Part shown: piece by piece, positions 1 through 64,000 of the stretch
Position numbering within the stretch: position 1 is the stretch's first letter
Layout of the letters: each line of letters starts with the position of its first letter
Source: Rhynchopus sp. YZ270_cl-10
Taxonomy: Eukaryota
Length of the DNA: 64,000 bases
Assembly (NCBI GenBank): GCA_964035575.1
Contig: OZ037841.1
Span: forward strand, 1,054,001-1,118,000
Direction of reading: 5' to 3'
Position numbers and translations under genes: made by a program
The notes under the pieces: model-generated
The model's database searches: none
Told to the model about the DNA's origin: nothing
The model's input: only the letters and a program-made list of their open reading frames with translations

Positions 1-3000
1 CGAAGTATCCGACCGCGCCCCCCTCCCCCTCTCGCTGTCCCACTTCTCCAAAGTCTGCACCCACGGCACCTTGCTCCCCTCCGACTTCATCACCTATCAC
101 GCAAGCCACCCAGGGTTTTTCCTTTCCGCGCATAAGAAGGCTGTTATCACAAAACTACAACATCTTATCCCACCAATGCTTGAGTGGGCACACGAGCAGG
201 GTCTCGCAAGGGAGTGGGATGTATGTCAAGACCCCACTCCAGAGGATGCGACCACAGCGTATTTTCCGGTGCTTGGTGCGAATTTGGTGCAGAGTTGTTT
301 TAATGTTATTAATGGGTTTGCGAACAAACGTAAGGTGTCCACTCGGTACACCGACGACGAACGTGGCCTGAGTGACACCGCCGTGGAGTCTATCCTGATG
401 TTTGCTTGCGTCTGGTCGTTCGGTGCTGCGTTGGCTGTAGGAATGACACAACGTGTAGCGTTTAATCAGTTCTTCCGCAACCTGGTCATCGACAAAGGCC
501 TGCAAGCACGCTACCCAATGCCCATGGGTGACGAGCTCGGACTGGTCTTCGACTACGTTTATGATGTAGGTGGGAGGGAGTGGCTGCGCTGGGGCTCCCT
601 CCCAGAGGCGGATCGACCAAGCCAATCTACGCTTTGCGCATTGAGGCAACACTTTATCTCAGAAACGGCTGCCACAGTGATGATCTGGCTCCTCAAGCAT
701 CTCACAGCGAAGGGCGTCAACGTACTCATCGCAGGCCCGCCTGGGGTAGGGAAGTCTAGCCTGTTGACGCACGCTCTGCGGAACAGTGTAAGTGTATATT
801 GCGCAAATGCAACAGCACAGCACCTCGTATCTGCGTTAGGATCGCAACTGCAGAAGGCGCGGAACAACGTCATCCAACTCCCAGACCGGCTGGAGAAGCC
901 TCTTACCCTCATGCTAGAGGCGGCGGAGCTGGCTTCGACAGAGTGTTTCGAACTCCTCCGGCAACTCCACGACAACGGAGGATGGTACGACACATACTCC
1001 TCAGAGCTTTTAACGGTGCAAGACGTTGCATGCACTGTCTGCTGTGACCGAGACGGCATCCTCAACTTTGGTGTCCGCCACTTAAGCCGCTTCCATTTTA
1101 TAACCCATACTGCACCAGAATCAGATGAACTACGTGACATGCTCTGCCAAATGCTGCGTACCTGGGTGGAAGAGGATCCACACAACGCAAAAAGAAGACC
1201 ACCCGCTACAGAGAAAGAAGCACTCCGCCTTAAAGAAATCGTTGATGCCACCCCACGCCTTGCCATAATCCTTGTTGCTTTATACACCGAAGTACAAACC
1301 CGCTTTACCGAACAAAATGACGCACGCAGCCTATGGAACCTCACCGTCCTCAGCAATGTCCTGCAAGGCATGCGTCTCTGCGGGGTCCGCCGTGCCACCA
1401 GTCTACGAGACGTTCTTCGCATGCTAATCAACGAATGTTTCAACTCCTTCGGCTCCCGTTTTGAACCCTCCGGAAAAGAACGCCGATGGGTTGAAAGCAA
1501 AACCTGGAATTTAGTCCTAGAACACTTCCCAGAGTACAGCCGCAACACCATTTGCAGGGGAAACACGAGATTCTGGTTTGGTGGTCTCCTTGATTATACA
1601 GACCACCGCAGTGCCACAACATGGAGGGACATCATAGCAGATGGGACGCTCACATATGCAGGAGCGTTGGGCTGTGAGGCATCGAAGGATAGACAGCATT
1701 GCCTTCACCGTCTTTTGTATCAAGGGAGCGATTCTGTTTTGTCTAATGTGACGTATTTGATGCGTGCGCTGACACGGTGTCGTGGTGGTGGCGGTGGGCA
1801 CGTTCTTCTGTTGGCGCAGACGTATGCTGAGAGTATGCATGAACTCAACCTAGCCGCGTTCCTCAGAGATGCAAAAGTGTTTCGCCCTGAAGCGCAACCG
1901 TATGCTACCATGTTGGATTGGAGGGGGATACTGCGTAGTGCATGTGTCACCGCGTTTGTGTCGACCCAGCCGTGTGTGGTTGTGGTGCAAGAGGCGAGTG
2001 TACGACCCGCATGGCTTGCAGATGTCGCAGCGATAGCAAAGCATGGAGACGCAGCAGGGTTGTTTTCGGCATCTGATTGGGCATCGTTGACGCAAACTGT
2101 TGTTAATTCTCTTCGAAAACAGGGTATTCCGGTGCAAGGAAAGGCGCATATTCGGCAGGTCTTCAAAGCAGCGTTGTTGCAACGTCTTCACTTTGTTGTC
2201 GTGCTTGACCCTGATGCGCGCAGTTTCTCTACCTCTATTAGGACCAACGTAGTCTTTCAGACACACTTCCAGATGGTATCGTTGCACAGTGCAGATCGGG
2301 TGCATCTTCAACTCGCATGCGACGCACCACCAGAATACCGCTCACCACGCGAAACCCACGATGCCACCCCCGAAGACAGCCTCAACTCCAGCATCAACAC
2401 TACCCCCAAATCGCTTCTCGACATCTGCATTGATATGTTCTATGGGGCAAGGGATTCTCTTGAAGTGGATGGGCTAGGGCATGGGGAAGAGCCGTACCTA
2501 GCCAACGTGGATCTGTCTTCAGCATCGTTGAAGAAGATGATTGCGTTGAGCGGAAAGTTGTACACATTATTAGAATCCGCGAACGCAAGGGAGGAAACAA
2601 AGTACCGGGGATGTCTTGAATGGGTGAATGTGGCGGGGGAGGAGGAGGAGGAGAATGAGAGCCGGCCTGGGGGTGACGCACCGCTTGCATTGGCGCGGTG
2701 GACGGCGTTGCTGGAGGCGACGCTGGCGCAGAAGCGTACACTGCGTGGGGATGCGTTGTTCCTCGCTGCGTTCAACACCTGGGGTGTGGCGATGGCGGCA
2801 TCCGAGCCGTTCATCAAAGCGGTCGAGGACATCCTTCTGACGCACGGCATACCCTGTACACCCATGCTCAATATAGGTTCGATTGCGGATCGGATGGAGG
2901 AGCAAGGCCAAGCAGGGCTGGTCTCCCGGTGGGTAGCGGCAGGGGCCTTGCGGAGTTGTGTGCCACAGTGCATAGCGTTGAAGGTATGGCTGGGTTGTCT

Positions 3001-6000
3001 CCCTTCTATTTGCTCTTTGAGGACCTTGTGAAGAAAAATCGTGGCAGTAGTCTAACATTAATCAAAAGTGTTATTTTGGGTTGTGTATTTCAAAGACCGT
3101 GTTTTGAATAATTTTTCAATGTTGAAACAGTGTTATGGTGAAAACCTGCCAATAACTCAAATTGCTTTCAGCTTCCTTTTTATCTATCACTCAAACATCT
3201 TCTTTTTCTCCCTTTTCACCACAGTACCCAGCAAGCCAGGTTGTTGTTGCACTGGACCCTCACAATATTGCGCTGTCGTGTCTCTTTGCCACATCGAAGA
3301 GTATGTTTAAAACTTCCTTCCTTCATTTTTATGATCAAAGGTGACTAAGCACTCAGGTTCATCTCAGAACCTTTTTTGCTCAAAGCCTTTCTGTTTCTCC
3401 TGCACATATCGTATCACATGCCCCCTCAACGTCCCCCCACCTTTCCACAGGAGACGAGCTCCAGGTGGTCCCCCCACCGTACGACGACCACTCCCTTCGC
3501 GTCATCCGCAGCCACATGAGCGTGCCGTGTGTTCTCGTGTTCGACGGCGTCACACAAGCCGATCTGGACGCACCGTGGCTCAACTGCGCTGCTGCCGAGC
3601 TGCAGGGCCAGCACACCTCCACCTCCGGCACCTGCTTTGCCGACATCACGTTGTCTCCAGACTTTCGCTTGGTTCTGCTCGCAGGCGGTGCGGAGGCACG
3701 GAGCATACGTTTATCTGCACACATGAAGACGGCCACACAGTTCACCTCCTTCTGTCTGCTCCGTCGCAACGTCTCTGACGCGATGGCGCAGACTGCCTCT
3801 GAATTCTTCAACCCAATCCTCACCGACTGTGCGTCGCTCAAGAACGAGATGCAGCAGCTGCAGGACGCTGAGGAGGCGTTGCCCAACCTTGCGAAGGATG
3901 AGGTGAATAAGGCAAGCGGGTTGGTGCAGAGGACAGAACAGGCTTGTTCACAGGTGCAACATTACAAGGCACAACGGAGACGCAGCAGTGCCTACCCAAA
4001 GAACTACGTCGGCTGCTTCAAAAAGATTGGCAGGATATGCAGCATGGTGATGTACGTCTGCGCGACCACCTTCAGCAAGATCTCCCCTGGGAGTTGTTAC
4101 ACGGCGCAGTTCTATTATACAGCTATCAAGCGGGTGTTGCGGGAGACCCTTGCCTCAAGCAAAGACGGGTGTGAGGACGACTCGGACGCCGACATGCAGT
4201 ATTCGGACGACATGCTGCTCCCCATTCTGCTACACCGGGTGTCTCTGAGCTGCGCCGACCACCAACAAAAACTTCTCCTTGCGTTCCTCACCTTCATGGA
4301 GAAGGCCTATCGTACTGAATGGTATAGCGGGCAGGCGAGCTGTGTACGGCTAAGAACGATGGAGATGGAGGGGAGTCGTGAGCAGGTGTCCCGTCTGCTT
4401 CGTTTGAAGAGCAAGCCTGCACCACGGAGGAAGCGCTCTTCTACGCACAACTGCGTCGCAAGCAATGCAAGCGAGGAGGACTCTGACGCGGGGTTCAGCT
4501 TTTCGGAAGACCAGCCGTGTCCACAGATCCTCCGCTCTCTGGAAGACCTGGTGGTGCGCGACCTCAACCTCTCCACGTTGCACTACAACTTCCTCGAAAC
4601 GCAGACCTTCTCTGAGCGGCACGAAGTCGACGCAATATCGACCGCAGTAGCAAAGGTCAGCGCCCTCGTCCCTCTCCTGGTGATAGCGCATGAGGATTTG
4701 TTCCTCCCGCGGATGAAGGCGATTGTGCGTGAGAAGGACCGTGTGCGGTCTACCTTCTTTGTGACCTCCGCGCCGTCGCAAAAGGCAATGGCACGGTCGT
4801 TGATAAAGGATGCGACGGTCGATGGGGCGTGGATCGTGATAACAGATTTGGTGAACAGCGTTTCCTTCGCGCGAGAGATGACGGATATCGTGACGGTGCT
4901 GCTCCCAAGCCTCTCTGCGTCGAAGGTGCACAGAGACTTCAAGCTGATCATCCAAACGCAGGCACTGCCTTCTTTGCCGCATCTTCTTGTTGAGCGGTGT
5001 ACCAAAATAGGGTTGCAGGGGCCAAGCGGGTTGAAGGCAAGGTTGCAATGTGCGCTGCTTGCATTGGAGGACTACGTAGAACAGCCGGCGAGCACTGCGC
5101 GGATGAACAGTCCGCGGAAGCTGGAGTTGCTGGCGGTGTATCTGCGGTGTGTGGTGCTGCTGCACGCCATGATCATGGAGCGGCAGTCGCGGGGCTGGCT
5201 GCAGGGACGTGGTGAAGGCTTCACCTCTGACGACCTCACACGCGGTGTTGCCTCCCTCATCGCCTTCCTCAGAAGCAACGGGCCCTCGCTCGCGACACCC
5301 TCCGCCATCAGGCACGTCACCGCCGTGATCACATATGGTGTGCGTCTCGGCAGTCATGACGACGTAGCTGCGCTAGAAGCTATGGCCGGGCGTGTGTTTG
5401 GACCACTCGGGGAGACTACAGTTCTGGAGGATGCAGCAGCGTATACGTTCCACGGGAGGACATTTAACCTCACGCATGAGCTGGGGGCCTTTGTGGAAGC
5501 GCTGCCAGATGGAAATGCACCAGAGGTAATGTTAAATGTTATGTATTAAATGATGTGATCAACAAGGTTGACAGAAGCAGACAGAGGGTCTTAAAATTCG
5601 TTTTTTTGTTGTGCTTTTTTAAGGATCTGGTCTCTGTTTTGCCAATAAAATAGTGTGGGGGCTCCCTAAAACATGTTAAAAAATCGCAAAAAAGTTCAAA
5701 AAGTGTTTTTTACCTTTGCCAAAACTGAGATACAAAGGGGAAAAAAATGTTTTTTCCCAGCCAAAACTGGGAAAAACACATGTTTTCGTATGTTTTCAAA
5801 TGTTTACGGACCCTCGGACTACGGACCCTCCCACCCCACTTTCCAGCTATTTTGACTTATAGAAAGGGACTCTCGCAAATTTTTTTTCCCGCCTATATAG
5901 GGCTAATTTCGACGATTTGAGGCCGTTAAAACCAGAATTTGACACTTTTGAGCATCTGTGGGGGTCTAAAACGTGGTTTCGCGCACCCGAAATTTCGTGG

Positions 6001-8729
6001 TTTTTACTTAGGAAAATGCCCATTTCAACCCAAATTTTCGGTTTTTCTGGCCCGAAAGTCGAAAAAAAAAGCGCCGGGGGGCTTCGCCCCCCGAACCCCC
6101 CACTGGGGGGCGTAAAGCATACGCCCCCCAGACCCCCCTATGCAATTGGGGGCCTGCGGCGCAGTTCGGAGCTCTTGGTCATACCGAACTGGAATGTTAA
6201 ATGTGGATGTTATTGTGCTTGCAGCGTTGTTCCTTGCCATCATGCGGCATCAGACCTCATGCAGCAGAACACTACGGTGTCCAGCATCGGCAGTGCGTAC
6301 ACATCGGTGAAGGATTTTATCGACGTGACGTGGAACACGGACGACGTCTGGCATTTACGGGTTCAGTACAAGTGTGAGCAGTGCGACGAGGCGGCAGCGA
6401 TACCTTTCTCCTCTTCCCGGTGCAGGGTGGATCCTTATTTTCGCTGAAAATCCGAGATTTTTTTTCGTTTTATTTTCCTCTCCTGTTTTTGAGATTTTCC
6501 CGCGCAGGCCTGACGCTAACTTTCGGGTTTTTAGGAAATCGTGGGGGGTTGATGGTTTGTCCGCGAGCACAGCGAGTCGAAAAATTGAGTGACCGTCGGA
6601 AAAGAAAACGAACAAGCAGGTTGGGACCTGTACTGAGGCAGAATAGTGGTGTTTTTTTACACATCTCATCTATCGCAGAACTAAACCCCAGGGGAATATA
6701 GGTTTTGGGGGTTTTCGCTGAAACTCGGTCATTACTCGGTCGAGCCCAACCCAGCTCGTTCGGGCCTCCGGCAGAATGTGAGAATTCCTCGATTATCCTA
6801 CTGCGGAGTTCGACACTACATTGATATTTGCAATGGGCACACGCAGTATCAGTAATCTCAATACATTTACAAAAGAAACGGCGGTCATGGCACCCATGCC
6901 GAAGCAACGGTACGCAACATTTCTAAAAATTGCGCTCAAATTGCACGTTTTTAGTGCCAAACTATGTCACGCGAAGGGTGGGTTGCAAGCTTGCGCCGAA
7001 GGCGTACGGTGCGCTACTTTTATTCTCTCGCCACACTGCATGCTTCCTTTTCCTTCGGCGTTTGACCCCAATTAAATCGCGTTCTGTACTGCGCCCTCTG
7101 ATAAGGGTAGTACTTTCTAGAAACATTCTGAAGTCTGTTTTTGACACAATCGGGGTGGGTGGGCCATAATTTGCTCAACCAGTCGAAAATTGTGATTTTT
7201 CTGAAATTTGCATTGTGCCCAGCAAAAATCGTCGTTTTTTTTGAAGAATTTTCCAAAAAATATGCTATACCCCCTATGACTGGACCCAACTCCCCTCACT
7301 ATTTTTTCCCTCTTTTTTGACCCAGAAACCACGCGCTTTTTGAACCTTTTTATCCAAAATACTCCTTTTTAGGGAGCCCCCTGTGTGTTTTTTGTCTAAC
7401 CTACTAAGTGGGGTGTACGTCAGGTGTACACAGTATTGTACATGATCCCATCCCTGCCAATGGATGATCACCGATGCTTGCACTTGCTTCTCACAACATC
7501 CGCCACCCTCTATACAGGACCTAGCACTCTTGGGCCTCACAAACGCCACTACGGCAAATTTCGAACGCTACCGAACCAAGGAGGTATGTGGTAAAAAAAG
7601 TCCCCCCGGTAATACCCAAGAATGGATCTGCAAAACCCCGGTCATACCTGGTACCCATCAATATCAACTTCTTCTCTTTTTACCATCCTACTTTGTAATC
7701 CTCCACCCCCCACCACAGTTCTTCCGCACCATCCACGACGCACGCCGTGCCCTGCCCCCCATGATCCGCAACCACCACCACGACGAGCAGCTCCACCACG
7801 ACACACAACGTCTCCTCGACACCCTCCCCGCCCCTTTCGACATCGCACAGGCCTTCCAATGGCTGCCACCCCCCACAACCCCTCTTATGGAGGTCCTCAG
7901 CAGCCTCCTGGTCCCCGAGCTTTCTCTTTACAACGAAGTACTGGGGGCCGTTCGCCGGGATGCCACCCGACTGCAGACCTTCCTTGCGAGACGCAGTCGT
8001 TGCGAAGACCTCTGTGTGTCTCTCGCCCACGATGTGCTCTCAGGATGCGTTCCTGAGTCGTGGCTCCGCATCTCCAGAGTCCGCTCGATGCGGGGCCTTG
8101 CACACCGGAACAGCAAATCATATCAATCCCATTGGGTGCATCAAGAACCTTCCCTTGAAGCATGGCTTACCGCCCTCCGAAAAGGGCACGCATTCTTTTC
8201 TGCGTGGACAGGAGATGGGAACGTACCGAACATCGTTTCCATCGCAGCCTTCACAGACCCATCTAGCGTCTTCTTCGCTGAGATGGAACGGTGTGCGGTG
8301 GAGGCGAACGTTCCCTTAGCAGAGGTGCAGTTGCATTTGGACTGTGCGGTCCCTGAGACGCCAGACAAACCGTGCCAAGGAGAGGCAATGCATCTCGAAG
8401 GGTTGGCAGTCCAAGGTGCAGTGTGGAATGTGCAGAATGGAAGGCTTGAACCCCCGCAGGAGGGGGTACATAGCAGCGCGCTGCCGGTGATGTACATGGC
8501 ATGCCAGGTGGCGGGGGAAGAGGAGAACGTTCCTGGGTCGCCTGCGTCAGAGGGAGGAGGAGGAGGAGGAGTTGGAGGGGGAGGAGGCAGAGGTGGTGAG
8601 GAGACCACGTTCATCACGGTGCCGCTGTACCCGAGCTTTGCGCGGACGGTGCTCATCGCTTACGTGACGCTGCCCGCCAGCTCTGAGCTCTGGGGGACCG
8701 ACACAGCGATTTCGGCACATTCATGGTGA
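1..8729 (+). CDS. Divergent dynein heavy chain-like protein, 3' part (exons ~<1-2983, 3225-3300, 3451-5525, 7518-7583, 7719-8729); stalk/MTBD apparently absent
   Basis: Dynein motifs occur in order: FACVWSFGA, VFDYVYD..W..W, AAA3 P-loop GPPGVGKS, RW..GDALFLAAF, LDPHN (AAA5 start), GAWIV/HRDFKL/GPSGLKA/LHAMIMER/ITYG (AAA6), then VPESW, GLAVQGAVWN, VPLY..RT. GT-AG introns keep the frame. The ORF is open at the left window edge. Confidence 0.85.
5657..7381. mobile_element. Non-autonomous DNA transposon inside a dynein intron
   Basis: Perfect 15-bp TIR: GGGGGCTCCCTAAAA (5657-5671) and TTTTAGGGAGCCCCC (7367-7381). Further subterminal inverted similarity (AAAAAGTTCAAAAAG / CTTTTTGAACCTTTTT). TGT lies directly outside both ends (candidate 3-bp TSD). 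Confidence 0.7.
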
Positions 8730-9485
8730 AGCAATAAAAGGAGATTTTTTTTTGTTGAGATTTTTGCTAAATTTTTTGATGCTCTTGGCAAAAAAAGGGG
8801 TACTTTGTTAGTGCGTGGTAGATGCGTGGTCTTAAAGCTTTTAAAAAGGTGACAACAGCGAGGTTTAGGTTCATCTTATCAAATTTTTCGTTAAAATGCG
8901 GCTAAAAAAAATCATATTTACATAAAAATGTTCTTAGTACACCCAGCAGGTCTTACGGTCGTGGCTGTGGTTTCTAGGAGTTATGTTATAAAGGGGAGCG
9001 GGTTTTCTTTAAAAAAAACTTTTCCCTTTTTTATTATTTTTCTTCTTTCTGTAAGGTTCTTTCGTGGCTATTTTCCCCCATCTTCAGTGCACAAGAGATA
9101 GTGTTAAATATTTGGTTCAAACGTCGTGAATAGCCCCATATGGTGCAGAGGGAAGGGAGGTTCTTTGAAGTTAACTCTTTCCTTTCGTGAACACTCCGGG
9201 GTTCGATGTCAACTTCACTTCGTTACCGTGCTCTGTTTTCTCTTGCGCAAAAAGAAAAAAAAAAATATTCCCATATTGTCCCCCCCTCGTACCGCCAGAG
9301 AGTAGGGGCTGTTTTTATGTCTATCTGTACTTCATTGGAGGATTGTGCTATCACGTTTAGTACTATTAGTACTATTTTTTTTTTTTTTTGCTGTACTTCA
9401 TTGGTATACACATCACACACCCCACACGACCGTCCCCCCCGGTTCTTTCCTTGTGGCGCATCTGCCTGGGTCCTCTCCCACTCAG

Positions 9486-11342
<1,857 letters not shown>

Positions 11343-14300
11343 CGGAGCGAGAAGCGTGACCCCGAGTCGCTCGCAGCCCACAACTACGAGCAACTTCCTC
11401 GCGAGTGCATAGAAACACGCCCTGGTCCCCGCCACTTCCCAAACCAAGCCTCCTCATCATCATCATCATCATCCGTGGCATCCTTTTCTCCTCGCCCCTT
11501 TTTCCCTACGTCACTCTCAGACACATCTTCTTCCTCTGCTTCCTCCTCTTCTTCTTCTTCCTCTTCTTCCTCCTCCTCTTCAACGGATAGATCCTCCTCA
11601 CGTACGTGCTGCTCCGATGCTGAGAACACGCTCACGATAACCACCCTCAACTGCACATCCCTGCAGAACTACGCACACATCATACACGACCTGCAGTGCG
11701 ATATAATTTGTCTGCAAGAGACAAAATTGACCGAGTCCAAGATCTTTGAGATGAACGACTTCTTCACCACAGTTTGGTCCCCAGAGTGGGGCCCCCCCAT
11801 GGATGGCGCACTCGTCCATGGCATCCGCAGTCCACACATTGGGGAACGTGGGGGAGTTGCCACCATGCTGAAGAGACCGGGCATCATGTTCCTGGACACC
11901 GAATTGACGTCTTCTCTGAAGCCCTCGCTGAGGAAACGCGTGGTGCACACACGCGTGGCGCTTGGTTCCGGCCGTCTGTTCCTGCATGTGGTGAATGTGT
12001 ACGCCCCGTCAGGTGACACGCCAAGAGGTACAGTTGCTTCCCGCGAAGAACTCCTCCACACAGTGCTTGTGAAGTTTCGAGAAGCCCTGGGTAACGTTCC
12101 GTTGATTGTGTGCGGCGACCTCAACACCGATGTGGAAAGATCACCAACATTGCGGAAAGCACTCGCCAATGACTGGTGCGATGTCGCGCTCCTGGGAAGC
12201 ACTGGGGATGACGGCAAGCCCCCTGCCACGTTCACTCGCAAAGACTCAGCGGGAACCCGTATCGACTACATCCTGCTGAATAGCGTCGCTGCACACGCCA
12301 TTCATAGCTGTTGGACACAGAGCATCAACTGCATCCCCAGCCACAAGTCCGTCAACGTGCGGCTCTGCCTCTCTGTGTTTACAGAGTCGACACTCCGATA
12401 CATTATTCCCAAGCAGATGCCGGAGCTTGGACTTGTGGCGAATGCTGAGACAGTCGGCAGGAATCTCCTACAACAACACAACTGTGCCGCAGCACTTGCG
12501 TCCGGTGACATTGACGATGCGTGGGAAGCGATCGCATTGGCTGGGGAAGAGTTTCTCCTGCTCGCGGCAAAGGCAGCTGGTGACACGCTTTCGAAAGGGT
12601 TCTGTGGCCGCTCCAAGATCCCCCATCCGGTGTTGAAACCTGTGTGTGCACCTACACGACCGGCGTCTGTTGGTGGGTCTTCCCCCCGACAGGACCAACT
12701 TGCCAAATTCGAGTACAAGCTCACGGATCTCATCGCAAAGACTGAATCTTGTCCTGGTGGGGTGATGGAGAATCCTGTGCGCAATGCCTGGGGTAAAGTG
12801 TTCCGTACCGCAATTACGCTCAAGTTGATGAGGTCCGAGGAGACGACAATCCCTCTCTCGCTCGAAAGGCAAATACAGATCCTTAACTCTCTGCTGGAAA
12901 AATCCAAGATGCTTATGAACCTTGAGATACGCAATACCCGTCTACAGCGCGAGAAGCAGTACACCACCAAGCTGAAGGTGGATTTCAGCAGCGAACGACG
13001 AAAACTCACGGCGTGGTGCATGGGTAAACAGGGTGTTCCTATTTCCGCCCTTCGGGGGGAAGATGGTGTGCTTACGGCCAACCACAGGGAGATGGACAAA
13101 CTCCTGCGTGATGAATGGAAATCGGTGTTCAACCTATACGACCACGACCATCCCGAGCCAACTCTCGCCTCTTTCGAACAACGTTTCGGCAGCTTCGTCG
13201 CGCACTCCCCGATGTCCCTAGACCCGCTAAGTGGTGCTGACTTGCGTAGAACGCTTGACAAGAAAGGTAAGCGCACGGACGCCTGCGGAACTGATGGCTG
13301 GCGCTCATTGGAGCTTCATGCGATGCCCCTGTGCATACTGGACGGTTTTGCCCGAGTGTTCAACGCGATAGAGACGAACGGTGTGTGGCCGCAAGCGCTG
13401 TTGACCGCCCTGGTGACGCTCCTTCCCAAAGGCGAGGACCAGTCCCCCTTGAAGCTACGTCCTGTGACAGTGACCAGTGCGGTGTACCGGTTGTGGGCCT
13501 GCGCACGCCTGCAGGCAGTTCAACAATGGCAGGAACAATGGGTACACCCGTCGCAACATGGCTTCCGCCCAAAGCACAGCACGAACGACGTCTTGTATGA
13601 CGTCTTCACACAGATGGAGGACGCTCTGCTCGGTGGCGAACCGCTGCACGGTCTGGCACTCGACTTTGCGAAGTGCTTCGACCGCGTACCACAGGGCCTC
13701 ACCTTGGATCTTGTAGAGAAGATGGGGCTTCACCCCAGGATCATGACACCTCTGCGAGCAATGTACGCCAAGCTGAGACGGCGGTTCAAGCTGCCCTCCG
13801 GCGTAGGAGAGGCGTACTCCGTGACGAATGGGATTCTGCAGGGGTGCCCCCTCTCTGTGGTGCTCATCAACGCCTTGATGTCGGTCCTGACACACTGCAT
13901 CACGGCAGAGGTACCTGAGGCGTTTGTACGGTCGTTTGCTGACGACGCATACCTTTTGTCTCGCCATAGTGAAGCTTCGGTGGGGGCGTGTCTGCTGCGA
14001 GTGGAGGACTTCTGCCGCATCACAGGCATGCGCCTCAACATGGCGAAGACCTTTGCCTTCTCATCATTGAAGAACCACAAATGCAAGCTGAAGTCTGAGG
14101 ACAACCATAGGTTCCGGACAACAGAGTCACTCCGCTCACTCGGCGTGATGATGTACAGCTCCCTACGGAGCAAGGGGCGATACAACGCTACGGTATACCA
14201 ATCAGCCGTGAGGGCGCTCTCATGTTTGGGTGCGACACCGCTCTCCTTCTCCCAGAAGGTATCTATTGCCACATCTGCCATCCTCCCTTCAGTGTTATAC

Positions 14301-15773
14301 GAGTCCGCATTCAACATGCCCCCTCAGTCAGTGTTGAATGAACTAACGAAGGCAGTGGCGATGTGCTGCTGGGGCCCCACCTACCTTACCCGTTCAGTGG
14401 ATGCATTGCTCACACTCTGCCTGAAGGCGCACATGGCACACCCCCTCTCGAGTGCAATATGCCGGACGTTCAGAACTTACGCTGCCAGTGTGGAACGCAA
14501 CGACGCCATACGCCAGAGGTGCATGAACATCAGAGAGAGATACGAGACCCTGGCCGCACGGGGTACACCTATGCATGCAGTTGGTCCAGTGGGGACGGTG
14601 CTTGCCGCCTCCCGCAGATGTGGCGTGAGTTGGGACCCTGAGATGAAGACAGTGACGTCTACGTCTGCAACCGCGAAGACTACCCCCATCATCGAGATAG
14701 ACAAAGCCAAGAGGGCCCATGAAGTGCGAGTTCTGGCACGTACGGCGGTATGGGATGACCTACAGAGTAAACGCCCTACGTACGACGGCATCAACGACGG
14801 CATTGACACCCGCGCCACCAATGCCCTGTGGCGCAATCTACAATACCACGACCCCCTCAAGGCTTTCCGGATGCGACGTGTTCTGTGTGGTGGAGTCCTC
14901 TTCTGCCATCCAGATGGGCTCAAGCGCAGTGGCCTGCCCGAGGCGGACTTCAGCGATAAATGCCCCTTATGCCTCGTCCAGGTTACATGCCACACACGCC
15001 ACCTACTGTGGCACTGCAGCATAGTGCACACACCGGCATTCACTGCCCTACATGCGTCGGCCATCAGCCTCTACGGCAAGGGGCTTCCCACCTGCTTTGT
15101 GCTGCACGGCATTGTGCCCTCCAATGTGAGCAAGGTGACGGTGAAGGCGGTACAGTCTCTTCTCCTCGATGCCGTCACCACGATCGACACGACCCTCTCA
15201 AGTCCAGCGGATGTGGCCCCGGCTGTGCACCCTTGGAATCTCACATTTGCTGCCTCTAAACGGGATACCCCCTTCCGCACATATCTGACCAAGCTACAAC
15301 CTAGTTTTTCCTCCACCTATAGGGAGGCGTTCACTTTGAAAGCTTTCCTGTGGTGGGTGATTACGCTCGAGTGGAGCAAAGAACCCCGCGACGTGTCGTG
15401 TGTCGAGCTCGCGGTCGACTTCGAATTGCGCACAAGGGTCTTCCTCGCCAAACAGACCTCTAATATCCGCGAGCGTGGGCGGGCCATGCAAAGGCTCATC
15501 GTCAAGGCTAACATGCGGGCTTTAACAGCGAAACTCCGCCGCGCCCCATTCCCTGGTGTGAAGAGGGATCGTGTGCACTCCCTCCGTTCCGTCGGCGCCC
15601 CGGCGCTCATCGGATTCAGCAGACGCCCAGTGTTGTGTGCTAAAACACGTGCTTTTCTTGAATCACTAAATCATGTTGTCCCCCCTTCCCGGTCAGGGTG
15701 GGGTAATGATTGTATACCTGCTTACAGCTTCCCTGTAAACCAAACACAAGCGCAACACTCCGGGGTTCGATAA
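11343..15773 (+). CDS. Element A ORF2: 2A-like peptide + apurinic endonuclease + reverse transcriptase + CCHC finger + C-terminal domain
   Basis: APE motifs TLNC, CLQET, NVYAPS, GDLN, RIDY, SH. RT motifs LRPVTV, QHGFR, LDFAKCFD, GILQGCPLS, FADD. Finger CPLC-x8-HLLWHC. Open from the codon after the ORF1 TGA. Confidence 0.93.
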   Translation, partial: RSEKRDPESLAAHNYEQLPRECIETRPGPRHFPNQASSSSSSSSVASFSPRPFFPTSLSDTSSSSASSSSSSSSSSSSSSTDRSSSRTCCSDAENTLTITTLNCTSLQNYAHIIHDLQCDIICLQETKLTESKIFEMNDFFTTVWSPEWGPPMDGALVHGIRSPHIGERGGVATMLKRPGIMFLDTELTSSLKPSLRKRVVHTRVALGSGRLFLHVVNVYAPSGDTPRGTVASREELLHTVLVKFREALGNVPLIVCGDLNTDVERSPTLRKALANDWCDVALLGSTGDDGKPPATFTRKDSAGTRIDYILLNSVAAHAIHSCWTQSINCIPSHKSVNVRLCLSVFTESTLRYIIPKQMPELGLVANAETVGRNLLQQHNCAAALASGDIDDAWEAIALAGEEFLLLAAKAAGDTLSKGFCGRSKIPHPVLKPVCAPTRPASVGGSSPRQDQLAKFEYKLTDLIAKTESCPGGVMENPVRNAWGKVFRTAITLKLMRSEETTIPLSLERQIQILNSLLEKSKMLMNLEIRNTRLQREKQYTTKLKVDFSSERRKLTAWCMGKQGVPISALRGEDGVLTANHREMDKLLRDEWKSVFNLYDHDHPEPTLASFEQRFGSFVAHSPMSLDPLSGADLRRTLDKKGKRTDACGTDGWRSLELHAMPLCILDGFARVFNAIETNGVWPQALLTALVTLLPKGEDQSPLKLRPVTVTSAVYRLWACARLQAVQQWQEQWVHPSQHGFRPKHSTNDVLYDVFTQMEDALLGGEPLHGLALDFAKCFDRVPQGLTLDLVEKMGLHPRIMTPLRAMYAKLRRRFKLPSGVGEAYSVTNGILQGCPLSVVLINALMSVLTHCITAEVPEAFVRSFADDAYLLSRHSEASVGACLLRVEDFCRITGMRLNMAKTFAFSSLKNHKCKLKSEDNHRFRTTESLRSLGVMMYSSLRSKGRYNATVYQSAVRALSCLGATPLSFSQKVSIATSAILPSVLYESAFNMPPQSVLNELTKAVAMCCWGPTYLTRSVDALLTLCLKAHMAHPLSSAICRTFRTYAASVERNDAIRQRCMNIRERYETLAARGTPMHAVGPVGTVLAASRRCGVSWDPEMKTVTSTSATAKTTPIIEIDKAKRAHEVRVLARTAVWDDLQSKRPTYDGINDGIDTRATNALWRNLQYHDPLKAFRMRRVLCGGVLFCHPDGLKRSGLPEADFSDKCPLCLVQVTCHTRHLLWHCSIVHTPAFTALHASAISLYGKGLPTCFVLHGIVPSNVSKVTVKAVQSLLLDAVTTIDTTLSSPADVAPAVHPWNLTFAASKRDTPFRTYLTKLQPSFSSTYREAFTLKAFLWWVITLEWSKEPRDVSCVELAVDFELRTRVFLAKQTSNIRERGRAMQRLIVKANMRALTAKLRRAPFPGVKRDRVHSLRSVGAPALIGFSRRPVLCAKTRAFLESLNHVVPPSRSGWGNDCIPAYSFPVNQTQAQHSGVR

Positions 15774-15826
15774 CCCGCGGAGTGTCAGTGCCTGCGTCCC
15801 AGAGGCGTTTGCACTATCAACTTCAC
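15754..15826 (+). repeat. Family-A 3' terminal double hairpin (other copies ~9190, 24100, 29004, 41893, 42271, 50124, 53301)
   Basis: ACACTCCGGGGTTCGATAACCCGCGGAGTGT-C-AGTGCCTGCGTCCCAGAGGCGTTTGCACT-ATCAACTTCAC overlaps the ORF2 stop. Parts of it recur near-identically elsewhere in the window. Confidence 0.85.
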
Positions 15827-16543
15827 TTTTATGTGTGTTTTGCACTAACAACTTCCATTTCTATTTTTAGCCACTTACACCAATGACTAACTGGTGCATA
15901 TACCAAAAAAATGTGCACCTGTTTTTCCTTCTTCTTTTCTTTCATTTTGGTTGAAATACAAAAACCCAAAATGGAAAATTAAAAAAAAACGGAAAACTCG
16001 CAACAAAACTTAAGTAACTTCCAACACAGAAAACCCATGCAAAGCCTCACCCCTATAATTTTCCTTCTCCTCCCTCCTCCCTCCACACAACCATCTTTGG
16101 AGTGTAACTCAAAATATTCTTCCCTCTCTCCACAGAAGCACACGACACAACACACACACACACAAACAAAAGTGGGCCATACTCCGTTCAGGCGTTACCC
16201 ACTCTAAACCCGTTATCAAACACACACACAAATCTCTATTTACCCCCCCTTTTCTTTCCTCCGCCCAAATGCCAAACCTGTGTCCCACCCCCAGCTAGCC
16301 GACCTATAGTCAAAAGAACGACCAAAAAAACCCCAACACTTTTTTAAGTGTTGTTCTACTACTGAGCGTACAAAAAAGGGAGGACTTTTGGATTTATTAT
16401 CATAAAACGACCAACAGCACTTGCTCTCTCTCTTTCTTAGGTTCATCTTATTAAATTGTTTTCTCAACCATTTTCTAACCTTACTCTGTCTTAGGTGACT
16501 AAGCACACGGCTTTTGTACGTTTATCTTCCGACTTCTCCTTTT

Positions 16544-18342
16544 ATGGTTCTCGCACGCGCATCTGGTCGGCAGGAATGTGCGTCATGCAGTACTAGCAGC
16601 TCCGACCTCCGTCCCTGTACAGGATGCTATGTTGTGTGGTACTGCAACGAAACCTGCCAAGCCGCACACTGGCGCAGCCACCAGGCAAAATGCCTCGCCC
16701 ACAGCAGCACACCGCCCCCACCCCCACCACAACCCAAAGCCAAACGCCCCCGCAAAAAAAGCTCGAAACGGAAAATCCCAGACTCCCCCGACCCGCCCGC
16801 TTCCTCCTCCTCCGTCATCGACAAAGGCCGGCAGGTCTTGGTACACCGCGCTACCACTTCTGCGGTGGTGGCTGGGGTGGTTGCGTTGTGTTCTTCCTCC
16901 ACCTCGTCACCTTCACCTCCTCCGTCACCTCGTTTCGAGGTGTCTGAACCGAGAACTCCACCTACACCACCGAAAACGCCAGAGCACGGAGACAGTCCAG
17001 GGGTGGCAACAACACAGTGGCGTGCTGTATGGTGTGCCGCGCATGCGAGATATCTGTATCTTAGTCCAGATGGATCGGTCGGATGGGTACTCCCATCAGG
17101 CGCCGAGGTTGAGGCTGCGTACGATGCTTCCTTGCTCCCTCCGGTGTCGTTGCTGCCCCCGATCCCACAGCTTTCGGTGGAGGCTGAGTCGCAGCCGGAT
17201 GAGCTGGGGGCAACGTTCAGCGGTCTCCTTGCCGAGGCGATCTCGTGCACCGTAGGGGTAGCGCATGAAGCCGCTGTGCCAATGGGTGAGAGAAAGGAGG
17301 TAGGGTCTACGGTGGTGATGTCTCCTGGTGGGTTTGCTCCGTTGGAGGGGATCGAAGATGGGAGCAGGACGCATTCAAGGGTGGGGAGTGATGAAGCAGC
17401 GAGGGTGTTTGTGGAGCATGGTGAGAGTGTGGATGAGGTGGACACGAATGCGCAGACGTGGGGGGATGAAGCAGGCACAATGGACTTCACCTTGATGTCG
17501 CGAGCGCCGGTGCAAGAGGTTGTGGCAGTGGCGGGAGGAAGTGCGCTGCCCACAACGTTGCCAGCAGTGCTCCTGGCGGCGGTGTCTGTGGAGAAGGAGG
17601 AAGTGGTGGCAGCAGTAGCCTGTGAGGTGGAGGTGGAGGTTAACGCGCATGAGAAGTTCAAGAGAGATGTGCAGGTATGGGGACAAAAAACAAAATAGTG
17701 GAGTTCCTCCTCGGGTGTCTGCACTAATACAAATATGCCAGATCCCTGACGATGACCTAAAAATAATGAAGTGGAATCTGGCGTTGTACTAAACCGCCTT
17801 ATTATAACACCCATTTGCTACCACAACCACCACACACACCAGGCACGTGCTGCGAAGTTCATCAGCCCCTGGGTGCGACGAGGTGATGCTGACAGTGACG
17901 TAGATGCGAGCCCTGACGCGCACGACCCACTGCGCTCAGGCGAGACGACCGTGTGTGTAGGGTCCCTGGCACGTGAGCCAGAGGCAGAGCCTGCTGCACA
18001 CAGTGCATTTGGTCTGTCGCGCCTCGTTGACGACGGCCGCAGGAAGAAGTTGGTAATCTTCGTCAGCACCCTTGCGGTATGCAGCCAAAGATGTTGTGTG
18101 TTTTGTTGTGCGATAACGGTTGTGATCAAGGTGACCACACGCTTAGGTTCATCTTATAAACTTTTCTTTTTCAGATGTAAACCTCGAAATGGATTGTAGG
18201 ACTGCATGGTTGGCACACCGGTCAATTGTACCTAGTACCCTGTTGTGTGTTTAAAAAAAATGAAACTATTCCCATCCCCACTTCTCTCCCTCAGGTTCTG
18301 GTTGCTGGTCTTGTTGTGGTGCTTGTATTTGTGCCGGTGTGA
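16544..18342 (+). CDS. MYND zinc-finger protein with WW-like segment and C-terminal transmembrane anchor (exons 16544-17674, 17843-18076, 18295-18342)
   Basis: CASC..CTGC..WYC..CQ..HW..H..C is a MYND finger. WRAVW..YLY..GWVLP is WW-like. The spliced C-terminus RRKKLVIFVSTLAVLVAGLVVVLVFVPV* is hydrophobic. Introns are GT-AG, phase 0. Confidence 0.8.
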
Positions 18343-19103
18343 CGACAATAACACGCAGCAGTACCATGATGTGCCTCTCAAGGTTGTGTGCGCGTTTCAA
18401 ACAGCATCAACGTACACTGCACTGTGCCTGCAACGTCTGTTTTCTGCCACAAGAGGGCTTTGTATCAAGTCAACTTCAAAGGACCATCGATGTTGCTGTG
18501 AACAAGCCAGCGTGCTCAACAGGCGTAAGCCCTGGTTGATAGTGCAAACCATGTCACGGCTTGTGGCCGTTACTGGTACCTTACTGTGTGCAGAAGGGAT
18601 ATCGTTGGTGCATCTTTCCCGTGTACCAACGAGATAGCGATAGTGGTAAAGATGTGTGTGCACGAGAGACACATTTCATCTTACAAGTTTTCTTTCCCCC
18701 TTACCTCGACGCCTCGCTAGCCTCTCTCTCACTCACTCTCTAACCCCAGTTCAAGCCGAATATTAACTAAAGTAAAACCGCCTTGTGTTGTATTTGTTTT
18801 CGAGCCTTCTTGTTCCTCACCCACAGCAACCCACAGCAACCCACCATGAAGAGATAGGCATACACAACAATGGAACTGGTTATCGAGGGCTTCTTTGACC
18901 ACTAAACACCTCACCCCTTTGTTAAGCAACACACACCGGCGTGGGTATCATCTTCACCACCCCCTTTTCATTTCTCTCCAGCCACGTTATTAGACTCACT
19001 TTGGCGCAGTGCTGTTTTGGGCACCCCTCGGTGTTCCCTGTGTTTGGAGGTGACTAAGCACGAGAGGCGTAGGCTCATCTGATTAACTTTTCTTTTATTT
19101 GCG

Positions 19104-21856
19104 ATGGCGGTGCGCATACACAGCAGTGAAACACCAGGCCCAGGGTCAGGGCCGCGAGGTGGAGGGCCGACCCCACCGAGCCCTGTGGCTGTGGGGCTGC
19201 ACAGAGACTCGCTTGTGAACACGGCGTGTTGTCCGGCAGTGAAGACGACGCACTTTGCCGTCACAACGACACAAAGGAAAGCATTCGTGGAGGTGCTTAA
19301 AACGGTATGGAAACACAGCTGTTGCCCCCTCCCCAAACTTGGTTGTATTGTGTAGACACCAAGGATACTCCACTTTTCGTTTTTTTTTTTAGTAAGGAAA
19401 GCGCTGGAGGAGAGAGACGTCACCCCCCGGCAAACCACCACCCCTCCCGCTCGCCCCACAAAGCTCCCTGCACCGGCCACAAAGCAGAAGAACAAGGGGG
19501 TAAAGCGGAAGATTGGGGAAGATTGGTGACGCAGAGAGGCTTCGCCTCAAGTTTCTGGACCTGTACGGCGAGGACTACTTCGGCTGGATGGCGAAGCCTG
19601 ACCGCGTGCGGCTCGCGGAGTGCACGACGCCTGAGGAGGCAGAGAAGCTCCTGGAGGATTACGGTTCGCGCTTCTCAGAACTTTTCCACACCGACCATAT
19701 AGCGGCCTGGCACAGGGATCGCTTAATGGATTCCCATGAGTTCCTGGACGCGGACTCCTGGCCGTCGGTGGAGGAAATCCGCGACGGGTCGTGGTTCATT
19801 CTGTTCGACAGGGCCATGGCCCGGCTTTACCCTCTCCAGGGGAACGCATCCGCCCAGCGGAAGAGGGACAAGTGCCTGGAAACGTTCCGTGAGTTTTGGT
19901 GGCAGGACATGCCCGACATCGAGCAGACTCTGCGCCGCCGGGGGAAAGTGGACCCCGGTATCACATATGATACTGTCTTTCCATGGATACGCATGAAAAG
20001 GAGTTCTGTGCTATTCACAGAACTCGATAGGCGACTGAGAGTATCTAACAACGACCAAAGCAAAAGAAAGTACAAGAAGAGAATAAAAAATGCAGGAAAA
20101 ATAGACAACGAGAAAAACAAAGAGATTTTGACAAAGGGACAATAAAAGTGACTAAGCACCGACCAGTCACACCTGACCGCGCTGCGCCCCTCCCTGACGG
20201 GAAATATTTCGCCTAAGGAATTACCCACATTTGCTTTCAACCCACACACACCAACAGATCGACGACACCATCTCCGCTGAGCGTACTGCAACCCGCAAAT
20301 CGATTGCCTCTTTTGCCACCCCACGCACTACTACCACTACCCCAACCACCGTCGCCGCTGTCCCACCCACCCCTACCCCACCCGAACCCACCCACGCAGA
20401 GCGCGACGCAGACCGTGTCCTTGCTGCGTACACAGAAGGGTTTGCACGCTCCGATGCTGCAGCCGAGGTGCGTGAACGGATGTACTGTGCGAAGACCGCA
20501 CGGCTCTGGAGAGGGAACGGAAGTGGGGGGGTTGAGGGGAATGCCGGATGGGAGCGGGGTGGCGGGATGGACCTTGCGGGGCATGAGGTGCTGTGTGGGT
20601 TTGGGCATACGTGCGCAGTGTTGTTGGGGGATGTGCACTGCATGAGAGACCTCCTCCGCTTGCAGTGTGCCAACGCAGACCCCATGACACCACAGACCGC
20701 TGCAACAGAGATGACAGCCTCACTCTATGCTTCCACCTCGTCCATGCTGAAGCACCTCGCCACTTCATTGTCAGCCTCCGTCGCCTCTGTGGTAGCATCA
20801 ACACAACTCAAACTCCCGGTCGACAACTGGCGTGACCTCATTTCGCTTCTCTGGCAAGAACTCAATGTCCCCCTCACTGCCTGCAAAAACGCCGACTCTG
20901 CTCACAACGCTGAACTACGGGTTGAAGCGCACCGCAAAGCTGCGATGCAAGCGTTCTTTGGAGGACGTTGCGCCGGTGGTGGGGTGCCTGCAGTGGGCGC
21001 CTCTGCTTGGAAACGCTTTCAGAGCGTACCTCACTACGTCCGCCAGGAGACACAACCTTCAGAAACACCACCACCACCCAAACCTACCCCCACTATCTGC
21101 ATCGAAGGAGTGCTCCCAAGCCCTCCTTGCACCCCAGAGGTAAAGCGAGAGGCCCCTCCACGCAAAGAAGCACAGCTGCACCAGCCGAAGGATAAGACAA
21201 AGGAGGCACTGCTACGGAGGTGGCGGCGCAGTGGTTTGCACATTCCTCGGTGTGCCATGCTTTCACCAGGGATAGGGGTAGGGGCAGGGGGAGGGGCAGG
21301 GACACCATCGTTGCTATCGGGCCCTGTGTGCAGGAGTGCGTCTCCTTCACCGACGCCGCCGCCGATGATGGGCGTGCCCTCCCCGATGTTGTCGGAGCCG
21401 TCTCGGCAGGAGGAAGTTGCGTCGTTAGCGTCGAGCATGCACAGTGATACACGGAACAGCTCAATCAGCCATGTGCCTGAGGAGAAGGCGGAGGAGGTGG
21501 TTGTGATGCCGACAGTGGAGGTGACGGTGAATACCAGGGTGCAGCATTATAGAGCAAAGCGGGCAGCAGCGTACCGCATCATGTCGCTGCAGGAGAAGGA
21601 GTGTTTCGTGCAGTTTGTGAGCACCGAGCTGCACCTCCACCTGCGCAACGTGCTCAACAACATGCGGCGTGTCGCGCACATCGCGTCACGTCGTGCGCTC
21701 TACCGCAAGTCAGGCGAATGGGTCGACACCCTCCGAGGCCAGCTGACCCACCTCATAAACCAATCCTACATCACACGAGCCGCGATCCACCAAGAACGTT
21801 GGGACAACCTTACCAAGGTAAGCTTCCTCGATGTAGGCAGGTTCGCGCAGTGCTAG
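19104..21856 (+). CDS. Hypothetical Pro-rich protein (exons 19104-19304, 20258-~21817; possible last exon 21923-21964)
   Basis: Long ORF 20231-21856 has no early ATG; the GT-AG intron 19305-20257 joins it in frame to an ATG exon. No recognisable domain. Confidence 0.55.
19391..20145 (+). pseudogene. Inserted coding fragment of unknown family within an intron
   Basis: About 250 codons of coding-like sequence starting after a T tract. Frame broken by a 10-bp tandem duplication GGAAGATTGG (19507-19526). Followed by a family-B hairpin remnant (GTGACTAAGCAC, 20148). Confidence 0.5.
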
Positions 21857-22120
21857 CTTATGAATATGGTAAATAACCATCGGTGGAGGGAAAAGGGCCA
21901 TTTCTGACAAATCCCTTTACAGGGAAATGAGGGATGTGTGTTGGGAGGTTTGCATTATAACTGATTTGGTGTTTTTATAACCCAAGAAGATTCTGAACAC
22001 CTGAACATTTCTGTCATTTTTTCAAAGTTAAACTCTCCCCTCCCACCCCTCCTTCCTCCCTCCTTCCCCCTCTCCACCTTCACAACACAGACCTGACATT
22101 TTTACCGACTGCTTTTCCCC

Positions 22121-23656
22121 ATGCGTACTCTTGCTGTACTCGGCACTGCCGTGTTGGTGTCCACAGTCACTGCACAGCCCGACGCCCATTCGTACACATG
22201 CAAGACCACATATGACAAAGCAATGGAACACATCTCACACCACCCTATGCACGTTGCGTTTAGCCGAGGGGGACACGACCTTGCGGAGGTGGTGGCCGGG
22301 TGGCTGCGTGATGTGCTGGGGTCTGCGGAGATACCCATGGCGTATGCGTACTACGCGAACGTCGACGACACGGAGGAGCCATGCACTACGAGCACGGCGC
22401 TTCCGTACCTTACGAACGGTGCCGGCCACGATGTGTGCGCTATGATTGAGTACGCCGCAGGCATCGAACAGAAGAACCTTGCAACCTACCTGCGCCACAT
22501 CCTCGACACTGCGTGCGCCTCTCGCAGTTCTGGGTGCACATCGCACAACGCAACACTCGACTGGAACCACACCGCACAGCAAACCACCGACCTAGGCTAC
22601 AAAGGGTACAACATTGTCAACACCTGGCGTAGCGGTTGTAACGGCATCTACTCACCATACAACCACTGTGACTCCATATTTGACCTCGAGATCCGCAATG
22701 CCTTAGGCGGTCAAAAGTACTACGGCTTGGGTGGCGGTGGTGGCGGCGGTGCAGGCTTCGACATCTACTGCGTCACCGAGGAGGGTGTCGAGACACGTCT
22801 CCTCGGGGGAGGTGGTGGTGGTGGGAGTGGAGTGGCAAGCCCAGAGCGGTGCAGTGTCTTCACCGCAGGAGGGGGTGGTGGTGGTGGGGTCGACATCGGC
22901 GCAGACCCGAACGCAGAGAACAACACACAGCTCGGTGCTGGGGCTGGCGGGGATGACGCAGGCGCAACCATTGGGGTGAACCCCAACACCACAGCAACCA
23001 CTTTCGCGGAACAAATGGCCCTCTCCACCATAGCTATGAAGCGCTGTGAGGCAAATGGCCACAACGTTGTCATCCGCGGGGGAGGTGGCGGCGGGGGTGG
23101 TGTCGAAGCGAACACACCCTTCCCCCTCAACAACTGCTCTGCAGAGCCTGAACAGACCAGCGCGTTTGGTGTGGGGTACGGCTTTCAATTTGTGGTTGGG
23201 AAGGGGGGGCACGCGAAGCTCATTGCAAACGCGTCGCCGAAGGAGGATGCTTATGTTGTGTGCACGAAGGATAACGGACGGTGCGACGCCTGCGTCGAGA
23301 ACGCGACTGTCACATCGTCAAACCCAGACGAGAAGAAGAGCACAACGGACTCTGTCAGCGACGCCTTCCGCTGTGCCGACGCCTACGCCAGGGGCTTCTG
23401 CGCGAAGGCCCATGCCACCAACGGCAAGCCCTACACCACCTACGCACACTACACCGAATGCAACTGCCCCGTCTCCCGCCACTACCTCCACCAGCACCTC
23501 CCGAACGACCCCATGTGGGCACACGTGCGCACCGGGCAGTGCGTCTACCCGCCTCTCTCACCAGACGCTCTCCCCGAGGTCTCCGTAGAATTCATCAAAC
23601 AACACCCCCATTGGATTCCTGCAACCCCAGTGAACTGCTCGAAGTTGGTGCAGTGA
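22121..23656 (+). CDS. Secreted glycine-rich, Cys-containing protein
   Basis: N-terminal signal peptide; four poly-Gly blocks (for example GGGGGGGAG); Cys-rich C-terminus; intronless, 511 aa. Confidence 0.75.
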   Translation: MRTLAVLGTAVLVSTVTAQPDAHSYTCKTTYDKAMEHISHHPMHVAFSRGGHDLAEVVAGWLRDVLGSAEIPMAYAYYANVDDTEEPCTTSTALPYLTNGAGHDVCAMIEYAAGIEQKNLATYLRHILDTACASRSSGCTSHNATLDWNHTAQQTTDLGYKGYNIVNTWRSGCNGIYSPYNHCDSIFDLEIRNALGGQKYYGLGGGGGGGAGFDIYCVTEEGVETRLLGGGGGGGSGVASPERCSVFTAGGGGGGGVDIGADPNAENNTQLGAGAGGDDAGATIGVNPNTTATTFAEQMALSTIAMKRCEANGHNVVIRGGGGGGGGVEANTPFPLNNCSAEPEQTSAFGVGYGFQFVVGKGGHAKLIANASPKEDAYVVCTKDNGRCDACVENATVTSSNPDEKKSTTDSVSDAFRCADAYARGFCAKAHATNGKPYTTYAHYTECNCPVSRHYLHQHLPNDPMWAHVRTGQCVYPPLSPDALPEVSVEFIKQHPHWIPATPVNCSKLVQ

Positions 23657-25356
23657 GAAGAATAGGAGAAGAGAACGGAGAAAAGTGCGATGTTTGTGGG
23701 GCGGAAAATAAACGCGGTGTGGGGTTTGTGTGTCCTCACGTTGCCCGAAGAAGGGGATGGGGGGAAAGGTGGAGAGTAATGAGAACCGAGGGGTCCACAT
23801 CTTTTGTGGGTTGTTCGATATAAAAAAAGGGAAGGAGTGGGGTACTGACAACTTGGTTCCAGAACAGAGATGCCTGCAATTGGCGTTCTATGATGGGTAC
23901 AACCAGTTAAAGGTGAATAGGCTTGCGTGGCATCGTGGGTCAGTCGGAGGTGCCTGCATCAATAAGTACCATTTTTTTTTGTGAAATATACGTTTTTGTT
24001 CTTTCTTTCAGTGCCCTGCTGTCCGCTAGATGAACGGTGCTGCGTTTTGCACTGCCAGCTTCTCTTTCTGTTCTCTTTTCTCTTTTCCCTTGCACATTTA
24101 GTGCCTGCGTCCCAGAGGCGTTTGCACTCAACATATTATTTTTCCCTTTCCCCCGTCCTTGTCATACTCTTTCTTGTGAAGGGAACGAGTACACAATGAT
24201 TTGTAATTTTTTTTCAACTCCTTTTTTGCAATAAATCACGAAATGGATGTAGGGACAACGCACGGTTACGGGCCCATCCGTCACCCCCGATGTTCTGGTC
24301 ATGCACCAAAGGTTTGCAATGTCAGGAGAGGGCTTTTTATTTTATGCCATATTTGACTATTTCATCTTTCTCTCTTTTTATTAGGGAAAACGAAGCAAAA
24401 CAGAGGCTTTTGGGTTTGGATTTTCTGAACTTCTCTTTACAGTCAAAAAGGCCATAATTAAGGCGGGGGGGATTTTATTTTTTTTTGCCCCGCTCTCCGT
24501 TGCTTCTTCGTCCTTCATCGGAATTCCAATCAAATGTTTTTCCCCCCGCTGCAGTATTGCGTAAGGCAGCAGATAACAATTAATCTTCACAGGTAACCCA
24601 CGCAACGAGTCATTATTCGGGAGTGAATCTTTTGTGATGACTTTGTTCTCTTCTTTGAATGGAAAGTATATGAAAGTGATAGTAAAGTGTTGTGTGGCCC
24701 ACTACCCCTGTCCACCCCACTACACACACGGCGGTGAAGTAAAAAGGACTTGGCTTGTAGTTTCACTGTTGGCTTACAACGGTGAAACCATAAGTCAAGT
24801 CTTGTACTTCCTTCCTTCATTCTTCGTGCAATGCGTAATAAATCCCCCTCTCCCCATCCCTCACGCGATAACGATTCTTGCCAGACCTTTTCCCCCTCAA
24901 AATTTGTTGTTTTTTTCCCCTCCTCCTCTCTCTCTCCAGTGGTTTTACAGCAGTTTCTAAAGCCAAAACCCCACCGAAAATTCGTTTTTATTACACCCAC
25001 ACACAGTTTTTTTCCCTTTCAAGCTGCCACAAACGTGCCACGTGCAACAACAAAAAAAGGCGACAGTTCGTCCACACACCCAACTCCTTGTCCCCCCATC
25101 CCATCTCCGATTTCTTCAGGGGTTTCTTCTCTTCCGCCTCGACTACCTTGCTTAGCCGCATAAGAAACATTATTCTGTGATGCGAACACCATGCGTCACC
25201 TGGTGGTGTAACGTTACGTTACGCCGACAACACCACAGTCAAGCAATCCCTCCCCTCCTCTCATCCTCACCTCCACAAGGTCCCTTGCTCCCTACTTTCC
25301 TCCCATTTTCCCCTTTCTTTTTCCTCTATTTTTGAGTTTTTTTTTTTCTCTTCACA

Positions 25357-28300
25357 ATGTCGCAGAAACTGACTGACGTACAAGAGCTTGAATCCCTTCT
25401 CGCTCAAGAGGAAGAGCGGAGAATCAAGGTACAACAACTCTTCAACAAAAAGAAGGAGGAGGAGAAGGAGGCCAAGCTCAAACGCGCACAGCAGCGCACC
25501 CTCACACACGGCGAGCGTGAGGAGATCCGGAAGGTCTTCGAGCTGTTTGACAAAGACCAAAGCGGGCGGATCAAAGGCACTGAATTGCTCGAGGTATCCC
25601 GCAGCCTGGGATGCGAGCTCACCCCTACCGAACTCAACGAAACCATCGCCACAGTCGACCGCGACAAAGACAAGGAACTCGATTTTGAAGAATTTTTGTC
25701 GTGGTGGGGGTCCGACAAACTCCTTGGTGGCAACAAAGGCGTCAAGCTTCGTCTCCTGCGTACCCGTCTTGCTGCACGCATGGCGAAGAACGGCGCATTA
25801 GAAAAACTCCGTTCCATAGGGCAAACCGAATTAGGTGGTCGAAACATCAACCTCGAGTCGGATATCCTTACTGGAAAAATTCCGGAAAATTGGAAACCTG
25901 CGGTCGAAGTGCATACTACGGTGCTGCCGTTGTCGAAGGAGGCGTTTGGGTTGGAAGGGAAACGGTGGGTCAAAGCGTTCCAAGAGGATTCGGATCTGGA
26001 CAAAAGAGAGGACTTCTGGGATGGAGGAGAGAAAGGGATGCGGTTCGAGGAGGAGGCGATCAAAGGGCTTGTGAAGGTGACGTGTCTGCTGCGGCCGGAG
26101 GTGACAAAGGAGAGGGCGAATGAGCTGCTCTGCAAATACAACGAGATGAAGAATGATTTGAAAGGAAGTGGGTTCGAGATTGAAGGGGAGTCGCTGCTTC
26201 CGAATGTGCGGTTTGTGACACGGAAGCAGAAGAAGGACGGAAAAGACCGAGAAGTGCTGATGATGGAGGCTCTGTGCCCCATGCGCTATGCAAAGGTATA
26301 AGAGTGATATACATTATCACACAGACTTAATTTACCTTGCGTCTCCAATAATCCTTTTCCAAAGGTACACTGTTCACGAAAGGGGGGGTTTATTTCAAGT
26401 CAATTTAGAATACTATTATGGTGTGGCTGAAAGGGGGTGCTATTATTGTGCTATTTTCCGCTATTTTCTGCTATTTTCTGCTATTTTCTGCTATTTTCTG
26501 CTATTTTCTGCTATTTTCTGCTATTTTCTGCTATTTTCTGCTATTCTGGGTATCTGGATTTTTTTGGTGTGGCTGAAGGGAGGTGCTATTTTGTGCTATT
26601 TTCTGCTATTTTGGGGTCGTCAGCCACACCAGACTATGTTAAAAGGTATCGTGAAAGAGACATAGTATTAGACACGTATGCATCTCTAAACACAACACAC
26701 CACCACGCAGCCCCTCACGCAAATCATCGCCATTGCAAACGAAACACTGCGTCTCGGGAACAGCGAAGAGACTGTAGAGGACAACCCAGAGAAGGTCTTT
26801 GAGTCGATTGCCTTCTCCTTCAAAGTATGTTGTGTGGGGCTATCTGGTCAAGAAAGACACTACCTTTACAAATGTTGGCAGGGTTTCGGATCTTACCAAA
26901 ACATTCACACTTTCACCTCAATTTTTTTAACACTTTTTTCACTCAAAAAAACATCACAGAATGATATGGACCCCCTCTCTTGGCTTCTCGACGAAGAGAA
27001 TGGGGTAGCACAGCTGTTCAGCCGCTTCCAGGTTACCACGAAGGCTACCTTCTCTCGGGCAATGCTGCAGTTGTATCAGTCGTACATCTTCAGCAGCCCG
27101 GTGTCGCATGATTACTACCGTGATGTGTTCGCCAGCGCTGCGGGGCAGATGATTCTACTTGCTATGGCAGGGGGCGCATCGGTCCGTCTTAAGTTGCGTT
27201 CCTTTGGAGAAGTGGTCGAAGAGATAGGAACCTCCTTTGGAAAGCTTCACGAAGAGTTCATCAACCGTCAAGTCCAAGAAGGTGAGATAGAAACCAGTGC
27301 AAAGCTTGCAGCACTTCTCAGCAGCAAAGAGATTGTCCAACATTGGCAGGCCCGTCTACGCTATCTTACCCGCAATATGACGGCAAAGGAGGCGCTTTCC
27401 TTAGGAAGAACGACCCTAGGTGGGATGACGCAGGACAACGAAGAAATGTCGAATCATGCGTTTGGGGCGATTCGTGAGGCGGTGTTGGCGCCGGTGCGGG
27501 TGCAGTTCCTTTCCCCAGTGTGTTCTGCGAATGCGACGTTGAAAGGATTCGAGTTTGTATCAAACCACGTCCCCGCAGACGCAGCAGAAGGGAAGAAGTG
27601 GATCGAGGAGAACGACCTCGTGTACCAAGACATCGAGTCCGCGTTGGAGAAGATGCGGACGCAGGGGCGCAAGCTGTATGACATAGCAGACTTCTACAGC
27701 GATGGGTGGAAGGTGGGGAAGGTGTCGCGGCGGATCGTTGTTGCGGGCATGCCTGGGTCGGGGAAGTATGTTTCTGCTCTTTGTGATTGCTTTTTTGTGG
27801 CAACCACATTGTGGTGGAGTTTTGGTCTTTGGCGGTATTAAAACCACTTTTACCACCAAAACTCATCAGATGGGTCAATCTTTTGTTTATTTTCCCTCTT
27901 TTATTTAGCACTTTTTAGTGTACCTGCACTGCCGGTTATCCTGTAGTATACAGAAAGATAAAGCCATTTGGCAAATCATGCAACGGTCTCCGATCTTGTT
28001 ATATCTTTGTAATTTTCCCATTTTAGGTCAAAAATTGCTGTTTTCTCTTTCGCTCTCAAAATGACTCCATAAGGCACTCTGATGTTATCATTTCACACCC
28101 TTTCTCTCTCACTCCCACAGAAGCACCCTCGTCCACCGTGCCTCCACCGGGCTTGGTCTTGAAGACCCTACCCCCACCGAACGCCTCGCCATCAAGAACA
28201 CAAGCTACAAAGGCCGCATCTACCCGACGTGGGAGTACTGGGACGCACCTACAGGGTTCTCCTCGCTTCCAGAGTTTATGTTGGATGAGGAGGCGATGTC

Positions 28301-28727
28301 GGGGCCCATCACGCTGGTGTGGGTCGTCGACACCACGGTGGGGATCCAGCCAGGCGAGCGCGAAGCCTTCCAGCGTCTGAAAGAGGTGTTCGAAACGGAC
28401 AACCTGCACATCGTACTGGCCCTGGGGAAGTCAGACCTGAAGGCGTCGGAGTCCTGGGAGGGTGACATCGAGACTGCAGCGAAGGCAGGCATCGTCGACC
28501 GCGAGACCGTTCACCAGCTTGGAAAGTGTCTGACGACCCTGTCGGTGACCGGGACACAGTATGATTCGGCACAGCGTTTGCTGGACGCAGTCAGGAAGAT
28601 GGAACGCCACGCAGCCAAAGGCGAGGCAGCAAATGCCTGCAGTGAGCGTGCAGACTCCAGCGAAGACGAAGGTTTTGGTGATGGACAGCAGGTGCCCTCA
28701 GATGAGGACGACGAGTGGTTTGACTGA
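25357..28727 (+). CDS. EF-hand protein with C-terminal small-GTPase-like P-loop domain (exons 25357-26295, 26711-26824, 26960-27765, 28121-28727)
   Basis: EF-hands FDKDQSGRIKGTE and VDRDKDKELDFEE. Spliced P-loop GMPGSGK|STL, then YWD, LVWVVD and LGKSDL. All four exons join in frame by GT-AG introns. Confidence 0.8.
26419..26631. repeat. Intronic MITE-like unit containing a (CTATTTTCTG)n array
   Basis: 12-bp inverted repeat TGGTGTGGCTGA / TCAGCCACACCA, an internal direct copy at ~26565, and a 10-mer tandem array at ~26451-26545. No clear TSD. Confidence 0.55.
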
Positions 28728-29267
28728 AGGGTGGAAGGGTGAAGGGTGAAGGGGAACGTCTGTTTTTTTATCAGACGTAAACCACGAAATAGATGTAGGA
28801 CCACATGGTTGGGGGTCTACCCGGTACAGCCGGTCATTGTACCGTAGGGTGCATCTGTTCGAGAGAGGGCTTTTGTATTTCAAGTCAACCTTTTTATTGG
28901 GTAGTAAGATCGGTCAGAAGGGTGTGAGAGGGCGGGAGAGGGGTGGGTCTATTTTATCCCCTTTTTTGTTTGTTCTCAGCAAAAAATCCCATTTGTTTTT
29001 ACTTCAGTGCCTGCGTCCCAGAGGCGTTTGCACTATCTATCTTCACTTTATTTGTAGTTACACGCAATTTTTCAATCTCGGTGCAACAAAAAAAGCAACT
29101 CTTTTCGTCATATAATTACCGTAAATTTACACGAAAAAGAAAAGGAAAATACAAATAAAAATAAAGAGAAGGAAAAATCCCCCTCCATTTACATCGACAT
29201 ACCTGAGTATAGTTACACTAACAAAAACAGCTCCCCTCCTTTTTTATTTTACATTTTTCCTCCCCCA

Positions 29268-29708
29268 CTATCGGAACAGCATGGTTAGGGGAGATCCATC
29301 CCAACTGCCGTGCACCACCACAAGTGTCTCCCGCACGGCACCCGCCACTTCGTCGTCACACAGGTTCAGCACCTCAGCCTCCAGTCCCTCCACCACGGTT
29401 TGCAGCGCCTCCACGTCAACAGCACAAGTAGCCGCTTTCTGCCACTCCACCCACCGCTTCTCACGTCCGTTTGTTTCGGGGTCGTAAAATGCCTTCCTGA
29501 TTGCTGAGTGCAGCGTGACGATGTTGTGTCCCGCCTTCTCGAGCGTGTTTTCGTACTCTTCTATGGTGTTCGACAACAAATGTGCGAAACAAGCGAGGAA
29601 ACAGCACAACCAAGCCTCTGCTAAGCACCTGCTGCTCCGGCCATCGCCTCCTCCGCGGTCGGAGCGGATGAGAAACGGATGGCCACCAATTCCAGTTTCG
29701 CCAAACAA
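29268..29708 (-). CDS. Hypothetical protein or exon (only candidate minus-strand host gene)
   Basis: GC-rich, coding-like 146-codon ORF with helical character (WVEWQKAA..LQTVVEGLE). No secure family. Confidence 0.35.
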   Translation of the reverse strand: MFGETGIGGHPFLIRSDRGGGDGRSSRCLAEAWLCCFLACFAHLLSNTIEEYENTLEKAGHNIVTLHSAIRKAFYDPETNGREKRWVEWQKAATCAVDVEALQTVVEGLEAEVLNLCDDEVAGAVRETLVVVHGSWDGSPLTMLFR

Positions 29709-29883
29709 CGTTTTTGCAAGTTGGCACGACCACCACCACCCTGCTCATACAAAAAATTTCTTTTTCCCTCATCACATAGCAACTCTCATTGAAAACTGGC
29801 AACACTTTTGTTGTCTATAGCATTAAAAAGTTTTCCCTCATCACATACAACCACAAAACCTTTCCCCAACCCCTCAGTAGTGC

Positions 29884-29975
29884 CCCTCCCCCCTCTCTCC
29901 CCTCTCCCCCCTCTCCCCCCTCTCCCCCCTCTCCCCCCTCTCCCCCCTCTCCCCCCTCTCCCCCCTCTCCCTCCT
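29884..29975. repeat. (CCCCCTCTC)n polypyrimidine tandem repeat
   Basis: Tandem 9-mer directly upstream of the RNA ligase ATG. Confidence 0.8.
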
Positions 29976-29985
29976 CCGCCAAACA

Positions 29986-31008
29986 ATGTTTTCAAAATAC
30001 GAAAAAATGAGCGAATCCGCTGGGGACTGGGATACCAAAGGGGTCCGCGCCTTTAAATCCAAGGCTCCTGAGGACCATTGGGTGGCGACGGAAAAAATTC
30101 ATGGCGCGAACTTTTCTTTGGTTGCCACTACCAACGGGGTGCGCTGTGCCAAACGCGACACACTCCTGGACGAGCAAGACACCACCTTCTACGCTGGCCA
30201 CCGCGACATCCACCACCGCTATGCCAATTCGGTACAGCAGCTCTTTCACGCCGTCTCCTCCACCGAAGCCCACCTTGCCACGGTCACCATCTATGGTGAG
30301 CTCTTTGGTGGTCGATACCCTATAGAAAACACATCAGAAGAGTTCACAGATGAACCCGAAACCACCGAGGACAACACAACGGCAACCGCCATCCAGCAGG
30401 GTGTGTGGTATTCCCCCACCCTGCAGTGGTCCGCCTTTGACGTAGCCTTTACCCTATCCGACGACTCTCGCAGATATCTCCCGTACCGTGAAATGGCGGC
30501 GCTCCTGGCTGCCCATAGTATTCCTCATGCGGCGCCCCTTCTGATTGCTCCGTTTCAGTCTTGTGTGAATTTTCCGCTTCCGTTTCAGACGACGATTCCA
30601 AAGATCTTTGATTTGCCTGCATTGCCGCAGAATGACGCAGAAGGGGTAGTGATCAGGCCGTATGCCGTGGAGGTAGAGGTCATGAATATGAAAGGGAAAA
30701 GGGTGCGTGCGGTGTTGAAGGTGAAGGCAGAGAGGTTCGCGGAGTTGTCGGATAAGAAGACGGTGCGGGGGCTAGCAGGGGCATCGGATGTAGCGGTGTT
30801 GTGTGCAATGTGTGTCAACGCAAACAGACTCGCAGCGGTTCTCAGTAAGACAGGCAGGCTGACGAAGCGGAATCGGGCGGAGGTGACGGCACGTCTTGTG
30901 GACGATGTGGTGGAGGAAGTGGCACGCAAATCACCAGGGGCAAAAGAAGCAGATATTCGAAAAGAGGCTGCTCCTCAAGTGAACGCCTTCATGGCCAAAC
31001 AGAAATGA
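29986..31008 (+). CDS. RNA ligase, Rnl2 family
   Basis: Nucleotidyltransferase motifs I (TEKIHGANFS), III (IYGELFGG), IIIa (AFDV), IV (AEGVVIRP) and V (LKVKAERFAE). Rnl2-type C-terminal NRLAAVLSK. Intronless. Confidence 0.9.
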   Translation: MFSKYEKMSESAGDWDTKGVRAFKSKAPEDHWVATEKIHGANFSLVATTNGVRCAKRDTLLDEQDTTFYAGHRDIHHRYANSVQQLFHAVSSTEAHLATVTIYGELFGGRYPIENTSEEFTDEPETTEDNTTATAIQQGVWYSPTLQWSAFDVAFTLSDDSRRYLPYREMAALLAAHSIPHAAPLLIAPFQSCVNFPLPFQTTIPKIFDLPALPQNDAEGVVIRPYAVEVEVMNMKGKRVRAVLKVKAERFAELSDKKTVRGLAGASDVAVLCAMCVNANRLAAVLSKTGRLTKRNRAEVTARLVDDVVEEVARKSPGAKEADIRKEAAPQVNAFMAKQK

Positions 31009-31668
31009 TTTTTATATTTTTCCCGAACGGTAAGGCGATTGCTTTGCAACGTCTCTCTCACAGAACATTCATCATGCACGACCGAGCTGCGTTTTCGTAC
31101 ATTTTAACCACTCTTTTATTTTGGTAATGATTTATCAGAGGAGGTGTCCTCTGAGGGTTCGGATGTATTCTGTCAAGGTTCCTTCCTTTCCTATTCCCTG
31201 TGCATACAGATCTAACCCATACTGCACTGCACAAAAGGAACACGGCAGAGGGAGTAACGTCTGCTATCCACGAACTATTTTTTTTATAGATTTTGGACGA
31301 TCGAAACAAAAAATGCCCAATCACTACCAATTTCTCATGCTTTTCATCCACTGCATTATTTTTTTGTCCTTTGTGTGCTTTCTTTCTCTAACAGAAATTA
31401 TACGAAATTAGTTTTCTTTTCTTTTTGTATCGTGCGCTACAATCGAGGTTTGTCTGCGTCACCCTTCTTCCAACCTTATCCTACCTTCGACCCTACCCCA
31501 ACCTACCCCACACAGACAACACACACACTCCTCCCTTCCTCACTCTGCACAAGAGAGCCTCCCCCCCTCCTCCTCCACACCACTCTTCATTTGGCTTCCC
31601 CCCTGAAGCCGCGTTCCCCCTCCCCCTTCCCCTCCCCTTCCTATATACACATTTTCTGATATTTTAAA

Positions 31669-34245
31669 ATGCAGATCAAATTGAGGACTGTTGCAGGGCG
31701 GAAGATAGTTGCAGAGCTTCCGGAAGAGGCGACGGTGGGGGATGTGGTGGCACAGGTCTGTTCTGAGCAGGGGTATGCCCCAAAGGGTGCGCGGTTGGTG
31801 GTACGTGGTCAGGGGCTTGATGTGACAGCATCGTTTGCAGAGACAGTGGTGGAAGGACAGACCCCGACTTTGATTGCCGTCAAACAAAGCTATGCGAACA
31901 ACACTGCACCTCAGGTTGTGAAGGCGCCTGCACGCGAGCAAACCGATCCAGGGGTAGACACTTCTCTTCCAGAATATGATGGACCTCTGGACATCGCACA
32001 TCGCCAGGGTCTCCTGCAACTTCAAGCAGCGTTAAGTCGGATTGCCGAAGCTGAGGTGTTGGATCTCCTTTACATCCACCCAACGGTGTTGCATCTTCGT
32101 ACTCTGGTCCAGCAAGATGCATCGCTTCTTGCGCCGGCATTGCAACAGGTGAAAAGGTTGACCCCAAAGTTGATTGATTTTGCGTCTGCAAAGAATGAGC
32201 AGTTTCTCGCCCTCCTAAACGAACCGCTCGCGACACGGCGTGGTAGTAACTCCTCGGAAGAGGATGGGTATACACAGATGGCGTATCCACAGATTGGTCC
32301 AGATGACATTGAGGCGTTGAACCGTATTCAAGCGTTGGGGCCGTTTCCGAGGGAGTTGGTGTTGCAGAGTTATGTGGATGCGGGACGCAATGAGCATGTT
32401 GCTGCACAGTATTTGATGGATTTGGCGGCATATGAAGGAGGCATGGCTGCAGAAGAGGATGATGTGGCAGATGAGTTGGAGCTTCTTCAGGCAAGGGTGA
32501 CGGAGGCGCAGGAGGCAGGCGATGCGGCAGAGCTTCTCACCGCGCTGTTTGCGCTTGCTACTGCACGGCTTCGGAGTGGTGCGGGAGACTGCGATACACT
32601 TCTCCTTCGCGTCATAGAAGGCGCTCTGTTACACCACCCCACCGACCCCACCTCCGCCACACGCCACCACAGAAACGCATGTCAAGTTCTCTCTGCATTC
32701 TATGAAGGCCGTTCTGACCTGCTTCTCCAGGAATGCCAATCACTCCTCCATCTGGTTGCGTTAGGATACAACCCCGAAGCGCTGTTAGGCTCGGGAGGGT
32801 TAAGTGAAAACCGCCTTGCAGAGGTTGCGAAGAACGAAGGAGTTGATTTGGTGTGCGTTTCGCTGGTAGATGACGACCTCTGCGTCAGCCAGGTGCGCAG
32901 CGGGGAGAGGGGGGAAGGCGAGGCAGTGGTGGTGGTACGGAGACGGGAGCGGCTCTCTGCCGCAGATGTGTCGTTTGTCTCGAGGGCACCAGAGGAGCTT
33001 GCAGAGGCTCTCACCGCAACCTCACCACAACAAACCTGGCGCATCCTCCACCGCCTCTACACCACCATCTTCGGAGAGACCGGCTGCGCCGACTGGCTTC
33101 CCACAAAGCTCTGCTTCGTCAGCACCCTCCCCCTCCCCTTCCACGCCCTCTCCCCCCACGGAGGTGTCCCCCTCTCCCGCGGACGGCAGGTCACCCAAGC
33201 CCTCTCCATCCTCTGGCTGCAAGCTGCGCAAAGCCTTGCACAGTCCCCTGCACCCAACCTTCCTGGAAGGAAGCGTCTTCTGAGATCGACCTACCACGGG
33301 AACGTTCCAGGGTACGTTGTGAGCAAGAAGGTTGCACCAAGCAGGTTGGCGGAAGGGGAGTGGGTTGCGATCGTGCACTTTGGTGTGAACACCAGCGGTG
33401 GGGAGACGGTGACGGGGTTGAAGAGTCCTGCGGACACTGCCGTCTATGGGCATGGGGTGTCCGTGGTGCCAGCAACAGCTGCGATGGACCCGGAGACGGG
33501 GCGGGTGTGGGCGTGCTCCTCTGTCGTGTCCATTCTCCCCGAGTCGCCTGCTCCAGTAGCACCCCTGGCAAGACCTGCTCGCGACACACAGCTGGTCCTC
33601 CAGAGCCTGCACGCAGCGCTCTCACGTGGCGAGCATAAGGTCGAAGCCTTCTCAACGTCGCTCTCAGTAGGCCCGGAGGCACACATCCGTGCGTGGGTGC
33701 CGTGGGTGCTCCTAGGGACGCGGCTGCTGCTTGGTGGGAGGCGTGCGTACGTCATGTCGGACAAGCTCAAGGCAACGGATGATTACAAATATCTTGAGGT
33801 ATGTTGACAAAAATGCAACCTTTGCAGATCTTCGATGTCTTCGTTGTGTGTCTTGTGTGAGCGCATCTTTCAACAATAGCTATTTTTAGGCACCCAGAAA
33901 ACGAACTGAACTACAAGAACACAAGAAAAGCTACTCACCCAGAACAGTAAACAAACAGTGCATAAGAAGTTGGAAAATTCCAACAAAAGTCTCTTTTTTT
34001 TAAAGATATGTGGACTTTTTGCCTCTTGGCAGACAGACAGACGGACATCCCTAACCTAACACCACCACCACTGCACACAGACCCACTCGATGCATATTGT
34101 GTTCGACAAGATGATCGGGCACCTCTTGAGCGACAAGCCTGGCGACCCAGTAGACTCGCTGCTGGCGTACATGGAGGAGCACAAAGAGAGCCTAGAAGGC
34201 GTAGGCCCGGCAGGCAAGGAGGCACGTGGCACGGAAACGAATTAA
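31669..34245 (+). CDS. Rad23-like (UBL, XPC-binding, UBA) protein fused to a degenerate CHAT-like domain and a C-terminal Dpy-30/RIIa-like motif (exons 31669-33798, 34081-34245)
   Basis: MQIKLRTVAG is UBL; HP..LR.LVQ..LL..LQQ..FL.LLNE is XPC-binding; ALNRIQALG.FPRELV is UBA. CHAT-like motifs LYTTIF, LPFHAL, IVHF, KVEAF, WVPWVLLG. Spliced C-terminus YLETHSMHIVFDKMIGHLLSDKPGDPVDSLLAYM. Confidence 0.75.
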
Positions 34246-34657
34246 AAAAACACAAAATTGACACTAATAAATAACAAGACATTAACCCAGAGAGAACCAA
34301 CCATTTTTATTTCAACAGCTCAACCAAACTTGAAGCCCCCCTCCCCGCTTAGTATCTGCTTCATACTATGGGTCAAAGCGACAACACAACAGCGACGGAG
34401 ACGGCTTTTTTAGGGTTCATGTCATAAACCTTTTTATTCTTTTTGTTTTCCATGTTCTAGGTCCCTCTCTGATATTTCCCTCATCTCGCATCGTTCGGTG
34501 CGTTCTTTCCATCCCCCCTTTTGGCAGTTCCTGCTTCCGCAAGTCTTGCACACTCCCAGACCCCACAGACCCCTCTTGCCCCCTCTTTTGGTTGTGAGAG
34601 ATGCATGTAACCCAGGCTCCATCTCTCACAGTGTTTCTTCAAGGTGACTCTGAGTGA

Positions 34658-34832
34658 GGCTCAAGGCTCAAGGCTCAAGGCTCAAGGCTCAAGGCTCAAG
34701 GCTCAAGGCTCAAGGCTCAAGGCTCAAGGCTCAAGGCTCAAGGCTCAAGGCTCAAGGCTCAAGGCTCAAGGCTCAAGGCTCAAGGCTCAAGGCTCAAGGC
34801 TCAAGGCTCAAGGCTCAAGGCTCAAGGCTCAA
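34658..34832 (+). repeat. (GGCTCAA)25 tandem array within a family-B hairpin variant
   Basis: 25 perfect 7-mers, flanked by GGTGACTCTGAG (34643) and GGCTTAGTCTCACC (34833-34846). Confidence 0.9.
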
Positions 34833-35243
34833 GGCTTAGTCTCACCAAAATTTTTCTTTCAGATGCGCTAAGCTACCAACTCTTTTTGATGTGTTTGTCA
34901 TCAGTTAATGGACAATTCCTGTGTGCGACAGTTGCTGAGGTGGGGTCAACCACCCCCTTTTCCCCCAAGTGCTACACCAACACCTCGGGATTCGAAAAAA
35001 CCTACGGAGCGTGAGCGGCCCATTACTTTTTTCTGTACTTCATTGGTCTCGCTACGTAACCCCCCTCTGACAATCACTCCCCCCGTCCCCTACCCCCGCC
35101 CCCCACCCCCCACCCTGGCACCTTGGTTTCCCCTCCCCCCCCGCCCCTGCCGCCTTGGTGTTTGTCAACCCCCCCCCTACGTGGTGCGGCTTGTGAAGGG
35201 TCACTAGGAGTTCTTCCCCCCCGACACATATCGGCATCACAAA

Positions 35244-37160
35244 ATGTCTTCAAGCTTCGAGGAGCTGCTGAAGAAGGCCAAGGTCCTTAAGACTAAGGCA
35301 AAGTCCCCTCTCGTGCGCCAGCGGCTCATCGCGATCTTGGAGTTACTCCTCGATCTCGCCTTTGACGACGAGGACGCTGGCCCCGCCCCCGCTAAACGGG
35401 CAAGGCTGGACACGGCGCCACCCCCTACAACGAACAGCAACAGCAACAGCAACAACAACAACAACAACAACACCCCTACAACGAACGACGAAGACGAGCA
35501 AATGGATACCTCACCACCCAAAGAGGCTAAGAAGAAGCCCGCACCGAAGGCACCGAAGAAGAAGAACGCCTGGGTCCACGTGAAGGACACCCGGACCAAC
35601 TCCTCGGCAGCAAAGAGAACGGCAGGTGCCCCGACGCAGCCCCCAGCGACGCAGGCGCTGCAACTGCGGCAGGAGGACTGGGGCATCCCCGTGAAGGTGC
35701 CCGCTGATTTTGACGGCGACGCACCACCAGCAAACGGGGTAATCCTTCTGCCCAAAGACGCAACAGAGGCAGAGCGGATTGAGTGGGTGACCCGCTTGAA
35801 GGGCTTGGCAAAGCTGAACGGCGGAGCTTACGCGGTACTCTCCTTCAGGCCTCTGTCCGCGTCACCGAAGGAGGAGCACAAGGATCCTATGCTCTTTAGC
35901 AAAGGAGACCTGACCGTGTGCCGCGACGTGTACCTCTGGTACGTGGGAGTGCAGTCGACGCCGAAGCTGCAGTATGCGCAAGCGGAGGTGACGGACTCCA
36001 CCACCGTGATCCACGCGGTTGTCGAGAAGAAGACCCTCAGCGCCTCGACGGTCAAACTTCTGGCCGACAAGAAGACCCGCGACTCCGCCATGGCGGCGTT
36101 GGTGAAGCGTGCGACGAAGCAGCTGGATGTGGTTACTGCGCATAACCGCATATTCAACCTCTTCGACTACAAGGACCAGGCCCTGGTATCAGTGCGCGTG
36201 CCAGCGGAGAGGAAGATGGACCTGCTGCGCAGTAGTGGGAAGTACGGTGTGTTCTGGCGCACTACATCGTATGTGAAGGGAGGGTATGCAGAGCCTGTCT
36301 TCTGGTTCAAGTCCGAGGCGACGGTGAAGGATGCGCTGCGTGTGCACGAAGCGGTGAAGAGCGATGGTGTCGTTTGGTCCGGCAATCGGTACGGTTTGAG
36401 GATGAGCAGCATCGACGACCTGCCTAAGTTCCGCACAGCAGGTGGCAACTTGGCGTGCGAACCTCGTGACGAAGCGGTACAGCTGTACGAAGTGCGTGGT
36501 GCCTCTTCCACAGAGGAGGCGGATGATGTGATGCGCTCGCTGAGGACGCAGTGGGAGTGCGCCTCCCGCAAGACGTACCGATCGGGGAGGTTCTTAGTGA
36601 TCATTGTCGAGAGCACGACTGCCCCCCAATGGTCGGTCTTCCGCCGCGGTAGCAAGTCGTCACTCCATGTCACACCATGCACCAAGGAGGCTCTGCGCAA
36701 CAAGAAGAGCAAAGCCATGAAGTTCATCGGGACAGTGCGAAAGCAGAAGGTGACCCTCTCGATGGAGGACTTCCCGCCACTGAGCCCCGACCCCACCAAT
36801 ACGATCAGGGGCGTGAAGCGTTCTGCGTCCGGCCAGCCTGCGCCTACACCGACACCGGCAACAGCAGACGCTCCGACCTCCATCTTCCAAAGGCTGGGAA
36901 CCGCAATGTTCTCTCTCTCACGGTCCCGGGACAGGGAGGATATGAAAGAGGACGTGGATCTGCCTGACGCCGACTCGTCGGGGGGTGAGGAGGAGGATGC
37001 GCATGTGCACGACTGGACACAGGCGGGCACAGTGTTAGTGAAGGCAACGGACGCCACTTGTGCATGCTGTACTAGCTCGATACCGGTGTCCCACGGTGCG
37101 AAGAAGTGCCCAGGATGCGACGCACTCATCTGTGCCACGTGCTTCGGCAACAGCCAGTGA
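35244..37160 (+). CDS. Element B ORF1, with C-terminal Cys-rich zinc finger
   Basis: Homologous to element A ORF1. Ends HDW..CACC..CPGC..ICATC, then a TGA in frame with ORF2. Confidence 0.8.
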   Translation: MSSSFEELLKKAKVLKTKAKSPLVRQRLIAILELLLDLAFDDEDAGPAPAKRARLDTAPPPTTNSNSNSNNNNNNNTPTTNDEDEQMDTSPPKEAKKKPAPKAPKKKNAWVHVKDTRTNSSAAKRTAGAPTQPPATQALQLRQEDWGIPVKVPADFDGDAPPANGVILLPKDATEAERIEWVTRLKGLAKLNGGAYAVLSFRPLSASPKEEHKDPMLFSKGDLTVCRDVYLWYVGVQSTPKLQYAQAEVTDSTTVIHAVVEKKTLSASTVKLLADKKTRDSAMAALVKRATKQLDVVTAHNRIFNLFDYKDQALVSVRVPAERKMDLLRSSGKYGVFWRTTSYVKGGYAEPVFWFKSEATVKDALRVHEAVKSDGVVWSGNRYGLRMSSIDDLPKFRTAGGNLACEPRDEAVQLYEVRGASSTEEADDVMRSLRTQWECASRKTYRSGRFLVIIVESTTAPQWSVFRRGSKSSLHVTPCTKEALRNKKSKAMKFIGTVRKQKVTLSMEDFPPLSPDPTNTIRGVKRSASGQPAPTPTPATADAPTSIFQRLGTAMFSLSRSRDREDMKEDVDLPDADSSGGEEEDAHVHDWTQAGTVLVKATDATCACCTSSIPVSHGAKKCPGCDALICATCFGNSQ

Positions 37161-40100
37161 CTTGAGCCGCAACACGTTAAACACGTGTCAACTACGAATC
37201 AGCAGCGACTTGTCACATCCGGTAGCGTTCACCCACACCCCGGACCCAAGAAAGCCAAGCCATCTGGCAAGACCGGTACGCACAACAACCGCGCAGCCGG
37301 CCCACCAGCAGCGAAGAAACAGCGCACCGCTGCCGCCAGCACAGGACCACCTTTGTCTGCCGTACCACCTGCAAGCGAAGGCTGCATAACAGTCACCACC
37401 TGCAACGTAACATCATACGCGAACCACGCTGCCTGCACGCTTGCGTTGAACAGCACAGTGCTTTGCCTGCAGGAAGTGAAGCTGACGGAAGAAGGTGCCC
37501 GCAGGATGGAAGCCGACCTCCCGCCTGTCTGGAAGCCATTATGGGGCAGACCGCAGCCTGGATACATGCTTGCAGGTATCCGCCACCCCACCATTGCGGA
37601 GAGGGGCGGTGTAGCCACACTAGTGCGCAGACCCTCGAGCGCATTCCATGACAACACGTTGACCGACATCAACTTGTTCCACGACAGGATACAGCTCACG
37701 CGTCTGGCCCTGGGGGCGGGAGGCGTGTTCCTGTATATCTTCAACGTGTACGCTCACTCAGGCTCTAAAGGAGGGAGGAAGAAGGATCGCGAGAAACTTC
37801 TGCACTGCGTCCTCAACACCATGCCTAATGCACTAGGGAAGGACGTGCCGGTGGTTGTGTGCGGTGACCTGAACACCTCTGTCTCTGCGTCGTACATTCT
37901 GCGGGAAGCGGTGAAGTCTGGGTGGACTGACGCTGCTGTGGTGCAGGCCCAAAGGCTCGGTTGTGTCCCTCCTCCAACCTTCATGCGACGCGACTCTGAA
38001 GGTACGCGGATTGACCACGTACTGCTGAATGAGGTGGCGGCCGCTGCTTTGTCCAGGTGTACGACGCACCACGTGGGAGTACCGCTGCACAGCGCTGTCA
38101 CTGTGGAGCTCTCTCTTGCCGCCTTCACACAACTAGTCTACCGATTTGTTGTGCCGAAGGATCTGTCGATGGTGAAGCCTGACCTGAGTGTGCAGAGATC
38201 AGCACAATGCGCCGCTCTCCTGGCTGCGAAGGGCTTCCACGAAGCTGAAGCACGTCTGGACGTACATGACATGTGGAATGCGGTGTCGCAGGCTAGTGAG
38301 GAGTACCTACTTCTGTGTGCGAGAGACGATGGCATCCCCACGAATCGTGGCCACCGTGGCCGTGGTGAGGTGAGGCAGCCGGTGCAGAAAACGATCGCAG
38401 CCCCGACGACGAAATACTCGACAGGTGCAGCACCCCCTCGACAGGTGGAGCTGGCCCGCCTGGCGAATATGTCTCTGGAGCTCCAGATTCAACTAAAGAG
38501 ACTGGCGAATGGGGGGTTCACCGTGCTGGAGCACAAGACCTACTGCCTGTGGGCATCGACACTCCGGAAATGCAAGGAACTGCGTGTGCGTGACCTGTCT
38601 GTGGACGAACTTCCCCTGGGCATAGCAGAGCAGCTGACGCTAGCAGCGGACCTCCACACTACCTCTGCGACACTGGCGAGTGACCTGGGCAGGGACAATC
38701 GAGTCTACAGGGAAAAGCAACTGAAGCTGAAGGCGGTGCACAACTTCGACGTGGACCGGAAGAAGCTCACGGCCTTCTGCAGGGGTACCCTGCCGGACGA
38801 TCTGCTGGCTGTGGCTAGAAGAGACGGGACCCTGACGGCCAACGCACAAGAGATGGATGCCATCCTCCAGGAAGAGTGGAAATCTGTATTCCAGCTCTAC
38901 CGCGAGTGCCCTGAACCGGAGTATGACGACTTTGATGCTGTGTTTGGGAAACATGTAGCGAAGCACAACATGGATTTGCTCCCTCTCACTGGGGAGGACC
39001 TGGACCGCGTTCTGCAGAGTAAGAAGAAGTCAGGCGCATGTGGTGTCGATGGGTGGCGCATGGGTGAGCTGAAGCGCCTTCCTGTGGTCCTGCTGAATGC
39101 GTTTGCCACAACGTTCAACGAGATCGAAGAATCCGGCACGTGGCCTGAAGCGTTGCTCACTGCGCTTGTGACGCTCACTCCAAAGGGAGAGGGAAAGGGC
39201 CCACTGGACCACCGCCCGATCACCGTGACGAGCAGTGTCTACAGACTCTGGGCGTCAGCACGAGTACGTAGTATCCAGAAGTGGCAAGAAACCTGGATTC
39301 ACAAGGACCAACACGGCTTCCGCCCTCGCCACGGGGCTCACAACGTCCTGTTCGACATCTGCACGCAGCTGGAAGACGCACTGTCTGGCGGAGAACCGCT
39401 GTACGGCCTTGCACTTGACTTTGCTAAGTGCTTTGACCGTGTCCCCCAGAAGCTTACCCTCGAGCTCGCAGCACGACTAGGGCTACACCCCCGCATTCTG
39501 CAGCCGCTCCGCACCATGTACGAGCAACTTCAACGTAGGTTCCAGCTTCCACTTGGCGTGGGTACCCCGTTCAGAGTGACGAACGGCATCCTCCAAGGAT
39601 GCCCCATCAGCGTCGTCTTGATTAATGCGCTCGTCGCAGTGCTGCTGAAGGACCTGGACAGCTGCAAGAACACCTGCTCACGTGCGTACGCGGACGACAT
39701 CACCCTCCTGTCACGGAAGTCGATGAACAGCTTAGAGCCATGCCTGCGCATTGTGGAGAGGTTTTGTGCCATCACCGGAATGAAACTTAACGACACCAAA
39801 ACCGTTGCATTTGGATCACGTGAGAGCTTCACCAGCACTCTTGTCTCGAACACAGGTCACAGGTACAAAACACTGGTGAAGGTCAAGATCCTAGGGGTCT
39901 ACCTCTACTGCTCGAAGCACTCTCGACGCTCCTCTCCGGAACGAGTCCGCAAGGCCATTGCAGCCCTGCAACGCCTACGATGTATGCCGCTGGCTTTCTA
40001 CCACAAGTATAGAATTGTGTCAGAATGCATCCTCCCGGGTGCGCTGTATGAGGTCCCGTACGCTCTGCCCTCGCAGTCTAGCTTGAAGGAACTCTCCACC

Positions 40101-41549
40101 GCCGTCAACACCTGCCTCTGGGGCAGTGACTATGGGACACGCGCAGGCCTCGCAATACGCACCGTTTTATTGAAGAGCCACCGCACTGACCCGGCTGCCA
40201 TCATCTGCAACCGGTCCATGAACGTCGTGCTTGACCACATAGCATTTGACGCAACACTGAGAGAACGATGCCTGTCGATACACAAGAGGTACAACGCAGG
40301 AGGAGGCTGGGACTTCCGCCCCCACGGGCCGGTCGGCAACATGACCTCCACTAGCATACTGACAGGCGTGAGATGGTGTGACGACCTAACAACCGTTACG
40401 GAGCTCTCGAGTGCCCCCGTGGAAGAAGAGAAGACACACGCCCTAGGTCTTCTCGCGCCAGGTGAACGACACCACGCCATTCGCGAAATCGTCCGACGAC
40501 AGAAGTTCACAGATCTTGCCTTGGACAGACCGACTTACGACGGCGCTCAATACGGTGTCAACCTCGCCGACACCACGTACCTGCACGACCAACTGCAGTG
40601 GTCCCACCCCCTGCTAGCTTACCGCCTCCGACGTATCATCTGCGATGGGATACTCTACGCGCACCCTACGGTGCTGTGCCTATACGAGTCAACAAAGAGA
40701 GGTGGCATACACCTCGAAGTGAATCAGTGCCCCTTATGCCTCACACCAACCTCCGGGCTGGCGAAGCACCTGCTGTGGACTTGCCCGCACACTGTGTCTG
40801 CTAACGTGAAGGAAGCGCACCGCCCTCTCCTCGACAGGATCGGCCCGAACACCCCGAGTTGCCTGGCTATGCATGGCATAGCTCCCACGAACACGCCCAA
40901 GCACGTAGTAACCGACATGCAGAGATACCTGCTGGACGTCACCACCGCAGTAGATGATCACCTGTCCTCGCGGACGACCACAGCGCCTGCACGCCACCCA
41001 TGGCGTATGGACTTTGAAGTGTTCGATGCGCCCCCATACCAGGAGGCCATCTACCGGCAGCTCGCCCCTTTCTTTGGGAAGGACGATGATCCGAGATGCA
41101 AGCAGAAGCGCCGCGAACTGAAGCAAATGCTCCTATGGGCCTCCTCCCTGAAATGGAGCACCGCCAACCTGCCTGTGACATGCGTGGAACTTGCCATTGA
41201 CCTGGAAATTTTCCACAGGATCTACGTTCTCCGGCCAACCTCTAACATTAGAGAACGGGCCGCCGCCTTGCGCACATTGCTCAACAAGCTTCACCGCCTG
41301 TGCAAAGCCCTTGGGATTCAAAACCCATTTCCCGCATCTGCCATCTCCTCCTCACGGGGCCTCCGGTCCATTGGCGCACCCGGACTTATTGGCTACGACC
41401 GTCGCCCAGTTTTTACGTACCCGCGCTACACTATGCACATGCTCGAACACGTCATCGTACGTGCCAAAATTACGAACTCCGGCTGGGGAAATGACATCAT
41501 CCCTGACAACAAACTTGTAGAAGCCAGCGCAGCTGAAGCTGTGCGATAA
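37161..41549 (+). CDS. Element B ORF2: 2A-like peptide + APE + reverse transcriptase + CCHC finger + C-terminal domain
   Basis: APE motifs TCNVTS, CLQEV, NVYAHS, GDLN, RIDH. RT motifs HRPITV, QHGFR, LDFAKCFD, GILQGCPIS, YADD. Finger CPLC-x8-HLLWTC. Confidence 0.93.
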   Translation, partial: LEPQHVKHVSTTNQQRLVTSGSVHPHPGPKKAKPSGKTGTHNNRAAGPPAAKKQRTAAASTGPPLSAVPPASEGCITVTTCNVTSYANHAACTLALNSTVLCLQEVKLTEEGARRMEADLPPVWKPLWGRPQPGYMLAGIRHPTIAERGGVATLVRRPSSAFHDNTLTDINLFHDRIQLTRLALGAGGVFLYIFNVYAHSGSKGGRKKDREKLLHCVLNTMPNALGKDVPVVVCGDLNTSVSASYILREAVKSGWTDAAVVQAQRLGCVPPPTFMRRDSEGTRIDHVLLNEVAAAALSRCTTHHVGVPLHSAVTVELSLAAFTQLVYRFVVPKDLSMVKPDLSVQRSAQCAALLAAKGFHEAEARLDVHDMWNAVSQASEEYLLLCARDDGIPTNRGHRGRGEVRQPVQKTIAAPTTKYSTGAAPPRQVELARLANMSLELQIQLKRLANGGFTVLEHKTYCLWASTLRKCKELRVRDLSVDELPLGIAEQLTLAADLHTTSATLASDLGRDNRVYREKQLKLKAVHNFDVDRKKLTAFCRGTLPDDLLAVARRDGTLTANAQEMDAILQEEWKSVFQLYRECPEPEYDDFDAVFGKHVAKHNMDLLPLTGEDLDRVLQSKKKSGACGVDGWRMGELKRLPVVLLNAFATTFNEIEESGTWPEALLTALVTLTPKGEGKGPLDHRPITVTSSVYRLWASARVRSIQKWQETWIHKDQHGFRPRHGAHNVLFDICTQLEDALSGGEPLYGLALDFAKCFDRVPQKLTLELAARLGLHPRILQPLRTMYEQLQRRFQLPLGVGTPFRVTNGILQGCPISVVLINALVAVLLKDLDSCKNTCSRAYADDITLLSRKSMNSLEPCLRIVERFCAITGMKLNDTKTVAFGSRESFTSTLVSNTGHRYKTLVKVKILGVYLYCSKHSRRSSPERVRKAIAALQRLRCMPLAFYHKYRIVSECILPGALYEVPYALPSQSSLKELSTAVNTCLWGSDYGTRAGLAIRTVLLKSHRTDPAAIICNRSMNVVLDHIAFDATLRERCLSIHKRYNAGGGWDFRPHGPVGNMTSTSILTGVRWCDDLTTVTELSSAPVEEEKTHALGLLAPGERHHAIREIVRRQKFTDLALDRPTYDGAQYGVNLADTTYLHDQLQWSHPLLAYRLRRIICDGILYAHPTVLCLYESTKRGGIHLEVNQCPLCLTPTSGLAKHLLWTCPHTVSANVKEAHRPLLDRIGPNTPSCLAMHGIAPTNTPKHVVTDMQRYLLDVTTAVDDHLSSRTTTAPARHPWRMDFEVFDAPPYQEAIYRQLAPFFGKDDDPRCKQKRRELKQMLLWASSLKWSTANLPVTCVELAIDLEIFHRIYVLRPTSNIRERAAALRTLLNKLHRLCKALGIQNPFPASAISSSRGLRSIGAPGLIGYDRRPVFTYPRYTMHMLEHVIVRAKITNSGWGNDIIPDNKLVEASAAEAVR

Positions 41550-41561
41550 CGAATATGATAA

Positions 41562-41600
41562 GGTGACTGAGCACGAGAGGCTTAGGATCATCTTATAAAC
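41562..41600 (+). repeat. Family-B 3' terminal hairpin (other copies ~3340, 8848, 16436, 16494, 18130, 19049, 20148, 44441, 54116, 58640, 61048)
   Basis: Consensus GGTGA-CTAAGC-ACGAGAG-GCTTAG-GT-TCATC-TTATAAAC(T)n; it begins 12 nt after the ORF2 stop. Confidence 0.85.
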
Positions 41601-42917
41601 TTTTCTTTTTTTTTCTCCTCTCAAGATATGTGTGCACGACAGCAGTGCCATCTTATCACGTCCGTCTTTTTTGTTTTCGCTAATAATATAGAACCCAACT
41701 CTCTCTACGTATTGTTTCTTTTTTTTTATATGCGCAATGTTTCGTGGAAGAAAAGCTGAATAAAAACGACAAAAAGCCCTCGGACGACTCTTTGCTAACA
41801 ACCAACTACAGTTCATGCACCTTTGTGTGTCCGTATACTGTTTCTTTTTCTCTCTTTTCCCTCTCTCTCTTTCCCCCCCCTCAGTCAACCCCCAAGAGCA
41901 ACACTCCGGGGGTTTTGATAACCCGCGGAATGTCAATGCCTGCGTCCCAGAGGCGTTTTGCATTATCACCTTCCCCCCCTTTTTTTTTTCTCTTTTTCTT
42001 CCTGACACCACCCCATTTCCCTTCCAGCTGTTGTGTTATGGTGAACACCTACACCTACCAAATGCGAGAGGACCGAACCCTCCACTTTTCCCTCAAGTTG
42101 AGGGCCGCGGTCCACAGAGGAGCAGAATAGCAAAGGGAGGGTGAATAGGTGCCAGGGCCCAGCCAAAGCATTAAGGGCGAGTCATATGTGGCAACACTGT
42201 GCTTTATCAGGTTCCTGCGTATGAAAGCTTCGCCATGAAGGTCAGTGTCTATAAGCAGCTCCCTTTGTGTGACACTGCGTAGGGTTGGATAATCCCACGG
42301 AATGTCAGTGGTCTGTCCCCCAGAAGGTCAGAAAGTTGCATATTTTTTCGACCTTCTGGTGTGGGTCCACGAAAAGAACCCTTGGGGAATTGGGTTGAGT
42401 CGCACCTTCATATTTTTTTCCCCTTTCTCTGACATACTCGGGCACACTCATATTATTTGTTCGAGTGTTTTACATTTGTTCTCTTCTTTCCCCCATCTTT
42501 TTTGTTTTGTTTTTGCGAATTATGCCTGCGTGTGGATGACGAGAAAACCTGAAAAGCGTTATTCTAGGGTGCTAGGTTGGTGGGTAGCTCGGGGTGTAGT
42601 AAAAAAAAATCACAAAAAAAATCAAATCATGAGGGGGTAAAACCCACAGGATGAAGTCTTTTTTTGTGATAGCCTCATAGTGAGTTTGTTGTTGTTGTTG
42701 TTGTTGTGGGGTTCATCATTTGTACCCCATCTCCTCACCCAAGATGCGATAACTATTAGCGTAACGTGCTGAAACAATAAAAAGTATAGTGAAGCATATC
42801 CTCGGGTATCTACACTAATACTACCAAGTTTTCTAAATAAAGAAAACAAAAAATAAAAAATACTGCGACTAGGGAAATTGGGGTTTTGCACAAAGCGAGG
42901 CAAACCCTTCCCATATA

Positions 42918-43355
42918 CCGTCTTTTGAAAAAATATGGACCAGAAATAACATGGACCAGAATAATGATGGACCAGAACAATTATGGACCTTTTGGGATTT
43001 TTTTTTTTTATGGACCTATTTTTCTGGTCCGACACATGTGTGGGGTTTTTTTGTACTTGTCCAGAATTTTGACAGGGAGTCGCGCGCGCGAAGCGCGTGC
43101 GACGACCGCTTGTGTGGGGAGAAAGCTCGGAATGGGTCTACCGGGCCACATATAAGCCGAGATGCCCCGCCAACGTGCGGTACCGAAAGCTCGGAATGGG
43201 TCTGAAAATGGACAAGTTCAAAAAAAAAGCCTAACACAGATGGACCAGAAATAACATGGACCAGAACAATGATGGACCAGAACAATTATGGACTTTTTGG
43301 GATTTTTTTTTTTTTATGGACCTATTTTTCTGGTCCATAATTTTTCAAAAGACGG
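42918..43355. mobile_element. Tc1/mariner-type MITE
   Basis: About 29-bp TIR CCGTCTTTTGAAAAAATATGGACCAGAAA with one mismatch. TA on both sides (42916-17, 43356-57). Internal ATGGACCAGAA repeats and a central GC palindrome. Confidence 0.85.
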
Positions 43356-44871
43356 TATTTTCTTACACTTTCTTTCTGATGTGTATGTGCGGGCATATCT
43401 CATCTCTCTTTGTTTTTCATTTTTATGTCAACGGCAAAAAAAAGGCTACAGAAACTCCGATTCCCTCCCGTTTATTCCCTCTTTTCCCAATGTCATTTCC
43501 TCGCCGTACTTCCAAAAATGGAAAATATAAAGTTAAACCCAAGAAAATGCCAGGTCCTTTTTTTTAAAAGATGTGCAAGATGTCCAATTCCCTCAATTTT
43601 AAAACTGCGAGAAGATTTTTAGTTTTTGTGCAAGATACTCGGGGGGGCTGCACAGTGTTGCGGTCTCTGTGTGATTGTATTGTCACAGTGAGAACCATTT
43701 TCCAAATTTTAAAAAACAAGCAAAAAAAAAAAAAAAAAACCACCTTTTTCTGAAGGTGCCGTTCCACAAAATAGTGTGTATCTTTTGTTAGCATGACAAA
43801 CCCCCCATTTTTCCAACAAAGTTTTCCCCCTCACTTTCTTTGCGTGATTTAACAACACAGGAGTCACGACGGCGGTTTCCGTGAGGTTGTCGTCCAAAAT
43901 CAAACACAATTTTGGGCAAGATTTGGTGTTCCCAGCCAGCAATGCTGCACGATGTGTGTGCTCAACGAGGCACATTCATCATTAAGTTTTTTTCTTCTTC
44001 TTTTATTTGCACTTTCAACTTCTCTTTTTTGATTGAAAAAAAAATATGTGTTCTCGCGCCAAACCACTCAGTGTGTTTTGCATTATTTTTTGCAATTTCC
44101 TTCATACAATGTAGAACGGCCTGTCATGACTGGAAATTTTTTGGGCACGACGGGAGTGGGTCGAGCATTTTTATATATTTCCAACCGTTATGCTTGTATG
44201 TATGTTTCATTTTATTTTGTGTTGCGTGCATTTTTTTTTAAAGATATGCGAAAGCCAGACAAGGTGGCCATTCATGGTCAATGGAGCGACGAAAGAAACT
44301 AATAACCAAAAAAGGCAAAAAAAAAAGCAAAGCGACGCTCATCCCCTCCCCTGTTCTGAAAAAAGGTTGTGTTTGAAAAATCAATGGGTAATTCCAACCT
44401 GCGTGGAAGGTTTCCCAGGATGGGTTCCCCCCTTGTTGAAGATGACTAACCACGAGAGGCTTAGGTTCATCTTATAAAACTTTTCTTTATTTTGCTCGCA
44501 CAAGGCAAAACCGAACCGTCTCCGAACAAAAACAAAATAATCTGGTTTAAGAACGAAGAAAAACAAAAAGATAAGAAATAACACACAAAAAATTGAATAC
44601 GAAACACAACACCATGCACCTCTCCATTTTCTTTCACCCTCCCTCCTCTCCCTCCTCCCCCCTCCTCCCTCCTCCCCTCCCCCCCTCCACCACATCCCCA
44701 ATAGATGACACACATCCTACACAAAAAACGCCTTGAGAGAGCACACCCCTCTCTCTCCTCTCCCGAGGGTTTCCGTTCCACCACAACACGGCCTACCTTA
44801 CGTTGCACCATACTGTGAGGTTCTGCCCTCTACCCTGAGAGGTTGAGGGGGTTGTTCCCGCTACAACAACA

Positions 44872-47800
44872 ATGTCCTGCGAGGAGCGTCTCTACCTACG
44901 CTGCACCGGCGTAGGGAAAGTCATTGACCGCATCCTTGCCGAGGTCGTCCGCGAGCGTCCTGCCCAGCCGTACCACTACATGGCACGGCGTGTGGAGGAG
45001 ATTGGCAAGGAGATGGACGCTCGCCGCGAAGCCTCCGCACGTCTCCAAAACGGCTTCACCCCAAAGCAGTATGCACGCACACACCGCAAGGTCCGACGCC
45101 AGACCGCAAACCAAGAGCCCCCTCCCGACACCTCTACACGTTGGAAGTCTTCACGCACCCAACCCACCACCCAAGACGACGACCTAGGCGCCCTCGAAGG
45201 ATTTGGTGATGCTATCGACCTAGCACCACCTTCTCCATCACCTCCCTCGGAGGAGCCCGACACCGACCCCCAACCTGAACCTGAACCCACCCCTGAAGAG
45301 GCATTCGAACCCGAGGATGGGGCAAGTGCGTTCGCGGTGTGCGGTTCTGTGGCTGAAGAGGAAGTGGAGACCTCACGAGAGGAGGAGGTCGTGGAGACTG
45401 CAGTGTCACCTAGGGAACCTCCCCCGTCTTCTCCCCCTTCTTCTCCTCCTCCTCCCACCGACCCTGTGGTGGTGGCAACCTGTTCGACGGTGCGGCGTAT
45501 CACGATCACACAGCTGTACAAATTTAAGGTAGAAGGCCTTCGCCAGGGAAGGCGCTTGGTCAAACAGTATGACGCAGCACCAACACGGATTGCCAAGGCG
45601 AAGGGGGTGAAGTTCAATACACGAGGTTTCCACAGTAGGCAGGAGCAGGGCGAGATTGGAGCGTGGCTGGGTGGTGTCGGGAGTGTCTGGACCTACCACG
45701 ACCTTGTTACGGTGGCGTTTCGTGACCCTGCCACAGCGAAGCTGCTCTCGGAGACGTTTCTTGTCAAGAAAATTGCGCAACCCCTTGCGCTCCGCTCTGT
45801 CGGGTCTACTGTCGACCTTTGCACACTTCTCGACGAAATTCTTTACTACGATCTTCTAAAGCAGGAAACACTCTATCGTGCCAATGCAGCAGGCTTCACA
45901 CTCTACGGCGAAACGCTTGCAAAGCAAGAAAGCCCCCTCTCCAGCGCCTTCCTACAACGCCTTAGCGAGAAGGCTGCTTCGTGGATGGCTATGCAGAAGG
46001 GCTTTCCTCGCGAGGTCCATACTACAGAACGCACACCGCACATCGAGGACAACGTTCTGTTCGCAAAGGAAGGGATAACAGATGCAAACGAATCCTCCGA
46101 ACCCAGCTCAGAGTGTGACGCAGGGCTGTATACGCACAGTATTGGGAAACAATATGTCATTTCCTTGCGCATCTTCTTCGAGGTAGCTGAGGTCGTTGAA
46201 CAGGAGTACCTGACTGGTGCACGACGTTTTGTGTCAGATGCTGCAAAAGAGTTTAAAAGGCGTGCCGCAAATTCTGAGGTGCTCTCGACGGTGGAGTTGT
46301 GGCATTACCCGTTGGTGTGTGTGTTTGTTTCGTGTAGGTTTGGCAGCCAGCTCCCTGGAGAGGAGTGGACGAAGTGGTTGTTGGCGGACCGCCCTGAGGG
46401 GGGTACGGTGCGTGAAGCGCTTACGTTGCACACAAATCTATTCTGCATTCTGTGGACGCATCTGTGGCGTCTCGCAGCACTGCACCCGGTCACACCTTCG
46501 CTTGCATCCCCGCTTATTAGCTTCTTCGATAAGGAGGTGATGAAGGTTGTGCATGACATCGTTGCACTGCAGGAGCTCGCTTCTCAAGGAGATGACAGTG
46601 GACTCTGCAGCCCGCTTCCTCCGCACCCTCTCCTCCGGCTTGACTGGGTTCGACAGCGTCTGAAGAAGGAGCCCCTCCCAGAGGGGAGCAGTGGTGTCGC
46701 ACAGCGGCTGGCGTGGAATGCAGAGACAGCGTTGCATACGTCACTGCTGCGGCGGTTTGCGGTGTCGTACAGTGTGGTGGCGAAGGGCATGCCGTGGGAG
46801 GTGGAGGGTGCTGCGGTGGATGTGATGCAGGAGTGTCGGCGGTTTTGGGAGAACAGCTTCGGGGAGGGGCGTGTGGTAGTGCGGACGGACGTCTTCCAGG
46901 ATGCCTTTGTGAAGCATATTAATGAGAGTGGTGGGACCTCGCTGGCAGGCATGATACGCAGCATGCATAAGGGGTCGTACCTCGCAGAGCGTGGCGGTGC
47001 CTTCACCGCAGCGAACGACCCGCATGCGCTGACGTGTGTGGTCTCGATGCTGCTGTCCTTCCTCGACTATTTCCAGAATGGGACCAGTTTGGTGTCGCAG
47101 TTCGTGCTCTTCTTTGCGTGCATTGCTCCGCAGGGTGAAACGACGTCGTATCTTGCGCGTGCGTTGGTGGAGCTTGCGAATGTGTATGTTCTCAACATCT
47201 TGATCCCGTCTGCGCTTGACTCATATTCCGCAAGCTTGTCTGCCATCACAATGCACCAGGTCGCAACGCTGCCGGAACGTGCCGCGTTTTCGCTGAGGGG
47301 GGGCCCGCGTGCATTTGGTATGGTGGCACGGCGGCGTGGGGCGTGGCACATTGAGCACTTCCCCGAGCAGACCTCGCTGTCTGCAGCGCTCTCTCTCTAC
47401 CTCGGGACGCAGCAACGTGGCGGGGAGAAGTACTTCCGCACACTCCACGAGCTCACACGGCATATGACAGCGACAGTGCAGCCGTACCTCAAACAAGACA
47501 CGGAAATGGTTGTCGTCGCGACGGACCTGCTGTTGTGCTACCGTCCGATGGCAGAGGTCGAGGTTGTCAAGGCGCTGTGCAGGCGGCTCCACCAGGTCGG
47601 CGGGTACTCCGGTGAGCGTCTTGCTTTGGTTCTTGCGCCACTTCTGGTCTACAGTGCGAGTGTGGACGTGCTTCTCGAGAGCAGGGTCGTCTCTGCTCTC
47701 AAGGAGACGTGGCTCTCGGCAGACGCAGCCTGCTGGGCCGCTGGGCGAGCTGTGGCGCTCTCCCTTCTGCCGGCGGAGACGCTCACGCAGGCGACCTCAG

Positions 47801-48018
47801 GCATGCAGCTGGAGGAGTACCTCTTCCGCAATGCAGCGCTCTTAGCACGATCTGTCAGCGACATGGGCGGGCCAGGTGCATACGTCTCCGCACTCTCGAG
47901 CGCGCACGAGGCCGTGGAAGAACCTCCTCAGACAGCTCCACAGCAAGCACCCCAAGCTGCAGCAAACATTCTAAAGAAGAAGCCAGGGAAGAAAGAGAAG
48001 GGGAGGAGGGCGGTGTAG
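44872..48018 (+). CDS. Large protein with N-terminal Dpy-30/RIIa-like docking motif and possible degenerate RhoGAP-like C-terminus
   Basis: YL...GV..VI..IL..VV.ERP..PY.YMA docking motif; LCRRLHQV..ERLALVLAPLL weakly resembles RhoGAP; 1048-aa intronless ORF. Confidence 0.65.
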   Translation: MSCEERLYLRCTGVGKVIDRILAEVVRERPAQPYHYMARRVEEIGKEMDARREASARLQNGFTPKQYARTHRKVRRQTANQEPPPDTSTRWKSSRTQPTTQDDDLGALEGFGDAIDLAPPSPSPPSEEPDTDPQPEPEPTPEEAFEPEDGASAFAVCGSVAEEEVETSREEEVVETAVSPREPPPSSPPSSPPPPTDPVVVATCSTVRRITITQLYKFKVEGLRQGRRLVKQYDAAPTRIAKAKGVKFNTRGFHSRQEQGEIGAWLGGVGSVWTYHDLVTVAFRDPATAKLLSETFLVKKIAQPLALRSVGSTVDLCTLLDEILYYDLLKQETLYRANAAGFTLYGETLAKQESPLSSAFLQRLSEKAASWMAMQKGFPREVHTTERTPHIEDNVLFAKEGITDANESSEPSSECDAGLYTHSIGKQYVISLRIFFEVAEVVEQEYLTGARRFVSDAAKEFKRRAANSEVLSTVELWHYPLVCVFVSCRFGSQLPGEEWTKWLLADRPEGGTVREALTLHTNLFCILWTHLWRLAALHPVTPSLASPLISFFDKEVMKVVHDIVALQELASQGDDSGLCSPLPPHPLLRLDWVRQRLKKEPLPEGSSGVAQRLAWNAETALHTSLLRRFAVSYSVVAKGMPWEVEGAAVDVMQECRRFWENSFGEGRVVVRTDVFQDAFVKHINESGGTSLAGMIRSMHKGSYLAERGGAFTAANDPHALTCVVSMLLSFLDYFQNGTSLVSQFVLFFACIAPQGETTSYLARALVELANVYVLNILIPSALDSYSASLSAITMHQVATLPERAAFSLRGGPRAFGMVARRRGAWHIEHFPEQTSLSAALSLYLGTQQRGGEKYFRTLHELTRHMTATVQPYLKQDTEMVVVATDLLLCYRPMAEVEVVKALCRRLHQVGGYSGERLALVLAPLLVYSASVDVLLESRVVSALKETWLSADAACWAAGRAVALSLLPAETLTQATSGMQLEEYLFRNAALLARSVSDMGGPGAYVSALSSAHEAVEEPPQTAPQQAPQAAANILKKKPGKKEKGRRAV

Positions 48019-48301
48019 GTGGCAAGAGAGAGAGAGAGAGGGAGAGGGAGAGAGCTATGAGAAATTAACCTTTGCTTATTCAGAAAAAGGGTATTGCCCA
48101 TTTACACAAAAAAGAACAACTCCTTTTGCGACCCATGTTTTTATCTTGAATGTTCCCTGTCACTCCCCTTGACCTTCGCTCTTGTGTGTGATACTCCTCC
48201 TCCTGCGCTCTATGAGAGTATGTTTGGTTCCTAAAAGCTGCCACCTCTTGCATGTAAGAAGTATCCCCCTTAGACAGACAGAGCCACACGAGAAAACATC
48301 T

Positions 48302-48705
48302 TCATGTGTTGTCCTGTGGCTCTGCATCCGTCCCGCTATGCACCGTTGAATAGCGAGCCCAGAGGACCCATGCTTCAGACCGCCTGTCTACCCCACCCCA
48401 CGCAGCTGTCGTGGTGCTCTGCCGAGCAGCAGTCGGCTCCAGACACAGGGCGCCATTTGCATTGGTCGAGTTCCTGTCGCGTTGCATTGTATAATCCCTG
48501 TGGAAGGAGTTCGAGAAGGATCTTTGCGATGATGTCGTGGTCTCTTCCGATCGGAATCAAAAATCGCGTTGGTTTTGATGCCTTCTCCTTCCCTCGCTGC
48601 TTGGCACGTTTGTACTTCACCCAGAAGCCGAGCTGCGGGTCCTCTGTAATTGCCGCTTAGGGACAGGTTTTTCAGCTCGCACCCTCTCGCACCGCTGTAG
48701 TGCAT
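48302..48705 (-). pseudogene. Decayed tyrosine-recombinase fragment (YR-element remnant)
   Basis: Read across two frameshifts: SGARGCELKNL / FWVKYKRAKQRG..RFLIP / TAARQSTTTAAWGGV. These resemble YR box I, the catalytic Lys region and box II. Confidence 0.4.
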
Positions 48706-48887
48706 ACAAGCACTAAAAACTTGACGTATCAGCCAGTACCGGTAGCGTTTCCTCTACCCGACACATCGTCGAAAAAAATCTCATCACTGATTTAGGTCAT
48801 CTTTTCGAACATTGACGTCATTTGTTTTTACCCACCCCAGTACAGTCAGAACACGTTACAGGGAAATTATTATCAACACAACAAAAT

Positions 48888-49742
48888 ATGCAGACCACGA
48901 AAGTACTTGCCGCCGCACTGCTGTGCGCAACTGTGGAGGGCACAAGCCTGATCCCCACACCCCCTGCCTTCGACCCTAAGGGCTACTACCATGTGCGTCA
49001 GGACTACCGCAGGTGCGTGTCGCCGCTGTGCGGTGGGTACTGGCTGCGCAAGGTGAACCGCCGTCGCATGCGCTGTGCGGACGGGAAGAAGGCAGAGGAG
49101 TGCTACGTCGCCGACATCGTTGCCGACAGCGACTTCACCTTCAAGGGCCCGACCCAGCTGCTCAAGGGCAAGCACTGCACAAAGGAGTGGGACAACTTCG
49201 GAGAGCTCGGAACCTTCACGCTCGAGGTGGCCCACAGCCAGGCAAGCGAGACAGAGGGGACAGGCGCGTTTGTGGCTGTGAAGGACAACGGCATCCGCTG
49301 CATCACCCACCCCTGCCCGAGCATGACTGAGATCTTCCTCAACCGCAAGCGCTCCAGGAACATCGCAGACCTGCAGTTCAGCGAGGAGCTGGACGCTGAG
49401 ATGGTGTCGTGGGCACGCAACAAGATCATGTCGGGAGAGGAGGTTGTCGTCTCTGGCAGACACAACCGTGTGACGGGACCTGCAGGCAAGGCTTTGGGCC
49501 TCAAGGTGAACCAGATCTACAAGGAGATCACCTGCCCCGCTGGATACTCCTGGCACAAGGAGGCCTGCCGCACCGCCTGGGGCTGTGCATTCCCTGAGAT
49601 CCAGCACACTGCCGCTGGCGGAGCCCCAATGGTCGGACCCGACGGAGAGGTCACAGGAACCCACATCACAACCTGCGTCAAGAGCTGCAACCCCCCGTCC
49701 TTCCTGAACGGACCTGGACAGTGCTACCTCGCACTTCCCTGA
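48888..49742 (+). CDS. Secreted DUF6748-like Cys-rich protein
   Basis: Signal peptide; YYHVRQDYRRCVSPLCGGYWL..N..RCADG..EECYVA and DNGIRCITHPCPS; intronless. Confidence 0.7.
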   Translation: MQTTKVLAAALLCATVEGTSLIPTPPAFDPKGYYHVRQDYRRCVSPLCGGYWLRKVNRRRMRCADGKKAEECYVADIVADSDFTFKGPTQLLKGKHCTKEWDNFGELGTFTLEVAHSQASETEGTGAFVAVKDNGIRCITHPCPSMTEIFLNRKRSRNIADLQFSEELDAEMVSWARNKIMSGEEVVVSGRHNRVTGPAGKALGLKVNQIYKEITCPAGYSWHKEACRTAWGCAFPEIQHTAAGGAPMVGPDGEVTGTHITTCVKSCNPPSFLNGPGQCYLALP

Positions 49743-50707
49743 GAGAGGACGCAAGTCCCTGTCATTTGATCACTGAGTTTCTTGCACAAAGTGAGATCCT
49801 TTTTATTATTTTTATTCTCTTTTTATTTGTTGCACCTTTTGGTGATGTAATTGGAAATCGGAAGAAATGAGCACTGCCTGGTTTTGTGATATCAATCTCT
49901 GATTCGGTTGCGCTTAATGACCCCTTTTCTGTTTTATTTTGAAACTATATTCACCAAGTTCGCCAGAGCAAACGTGGCGATTGCGAGGCGCAACAACGTT
50001 TTCGAAGCATTTTTTTTTTTCAACAGCAACGTTCTCAGCAACATCCCCCCCACCCCCTAAACAACACTGCGATACGCCTTTCAGCGAAGATGTGGTGGTC
50101 CCTCCCCCTTTTCTTTTTTTTTCCAGTGCCTCCGTCCCAGAGGCGTTTGCACTGTCAACTTCACTTCTTTTCTCTTTTTTCTTTTTGCGTCCGTATGATG
50201 ATGTTCGTGCGACCGTATTTTTTTGTTTTTGTTTTTTGTTTGCGTTCCGTATGAATCCTGATGTCACGGACCTGCCATATTCTTTTGCCCTCTTCAAAAC
50301 TATGTTTTAAAAAGGGGGAAAAATACAGCACCAGCAGCTTTTTCACGATACATGTATCCTTTTGTCTTTTGTTTTCACATGGTTTACCAAAGAGCTTACC
50401 CTACAAGGTAAGTAAACACGAAAACCTTAAAATTAAAGAACTTAAGTGTACCATGCATGTCTTATTCTTACAATAACCGCTGGCCCCAAGGCTACTGAAA
50501 AAAGTTATCACACCTCTCCCCAATGCTCCCTGATTGTCCGCTCCCCATTTTTAGTTCAACTTCACTACGCCGATTACTGAAATAGCCACTTTTCCCTTTC
50601 ACGCTTACAACTCCAGGGAAACAACACACAACACCTTCCCCCGCCCCCTTTTTTTTTGTACACAAATCATTTAGACACATCAGCCGTCTTTTGTCAAAGT
50701 AGTCATC

Positions 50708-51618
50708 ATGCCGGAGAAGGAACATAAGATCAGTAAAAAGAGAAAGTCTGCAGCAGCAGAGGGTGCACCGAAGAGGAAGAAGGCTAAGAGTTCGAACCCT
50801 GCAGCACGAGAGTCGGAGGAGATCAAGGAGAAGTTTACACCTGCGGTTGTACCACCGATCGCTGTACCGAAGATTGACAAGAGTGACTGGGAGAGAAACG
50901 GCAAACCGCAGGTGGTCTTTGTGCTTGAAAGCGCGGGTATTGCTATCACAGATCTGGGGAGACGGCGCAACCAAGTATTGCAGCACGACAAGGATGGGTC
51001 TTTCCTTGATGCAAAGCAGCAGCCAACATGGCTCTTCCGCCCTGACATTGTGCACCAGACGCTTCTCGCGATCTTCGATATGCCGCTGTGCAAGGAGGGG
51101 CACGTCAAGGTGTACATCAACACCATCAAACACAAGGCCATTGAGGTCTCATCTACTACACGTATTCCGCGTACGTTCAAGCGTTTTTGCGGGTTGATTT
51201 CGCAGCTGATTGACCAGAAGAAGGTGATCAACCCTGAAACAGACCAGCCCCTCTTCAAGGTGCTCGACTACCCTATCCGTCAATACGTCCAGGAGAATGC
51301 GCCCATCTACGGTCTCTGCTACAGCGAGTTCACAGACCCCGTGAACTCCTACCAGTTTGTTGAGAAGCTGCAGAAGCCTAAGAAGCGGTCCGACCCCTAC
51401 GCGTATTTCGTTATCCCCTGCCGTGATAATGCGCTCTGGCCTGAGGAGGAGGAGGGGTTCGGGACATACATTCAGGAGAAGCTTTGCATCACGCAGTACG
51501 AGGTTTGTCACTCTTTTTTTACCCATTTTTTTTATATTTCATTTCTCTCCATCAGACATCACCCGTCACGCTGATACACAAGCTGAGCAACGCATTTGAG
51601 CGTCATTGGGAAGTATAG
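50708..51618 (+). CDS. EMG1: 18S rRNA pseudouridine N1-methyltransferase EMG1/NEP1 (exons 50708-51502, 51556-51618)
   Basis: RPDIVHQTLL, VYINT, IEVS..TRIPRTFKRFCGL..QL; spliced C-terminus KLSNAFERHWEV*. Confidence 0.9.
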
Positions 51619-52542
51619 TACAGTACAGTACGCAGAGGAGAGAACCCAGCCAGCCGCTTTGGAGTGAACTGAGGCGGTCCGGGTGAAGATGCGCTACAGC
51701 AATAATAAAATGTTTTTTTTCGGCCAATGTGAGGGCGACCAAGAGGTCTGAAGTCCATCTTCCTGGCTTTCTTTCCGCCTCTCCCCGCGAAAATTGTTTT
51801 TCGCAAAGAACCCCCTCTTGAATAATAATGGCCGTTAAAGGGGGCAGAGCTGTACCCTAGCCTGCAGATGTTGTGTGCTTTGTGAGGCACATTGATATCA
51901 AGTTTTTTTGGGATGGGGGGGGAGCAAATTAGCAAAAAAAAAGCAAAAAAAGATGAGCATTTCGGAAAAAAAAAGAGCACACGAACGAAAGAAAACAAAG
52001 GTCTCAAAAAAAAAATCACATATGAGAAGGAAATACAAAAGAAGAAAATGCCCACCCCTCCTTACATTTTTTTGACTTCATCATGTTTCTTTTCACCCAA
52101 ATCCTATCCAGCATTGCCTCTACTGTTTACCCCATCAGAGCCTATCGACCACAGGACCGATTCGCATCGCATTTCTCTCAGAGTCGTGGACAGTCGATTT
52201 GTCCTGCCAGATTTGTCCAGCCAATTCATTTCAGGTTGACTGTGTTTGCACAGAATGCACTGGAAGGCGCGTCTGGTGTTTTTGATAACGATGGTGTCCA
52301 CGTGGCGCCGTCATAATTGGTTCGCTAGTCGGCTAAATGCGGGTTCACGTCAAGAAGTTTATGCACAGAATGCCCTGGAGGGCGGCCGCCTCTGTTCCAA
52401 AGTACTCCCTGTCCACCTACCAGGAGTACGCCCATACCCATTCTGATGGCATTATTCCACTTTCGTATCAACCCCCTATTGTTAATCATATTTGCAGGAT
52501 TACCCACCACCACCACCACCACCCTCATCCACAACTCATCTC

Positions 52543-52959
52543 ATGGGTGCAAAGAAGCCTGAGGTTGAGGAGGAGATCGAGGAGATCCCTCCACGCAACC
52601 ACCGTGCCACTTTAGAAGGCGAGGAGAGTGCTCCACAAGCTGTTCCGAAGGAGGAGGACTTACCAGGGGTTCCTGTGCATGATGTACATGACACCCCTGC
52701 ACCTGGGCACTTACCACCTGGGCACCCTCTGCATGGTGTTCCTCTTCCTGTGCATGTTGCACCGCCACTGCACCATGTGCCAATGTTCTGCGACCCCTTG
52801 GCCGCCTACGGATTCGAAGGTTATGCACCCCCACCCGCACCTCTTTACCCCGGGTTTGGTGTGGATATGTTTCCTCCGCCGCTCTATGGGTGTGCCATCC
52901 CGCCCATGATGCACCCGGCCTTCCCTGTTCCAATGGAGGTGCATCCGGTATTGTTCTGA
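52543..52959 (+). CDS. Small Pro/His-rich hypothetical protein
   Basis: ATG-initiated GC-rich ORF of low complexity. Confidence 0.45.
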   Translation: MGAKKPEVEEEIEEIPPRNHRATLEGEESAPQAVPKEEDLPGVPVHDVHDTPAPGHLPPGHPLHGVPLPVHVAPPLHHVPMFCDPLAAYGFEGYAPPPAPLYPGFGVDMFPPPLYGCAIPPMMHPAFPVPMEVHPVLF

Positions 52960-54489
52960 GTGTGATGGGATGCGGTCGTAGAAGCAAAAAAAAAGCAAAA
53001 TGGTAGTTTGATCCGTCGATGCCTTTTGAGATGTTTTATAGTAACGTCACATTGCAGGAGGAGTGGGAGGAACGCTTTGAGGAGTGTCTGGGGTGCATTT
53101 TTTTTTAGTATCTTCCAAGCATTGGCAAAGAGGAAATATAATTGGCGGGGTGCGTTGCCTGCGAATTGTTTTTTTTTTAAATCCAGGATCTGTTTTACCA
53201 TACACTCACATACAGCGAAAACCGCAATTTTGCGGAGCGAAAAAAGAAAAACGTTGTTTTTTTAAAATCCGGAAAAAAGGATGTTTTATCTTTTCAAGAA
53301 CAGTGCCTGCGTCTGGTGTACGGTGAGGCGTTTGTACTTTCAACGTCTTTTCTTTCAAGGACGTTTTTTTTTCTGACTGGATCATTGTTCTTGCTATCCC
53401 CACCGTCTCATTGCCTCGCATATTTGGGGTAAACCCAATAGCTTTTGGTTATGTGTGTGTGGTTCACGTTTTTAGTCTCAACATTTTAGCTTTGTTCTTA
53501 TTGTGTACCGCTGTCGATCAGCACGGAAAATTTTTTTTCAAAAAAAAAAAAATCTTACAAAGCTTGACTTCTTTTCTATATCAGCATAAAATTATTTTAC
53601 CGCAGTAATCGATAGTCAAGCATATAGCTGTGCCTTGTGGTGTATCCCAAGCATAGCGGGTGGCTGTTTTGCTATGCAAAAATAAAATGTTTCTTTTTTA
53701 AAACCTTAACTCATCCATCCTTTATGACAGTGAGACGGCATATATCAGATGCTTTCATCCGGATGGCTGGCATCGTGGGTCAGTCGGAGGTGTGTGCCTG
53801 CATCAATAACTACCATTTATCATAAGCAAATTCCTTTTTGCATGTGTAGAGCGCACCGTTCATGTTTCATCTCCCAAAAACGATGCCATTACAGTAAAAT
53901 TTGTGTTCTCGTTTTTTTTATTCCTACGAAGCTTGCTTTAAAGGAGAAATAGTATTACCGGAGTACGGTCGCCAAATCATTCCTCAAACAGGAGGATTTT
54001 GTGCAATCAACGAAAACAGCTTTACTTACCCGATTCCTACTATTTTGAGTCTCTTCTGGTCAAAAGCTACACCCTTGTAGGGGGAGCACAAAGAGACCAG
54101 TCTTTTTTTCCTCATGGTGACTAAGCGAGAGATTGCTTAGGATGTTATCAACTATTCTCTTCGACTGTTTCAATACACTCGTTTTGTCGAAAAAAAAAAT
54201 ACCCCCCCCCCCACCATCCCCTTACCACCTTGCTGTATGACTTCCCTCTGTTCGCTTTTCTCTATCCCCACCCAGATTGTATACCTTCGTTATATAAAGT
54301 GTATTATCCGATGCGGGTTTTTATGCCCTTCGTGGGTGATTTCCCCCATTTTCCCCCTTCTTTTCTAAACTGCTGAAGCTAAAGTACTGGAGGAAAAAAA
54401 AAAAAAGGATTTTTTTTTTTGTCATTTCATAGTTTTTCACTCAAATATTCTGGCAGTTCTACTACGCACACAAAAAAAACAAACAAACC

Positions 54490-55134
54490 ATGTCTCTCTG
54501 CTGTGACTATGATGTTCTGCTGAAGGTGATTGTGATTGGCGACTCTGGTGTAGGCAAGTCGTGTCTGCTGCACCGTTACACAGAGGACATCTACGAGCCC
54601 TACTACATCGCAACGATTGGTGTCGACTTTAAGGTCGACACCTTCGAACGTCAAGGCAAGATCGTCAAGCTTCAGCTCTGGGACACTGCAGGGCAGGAGC
54701 GTTTCCGCACCATTATCACCACATACTACCGGTCGGCGCATGGCGTGATGCTGTGCTACGATGTGACGGACCGTGAGACCTTCACACACCTGCAGCGTTG
54801 GGTGAAGGAGGTGGAGGAGTATGCGAGGGACAACATCCCCTTTGTGCTTGTGGGGTTGAAGGCGGATCTGCCTAAGGTTGTTTCGACTGAGGAGGCCGCA
54901 GAGTTTGCGGATATGCACAACATGAAGCACATTGAGGTGAGCTCACTGAACGGATCGCATGTGAGAAGTGCGGTGACGCTTGCTGTGGATGAAGCGCTCT
55001 CTTTGCGCTGTGAAGACATCGAGTTGGAGACAGAAGAGCGCAAAAGGGCGCTCAGAATCCAGCAGGCGCGAAGCCTCCCCGCACCCAAGCGCATGTCATG
55101 CATTCAAAGAATGAAAGGCGTGTTGGGGCTGTGA
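54490..55134 (+). CDS. Rab1-like small GTPase, paralog 1
   Basis: GDSGVGKS, IATIGVDFK, LQLWDTAGQERFRTI, GLKAD. Confidence 0.92.
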   Translation: MSLCCDYDVLLKVIVIGDSGVGKSCLLHRYTEDIYEPYYIATIGVDFKVDTFERQGKIVKLQLWDTAGQERFRTIITTYYRSAHGVMLCYDVTDRETFTHLQRWVKEVEEYARDNIPFVLVGLKADLPKVVSTEEAAEFADMHNMKHIEVSSLNGSHVRSAVTLAVDEALSLRCEDIELETEERKRALRIQQARSLPAPKRMSCIQRMKGVLGL

Positions 55135-56088
55135 AATTTATTCCGATATCCCACGCCAAGTTCCAGGCCCATCTACCCCCCTGGAATCTGTGGTGTTGTT
55201 GACATGTTATTATTTTAGTATTTTGTTGCCCGATTTTACAACGAGAAGAAAGGTGGCAACGGAAGTGGTTGCATATCTGTGAGGTTGTTGTGAATTGTAG
55301 GTAACTTCTTGTGTTTTTCTGAAAATGTTTATGTGCCTTCCAGGGTTTGTAATATTTTTTCAAGATTTGTTTTCCTTTTTTTTTGTTGCTTTTCCTCTGT
55401 TTCCCCCGTTTAACAAAAACCCCCCCCTCTTTCTCACAGAGTTTGCTTGTTTTTTTCTGAAGCGTTCGCTCTAGCCAATTCGCTACAGGAAAAAGAAAAA
55501 AAGTGTTGTTCGAGTACAGAAACGTTATTCCTTACCTAGGTGTAAAAGTGATGGTCAATTACAACACAAAAAAAGAGTGTCTTAATATTGTTCATATCGT
55601 AATGTCATTACATTGCCTTGAGAGTCTTAAGCGTTTCTGTACTCCGCTTGGTGGACCTTCTGTAGCTGTGCAGAAGAGGGGTTCAGAGGAGTTCCGCACA
55701 TTTTTTCTCTTTATCGTGCTCGAAAAGTTTAGGTACCTTTAGTGCACCGTATTATACCTTCTATTCAGTAGAATAGTTAGTATATGAAACGATCTACATC
55801 GTGCTGGAGACGACGCTGATGGACAAAAATGGACAAAACTCCATTCGATTGAAAATATTATCGTCATCTTTATCGTGCTCTTTAGGTTTCGATAACCCGC
55901 AGACAACCAGTCTATTGTTATTCATTCACAGGTGTCCGGTAAGGTGTTTCCACCTTCAGCCTTTCCTTTAGTCCTAGGTGTTCTGCTCCCCTCACTCTTC
56001 CCCGACTCTCTATGATCACACAAACCAATCAGGGTGCTTTTTTTTTGTTTTTGTATCGTGTAGTGCACGAAAGCTAAGACAGTACACT

Positions 56089-56727
56089 ATGTCCCCACGG
56101 AGCACTGACTATGACGTTCTTCTGAAGGTGATTGTGATTGGCGACTCTGGTGTAGGCAAGTCGTGTCTGCTGCACCGTTACACAGAGGATGCATTTGACC
56201 CTTTGTACATCGCAACGATTGGTGTCGACTTCAAGGTCGACACCTTCGAACGTCAAGGAAAAGTTGTCAAACTTCAGCTCTGGGACACTGCAGGGCAGGA
56301 GCGTTTCCGCACCATCGCTACGACATACTACAGGACAGCGCATTGTGTGATGCTGTGCTACGATGTGACGGACCGTGAGACCTTCACACACCTGCAGCGC
56401 TGGGTGAAGGAGGTGGAGGAGTATGCGAGGGACAACATCCCCTTTGTGCTTGTGGGGTTGAAGGCTGATTTACCTAAGCTGGTTTCGACTGAGGAGGCCG
56501 CAGAGTTTGCTCAGGCACGTGGCTTCAAACATATTGAAGTGAGTTCGAAGGAAGGGTCCGAAGTGCGGGAAGCTGTGAACCTTGCTGTAGACCAGGCTCT
56601 CAGCCTGCGCCCAGAGGACATTGCAATGGAGACCGAGGAGAGGAAGAAGCGTCTCTTTATCGACGGCGATGCCTCGACCGTCAGAGTTTCCTGTCTCAGC
56701 CGTTTCAAAAGGTTTCTTGGTATCTAG
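56089..56727 (+). CDS. Rab1-like small GTPase, paralog 2
   Basis: Same motifs as paralog 1; near-identical core DNA. Confidence 0.92.
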   Translation: MSPRSTDYDVLLKVIVIGDSGVGKSCLLHRYTEDAFDPLYIATIGVDFKVDTFERQGKVVKLQLWDTAGQERFRTIATTYYRTAHCVMLCYDVTDRETFTHLQRWVKEVEEYARDNIPFVLVGLKADLPKLVSTEEAAEFAQARGFKHIEVSSKEGSEVREAVNLAVDQALSLRPEDIAMETEERKKRLFIDGDASTVRVSCLSRFKRFLGI

Positions 56728-57092
56728 GAATACTATTTGTCCGAACTGACCAGAGAAAGTGGAAAAATATTAAAAAAGCAAGCGTGTGTGGTGAATTCTG
56801 TGGGTCTGTGGGGCAGTTTTTTAGGTTTTCTTCTGTTGCTGCAGTGTTTGTTATGTTCTCTATTGCGTGGAAGGCTTGTCGTCATTGGGTGATTGTGCTA
56901 GCTTTTCCCTCCATTCTGTCAGAGAATGTGTGTATGAGAGGTACATTCATCTCTCGAATTCTCTATTTTTTTCCCCCCAGCATTCTCCCTCGTTTCTTTA
57001 TGTACCCCTTTCGTTGTCTATCCTAGTGGGTGTGTCTTGATTATTTTCTTATTTTCTATAGTATTAGGTGTTGCAGGGAAGCTTGGTTGTGT

Positions 57093-57727
57093 AATTGGGT
57101 CAGCTGACCCACTTCCTTAAAAAAAAAGAAAAAATTGGTCAGCCAAAAACATTTTCAAAAAAACCAAAGCTAGGGCCCTATTGCAGGCAAAGAAAAGGAA
57201 AAAAAAACAACGAACAAAATAATAAAAAAGGATTCAATCCCATCCTGCCTATGGCAAAAAACGTTATATTTTTGTGACATCTGTTGTATTGTTTTTTCGT
57301 GATTTTTTCGTGATTTTTGAGATCATTTTTGTTTTGTTTTGTTTTTTTTTTTTTGACGCTTGCCCCGAGTGTAGTCCATTGCTGGAAACTTTTTGTTTTG
57401 TCTTGGAAACTTCAGTTTTTACTCAGTATGTAAACAGCAAAATGCATTTCTAAGATAGCTTTTCTTGCAATGTGCAAACGTTTAGAGTATATTTGTTGTA
57501 AGGGTGTGGGAAGGGGGGGGAATGTCAGTCGTTTTTAAAAAAAGGTGCCAGACTAGTGTTCCCATTATCTCATTTCAGCCATACTCTTGAGGGAGGTGTG
57601 CCATCCGTCCCTATCCTGAAATTAGGGCAACATTAAGTGTTGGTACATGGGATTCTGTTTTTTGATTGCGTCCATCACTTTTTCGTTTTTTTTTTTGCCT
57701 TCCCAAAGTGGGTCAGCTTACCCAATT
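57093..57727. mobile_element. Putative degenerate TIR element
   Basis: 22-bp inverted repeat AATTGGGTCAGCTGACCCACTT / AAGTGGGTCAGCTTACCCAATT with one mismatch; true ends and TSD not resolved. Confidence 0.4.
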
Positions 57728-59747
57728 TTTTTCCCGGGAGATCCTCCCCTTGAGTCAAAGAAAAGAAAAATCACTGTTTTTATACTGCTGGGGTATGGAA
57801 CTATGGCGTCAAACTTCCCTGCAGAAAAAACTCACTCTACGAACTTTGTGGAAAGTGGAGATTGCACAGGCTGTGGCAACGCAACCGAGGCAACTACACT
57901 ACTCCCAACAATTTATCAAAAAAGATCATCGCTCGTCTGCGGCGACGTAAAAGTGTTGAGCATAGTGAAGCACACTGTAGGGTAGCCACACTAATACAAC
58001 CAAGCTTTCAAAAAAGAACAAAAGGTATAGTGAAGCTCATCCTGGGGTATCTACACTAATACAACCAAGTTTTTTTTAAAGAGTTTGTTTTGTTCTTTTC
58101 TCAAATTTCGTTTTTTTTTTTTTTCTCTTCTCTCTTGCCGCTCGGTGCAATACGCGGTGCACCATTTGTGCTTTACTTTTCGTGTATTTTTTAGAAGACA
58201 TGCGCATGAGGCACATTCATCTTCCAAAAATATTTTTTTTCCAACCCCAACCCCAACACCCCCCCAGCCCCTTTTTTCTGTACCAACAATTTTCTAATCT
58301 TCAACAGTCCTGAAGTCTCATTTTGTCACTCTCTTTGGGGATTTGCGGCGTCGTGCATCCCCAGAAAAAAGTTTCAAAAAGGCCCCTGAGTACATCAGCA
58401 CCTCTTTGGGGGTCCGATGTGTCCATACAACCAAAGGTGGGGCACATTCCCATGACACCCCTCTCGTTCCATTTTTGCTTCGCTTTGCATTTTTCAGCCC
58501 ATTTTTCCTCCCTCCGTGAGTTCGAGGCAAAAAGAGCCGTTGAAAATGTGTGCACCAATCTCCCTTCTCTCCCCCCTACCTCCTAAAGTGCAAGAAACCA
58601 AGAAAAGAAAAAGAAAATACATTTTTTTTCCGTTTATTAGGTGACCAAGCACGAGAGGTTTATATTGTTAGTACAATTTTTTAAGGTACCCACCTTCATC
58701 CCTTTTTACTTACCCTTTTTTGGAAAGCTTTGGCAATGAAGAAAAAAGGGGGCGAGGTGAGGTCTCTCTTATAGTTCATGCAGAGGAAATGTGGTTGTTG
58801 CCATGAGCTTTCATCCATTTTTGGTTTGGGATATTCTATTGCCCTCTCTTCACGTTGTTCTTGTGTGAGCAGGGGGTACAAGGGGTAATGTGTTTGGAAT
58901 CAACATTAGGGCAACTCCTGTAGTGGAATGTTGTCTGGTTTGTTAACCAGCGCAGTATTGTGTCCTCTCATAGTGGCAAGTGCTTCAAAAAACGTTTTTC
59001 TGTTCCAAAACGAAGTTCTGCACCACTCAAGGAAGTGGGGGCTGGACAGTTCCCCCGTGTTGTCTGGGTTTGACAAAAATTTTTCCTATATTATTTTGTA
59101 AAGAAGACAAAAGAAGGTGTTGAAAGTGACCGCAAATATGTATTGTATCACCTATCTCGGATAGGGGTGCATGCATCGAAAACGGACCCCTACGTTGAAA
59201 GTGACCGCAAACAGATTGGATAATATTTTCAAAAATATAGTGGATCACATCTTCGAGTGTTTATACGGATACAGTCAAATTATTCAAATGTTTTGCGGTG
59301 AAGGTTGTTTTTTAGTATCGAAAAAGATAATAATATTCAACAGAAAAAAAGTCAGGTTCGTGCCTCGTGAGTCCCAAAAAGCACCGAACGGTCAAAATAG
59401 CGGGGATCAGGAACACCAACGTTAATCTATTCGTTTTACCAAAAATGCTTCCCCCCCCTCCCCCTCCTTCCTCCCATCCTTCTCACCATCCCCTTCTTCG
59501 TTATATCGTTCAGCTAGCTTATACGAACTAGCCCTCTTCATTTGTTTCTACCATTTAGCACCTCCCCCACACCCGCCAAAAAAAAACAAAAGAGAATATT
59601 TCAGTGTGTCCATATAGCCCATTTGGGTTTTCAAAAAAATAGGGGTTCTATTCTAAAAATTCTTAAAAATTCTTAAAATGAACTGCACGGCACCACCCCA
59701 CATCACACCCAGGTTAACTTCTTTCCCCCACACAAAAAGCCTTAACA

Positions 59748-60398
59748 ATGTCTGTGAGAACTGGGAGTGAATACGATGTTCTTCTGAAGGTGATTGTGAT
59801 TGGCGACTCTGGTGTAGGCAAGTCGTGTCTGCTGCACCGTTACACTTCTGACGACTTTGACCCCAGCTACATCGCAACGATTGGTGTCGACTTTAAGATC
59901 GACACCTTCGAACGCCAGGGCAAAGTTGTCAAACTTCAGCTCTGGGACACTGCAGGGCAGGAGCGTTTCCGCACCATCGCTGCTGCGTACTACCGGTCGG
60001 CACATTGTGTGATGCTGTGCTACGATGTGACGGACCGTGAGACCTTCACACACCTGCAGCGTTGGATGAAGGAGGTGGAGGAGAACGCTAGGGACAACAT
60101 CCCCTTTGTGCTTGTGGGGTTGAAGGCGGATCTGCCGAAGGTTGTTTCTAGTGAGGAGGCGGCAGAGTTTGCGGATGTCTATGGCATGAAGCACATCGAG
60201 GCTAGCTCGAAGCAGGGATCGCATGTGAGAGATACGGTGACGCTTGCAGTGGATGAAGCGCTTGCCAGCAAGTCGGAAACAATTGCGATCGAAATGGAGG
60301 AACGCAAAAAGCGCCACCACCTTCACCAGGCCAAAGACATCAACAGCCCCAACCGTATGACCTGCCTGCAGCGTTTCGGGAAAATGTTTGGTATCTGA
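59748..60398 (+). CDS. Rab1-like small GTPase, paralog 3
   Basis: Same motifs as paralog 1; near-identical core DNA. Confidence 0.92.
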   Translation: MSVRTGSEYDVLLKVIVIGDSGVGKSCLLHRYTSDDFDPSYIATIGVDFKIDTFERQGKVVKLQLWDTAGQERFRTIAAAYYRSAHCVMLCYDVTDRETFTHLQRWMKEVEENARDNIPFVLVGLKADLPKVVSSEEAAEFADVYGMKHIEASSKQGSHVRDTVTLAVDEALASKSETIAIEMEERKKRHHLHQAKDINSPNRMTCLQRFGKMFGI

Positions 60399-61447
60399 GC
60401 AAATGAAATCAATTCATGAGATGTATATTAGCAGTATTGTTCCTCGTTGCACAGACGCTTAGGTCAATAAGGGAAGACACAAAGAAGTCATTCTTTTTTT
60501 TTTTGCGACGAACCGAAAAAAAAGTACGCACAATTATATTCTACCCACCCTCCCCCTTGACTGTGTGACCAACCTATCTTTCACAGCTCAAAAAACTCTT
60601 CTTTTGTTGCCCTCTACGCACGCATTTGCATTTTTTTGCCATATTTTTTTTTTGGCATCCCCCAGAGAGATTAGTATCAATTCTTACTTATGTTCTTTCT
60701 GTATTTTGCCTGCTTCTTAGGGGTGTTTTTTTGCGCCATCAAATTTAGGTGTATTTGCTGTGTCTTTTTCTTGCGTACCCCCATTTCCCTCAGAGATTTT
60801 TTTGTTTTAAATTTTGGGGGGAGGCAAATAAAGAGCAAGTTGTGCTTCACTTTATGTGTGCATATCTGTCTTTTTATCCTAACATCCTTTTCCCCATTTT
60901 TTGGTCGCGCAAAGCTGCATCCTCTAGCAAGATAGGATTAACCACTTTCCCCCGTTTCTCTCCCTTCAATAGAATTTAGTCGATCTATACTGCGGGTCAC
61001 TTTTCTTTCTATTTGCTGTGGAATATCCTTATCCCTTTTTCCTTAAAGGTGACCAAGGCACCGTGAGGGTCATCTTATAAACCTTTTTTCTCCTTCTTGC
61101 TTTACCTAACCAATGCAACCTTGCGCTATCTATAAAACCCCTTTACCCATAGAACGGTAAAACAAAAGAGACGATCATTTTTACACTTTTCGTTTGCAAA
61201 AATAGGGGGTGAAATAGACAGACACTCAGCTTCTTGAAAGAGGTAAACCACTCAGAGTGTAAAAATATGCAATATTTTTTCATCTCGACTCTGATAATTT
61301 CTCCCCTTTTTGAAAAAAAAAAATCCCCCAAAAAAATCCCTCAGGTCTTTTGTCCCCCCCCACCCCCCTCTAACCCCCACGGGGAATAACCCTTTTACAC
61401 ATCCTCTTTTTCACACCATTTTTTTCCTCTTATTTTTTATGTAAAAT

Positions 61448-63034
61448 ATGCGGTTTGCGGCAGTCTCGACTGGGGTTGTGAGTTGTGTTGCGTTGCAGCT
61501 TTTAGCCCAAGCCTTTCTTGTTACGGTCCGCCCTGAAGACAGCACCACACCACCACCACCACCACCGGACAGTACAGAACAGAGCGACAACTCGAACTCA
61601 GGGTCACAGACGGTGTTATCTGTTGAGGAAGGGCCTGAAGCTGATGTACGACACAAAGAATTTCTCATGACGAAGTGTTGTTTCACCCCGCCGTGCAGGT
61701 TGGAAGAACAGTTCGACCGTTGGTGTGGCGACTCCAACGCGTCGTGCCGGGTGTTCCCCAGCTACCAAACCTGCCCGACCTACAAAGGGTGTCTTCCACG
61801 CTGGCTGACCCCCTCGCCTGGAAACGCATCTTCACAGGGGACCCTCCCGCTGTCCAGGGTAGCGCAGTGTTTGGCGTCGTTCGTTCACTTCGCAGAACCA
61901 TCCTCATCAGGGTACAGCAGGCTGCCCCTCCCCAAGGACGTTGTACCCCATTTAAAACCACTACAGTTTTTGAAAAAGCCAGTAGAATTGGGGATAACTG
62001 ATTTTCCAATCGCAATGTCACGGACCAAACATATGTGTCGTAGACCGTGTAACAGTGCGTGGAAGTGTCAGGGAAAGAGGAAGCGAGGGTCGTATGCTTT
62101 GGACCCATGCTGGAAGAATTTCTATAGAACGGGAAAGCATTATCCGGTGAAAAGACATAAGTCGCGAATGGCAGTGTGGGCTCCACCGGTGATGGATCAG
62201 ATCAGTCAGTTGGTTGGCAAGAAGCATGGCTACGACCCTAAGCTGCATGCCGCGATTCGACAGTCTCTCGACAAAAAACCGAGTTTGGTCATTGACGTTG
62301 GGTCGAACCTCGGAGTGGTGTCCCTCTTTGCGACGCATATGGGCCATCGTGTTGTTGCGTTTGACCCAACACCGTGGACCAGACATAAACTGCATCTTTC
62401 GCTTTGGATGAATAATTTGACGAACACCGTCACCGTAGTTCCAGCTGGGGTAGGTTCTAAGAGCGCTGTGGCGCATCTCGCGATGGTGCCAGGGAATCTC
62501 GGTGGTAATCAGATTGTTCGCGACAAAAAAAAGCTGGATAAAATTACGCGAAACGAAACCGGGCAGGGCAAGCCCGACCAAAAGGGGATCATTCCGGTCC
62601 AGATCGTTACCCTGGATGAATCGCTTGCGGAGGAGAAGGATATCATTTTCATTAAGATTGATGTGGAGGGGAATGAGATTGAGGTGATTCGCGGGGCGTT
62701 GAAGACGTTGGAGAAGCATCGGCCGGCGATGATAATCGAGACCTGTTTTTGGTGTCAACCTGAAGTCCTTTTCACGCTACTCCAAAAGGCGCATTACGTC
62801 TGCGGAAGCGAAGACAAAGTGGTTGACAGAAAGCTCACCCCCATAGCAGGACACTGGAAGTGGGACGTCCTACCTGTCCTCCAGCCTAAACACCGCAGCC
62901 AACTTCGTCCAAACGTAATATGCATTTACGACAAAGCTGCAGCAGCGCTCCCCTTCGACACCGACCTCGATCATTCTCCAGAAATGAAAACCTTCCTCAA
63001 GCAGTGGCATGCGTACAACGTTGAGACAGATTGA
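61448..63034 (+). CDS. FkbM-family SAM-dependent methyltransferase with N-terminal signal/anchor
   Basis: VIDVGSNLG, VVAFDP, VTLD, FIKIDVEGNEIEVIRGA..L..RP..IIE. Confidence 0.85.
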   Translation: MRFAAVSTGVVSCVALQLLAQAFLVTVRPEDSTTPPPPPPDSTEQSDNSNSGSQTVLSVEEGPEADVRHKEFLMTKCCFTPPCRLEEQFDRWCGDSNASCRVFPSYQTCPTYKGCLPRWLTPSPGNASSQGTLPLSRVAQCLASFVHFAEPSSSGYSRLPLPKDVVPHLKPLQFLKKPVELGITDFPIAMSRTKHMCRRPCNSAWKCQGKRKRGSYALDPCWKNFYRTGKHYPVKRHKSRMAVWAPPVMDQISQLVGKKHGYDPKLHAAIRQSLDKKPSLVIDVGSNLGVVSLFATHMGHRVVAFDPTPWTRHKLHLSLWMNNLTNTVTVVPAGVGSKSAVAHLAMVPGNLGGNQIVRDKKKLDKITRNETGQGKPDQKGIIPVQIVTLDESLAEEKDIIFIKIDVEGNEIEVIRGALKTLEKHRPAMIIETCFWCQPEVLFTLLQKAHYVCGSEDKVVDRKLTPIAGHWKWDVLPVLQPKHRSQLRPNVICIYDKAAAALPFDTDLDHSPEMKTFLKQWHAYNVETD

Positions 63035-63363
63035 CCTAGGGTAATTTGAGGGGTTATTAGAGGGGAGGGAATGAAAACATTTTTGTTTTTTTTAAAATTT
63101 TTTAAAGCACCACGAACTAAAGACACCTTTTTTACATTATGGACATGAACAAAGACTGAATGATGTTTAAATCTTACAGACATTCCCTCCTCACCTCCTC
63201 TCTGCCTCAGCTGGACCATTAACCCCATGGTCCACTATGTCAAAGCACGCAGACAGCACTCCTGACAAGAAAAATTGCTTTGTTCATGGTAGCAGATACC
63301 CCTCAACCCTAACCTAACCCTCATCCTCATCTTCCCTTCAAGATCAACACAAATAAAAGAAAA

Positions 63364-64000
63364 ATGGAAATTTTCATCCGCTGTCGCAAAACCGGGGAAC
63401 GCTGTGCCGTGCAGGTAGATGCCTCCGATACTCTTGGCGACATCATGGGGAAGGTTTGCCGCATTTTTTTGCATGATGCCAAAATGATGTGGACTTTGAT
63501 GCTTGCTTTTAGTGGGACGGAAACTTCGCTTGGTGAGGTGCATGAACGGGTTGCCGACGTTGCTTTGGAGGCACTAACGGAATGCGATCTTGTCCCGATC
63601 CCATTGGCGATCTTCCGCCGTCGTGTGGAGGAGAACCCAGACTCCCCTGACGCGCTCTGCCACTATGCCCTCCGCACACCAGACATCTCCCTCAGACGCC
63701 ATCTCCTCCACCGTGCTGCGAAAGAAGACCATCCCACCGCCTTCCTCGAGCTTGCAAAGCTCTGCACCTCTCGTGATGAGTGTCTCCACATCGGCTCCCA
63801 GTCGTACACCCAATCCTCGTTGTTGGAGCGGGCCGTTAAGTTGGCACCTCACGACCCGCTAGCTCGTGTCGCCAGGGCGCAGGTTCTTCCCAAAAAGGCA
63901 CAACAGGCCCGTCTGTTAAAAGATTTAAACAAAATTCCTGACACCGAAAGAGGACCGCTGTTGTGCATGCTGGCAGGTCTGCTTGGTGATGGGGAGCGGG
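63364..64000 (+). CDS. Ubiquitin-like domain plus TPR/Sel1-like repeat protein (truncated by the window edge)
   Basis: Manual translation (absent from the ORF track): MEIFIRCRKTGERCAVQVDASDTLGDIMGKV (UBL-like), then NPDSPDAL, LHRAAKEDHPTAFLELA and LLERAVKLAPHDPLA. Confidence 0.6.
   Translation, partial: MEIFIRCRKTGERCAVQVDASDTLGDIMGKVCRIFLHDAKMMWTLMLAFSGTETSLGEVHERVADVALEALTECDLVPIPLAIFRRRVEENPDSPDALCHYALRTPDISLRRHLLHRAAKEDHPTAFLELAKLCTSRDECLHIGSQSYTQSSLLERAVKLAPHDPLARVARAQVLPKKAQQARLLKDLNKIPDTERGPLLCMLAGLLGDGER

Follow-up and report, generated by a model that had tools for sequence, protein, structure and literature searches.

The route by which LINEs translate their second open reading frame (ORF2) is still debated; reinitiation, stop-start overlap and possibly an IRES have been described (PMC3894237). 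The two recoding signals that concern us here, 2A peptides in LINEs and readthrough at UGA-C, are each already known. In the 2A-bearing LINEs (L1Tc, Ingi, CR1, L2, Rex1 and Crack), the peptide is located just upstream of an APE-type endonuclease, in an ORF2 that encodes the endonuclease and a reverse transcriptase (RT) (PMC3708506; PMC3894237). These elements, like Ingi (PMC3708506; PMC3894237), mostly contain no ORF1, and the 2A peptide has been proposed as its replacement; for three exceptions, named as having both an ORF1 and a 2A peptide, no in-frame stop is mentioned. In type II viral readthrough (alphaviruses, tobraviruses, furoviruses and coltiviruses), UGA-CGG or UGA-CUA precedes the polymerase, and UGA with the next three nucleotides alone yields only 0.4–2% readthrough in an alphavirus reporter (PMC3159437). 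The gammaretroviral gag-UAG-pol and the gag-UGA-pol of Candida Tca2 also place structural and enzyme ORFs in one frame with a single stop between them; both are followed by a 3′ pseudoknot, and the Tca2 flanks alone give no readthrough (PMC2194720). Mammalian L1 and silkworm SART1 have a bicistronic RNA with a poorly translated ORF2, which possesses an AUG and is reached by termination-reinitiation across a 63-nt spacer or at a UAAUG overlap; no 2A peptide is mentioned for either in the text consulted (PMC5972666). Finally, cardioviruses stack two closely spaced recoding events, StopGo and then a −1 frameshift, which meter enzyme synthesis (PMC5009743).

The 64,000-nucleotide stretch of DNA analysed here (the window) contains two LINEs, termed elements A and B. 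The parts of element A and its surroundings are as follows.

9325..9337, + strand: spliced-leader (SL)-like motif, upstream copy; 12 of 13 letters equal the end of published SL exons
9391..9403, + strand: SL-like motif at the likely 5′ end of element A; the same motif precedes element B
9486..11342, + strand: ORF1, 618 aa from the first ATG, with an Asn/Ser repeat near the N-terminus
11340..11345, + strand: UGA-CGG stop context, candidate readthrough site; no variant listed in four runs
11343..11429, + strand: 29-codon 2A-like peptide; core CIETRPGP at 11406-11429, predicted G/P skip at 11426/11427
11430..11630, + strand: Ser-rich, pyrimidine-rich linker of 67 codons; candidate AG acceptors at 11519 and 11589
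11631..12410, + strand: APE-type endonuclease (Pfam PF03372); N103 at 11649, E126 at 11718
13446..14144, + strand: RT domain (Pfam PF00078, E 2.9e-21)
14961..15017, + strand: CCHC zinc knuckle; C1207, C1210, H1220 and C1225 nearly invariant in the alignment
15752..15830, + strand: two-hairpin 3′ end, within which lies the ORF2 stop TAA (15771-15773); also found as short dispersed copies

Element A is anatomically an intact APE-type LINE, in a host that is likely a diplonemid. Only one UGA-C separates its ORF1 and ORF2, which lie in the same frame, and no AUG stands ahead of the endonuclease motifs. Both points had been made in a preliminary description and were borne out. Direct reading of the letters places TGA at 11340-11342, followed by CGG, and the stop-to-stop ORFs 9306-11342 and 11343-15773 adjoin in one frame. 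The 29 codons right after the stop read RSEKRDPESLAAHNYEQLPRECIETRPGP, ending in PGP. The first in-frame ATG of ORF2 is codon 137 (11751), downstream of the endonuclease motif residues N103 and E126 as placed by an ExoIII/APE alignment, and the sole other ATG between the stop and 11751, at 11617, is out of frame. The ORF2s of elements A and B both terminate in TAA and hold PF03372 followed by PF00078, as in LINEs. The first ATG of ORF1 is directly preceded by a pyrimidine-rich AG. The ORF1 product has no Pfam family, gave no match at E 0.001 when used as a query, and yielded only sub-0.9 leads in the ESM Atlas (DUF4780 and PRE_C2HC); none of its five ATG-started forms is present in the protein collection. 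Its core is 28% identical to ORF1 of element B, and its profile matches Diplonema papillatum models.

Element A thus resembles the 2A-bearing LINEs in the placement of its peptide but differs in having a full ORF1 in frame, a UGA before the peptide and no AUG for ORF2. The claim that UGA-CGG is a leaky context agrees with its place among the type II readthrough contexts, and, as in those viruses, it stands ahead of the polymerase ORF, where it would hold the share of enzyme low; on the other hand, no extended 3′ stem-loop was detected and a StopGo-like peptide follows. The one-frame, single-stop arrangement recalls gammaretroviruses and Tca2, which, however, are LTR elements that employ protease processing rather than StopGo. 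Compared with the cardioviruses, the order of the two events would be reversed, the first would be readthrough rather than frameshifting, and the carrier is a LINE rather than a virus. In the literature searched, the supplements of PMC3708506 and of the bioRxiv study cited below aside, no LINE that stacks UGA-C readthrough and a 2A peptide was found described.

The same arrangement recurs in element B:

35030..35045, + strand: SL-like motif; 15 of 16 letters equal published SL ends
35244..37160, + strand: ORF1, 638 aa, with a Cys-rich C-terminus; TGA at 37158-37160, then CTT
37161..37247, + strand: 29-codon 2A-like peptide; core SVHPHPGP
37161..41549, + strand: ORF2 (APE, RT); N82 and E105 precede the first ATG (codon 116)

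Elements A and B agree in the TGA, the C at +4, the frame and the exact count of 29 codons to the last P, at ∼41% identity between their ORF2s and ∼1.3 substitutions per site between their RT domains (quick version of the RT tree). Their 2A-like peptides have only 3 of 29 residues in common, and PGP is the only shared motif. ORF1 of element B ends at the same residue in all seven cluster members, and ORF1 is fused to none of the 15 listed members in either ORF2 cluster. A third subfamily, seen at a loose contig end in the public runs X1 and X4, reads GAC TGA CTC in frame below unrelated upstream sequence, with 33 codons from the stop to the last P (read by eye from 30 letters). Conservation across copies, proposed as a check, therefore holds for TGA-C and the frame, but the spacing of 29 codons in A and B becomes 33 in the third subfamily. 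Since TGA-C terminates 2 of 21 other long + strand ORFs of the window, finding it at two more junctions would happen by chance with a probability of roughly 0.01, frame and spacing not counted. Only element A has the full UGA-CGG with an in-frame downstream ORF; element B (CUU) and the third subfamily (CUC) keep UGA-C and differ from the viral CGG and CUA.

The variation among copies points to selection on the peptide sequence itself. Public contigs of the four runs list no change at TGA-CGG (nothing at 11335-11392), and the stop is common to two subfamilies that are ∼8% apart, while the ATG at 11334 is GTG in the second. In the peptide, each of the four substitutions listed falls on a third position and is synonymous (P ∼0.006), in a test that comprises four sites and a listing that omits 9 of the 11 differences of the third-subfamily contig. 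The peptide is identical at 18 of 26 residues (69%) to that of a sister family, P0002, compared with 61–62% for the endonuclease and RT. An apparently identical 111-nt contig (11335-11445) was also recovered from runs X1 and X3 in two subfamilies 8% apart (P 1e-3 to 7e-5); this shared stretch is equally well explained by recombination between subfamilies. Because the stop site does not vary, the variants are synonymous only and the sister with 69% identity has a canonical core, the peptide of element A is very likely translated without an AUG.

From these sequence comparisons, readthrough at the UGA-C appears on balance the best mechanism for the expression of ORF2 in element A. In the favoured model, to which we assign a probability of roughly 0.42, it would be followed by a 2A-like release of ORF2p that is probably only partial. 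One SL-capped RNA would carry both ORFs, and most ribosomes would halt at the UGA and produce abundant ORF1p. A few percent would insert a near-cognate residue and continue; the residues usual at a read-through UGA are Trp, Cys or Arg. Once the peptide, about one exit-tunnel long, had been made, skipping at the G/P bond would separate ORF1p-X-2A from ORF2p, whose first residue would be Pro. In this scheme, readthrough would determine how much ORF2p is made relative to ORF1p, and StopGo would keep the two proteins apart. If confirmed, readthrough would join the routes for LINE ORF2 translation, and ORF1 and a 2A peptide would prove usable together, counter to the published correlation of 2A with the loss of ORF1. 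At 90 nt, the cassette is directly testable in reporters. It is tempting to extend the model to a diplonemid LINE lineage that stacks UGA-C readthrough and StopGo within 30 codons as its answer to how ORF2 is translated, with skipping active at RPGP or HPGP instead of NPGP on euglenozoan ribosomes, and to regard the stop-plus-2A cassette, which would outlive exchange of the upstream sequence, as a portable module that allows a bicistronic RNA to function although host mRNAs otherwise carry a single ORF each; taken jointly, these proposals are tentative and rather doubtful.

The alternative that survives best, though unlikely, is termination at the UGA and reinitiation nearby, independent of an AUG or at one, in which case the 2A peptide would trim a short leader as in L1Tc. 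AUG-independent initiation is thought likely for L1 ORF2 (PMC5009743; PMC5972666), the three LINEs mentioned above combine ORF1 with a 2A, and an ancestral fused ORF could be the source of the common frame. Some relatives also carry a Met in the spacer. Two of the three P0002-cluster members begin with one, which in P0002 precedes the last P by 30 residues and so coincides with the element A stop, and 4 of the 15 listed B-cluster members do so as well. However, the latter lie at differing codons (9, 13), and such a Met is missing from element A, from the B copy of the window and from three listed members of the B cluster that start inside the endonuclease. Before PGP, the in-frame near-cognate codons of element A are limited to AAG and ATA, the latter with a variant ATC. 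Moreover, three junctions whose flanks are unrelated have the UGA, the C at +4 and the frame in common, which reinitiation does not account for.

Whether the second step of the favoured model operates depends on the 2A core. The core of element A, CIETRPGP, agrees with the consensus (D/G/C/N)(V/I)ExNPGP at seven of eight positions, with R in place of N at position 16; E occupies position 11, and the upstream segment contains a Pro. Element B (SVHPHPGP) departs at positions 12, 14 and 16. In scans of F2A and P2A, no substitution of N16 retained activity, and G11 was also intolerant, although 2A tolerance depends on context (bioRxiv 2026.09.24.754024). R at this position is absent from functional rare 2A variants (PMC12846837), and many LINE 2A-like peptides are weak or inactive in assays (PMC3708506). 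Among relatives, by contrast, every informative case retains PGP and (V/I)(E/H), the P0002 core NIETNPGP fully agrees with the StopGo consensus, and exact expanded-core motifs precede the endonuclease in P0002, P0007 (two), P0011 and P0024. Of the 35 closest representatives, 8 have a 2A-like peptide just upstream of the APE domain; the remainder have a later start, a different N-terminal domain or a spliced gene model. The StopGo step is therefore well founded as a prediction for the clade, but doubtful for element A itself because R occupies a position at which two viral 2As tolerate no substitution. The proposal of stacked recoding fits the conserved TGA-C, frame and spacing, the synonymous variants and the lack of a usable ATG, and is weakened at the core. 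These departures sustain another explanation, less probable than reinitiation, in which readthrough is real but the peptide no longer skips, so that an ORF1p-ORF2p fusion is made, like retroviral Gag-Pol; the peptide would then have been retained to pause ribosomes, to link the two parts or to be cleaved. The R is unchanged in two X6 contigs spanning 11365-11435, and in the alignment of relatives the spacer upstream of the core is conserved as strongly as the core. Against a non-skipping peptide stand the motifs kept in relatives, the canonical sister core, the length of 29 codons, which fits a 2A, and the context dependence of 2A tolerance. The natural RPGP and HPGP variants offer a probe of whether the StopGo N is invariant on euglenozoan ribosomes.

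A second RNA carrying ORF2 alone, produced by SL trans-splicing, cis-splicing or an internal promoter, is a quite improbable source. Essentially all Diplonema mRNAs are trans-spliced (PMC10161547), pyrimidine-rich AGs occur at 11519 and 11589 in element A, and Tca2 has a promoter at its junction (PMC2194720). Such an RNA would nevertheless still contain no in-frame ATG before N103 and E126, splicing at these sites would remove the peptide under selection, element B has no pyrimidine-rich AG after its stop, and the contigs, whose library type is unrecorded, list no joint that spans the stop. The SL-like motifs of both elements resemble the 3′ end of the euglenozoan SL exon and suggest that a trans-spliced RNA with both ORFs served as the template of the copies. 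The exact 13-letter motif was not found in the literature searched.

A 6-bp stem, GAGCGA/TCGCTC, is present 3′ of the element A stop and had been suggested to stimulate readthrough; this suggestion is not supported. In a fold of 11340-11440 its pairing probability in the proposed register is ∼5e-5, stems of 6 bp arise in 9.9% of shuffled sequences and 8 of 103 ORF2 windows, and the third subfamily has other letters in place of the 5′ arm. When upstream sequence is added to the fold, both segments pair in a shifted register with z near 0, and folds over the stop region (z −0.5 to +0.3) hold no structure above shuffles. The stem was rejected for element A, as were SECIS, code reassignment and RNA editing. 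Rfam gave no SECIS match, only one chance match (E 0.92), and no tRNA was found; by eye, the 3′ hairpins do not have the SECIS spacing and AA loop. The weakest explanation, a nonsense mutation in dead copies, UGA reassigned or read as selenocysteine, or RNA edited to UGG, is hardly credible, because, although a UGA=Trp code is reported in one trypanosomatid (PMC12153298), the stop is common to subfamilies ∼8% apart and to family B, TGA terminates 11 of 21 long host ORFs and in the nine TGA-ending ORFs checked the next in-frame stop follows within 2–40 codons, and RNA editing should leave TGG copies of the element, yet no A>G at 11342 is listed.

The close relatives of element A are diplonemid elements. 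Its ORF2 and that of element B fall in clusters of 37 and 44 members, many N-terminally truncated, and short copies of the element 3′ end are dispersed in the window. Elements of the ingi clade have a single ORF without ORF1, and their ORF2 contains an RNase H domain. Element A is not shown to be a relative of L1Tc/ingi, since an ORF1 is present (618 aa, and 638 aa in element B), no Pfam RNase H family was listed at E 0.01, and the close relatives are diplonemid; the RT tree contains no named ingi or L1Tc sequence (none among 92 matches). The arrangement is not clade-wide: P0009 of D. japonicum has 583 open residues before its 2A and no ORF1 match, and other families have an OTU domain at this place. 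Scans with the endonuclease alignment gave three metagenomic loci, none of the element A lineage, and no viral locus. The genome scan gave five distantly related loci on MAG contigs. Two of them, L004 and L005, extend over the 5′ side; each contains PGP motifs and neither an intact ORF1 junction, L005 being frameshifted there.

The favoured model would also explain why public gene models of such elements start inside the endonuclease or seemingly splice ORF1 onto ORF2. ‘Fused’ ORF1-ORF2 proteins of D. papillatum were not taken to be natural fusions: the nine models use at least three different join points and cut into the endonuclease, and the joins are read as predicted introns. Separately, the P0008 gene model combines an ORF1 match, two 2As and an endonuclease.

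The two stop-to-stop frames of element A (9306-11342 and 11343-15773), a LINE whose ORF2 encodes APE endonuclease and RT domains (Pfam), adjoin in one common frame and are divided by a TGA (11340-11342) with CGG directly 3′, which confirms the preliminary description on this point. Its statement that ORF2 has no ATG before the interior of the endonuclease also holds: the first in-frame ATG is codon 137, and the sole other ATG before it is out of frame. Two residues that precede codon 137, N103 and E126, correspond in alignments to the first and second conserved motifs of ExoIII/APE structures. These two motifs are required for activity in L1 and APE1. Thus, a protein begun at codon 137 would be devoid of both, and we infer that translation of A ORF2 cannot depend on a canonical start codon.

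Element B, a second LINE family (35244-41549), comprises in a single frame ORF1, TGA-CTT, 29 codons to PGP, and ORF2, the first ATG of which (codon 116) is likewise 3′ of N82 and E105. A and B are 40-41% identical in ORF2 and 28% in the ORF1 cores, and their 29-codon peptides have 3 residues in common, PGP only. A quick RT tree built from 36 sequences groups A and its variants with B and the related family P0002 (one clade, SH-aLRT 98); A and B are ~1.3 substitutions/site apart in it. The C-terminal residue of B ORF1 is identical in all seven cluster members, and no fusion to ORF1 occurs among the ORF2 proteins listed (15 of the 37 A-type and 15 of the 44 B-type). The junction of A is real, conserved and of recoding type, and lies within an active LINE lineage.

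Copies of A were compared in contigs from four sequencing runs over 11230-11445. None of the eight variant sites listed (11285, 11303, 11304, 11334, 11393, 11399, 11405 and 11411) falls in TGA-CGG and no indels or joints are listed. One of the contigs across the stop (run X6, subfamily 2) extends more than 31 letters either side of it, the remainder being shorter on the right. The ATG two codons 5′ of the stop is GTG in subfamily 2 and is therefore not a conserved signal. All four listed post-stop variants are third-position synonymous in the ORF2 frame, where 23% of possible changes are synonymous (chance of 4/4 ~0.006), a count that includes only 2 of the 11 differences of a divergent contig (runs X1 and X4). 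This contig departs from the reference at 11351. In-frame translation of the 30 letters overhanging there yields R D stop L P H T N S T (GAC TGA CTC), which gives this third subfamily a TGA-C stop as well; the last P lies 33 codons further on. It combines an A-type spacer and ORF2 start with unrelated upstream sequence (no match to A ORF1 at 80%), which suggests that the 5′ part was exchanged at the stop-2A cassette. Despite a divergence of 8% between subfamilies 1 and 2 (six contig pairs), a single 111-nt contig spanning the junction is apparently common to both (X1, X3), which may reflect constraint or recombination. In subfamily 2, three single-base deletions within 11 nt (10972-10982) restore the ORF1 frame, which points to selection on ORF1.

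The favoured explanation, with a probability of about 0.6, is that ribosomes read through UGA-C into ORF2, since this accounts for the recurrent UGA, the +4 C and the common frame, and would give the 2A-like peptide (11343-11429) a task. UGA-CGG/CUA is a type II readthrough context in the portions consulted of PMC3159437 and PMC3542737. The 6-bp stem GAGCGA/TCGCTC previously proposed to stimulate readthrough is unsupported: its pairing probability is ~5e-5 in the proposed register, fold z ranges from -0.5 to 0.04 (six folds downstream of the A and B stops) and from -0.6 to 0.3 (four longer folds), and a 6-bp stem occurs by chance in 9.9% of shuffles and 8/103 ORF2 windows.

AUG-independent reinitiation after termination at UGA is the main competing mechanism, though rather unlikely. 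Reinitiation in L1 and SART1 is treated in PMC5972666 and PMC5009743, which between them also describe cardiovirus StopGo plus frameshift. Of the 15 B-type proteins listed, four begin at a spacer Met (three at codon 13 and one at codon 9) and three others begin inside the endonuclease, while 2/3 P0002-type proteins begin 30 residues before the last P, the position of A's stop. These Met codons could be reinitiation starts or incidental, and reinitiation has no need of a recurrent UGA, the +4 C or the frame.

Readthrough coupled to working StopGo (ribosome skipping at G|P), the peptide-mediated release proposed in the preliminary description, falls somewhat short of even odds for A, and readthrough without it is unlikely; readthrough itself stands as likely on the recurrent UGA-C and frame. 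A 2A-like motif lies just 5′ of the endonuclease in 8/35 closest representatives. The exact expanded core (D/G/C/N)(V/I)ExNPGP occurs in P0002, P0007 (twice), P0011 and P0024, and the sole departure in P0006, P0008 (twice) and P0009 is H at core position 14 (p14), a variant given as active in the parts consulted of PMC12846837. P0002, the nearest other family (56% identical to A), starts MPLSKRTPESVAAFNFLQLPRQNIETNPGP and agrees with the A peptide at 18 of the 26 residues that close this stretch, which at least equals the enzyme-domain identity (61-62%). A departs from the expanded core at p16 (R), the window copy of B at p12, p14 and p16, and other B copies have DIHPHPGP. As far as the consulted text extends, no N16 substitution kept activity in F2A and P2A scans (bioRxiv 10.64898/2026.09.24.754024), and p16=H is natural and functional (PMC12846837). 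Judging by the relatives' cores and identity and by the synonymous variants, the A peptide is a 2A homologue under selection, whereas it is doubtful, given p16=R, that the A version itself causes skipping. Thus, StopGo is likely in the lineage of A and uncertain in A itself.

In a D. papillatum family with a homologous ORF1, 9 of the 15 members listed are 1267 aa long, and both such sequences examined have their N-terminus within the endonuclease. Nine longer models (P0017, P0019, P0020, P0026, P0028, P0137, P0139, P0145 and P0146) fuse ORF1 to ORF2 at at least three different points, probably by predicted introns jumping the junction. These starts and variable joins suggest a barrier at this junction too. 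Other families are organised differently. D. japonicum P0009 has 583 open residues 5′ of its 2A. P0007, P0008 and locus L005:520-830 carry two 2A-like motifs around a partly hydrophobic peptide of 80-90 residues before the endonuclease. In the related diplonemid families P0153, P0154, P0155, P0014 and P0015, this place is taken by a domain resembling OTU peptidases (assigned to PF02338 in P0153 and P0155), with no clear 2A. Loci L004-L008 are eukaryotic LINE contigs within prokaryotic MAG assemblies, probably by binning contamination.

A second RNA carrying ORF2, produced by trans- or cis-splicing, is very improbable, because splicing supplies no ATG 5′ of the endonuclease motifs and would throw away a peptide under selection. 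The remaining readings are the least probable of all: editing would predict TGG copies, and no listed variant lies at TGA-CGG; reassignment conflicts with UGA being an ordinary stop, which ends 11/21 other long + strand ORFs (TGA-C, 2/21), the next in-frame stop following within 2-40 codons in 9/9 TGA-ending ORFs checked; and a selenocysteine reading found no SECIS match in Rfam.

The literature searched yielded no LINE in which StopGo follows readthrough, which is not proof of novelty because most subscription papers and Repbase entries lay outside the search. The following statements refer to the portions of each source consulted. 2As occur 5′ of the APE domain in LINEs and correlate with ORF1 loss, with three exceptions (PMC3708506, PMC3894237), and the terms readthrough and read-through are absent from PMC3708506. 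2A tolerance is defined and RT-element 2As are listed in PMC12846837 and bioRxiv 10.64898/2026.09.24.754024, among which no stop-2A junction was found. PMC13517186, PMC13708176 and PMC4176336 add as sole precedent premature-stop readthrough in engineered L1. Tca2 is a cautionary case for stop-codon readthrough in retroelements (PMC2194720), and a rigorous analysis of ~2500 retroelement gene models is said to be still due (PMC10161547).

The host is likely a diplonemid, as indicated by strand bias (14/14 ORFs with informative Pfam hits on the + strand, from which 22/23 submitted ORFs came), by the named close ORF2 relatives (Diplonema papillatum, D. japonicum, D. ambulator and Flectonema neradi) and by motifs before A and B that agree with the 3′ terminus of euglenozoan spliced-leader exons in the literature (12/13 and 15/16 letters):

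9325-9337 and 9391-9403, tandem spliced-leader-exon-like motifs before A
35030-35045, spliced-leader-exon-like motif before B

GT lies directly 3′ of both element-proximal copies. These fragments would be left over from reverse transcription of trans-spliced RNA, or else they are a captured spliced-leader donor site.

Other features of the window are as follows:

29881-31008, ORF with RNA_ligase and T4_Rnl2_C domains (Rnl2-type RNA ligase; Pfam)
44839-48018, 1059-aa ORF with no Pfam family
48816-49742, DUF6748 protein (Pfam)
54433-55134, 55978-56727 and 59718-60398, three tandem Ras-family GTPase paralogues (DNA identity 85-88%)
61445-63034, FkbM-type methyltransferase (Pfam)
9191, 24100, 29004, 41893 and 50124, A-type 3′-end copies
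18107, 19048 and 44439, B-type 3′-end copies

The last two entries are eight dispersed fragments of 30-80 nt within 64 kb, each copying the 3′ end of A or B, which forms hairpins; they represent either very short 5′-truncated insertions or SINE-like repeats.

Follow-up and report, generated by a model that had tools for sequence, protein, structure and literature searches.

Element B is a full-length APE-RT non-LTR retrotransposon with two ORFs: ORF1 is followed by TGA-C, by 29 codons ending in PGP and by an ORF2 in the same frame. A second element in the window (the whole 64,000-nucleotide stretch analyzed), element A, shares this layout, and the source organism is probably a diplonemid, a marine protist. 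Judging from sequence, the best explanation, which we hold tentatively, is that occasional readthrough of the UGA and partial StopGo at the 2A-like motif act together to produce ORF2. How LINE ORF2 is translated from bicistronic RNA is unsettled. The present subclade is a compact system in which this can be tested, with an AUG-less ORF2, a fixed in-frame UGA and a leader under protein-level selection.

Two elements with the same ORF1-ORF2 junction

All features described here lie on the + strand. Element B ORF1 (35244..37157; 638 aa, no Pfam hit) has a low-complexity N-terminus, a tandem RRM-like core and a C-terminal Cys-rich putative zinc finger. The best Foldseek match to its AlphaFold model (pLDDT 69) was to tandem RRMs (E 8e-4), and an RNA-binding fold is predicted for the RRM-like core with moderate confidence. 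The stop and its +4 base C (37158..37161) are preceded by a G, as in element A. The 29-codon leader (37161..37247) has no ATG and ends in the 2A-like GSVHPHPGP, whose final Gly-Pro bond (Pro at 37245) is the putative skip site. A low-complexity, variable spacer that tolerates indels (6 nt missing, 3 inserted) leads from PGP to APE (37248..37385). The endonuclease domain follows (37386..38057, first strand from 37386; PF03372, E 2e-13 over 37455-38057), then the reverse transcriptase domain (39204..39833; PF00078, E 2e-24) and a TAA stop with a short 3' end (41547..41617), truncated copies of which occur elsewhere in the window. The element is multicopy, as seen in these short, 5'-truncated copies of its 3' end and in an ORF2 cluster of 44 members.

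These positions agree with the sequence-only reading, which had placed TGA-CTT in frame (TGA 37158-37160), given the same leader translation and put the last Pro of PGP at codon 29 (37245-37247). It had also reported the same layout in element A, as we find: ORF1 (9486..11339), a homologue of B ORF1 without the Cys-rich end, runs into a junction (11340..11429) consisting of TGA-CGG, the TGA beginning at 11340, and a 29-codon leader ending in CIETRPGP, again with PGP at codon 29. ORF2 continues beyond PGP through spacer, APE and RT (11430..15773). In both elements ORF2 is intact for 1460+ codons. Among 23 PGP motifs in the six frames of the window, just two precede a long open frame, those of A and B, each at distance 29, and the same two junctions are the only places on the + strand where two ORFs of 200+ codons abut in frame. 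The absence of any ATG ahead of the APE LQE motif also held, the first Met after the stop being codon 116 in B, inside APE, and codon 137 in A, with LQE at 105 and 126. Nor can the two leaders otherwise be aligned, as had been noted: 3/29 residues are common to them, PGP alone.

One conserved layout in a single subclade

The layout had been thought to have arisen independently in A and B. This is contradicted by their homologous ORF1s (E 3e-16), their ORF2s at ~41% identity and their placement in one subclade (SH-aLRT 94, from a quick tree that took in no named reference elements). By sequence A and B are sister lineages with one conserved layout, not two origins, and because of this kinship their 29-codon spacing was likely inherited and kept. 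For the wider family we drew on protein clusters and on contigs built from reads. The claim of constant spacing survives in part: 29 codons are kept in B, in a second subfamily B' and in A, and farther relatives have other layouts. The spacing was found at 0/7 distant loci with upstream DNA, drawn from 12 metagenome-scan and 5 genome-scan loci, all distant. Our scans found no relatives in viral contigs and no clean single-ORF fusion relative, and a search for shorter proteins joining A's leader to APE found none. Two related proteins, P0002 and P0096, begin with a Met in register with A's TGA and reach PGP after 29 residues more. In P0002, known as protein only, the Met sits exactly where A's stop would be and may be a gene-caller start.

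The expectation that the stop is no chance nonsense mutation was upheld. All 11 ORF1 proteins listed, 7/7 and 4/4 in the clusters of two subfamilies, end at the same residue, the stop, and in the reads the TGA-C lies on a single contig common to B and B' (depth 1600 vs 647 + 902 for the two variants; run X1). This contig includes a 41-nt stretch holding the stop (37125..37165) that is identical in B and B' (0 differences), with both flanks diverging. Nucleotide conservation between B and B' is mostly 5' of the stop.

The leader evolves as a protein

Subfamily B' has the same TGA and the same 29-codon length as B, though 28/69 leader bases differ. The differences fall at 16/23 third positions vs 12/46 first and second positions (Fisher p=0.0007; hand count), and in codons 1-8 alone at 5/8 vs 2/16 (p=0.02; hand count). 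This bias makes it likely that translation covers the leader from codon 1, directly after the stop. Consistent with protein-level constraint, A and P0002 are 62% identical in the leader (18/29 residues), 61% in APE and 63% in RT, and 24% in the next spacer. Leader length is kept, as proposed, while the adjoining spacers vary (49-74 residues from PGP to the APE Asn; 83-201 from the ORF1 Trp to its end). A Met occurs at leader codon 13 in B' and codon 9 in one truncated copy, and nowhere in the leaders of B or A. Codon 1 (CTT in B, CGG in A) is not near-cognate to ATG, and codons 1-8 of the A and B leaders contain neither an ATG nor a usual near-cognate start. The fixed length plausibly reflects a nascent peptide that fills the exit tunnel; inheritance with few indels would also account for it.

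Signals at the stop and at the 2A-like motif

UGA-C is described as a leaky context and UGA-CGG as a type II viral readthrough motif (PMC3542737). The type II motif is UGA followed by CUA or CGG; element A has CGG and element B has CUU. We detected no 3' stimulatory structure (six windows, z-scores -0.39 to +0.52) and no type II stem-loop ~8 nt past the stop (z about 0). A small hairpin in B (+12..+28) loses 2/6 pairs in B' with no compensation (hand check), and no long-range pairing rose above shuffles (the best equalled 1/20 shuffles in 2/4 tests, at unrelated places). The 120 nt upstream of the A and B stops lack the TURBS core UGGGA, no ATG adjoins or lies within 120 nt after either stop, and no pyrimidine-rich AG acceptor is found near the B junction.

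The motifs of A and B had been put forward as a possible new StopGo variant. We find near-canonical motifs in their relatives (GDIHPHPGP in B', NIETNPGP in P0002, GD[IV][HE]xNPGP elsewhere), which makes those of A and B look like drifted versions of the motif usual in the clade, GD[IV][HE]xNPGP, rather than a new class. A terminal PGP in frame before a downstream protein is present, PGP is kept in A, B, B' and P0002, and many relatives have a 2A-like motif ahead of APE. From the class A core (G/H)D(V/I)ExNPGP there are three departures in B, two in B' and at least two in A. The upstream leucine cluster of class A appears as LL in B' and is weak in B and A. Class B (Rao 2025) pairs a Trp at about -16 with (N/H)PGP; neither the A nor the B leader contains any Trp. 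The UGA as the source of that tryptophan was considered and rejected, being in the wrong register (-29, not -16). The HPHPGP ending of B matches class B rows in the Rao table; the single tested HPHPGP peptide among the rows listed was inactive, and RPGP had 0 occurrences in the rows searched. In P2A/F2A scans no substitution at D or N kept activity, and several non-canonical cores were active; the B motif lacks both of these residues. At the same ORF2 site, 2A-like peptides are active in some elements, and the non-canonical motifs from non-LTR elements that Odon et al. assayed are reported inactive (both PMC3708506). Most retrotransposon 2A-like peptides reduced protein level instead of skipping.

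How ORF2 may be reached

In the mechanism we propose, most ribosomes would stop at UGA and yield abundant ORF1p, a predicted RNA chaperone. In a few percent of cases the UGA would be decoded as an amino acid and translation would go on through the leader. Skipping at PG|P would then release ORF1p with a 30-residue tail and a free ORF2p starting at Pro; ribosomes that did not skip would make the full ORF1-ORF2 fusion. From the sequence features, readthrough is the probable way to ORF2. Skipping at the 2A-like motif is slightly favored for the clade as a whole, and less so for the motif of this copy. A more specific and more speculative proposal is that two recodings would act in series in a diplonemid LINE subclade, leaky UGA readthrough keeping the rate low and a non-canonical StopGo peptide, exactly one exit-tunnel length farther on, separating ORF2p from ORF1p. 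The reverse transcriptase would then lack an AUG and begin at Pro, and motifs such as HPHPGP and ETRPGP would be adapted to diplonemid ribosomes.

The main rival is termination followed by AUG-independent reinitiation at or just past the stop, a route suggested for human L1, with the 29 codons serving as ORF2's own N-terminal 2A leader of exit-tunnel-filling length. We regard it as rather doubtful. The Met of P0002 and P0096 fits it, unless that of P0002 is a gene-caller start, as do the precedents of AUG-independent translation of L1 ORF2 (reported in PMC11485995) and stop-start coupling in SART1. The 41-nt identity, mostly upstream of the stop, also speaks for it, since 5'-weighted conservation is easier to reconcile with a signal for reinitiation, or with recent recombination, than with one for readthrough. 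However, codons 1-8 look protein-like without offering a start codon, the UGGGA core is absent, and reinitiation would need neither TGA-C nor the same frame. Readthrough without skipping, yielding mainly an ORF1-ORF2 fusion and leaving PGP as a weak or vestigial motif or a pause signal, is unlikely. It draws on all the support for a translated leader, on the departures of both motifs at positions needed in assays, on the absence of RPGP from the Rao rows and on the inactive or protein-lowering retrotransposon peptides; against it, PGP is the sole feature common to the A and B leaders, at equal distance, nearer-canonical cores occur in B' and P0002, and some non-canonical cores are active.

Production of ORF2 from a separate or processed RNA, by internal trans-splicing, a cis intron removing the stop or RNA editing, would need no recoding. 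Diplonemids do trans-splice, some with non-canonical introns as described in PMC12621601, and Diplonema papillatum gene models skip the leader and join ORF1 to APE. Those models, however, are automatic predictions, and we consider this route very improbable: the B junction has no suitable acceptor, trans-splicing there would leave no ATG until codon 116, within APE, a leader that is cut out would show no protein-like evolution, and spliced LINE RNA would presumably be reverse-copied without the stop. That UGA is a sense codon, reassigned or selenocysteine, or that the copies are dead, is largely excluded. The stop is UGA in both elements, yet 15 long stop-to-stop ORFs contain 167 TGG and 0 internal TGA, TGA closes nine of them, and the called ORF1 genes terminate at the stop. 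Together with the lack of any Rfam match at gathering score in 9000-42200 of the window, this led us to reject reassignment and a SECIS. Intact ORF2s in multicopy families argue against dead copies.

Comparison with known systems

The combination of a stop and a 2A-like leader in a LINE was not found in the literature searched. In the 2As described at the ORF2 N-terminus of APE-type non-LTR elements (L1Tc, Ingi, CR1, L2, Crack; PMC3708506, PMC3894237), PGP likewise lies shortly before APE and motifs vary from canonical to degenerate within a family. Those motifs lie ~40-80 aa from the ORF2 start, mostly in elements without ORF1, whereas our elements carry a complete ORF1, lack a conserved ATG for ORF2 and have the motif downstream of an in-frame stop. 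As in the type II readthrough described for alphaviruses, tobraviruses, furoviruses and coltiviruses (PMC3542737), an in-frame UGA stands ahead of a polymerase, as UGA-CGG in A and UGA-C in B; unlike there, no 3' stem-loop was detected, B has CUU, and any fusion would be split again by the 2A-like motif 29 codons later. The Candida albicans retrotransposon Tca2 also has structural and enzymatic ORFs in the same frame with UGA between them; it is an LTR element, and the portion of its description covered (PMC2194720) mentions no 2A-like motif. Its flanking sequence alone gave no readthrough in yeast according to the same account, a warning for readthrough inference. Reinitiation in human L1 and at the SART1 UAAUG shares with our elements a bicistronic LINE RNA and low ORF2 output, but L1 has a 63-nt spacer and an AUG and SART1 an overlapping stop-start, whereas here the frame continues straight past the stop with no AUG.

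If readthrough and StopGo both occur, they would constitute a third route besides reinitiation and single-ORF 2A, and would contradict the published idea of 2A replacing ORF1 as a down-regulator. The 2A sequence space would be widened, and gene callers would be shown to truncate or mis-splice such ORF2s. A further parallel is in D. papillatum, whose genome paper and supplements do not describe the junction layout in the parts searched. Its APE-RT gene models (such as P0030, P0021 and P0009) have homologous ORF1 and ORF2 (up to ~49% over RT), some with 2A-like motifs, and these related elements bring the question within reach of experiments in a diplonemid that grows in culture.

The junction between ORF1 and ORF2

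ORF1 of element B begins with an ATG at 35244 on the forward strand and ends at a TGA (37158-37160, forward strand) followed by CTT, after which the frame stays open for 1462 codons, to 41549; the first 29 of these, the leader, end in PGP. Element A has TGA-CGG at 11340 (forward strand) with the same stop-to-PGP distance. No Met follows the stop until codon 116 in B and codon 137 in A, both beyond the LQE motif of the endonuclease (APE), and neither leader contains an ATG. The sequence-only reading had proposed this layout for element B (TGA-C, 29 codons, PGP), with no ATG ahead of the APE motif, and both points hold in the window. Only two of the 23 PGP motifs in the window's six frames precede a long open frame, both at distance 29. 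TGA-C ends just two of the other 23 long forward-strand ORFs in the window, a point in favour of readthrough that is weakened by shared ancestry.

ORF2 contains an APE domain together with a reverse transcriptase (RT) domain. Of the matches that carry a name in a set of 80 homologues, most are retrotransposon proteins of Diplonema papillatum, which makes a diplonemid the probable host. ORF1 has no Pfam match; for a model of its core (pLDDT 69, built from five sequences) tandem RRMs are the best match, and the C-terminal end of ORF1 is Cys-rich. Across the window lie short pieces copied from the 3' ends of A and B (41893-41973, 29004-29049, 50124-50166, 24100-24128; 44439-44497, 19048-19100, 18107-18171, 8846-8892), which are probably 5'-truncated insertions. 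Each end of element A carries a copy of an 18-nt exact direct repeat that looks like a tRNA B-box (9190-9207 and 15754-15771), the 3' copy overlapping the end of ORF2. The 5' regions have in common a 21-nt motif (A 9385-9405, B 35027-35047; 20/21 identical), possibly a promoter or trans-splicing signal. Immediately 5' of element B, a tandem array of a 7-nt unit (34657-34836) sits within what seems to be leftover sequence from a B-type 3' end. Elsewhere, three consecutive ORFs at 2-8729 look like parts of one gene with short introns between them, presumably dynein-heavy-chain-like.

Range and fixation of the 29-codon spacing

A and B had been read as independent families. They are not: their ORF1s align (E 3e-16), their ORF2s are about 41% identical, and both fall with the second subfamily B' and the relative P0002 in one subclade (SH-aLRT 94, from a quick tree built on 46 RT rows). 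The leaders of A and B have 3 of 29 residues in common, PGP alone. Leader length is constant within the subclade while the spacers on either side range over 49-74 and 83-201 residues, which amounts to one deep and one shallow comparison. The identical spacing noted earlier holds within the subclade, but the layout differs in relatives outside it. Of 17 loci examined outside the subclade, seven had DNA 5' of APE. In five of these, the nearest in-frame stop lies at 40 (TGA-T, no Met), 46, 76 (TGA-C), 204 and 333 from PGP, with one locus measured to PGK instead; in the other two, ORF1 is in another frame or no stop occurs up to the contig end. The distant relative at L002:97-226 has an in-frame TGA and no Met before APE, and its motif at distance 40 is the canonical GDVEQNPGP. 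For proteins that the search ranked nearer, the open frame ahead of PGP is 38, 54, 100 and 103 residues long. No clean ORF1-APE fusion was found among relatives, those encountered being automatic D. papillatum gene models apparently spliced across the junction. Trp is the last residue of two D. papillatum ORF1 families (P0140, P0144), and the related ORF2 begins deep within APE in most of its listed models, a hint that these families may have a similar AUG-less junction. An OTU-like deubiquitinase stretch precedes APE in P0018, P0010, P0015, P0044 and P0197 (PF02338 in P0018 and P0044). We regard the conserved junction, specific to the A/B/B'/P0002 subclade, as real; its mechanism we infer.

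All members listed for the two ORF1 clusters (7/7 and 4/4) terminate at one and the same position. The proteins, one of which is the window's own, seem to derive from a single organism, which makes this evidence for fixation within the family, not for independent origins. Element B is multicopy, and none of the 15 members listed from its 44-member ORF2 cluster exceeds 1450 aa; for element A (15 of 37 listed) none exceeds 1379 aa. Among the contigs assembled from the reads of run X1, no differences occur in a 41-nt piece containing TGA-C, whose depth of 1600 is approximately that of the two flanking variants added together (647 + 902). This stretch, 37125-37165 in the window, is identical in B and B'; outside it, their DNA identity is 59% in the leader and about 80% or less in ORF1. 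The identity may reflect either a recombination tract or an RNA signal located 5' of the stop.

Evolution of the leader

In the B' contigs, the upstream loose end matches the ORF1 protein P0145 and the leader end matches the ORF2 proteins P0081, P0082 and P0092; from contig overlaps we infer that these pieces form one subfamily. Identity to B is 65% in ORF1 and about 97% in ORF2, which suggests that ORF1 and leader may have been swapped as a 5' module, with a crossover near PGP. The B and B' leaders are equal in length, and indels occur directly after PGP. Counted by hand over leader codons 1-23, the differences number 28 in 69 bases and fall on first, second and third positions 8, 4 and 16 times (Fisher p=0.0007); codons 1-8 have five third-position differences against two others (p=0.02). 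The leaders of element A and P0002 are identical at 18/29 residues, a conservation equal to that of APE and RT, whereas the spacer after PGP (16/66) is far below. This third-position bias and conservation indicate that the leader is likely translated, stop-adjacent codons included. If recent recombination homogenised the 41-nt stretch, the signal at third positions could be older than the stop in one lineage; element A, with an identical stop and spacing, argues against this. An ATG in the leader is not conserved, being at codon 13 in B' and codon 9 in one truncated copy.

How ORF2 may be reached

We somewhat favour UGA readthrough, in which ribosomes would continue in the same frame into the AUG-less leader, on the basis of the common frame, UGA-C in both A and B, the probably translated stop-adjacent codons and the lack of a start codon. 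Element A also has UGA-CGG, as in type II viral readthrough signals (PMC3542737). Against readthrough count the nucleotide conservation of B and B' 5' of the stop and the lack of any 3' stimulatory RNA structure in a search after the stops, and Tca2, a Candida albicans LTR retrotransposon, warns that such junctions can mislead (PMC2194720). Reinitiation after the stop without an AUG is a credible but doubtful alternative: it has precedent in L1 (PMC11485995, PMC5972666, PMC10275272) and is consistent with the protein models of P0002 and P0096, which start with Met exactly at the place of the element A TGA, but the TURBS core is absent from the 120 nt before each stop and no ATG lies near the stops of A and B. 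Splicing or editing of the ORF2 RNA (PMC12621601) fits poorly and is improbable. UGA as a sense codon, which also fits poorly, is more improbable still; the genetic code is standard, with 167 TGG codons in 15 long ORFs and TGA closing nine of them.

Readthrough followed by skipping at PGP is a tentative reading; readthrough without skipping seems unlikely. The sequence-only reading had suggested a new StopGo variant, whereas relatives usually have GD[IV][HE]xNPGP, B' has GDIHPHPGP and P0002 has NIETNPGP, so the motifs of A and B seem to have drifted from this pattern. A pattern search found PGP motifs in 9 of 136 new representatives, one of them spurious; P0012 and P0021 have two 2A-like motifs in tandem. 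Class B 2A peptides permit H before PGP with lower activity and require Trp at -16 (Rao et al., PMC12338488), which the A and B leaders lack. In the table searched from that paper, HPHPGP occurs 19 times (the 15 rows listed are all class B; one was tested, inactive) and RPGP not at all. In P2A and F2A, D12 and N16 tolerate no change, E14H is tolerated and several non-canonical cores are active (2026 preprint, 10.64898/2026.09.24.754024), and most retrotransposon 2A-like peptides reportedly lower protein level (PMC13405545). Given these results, skipping by element B's own motif appears doubtful; it would be more plausible for the motifs of B' and P0002.

Comparison with known systems

Readthrough of an in-frame stop is known in viruses and has been proposed for LTR elements. 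In the literature searched, which left most subscription papers and Repbase reports outside, we found no LINE combining ORF1, an in-frame stop, an AUG-less leader and a 2A-like motif. The text and supplements searched of the D. papillatum genome paper do not describe the junction (PMC10161547), and the available part of another source mentions StopGo beside frameshifting only (PMC5009743). 2A-like motifs ahead of APE are known, mostly from elements without ORF1 (PMC3708506, PMC3894237), and two cases of an ORF1-2A-ORF2 arrangement have been mentioned (PMC13405545).
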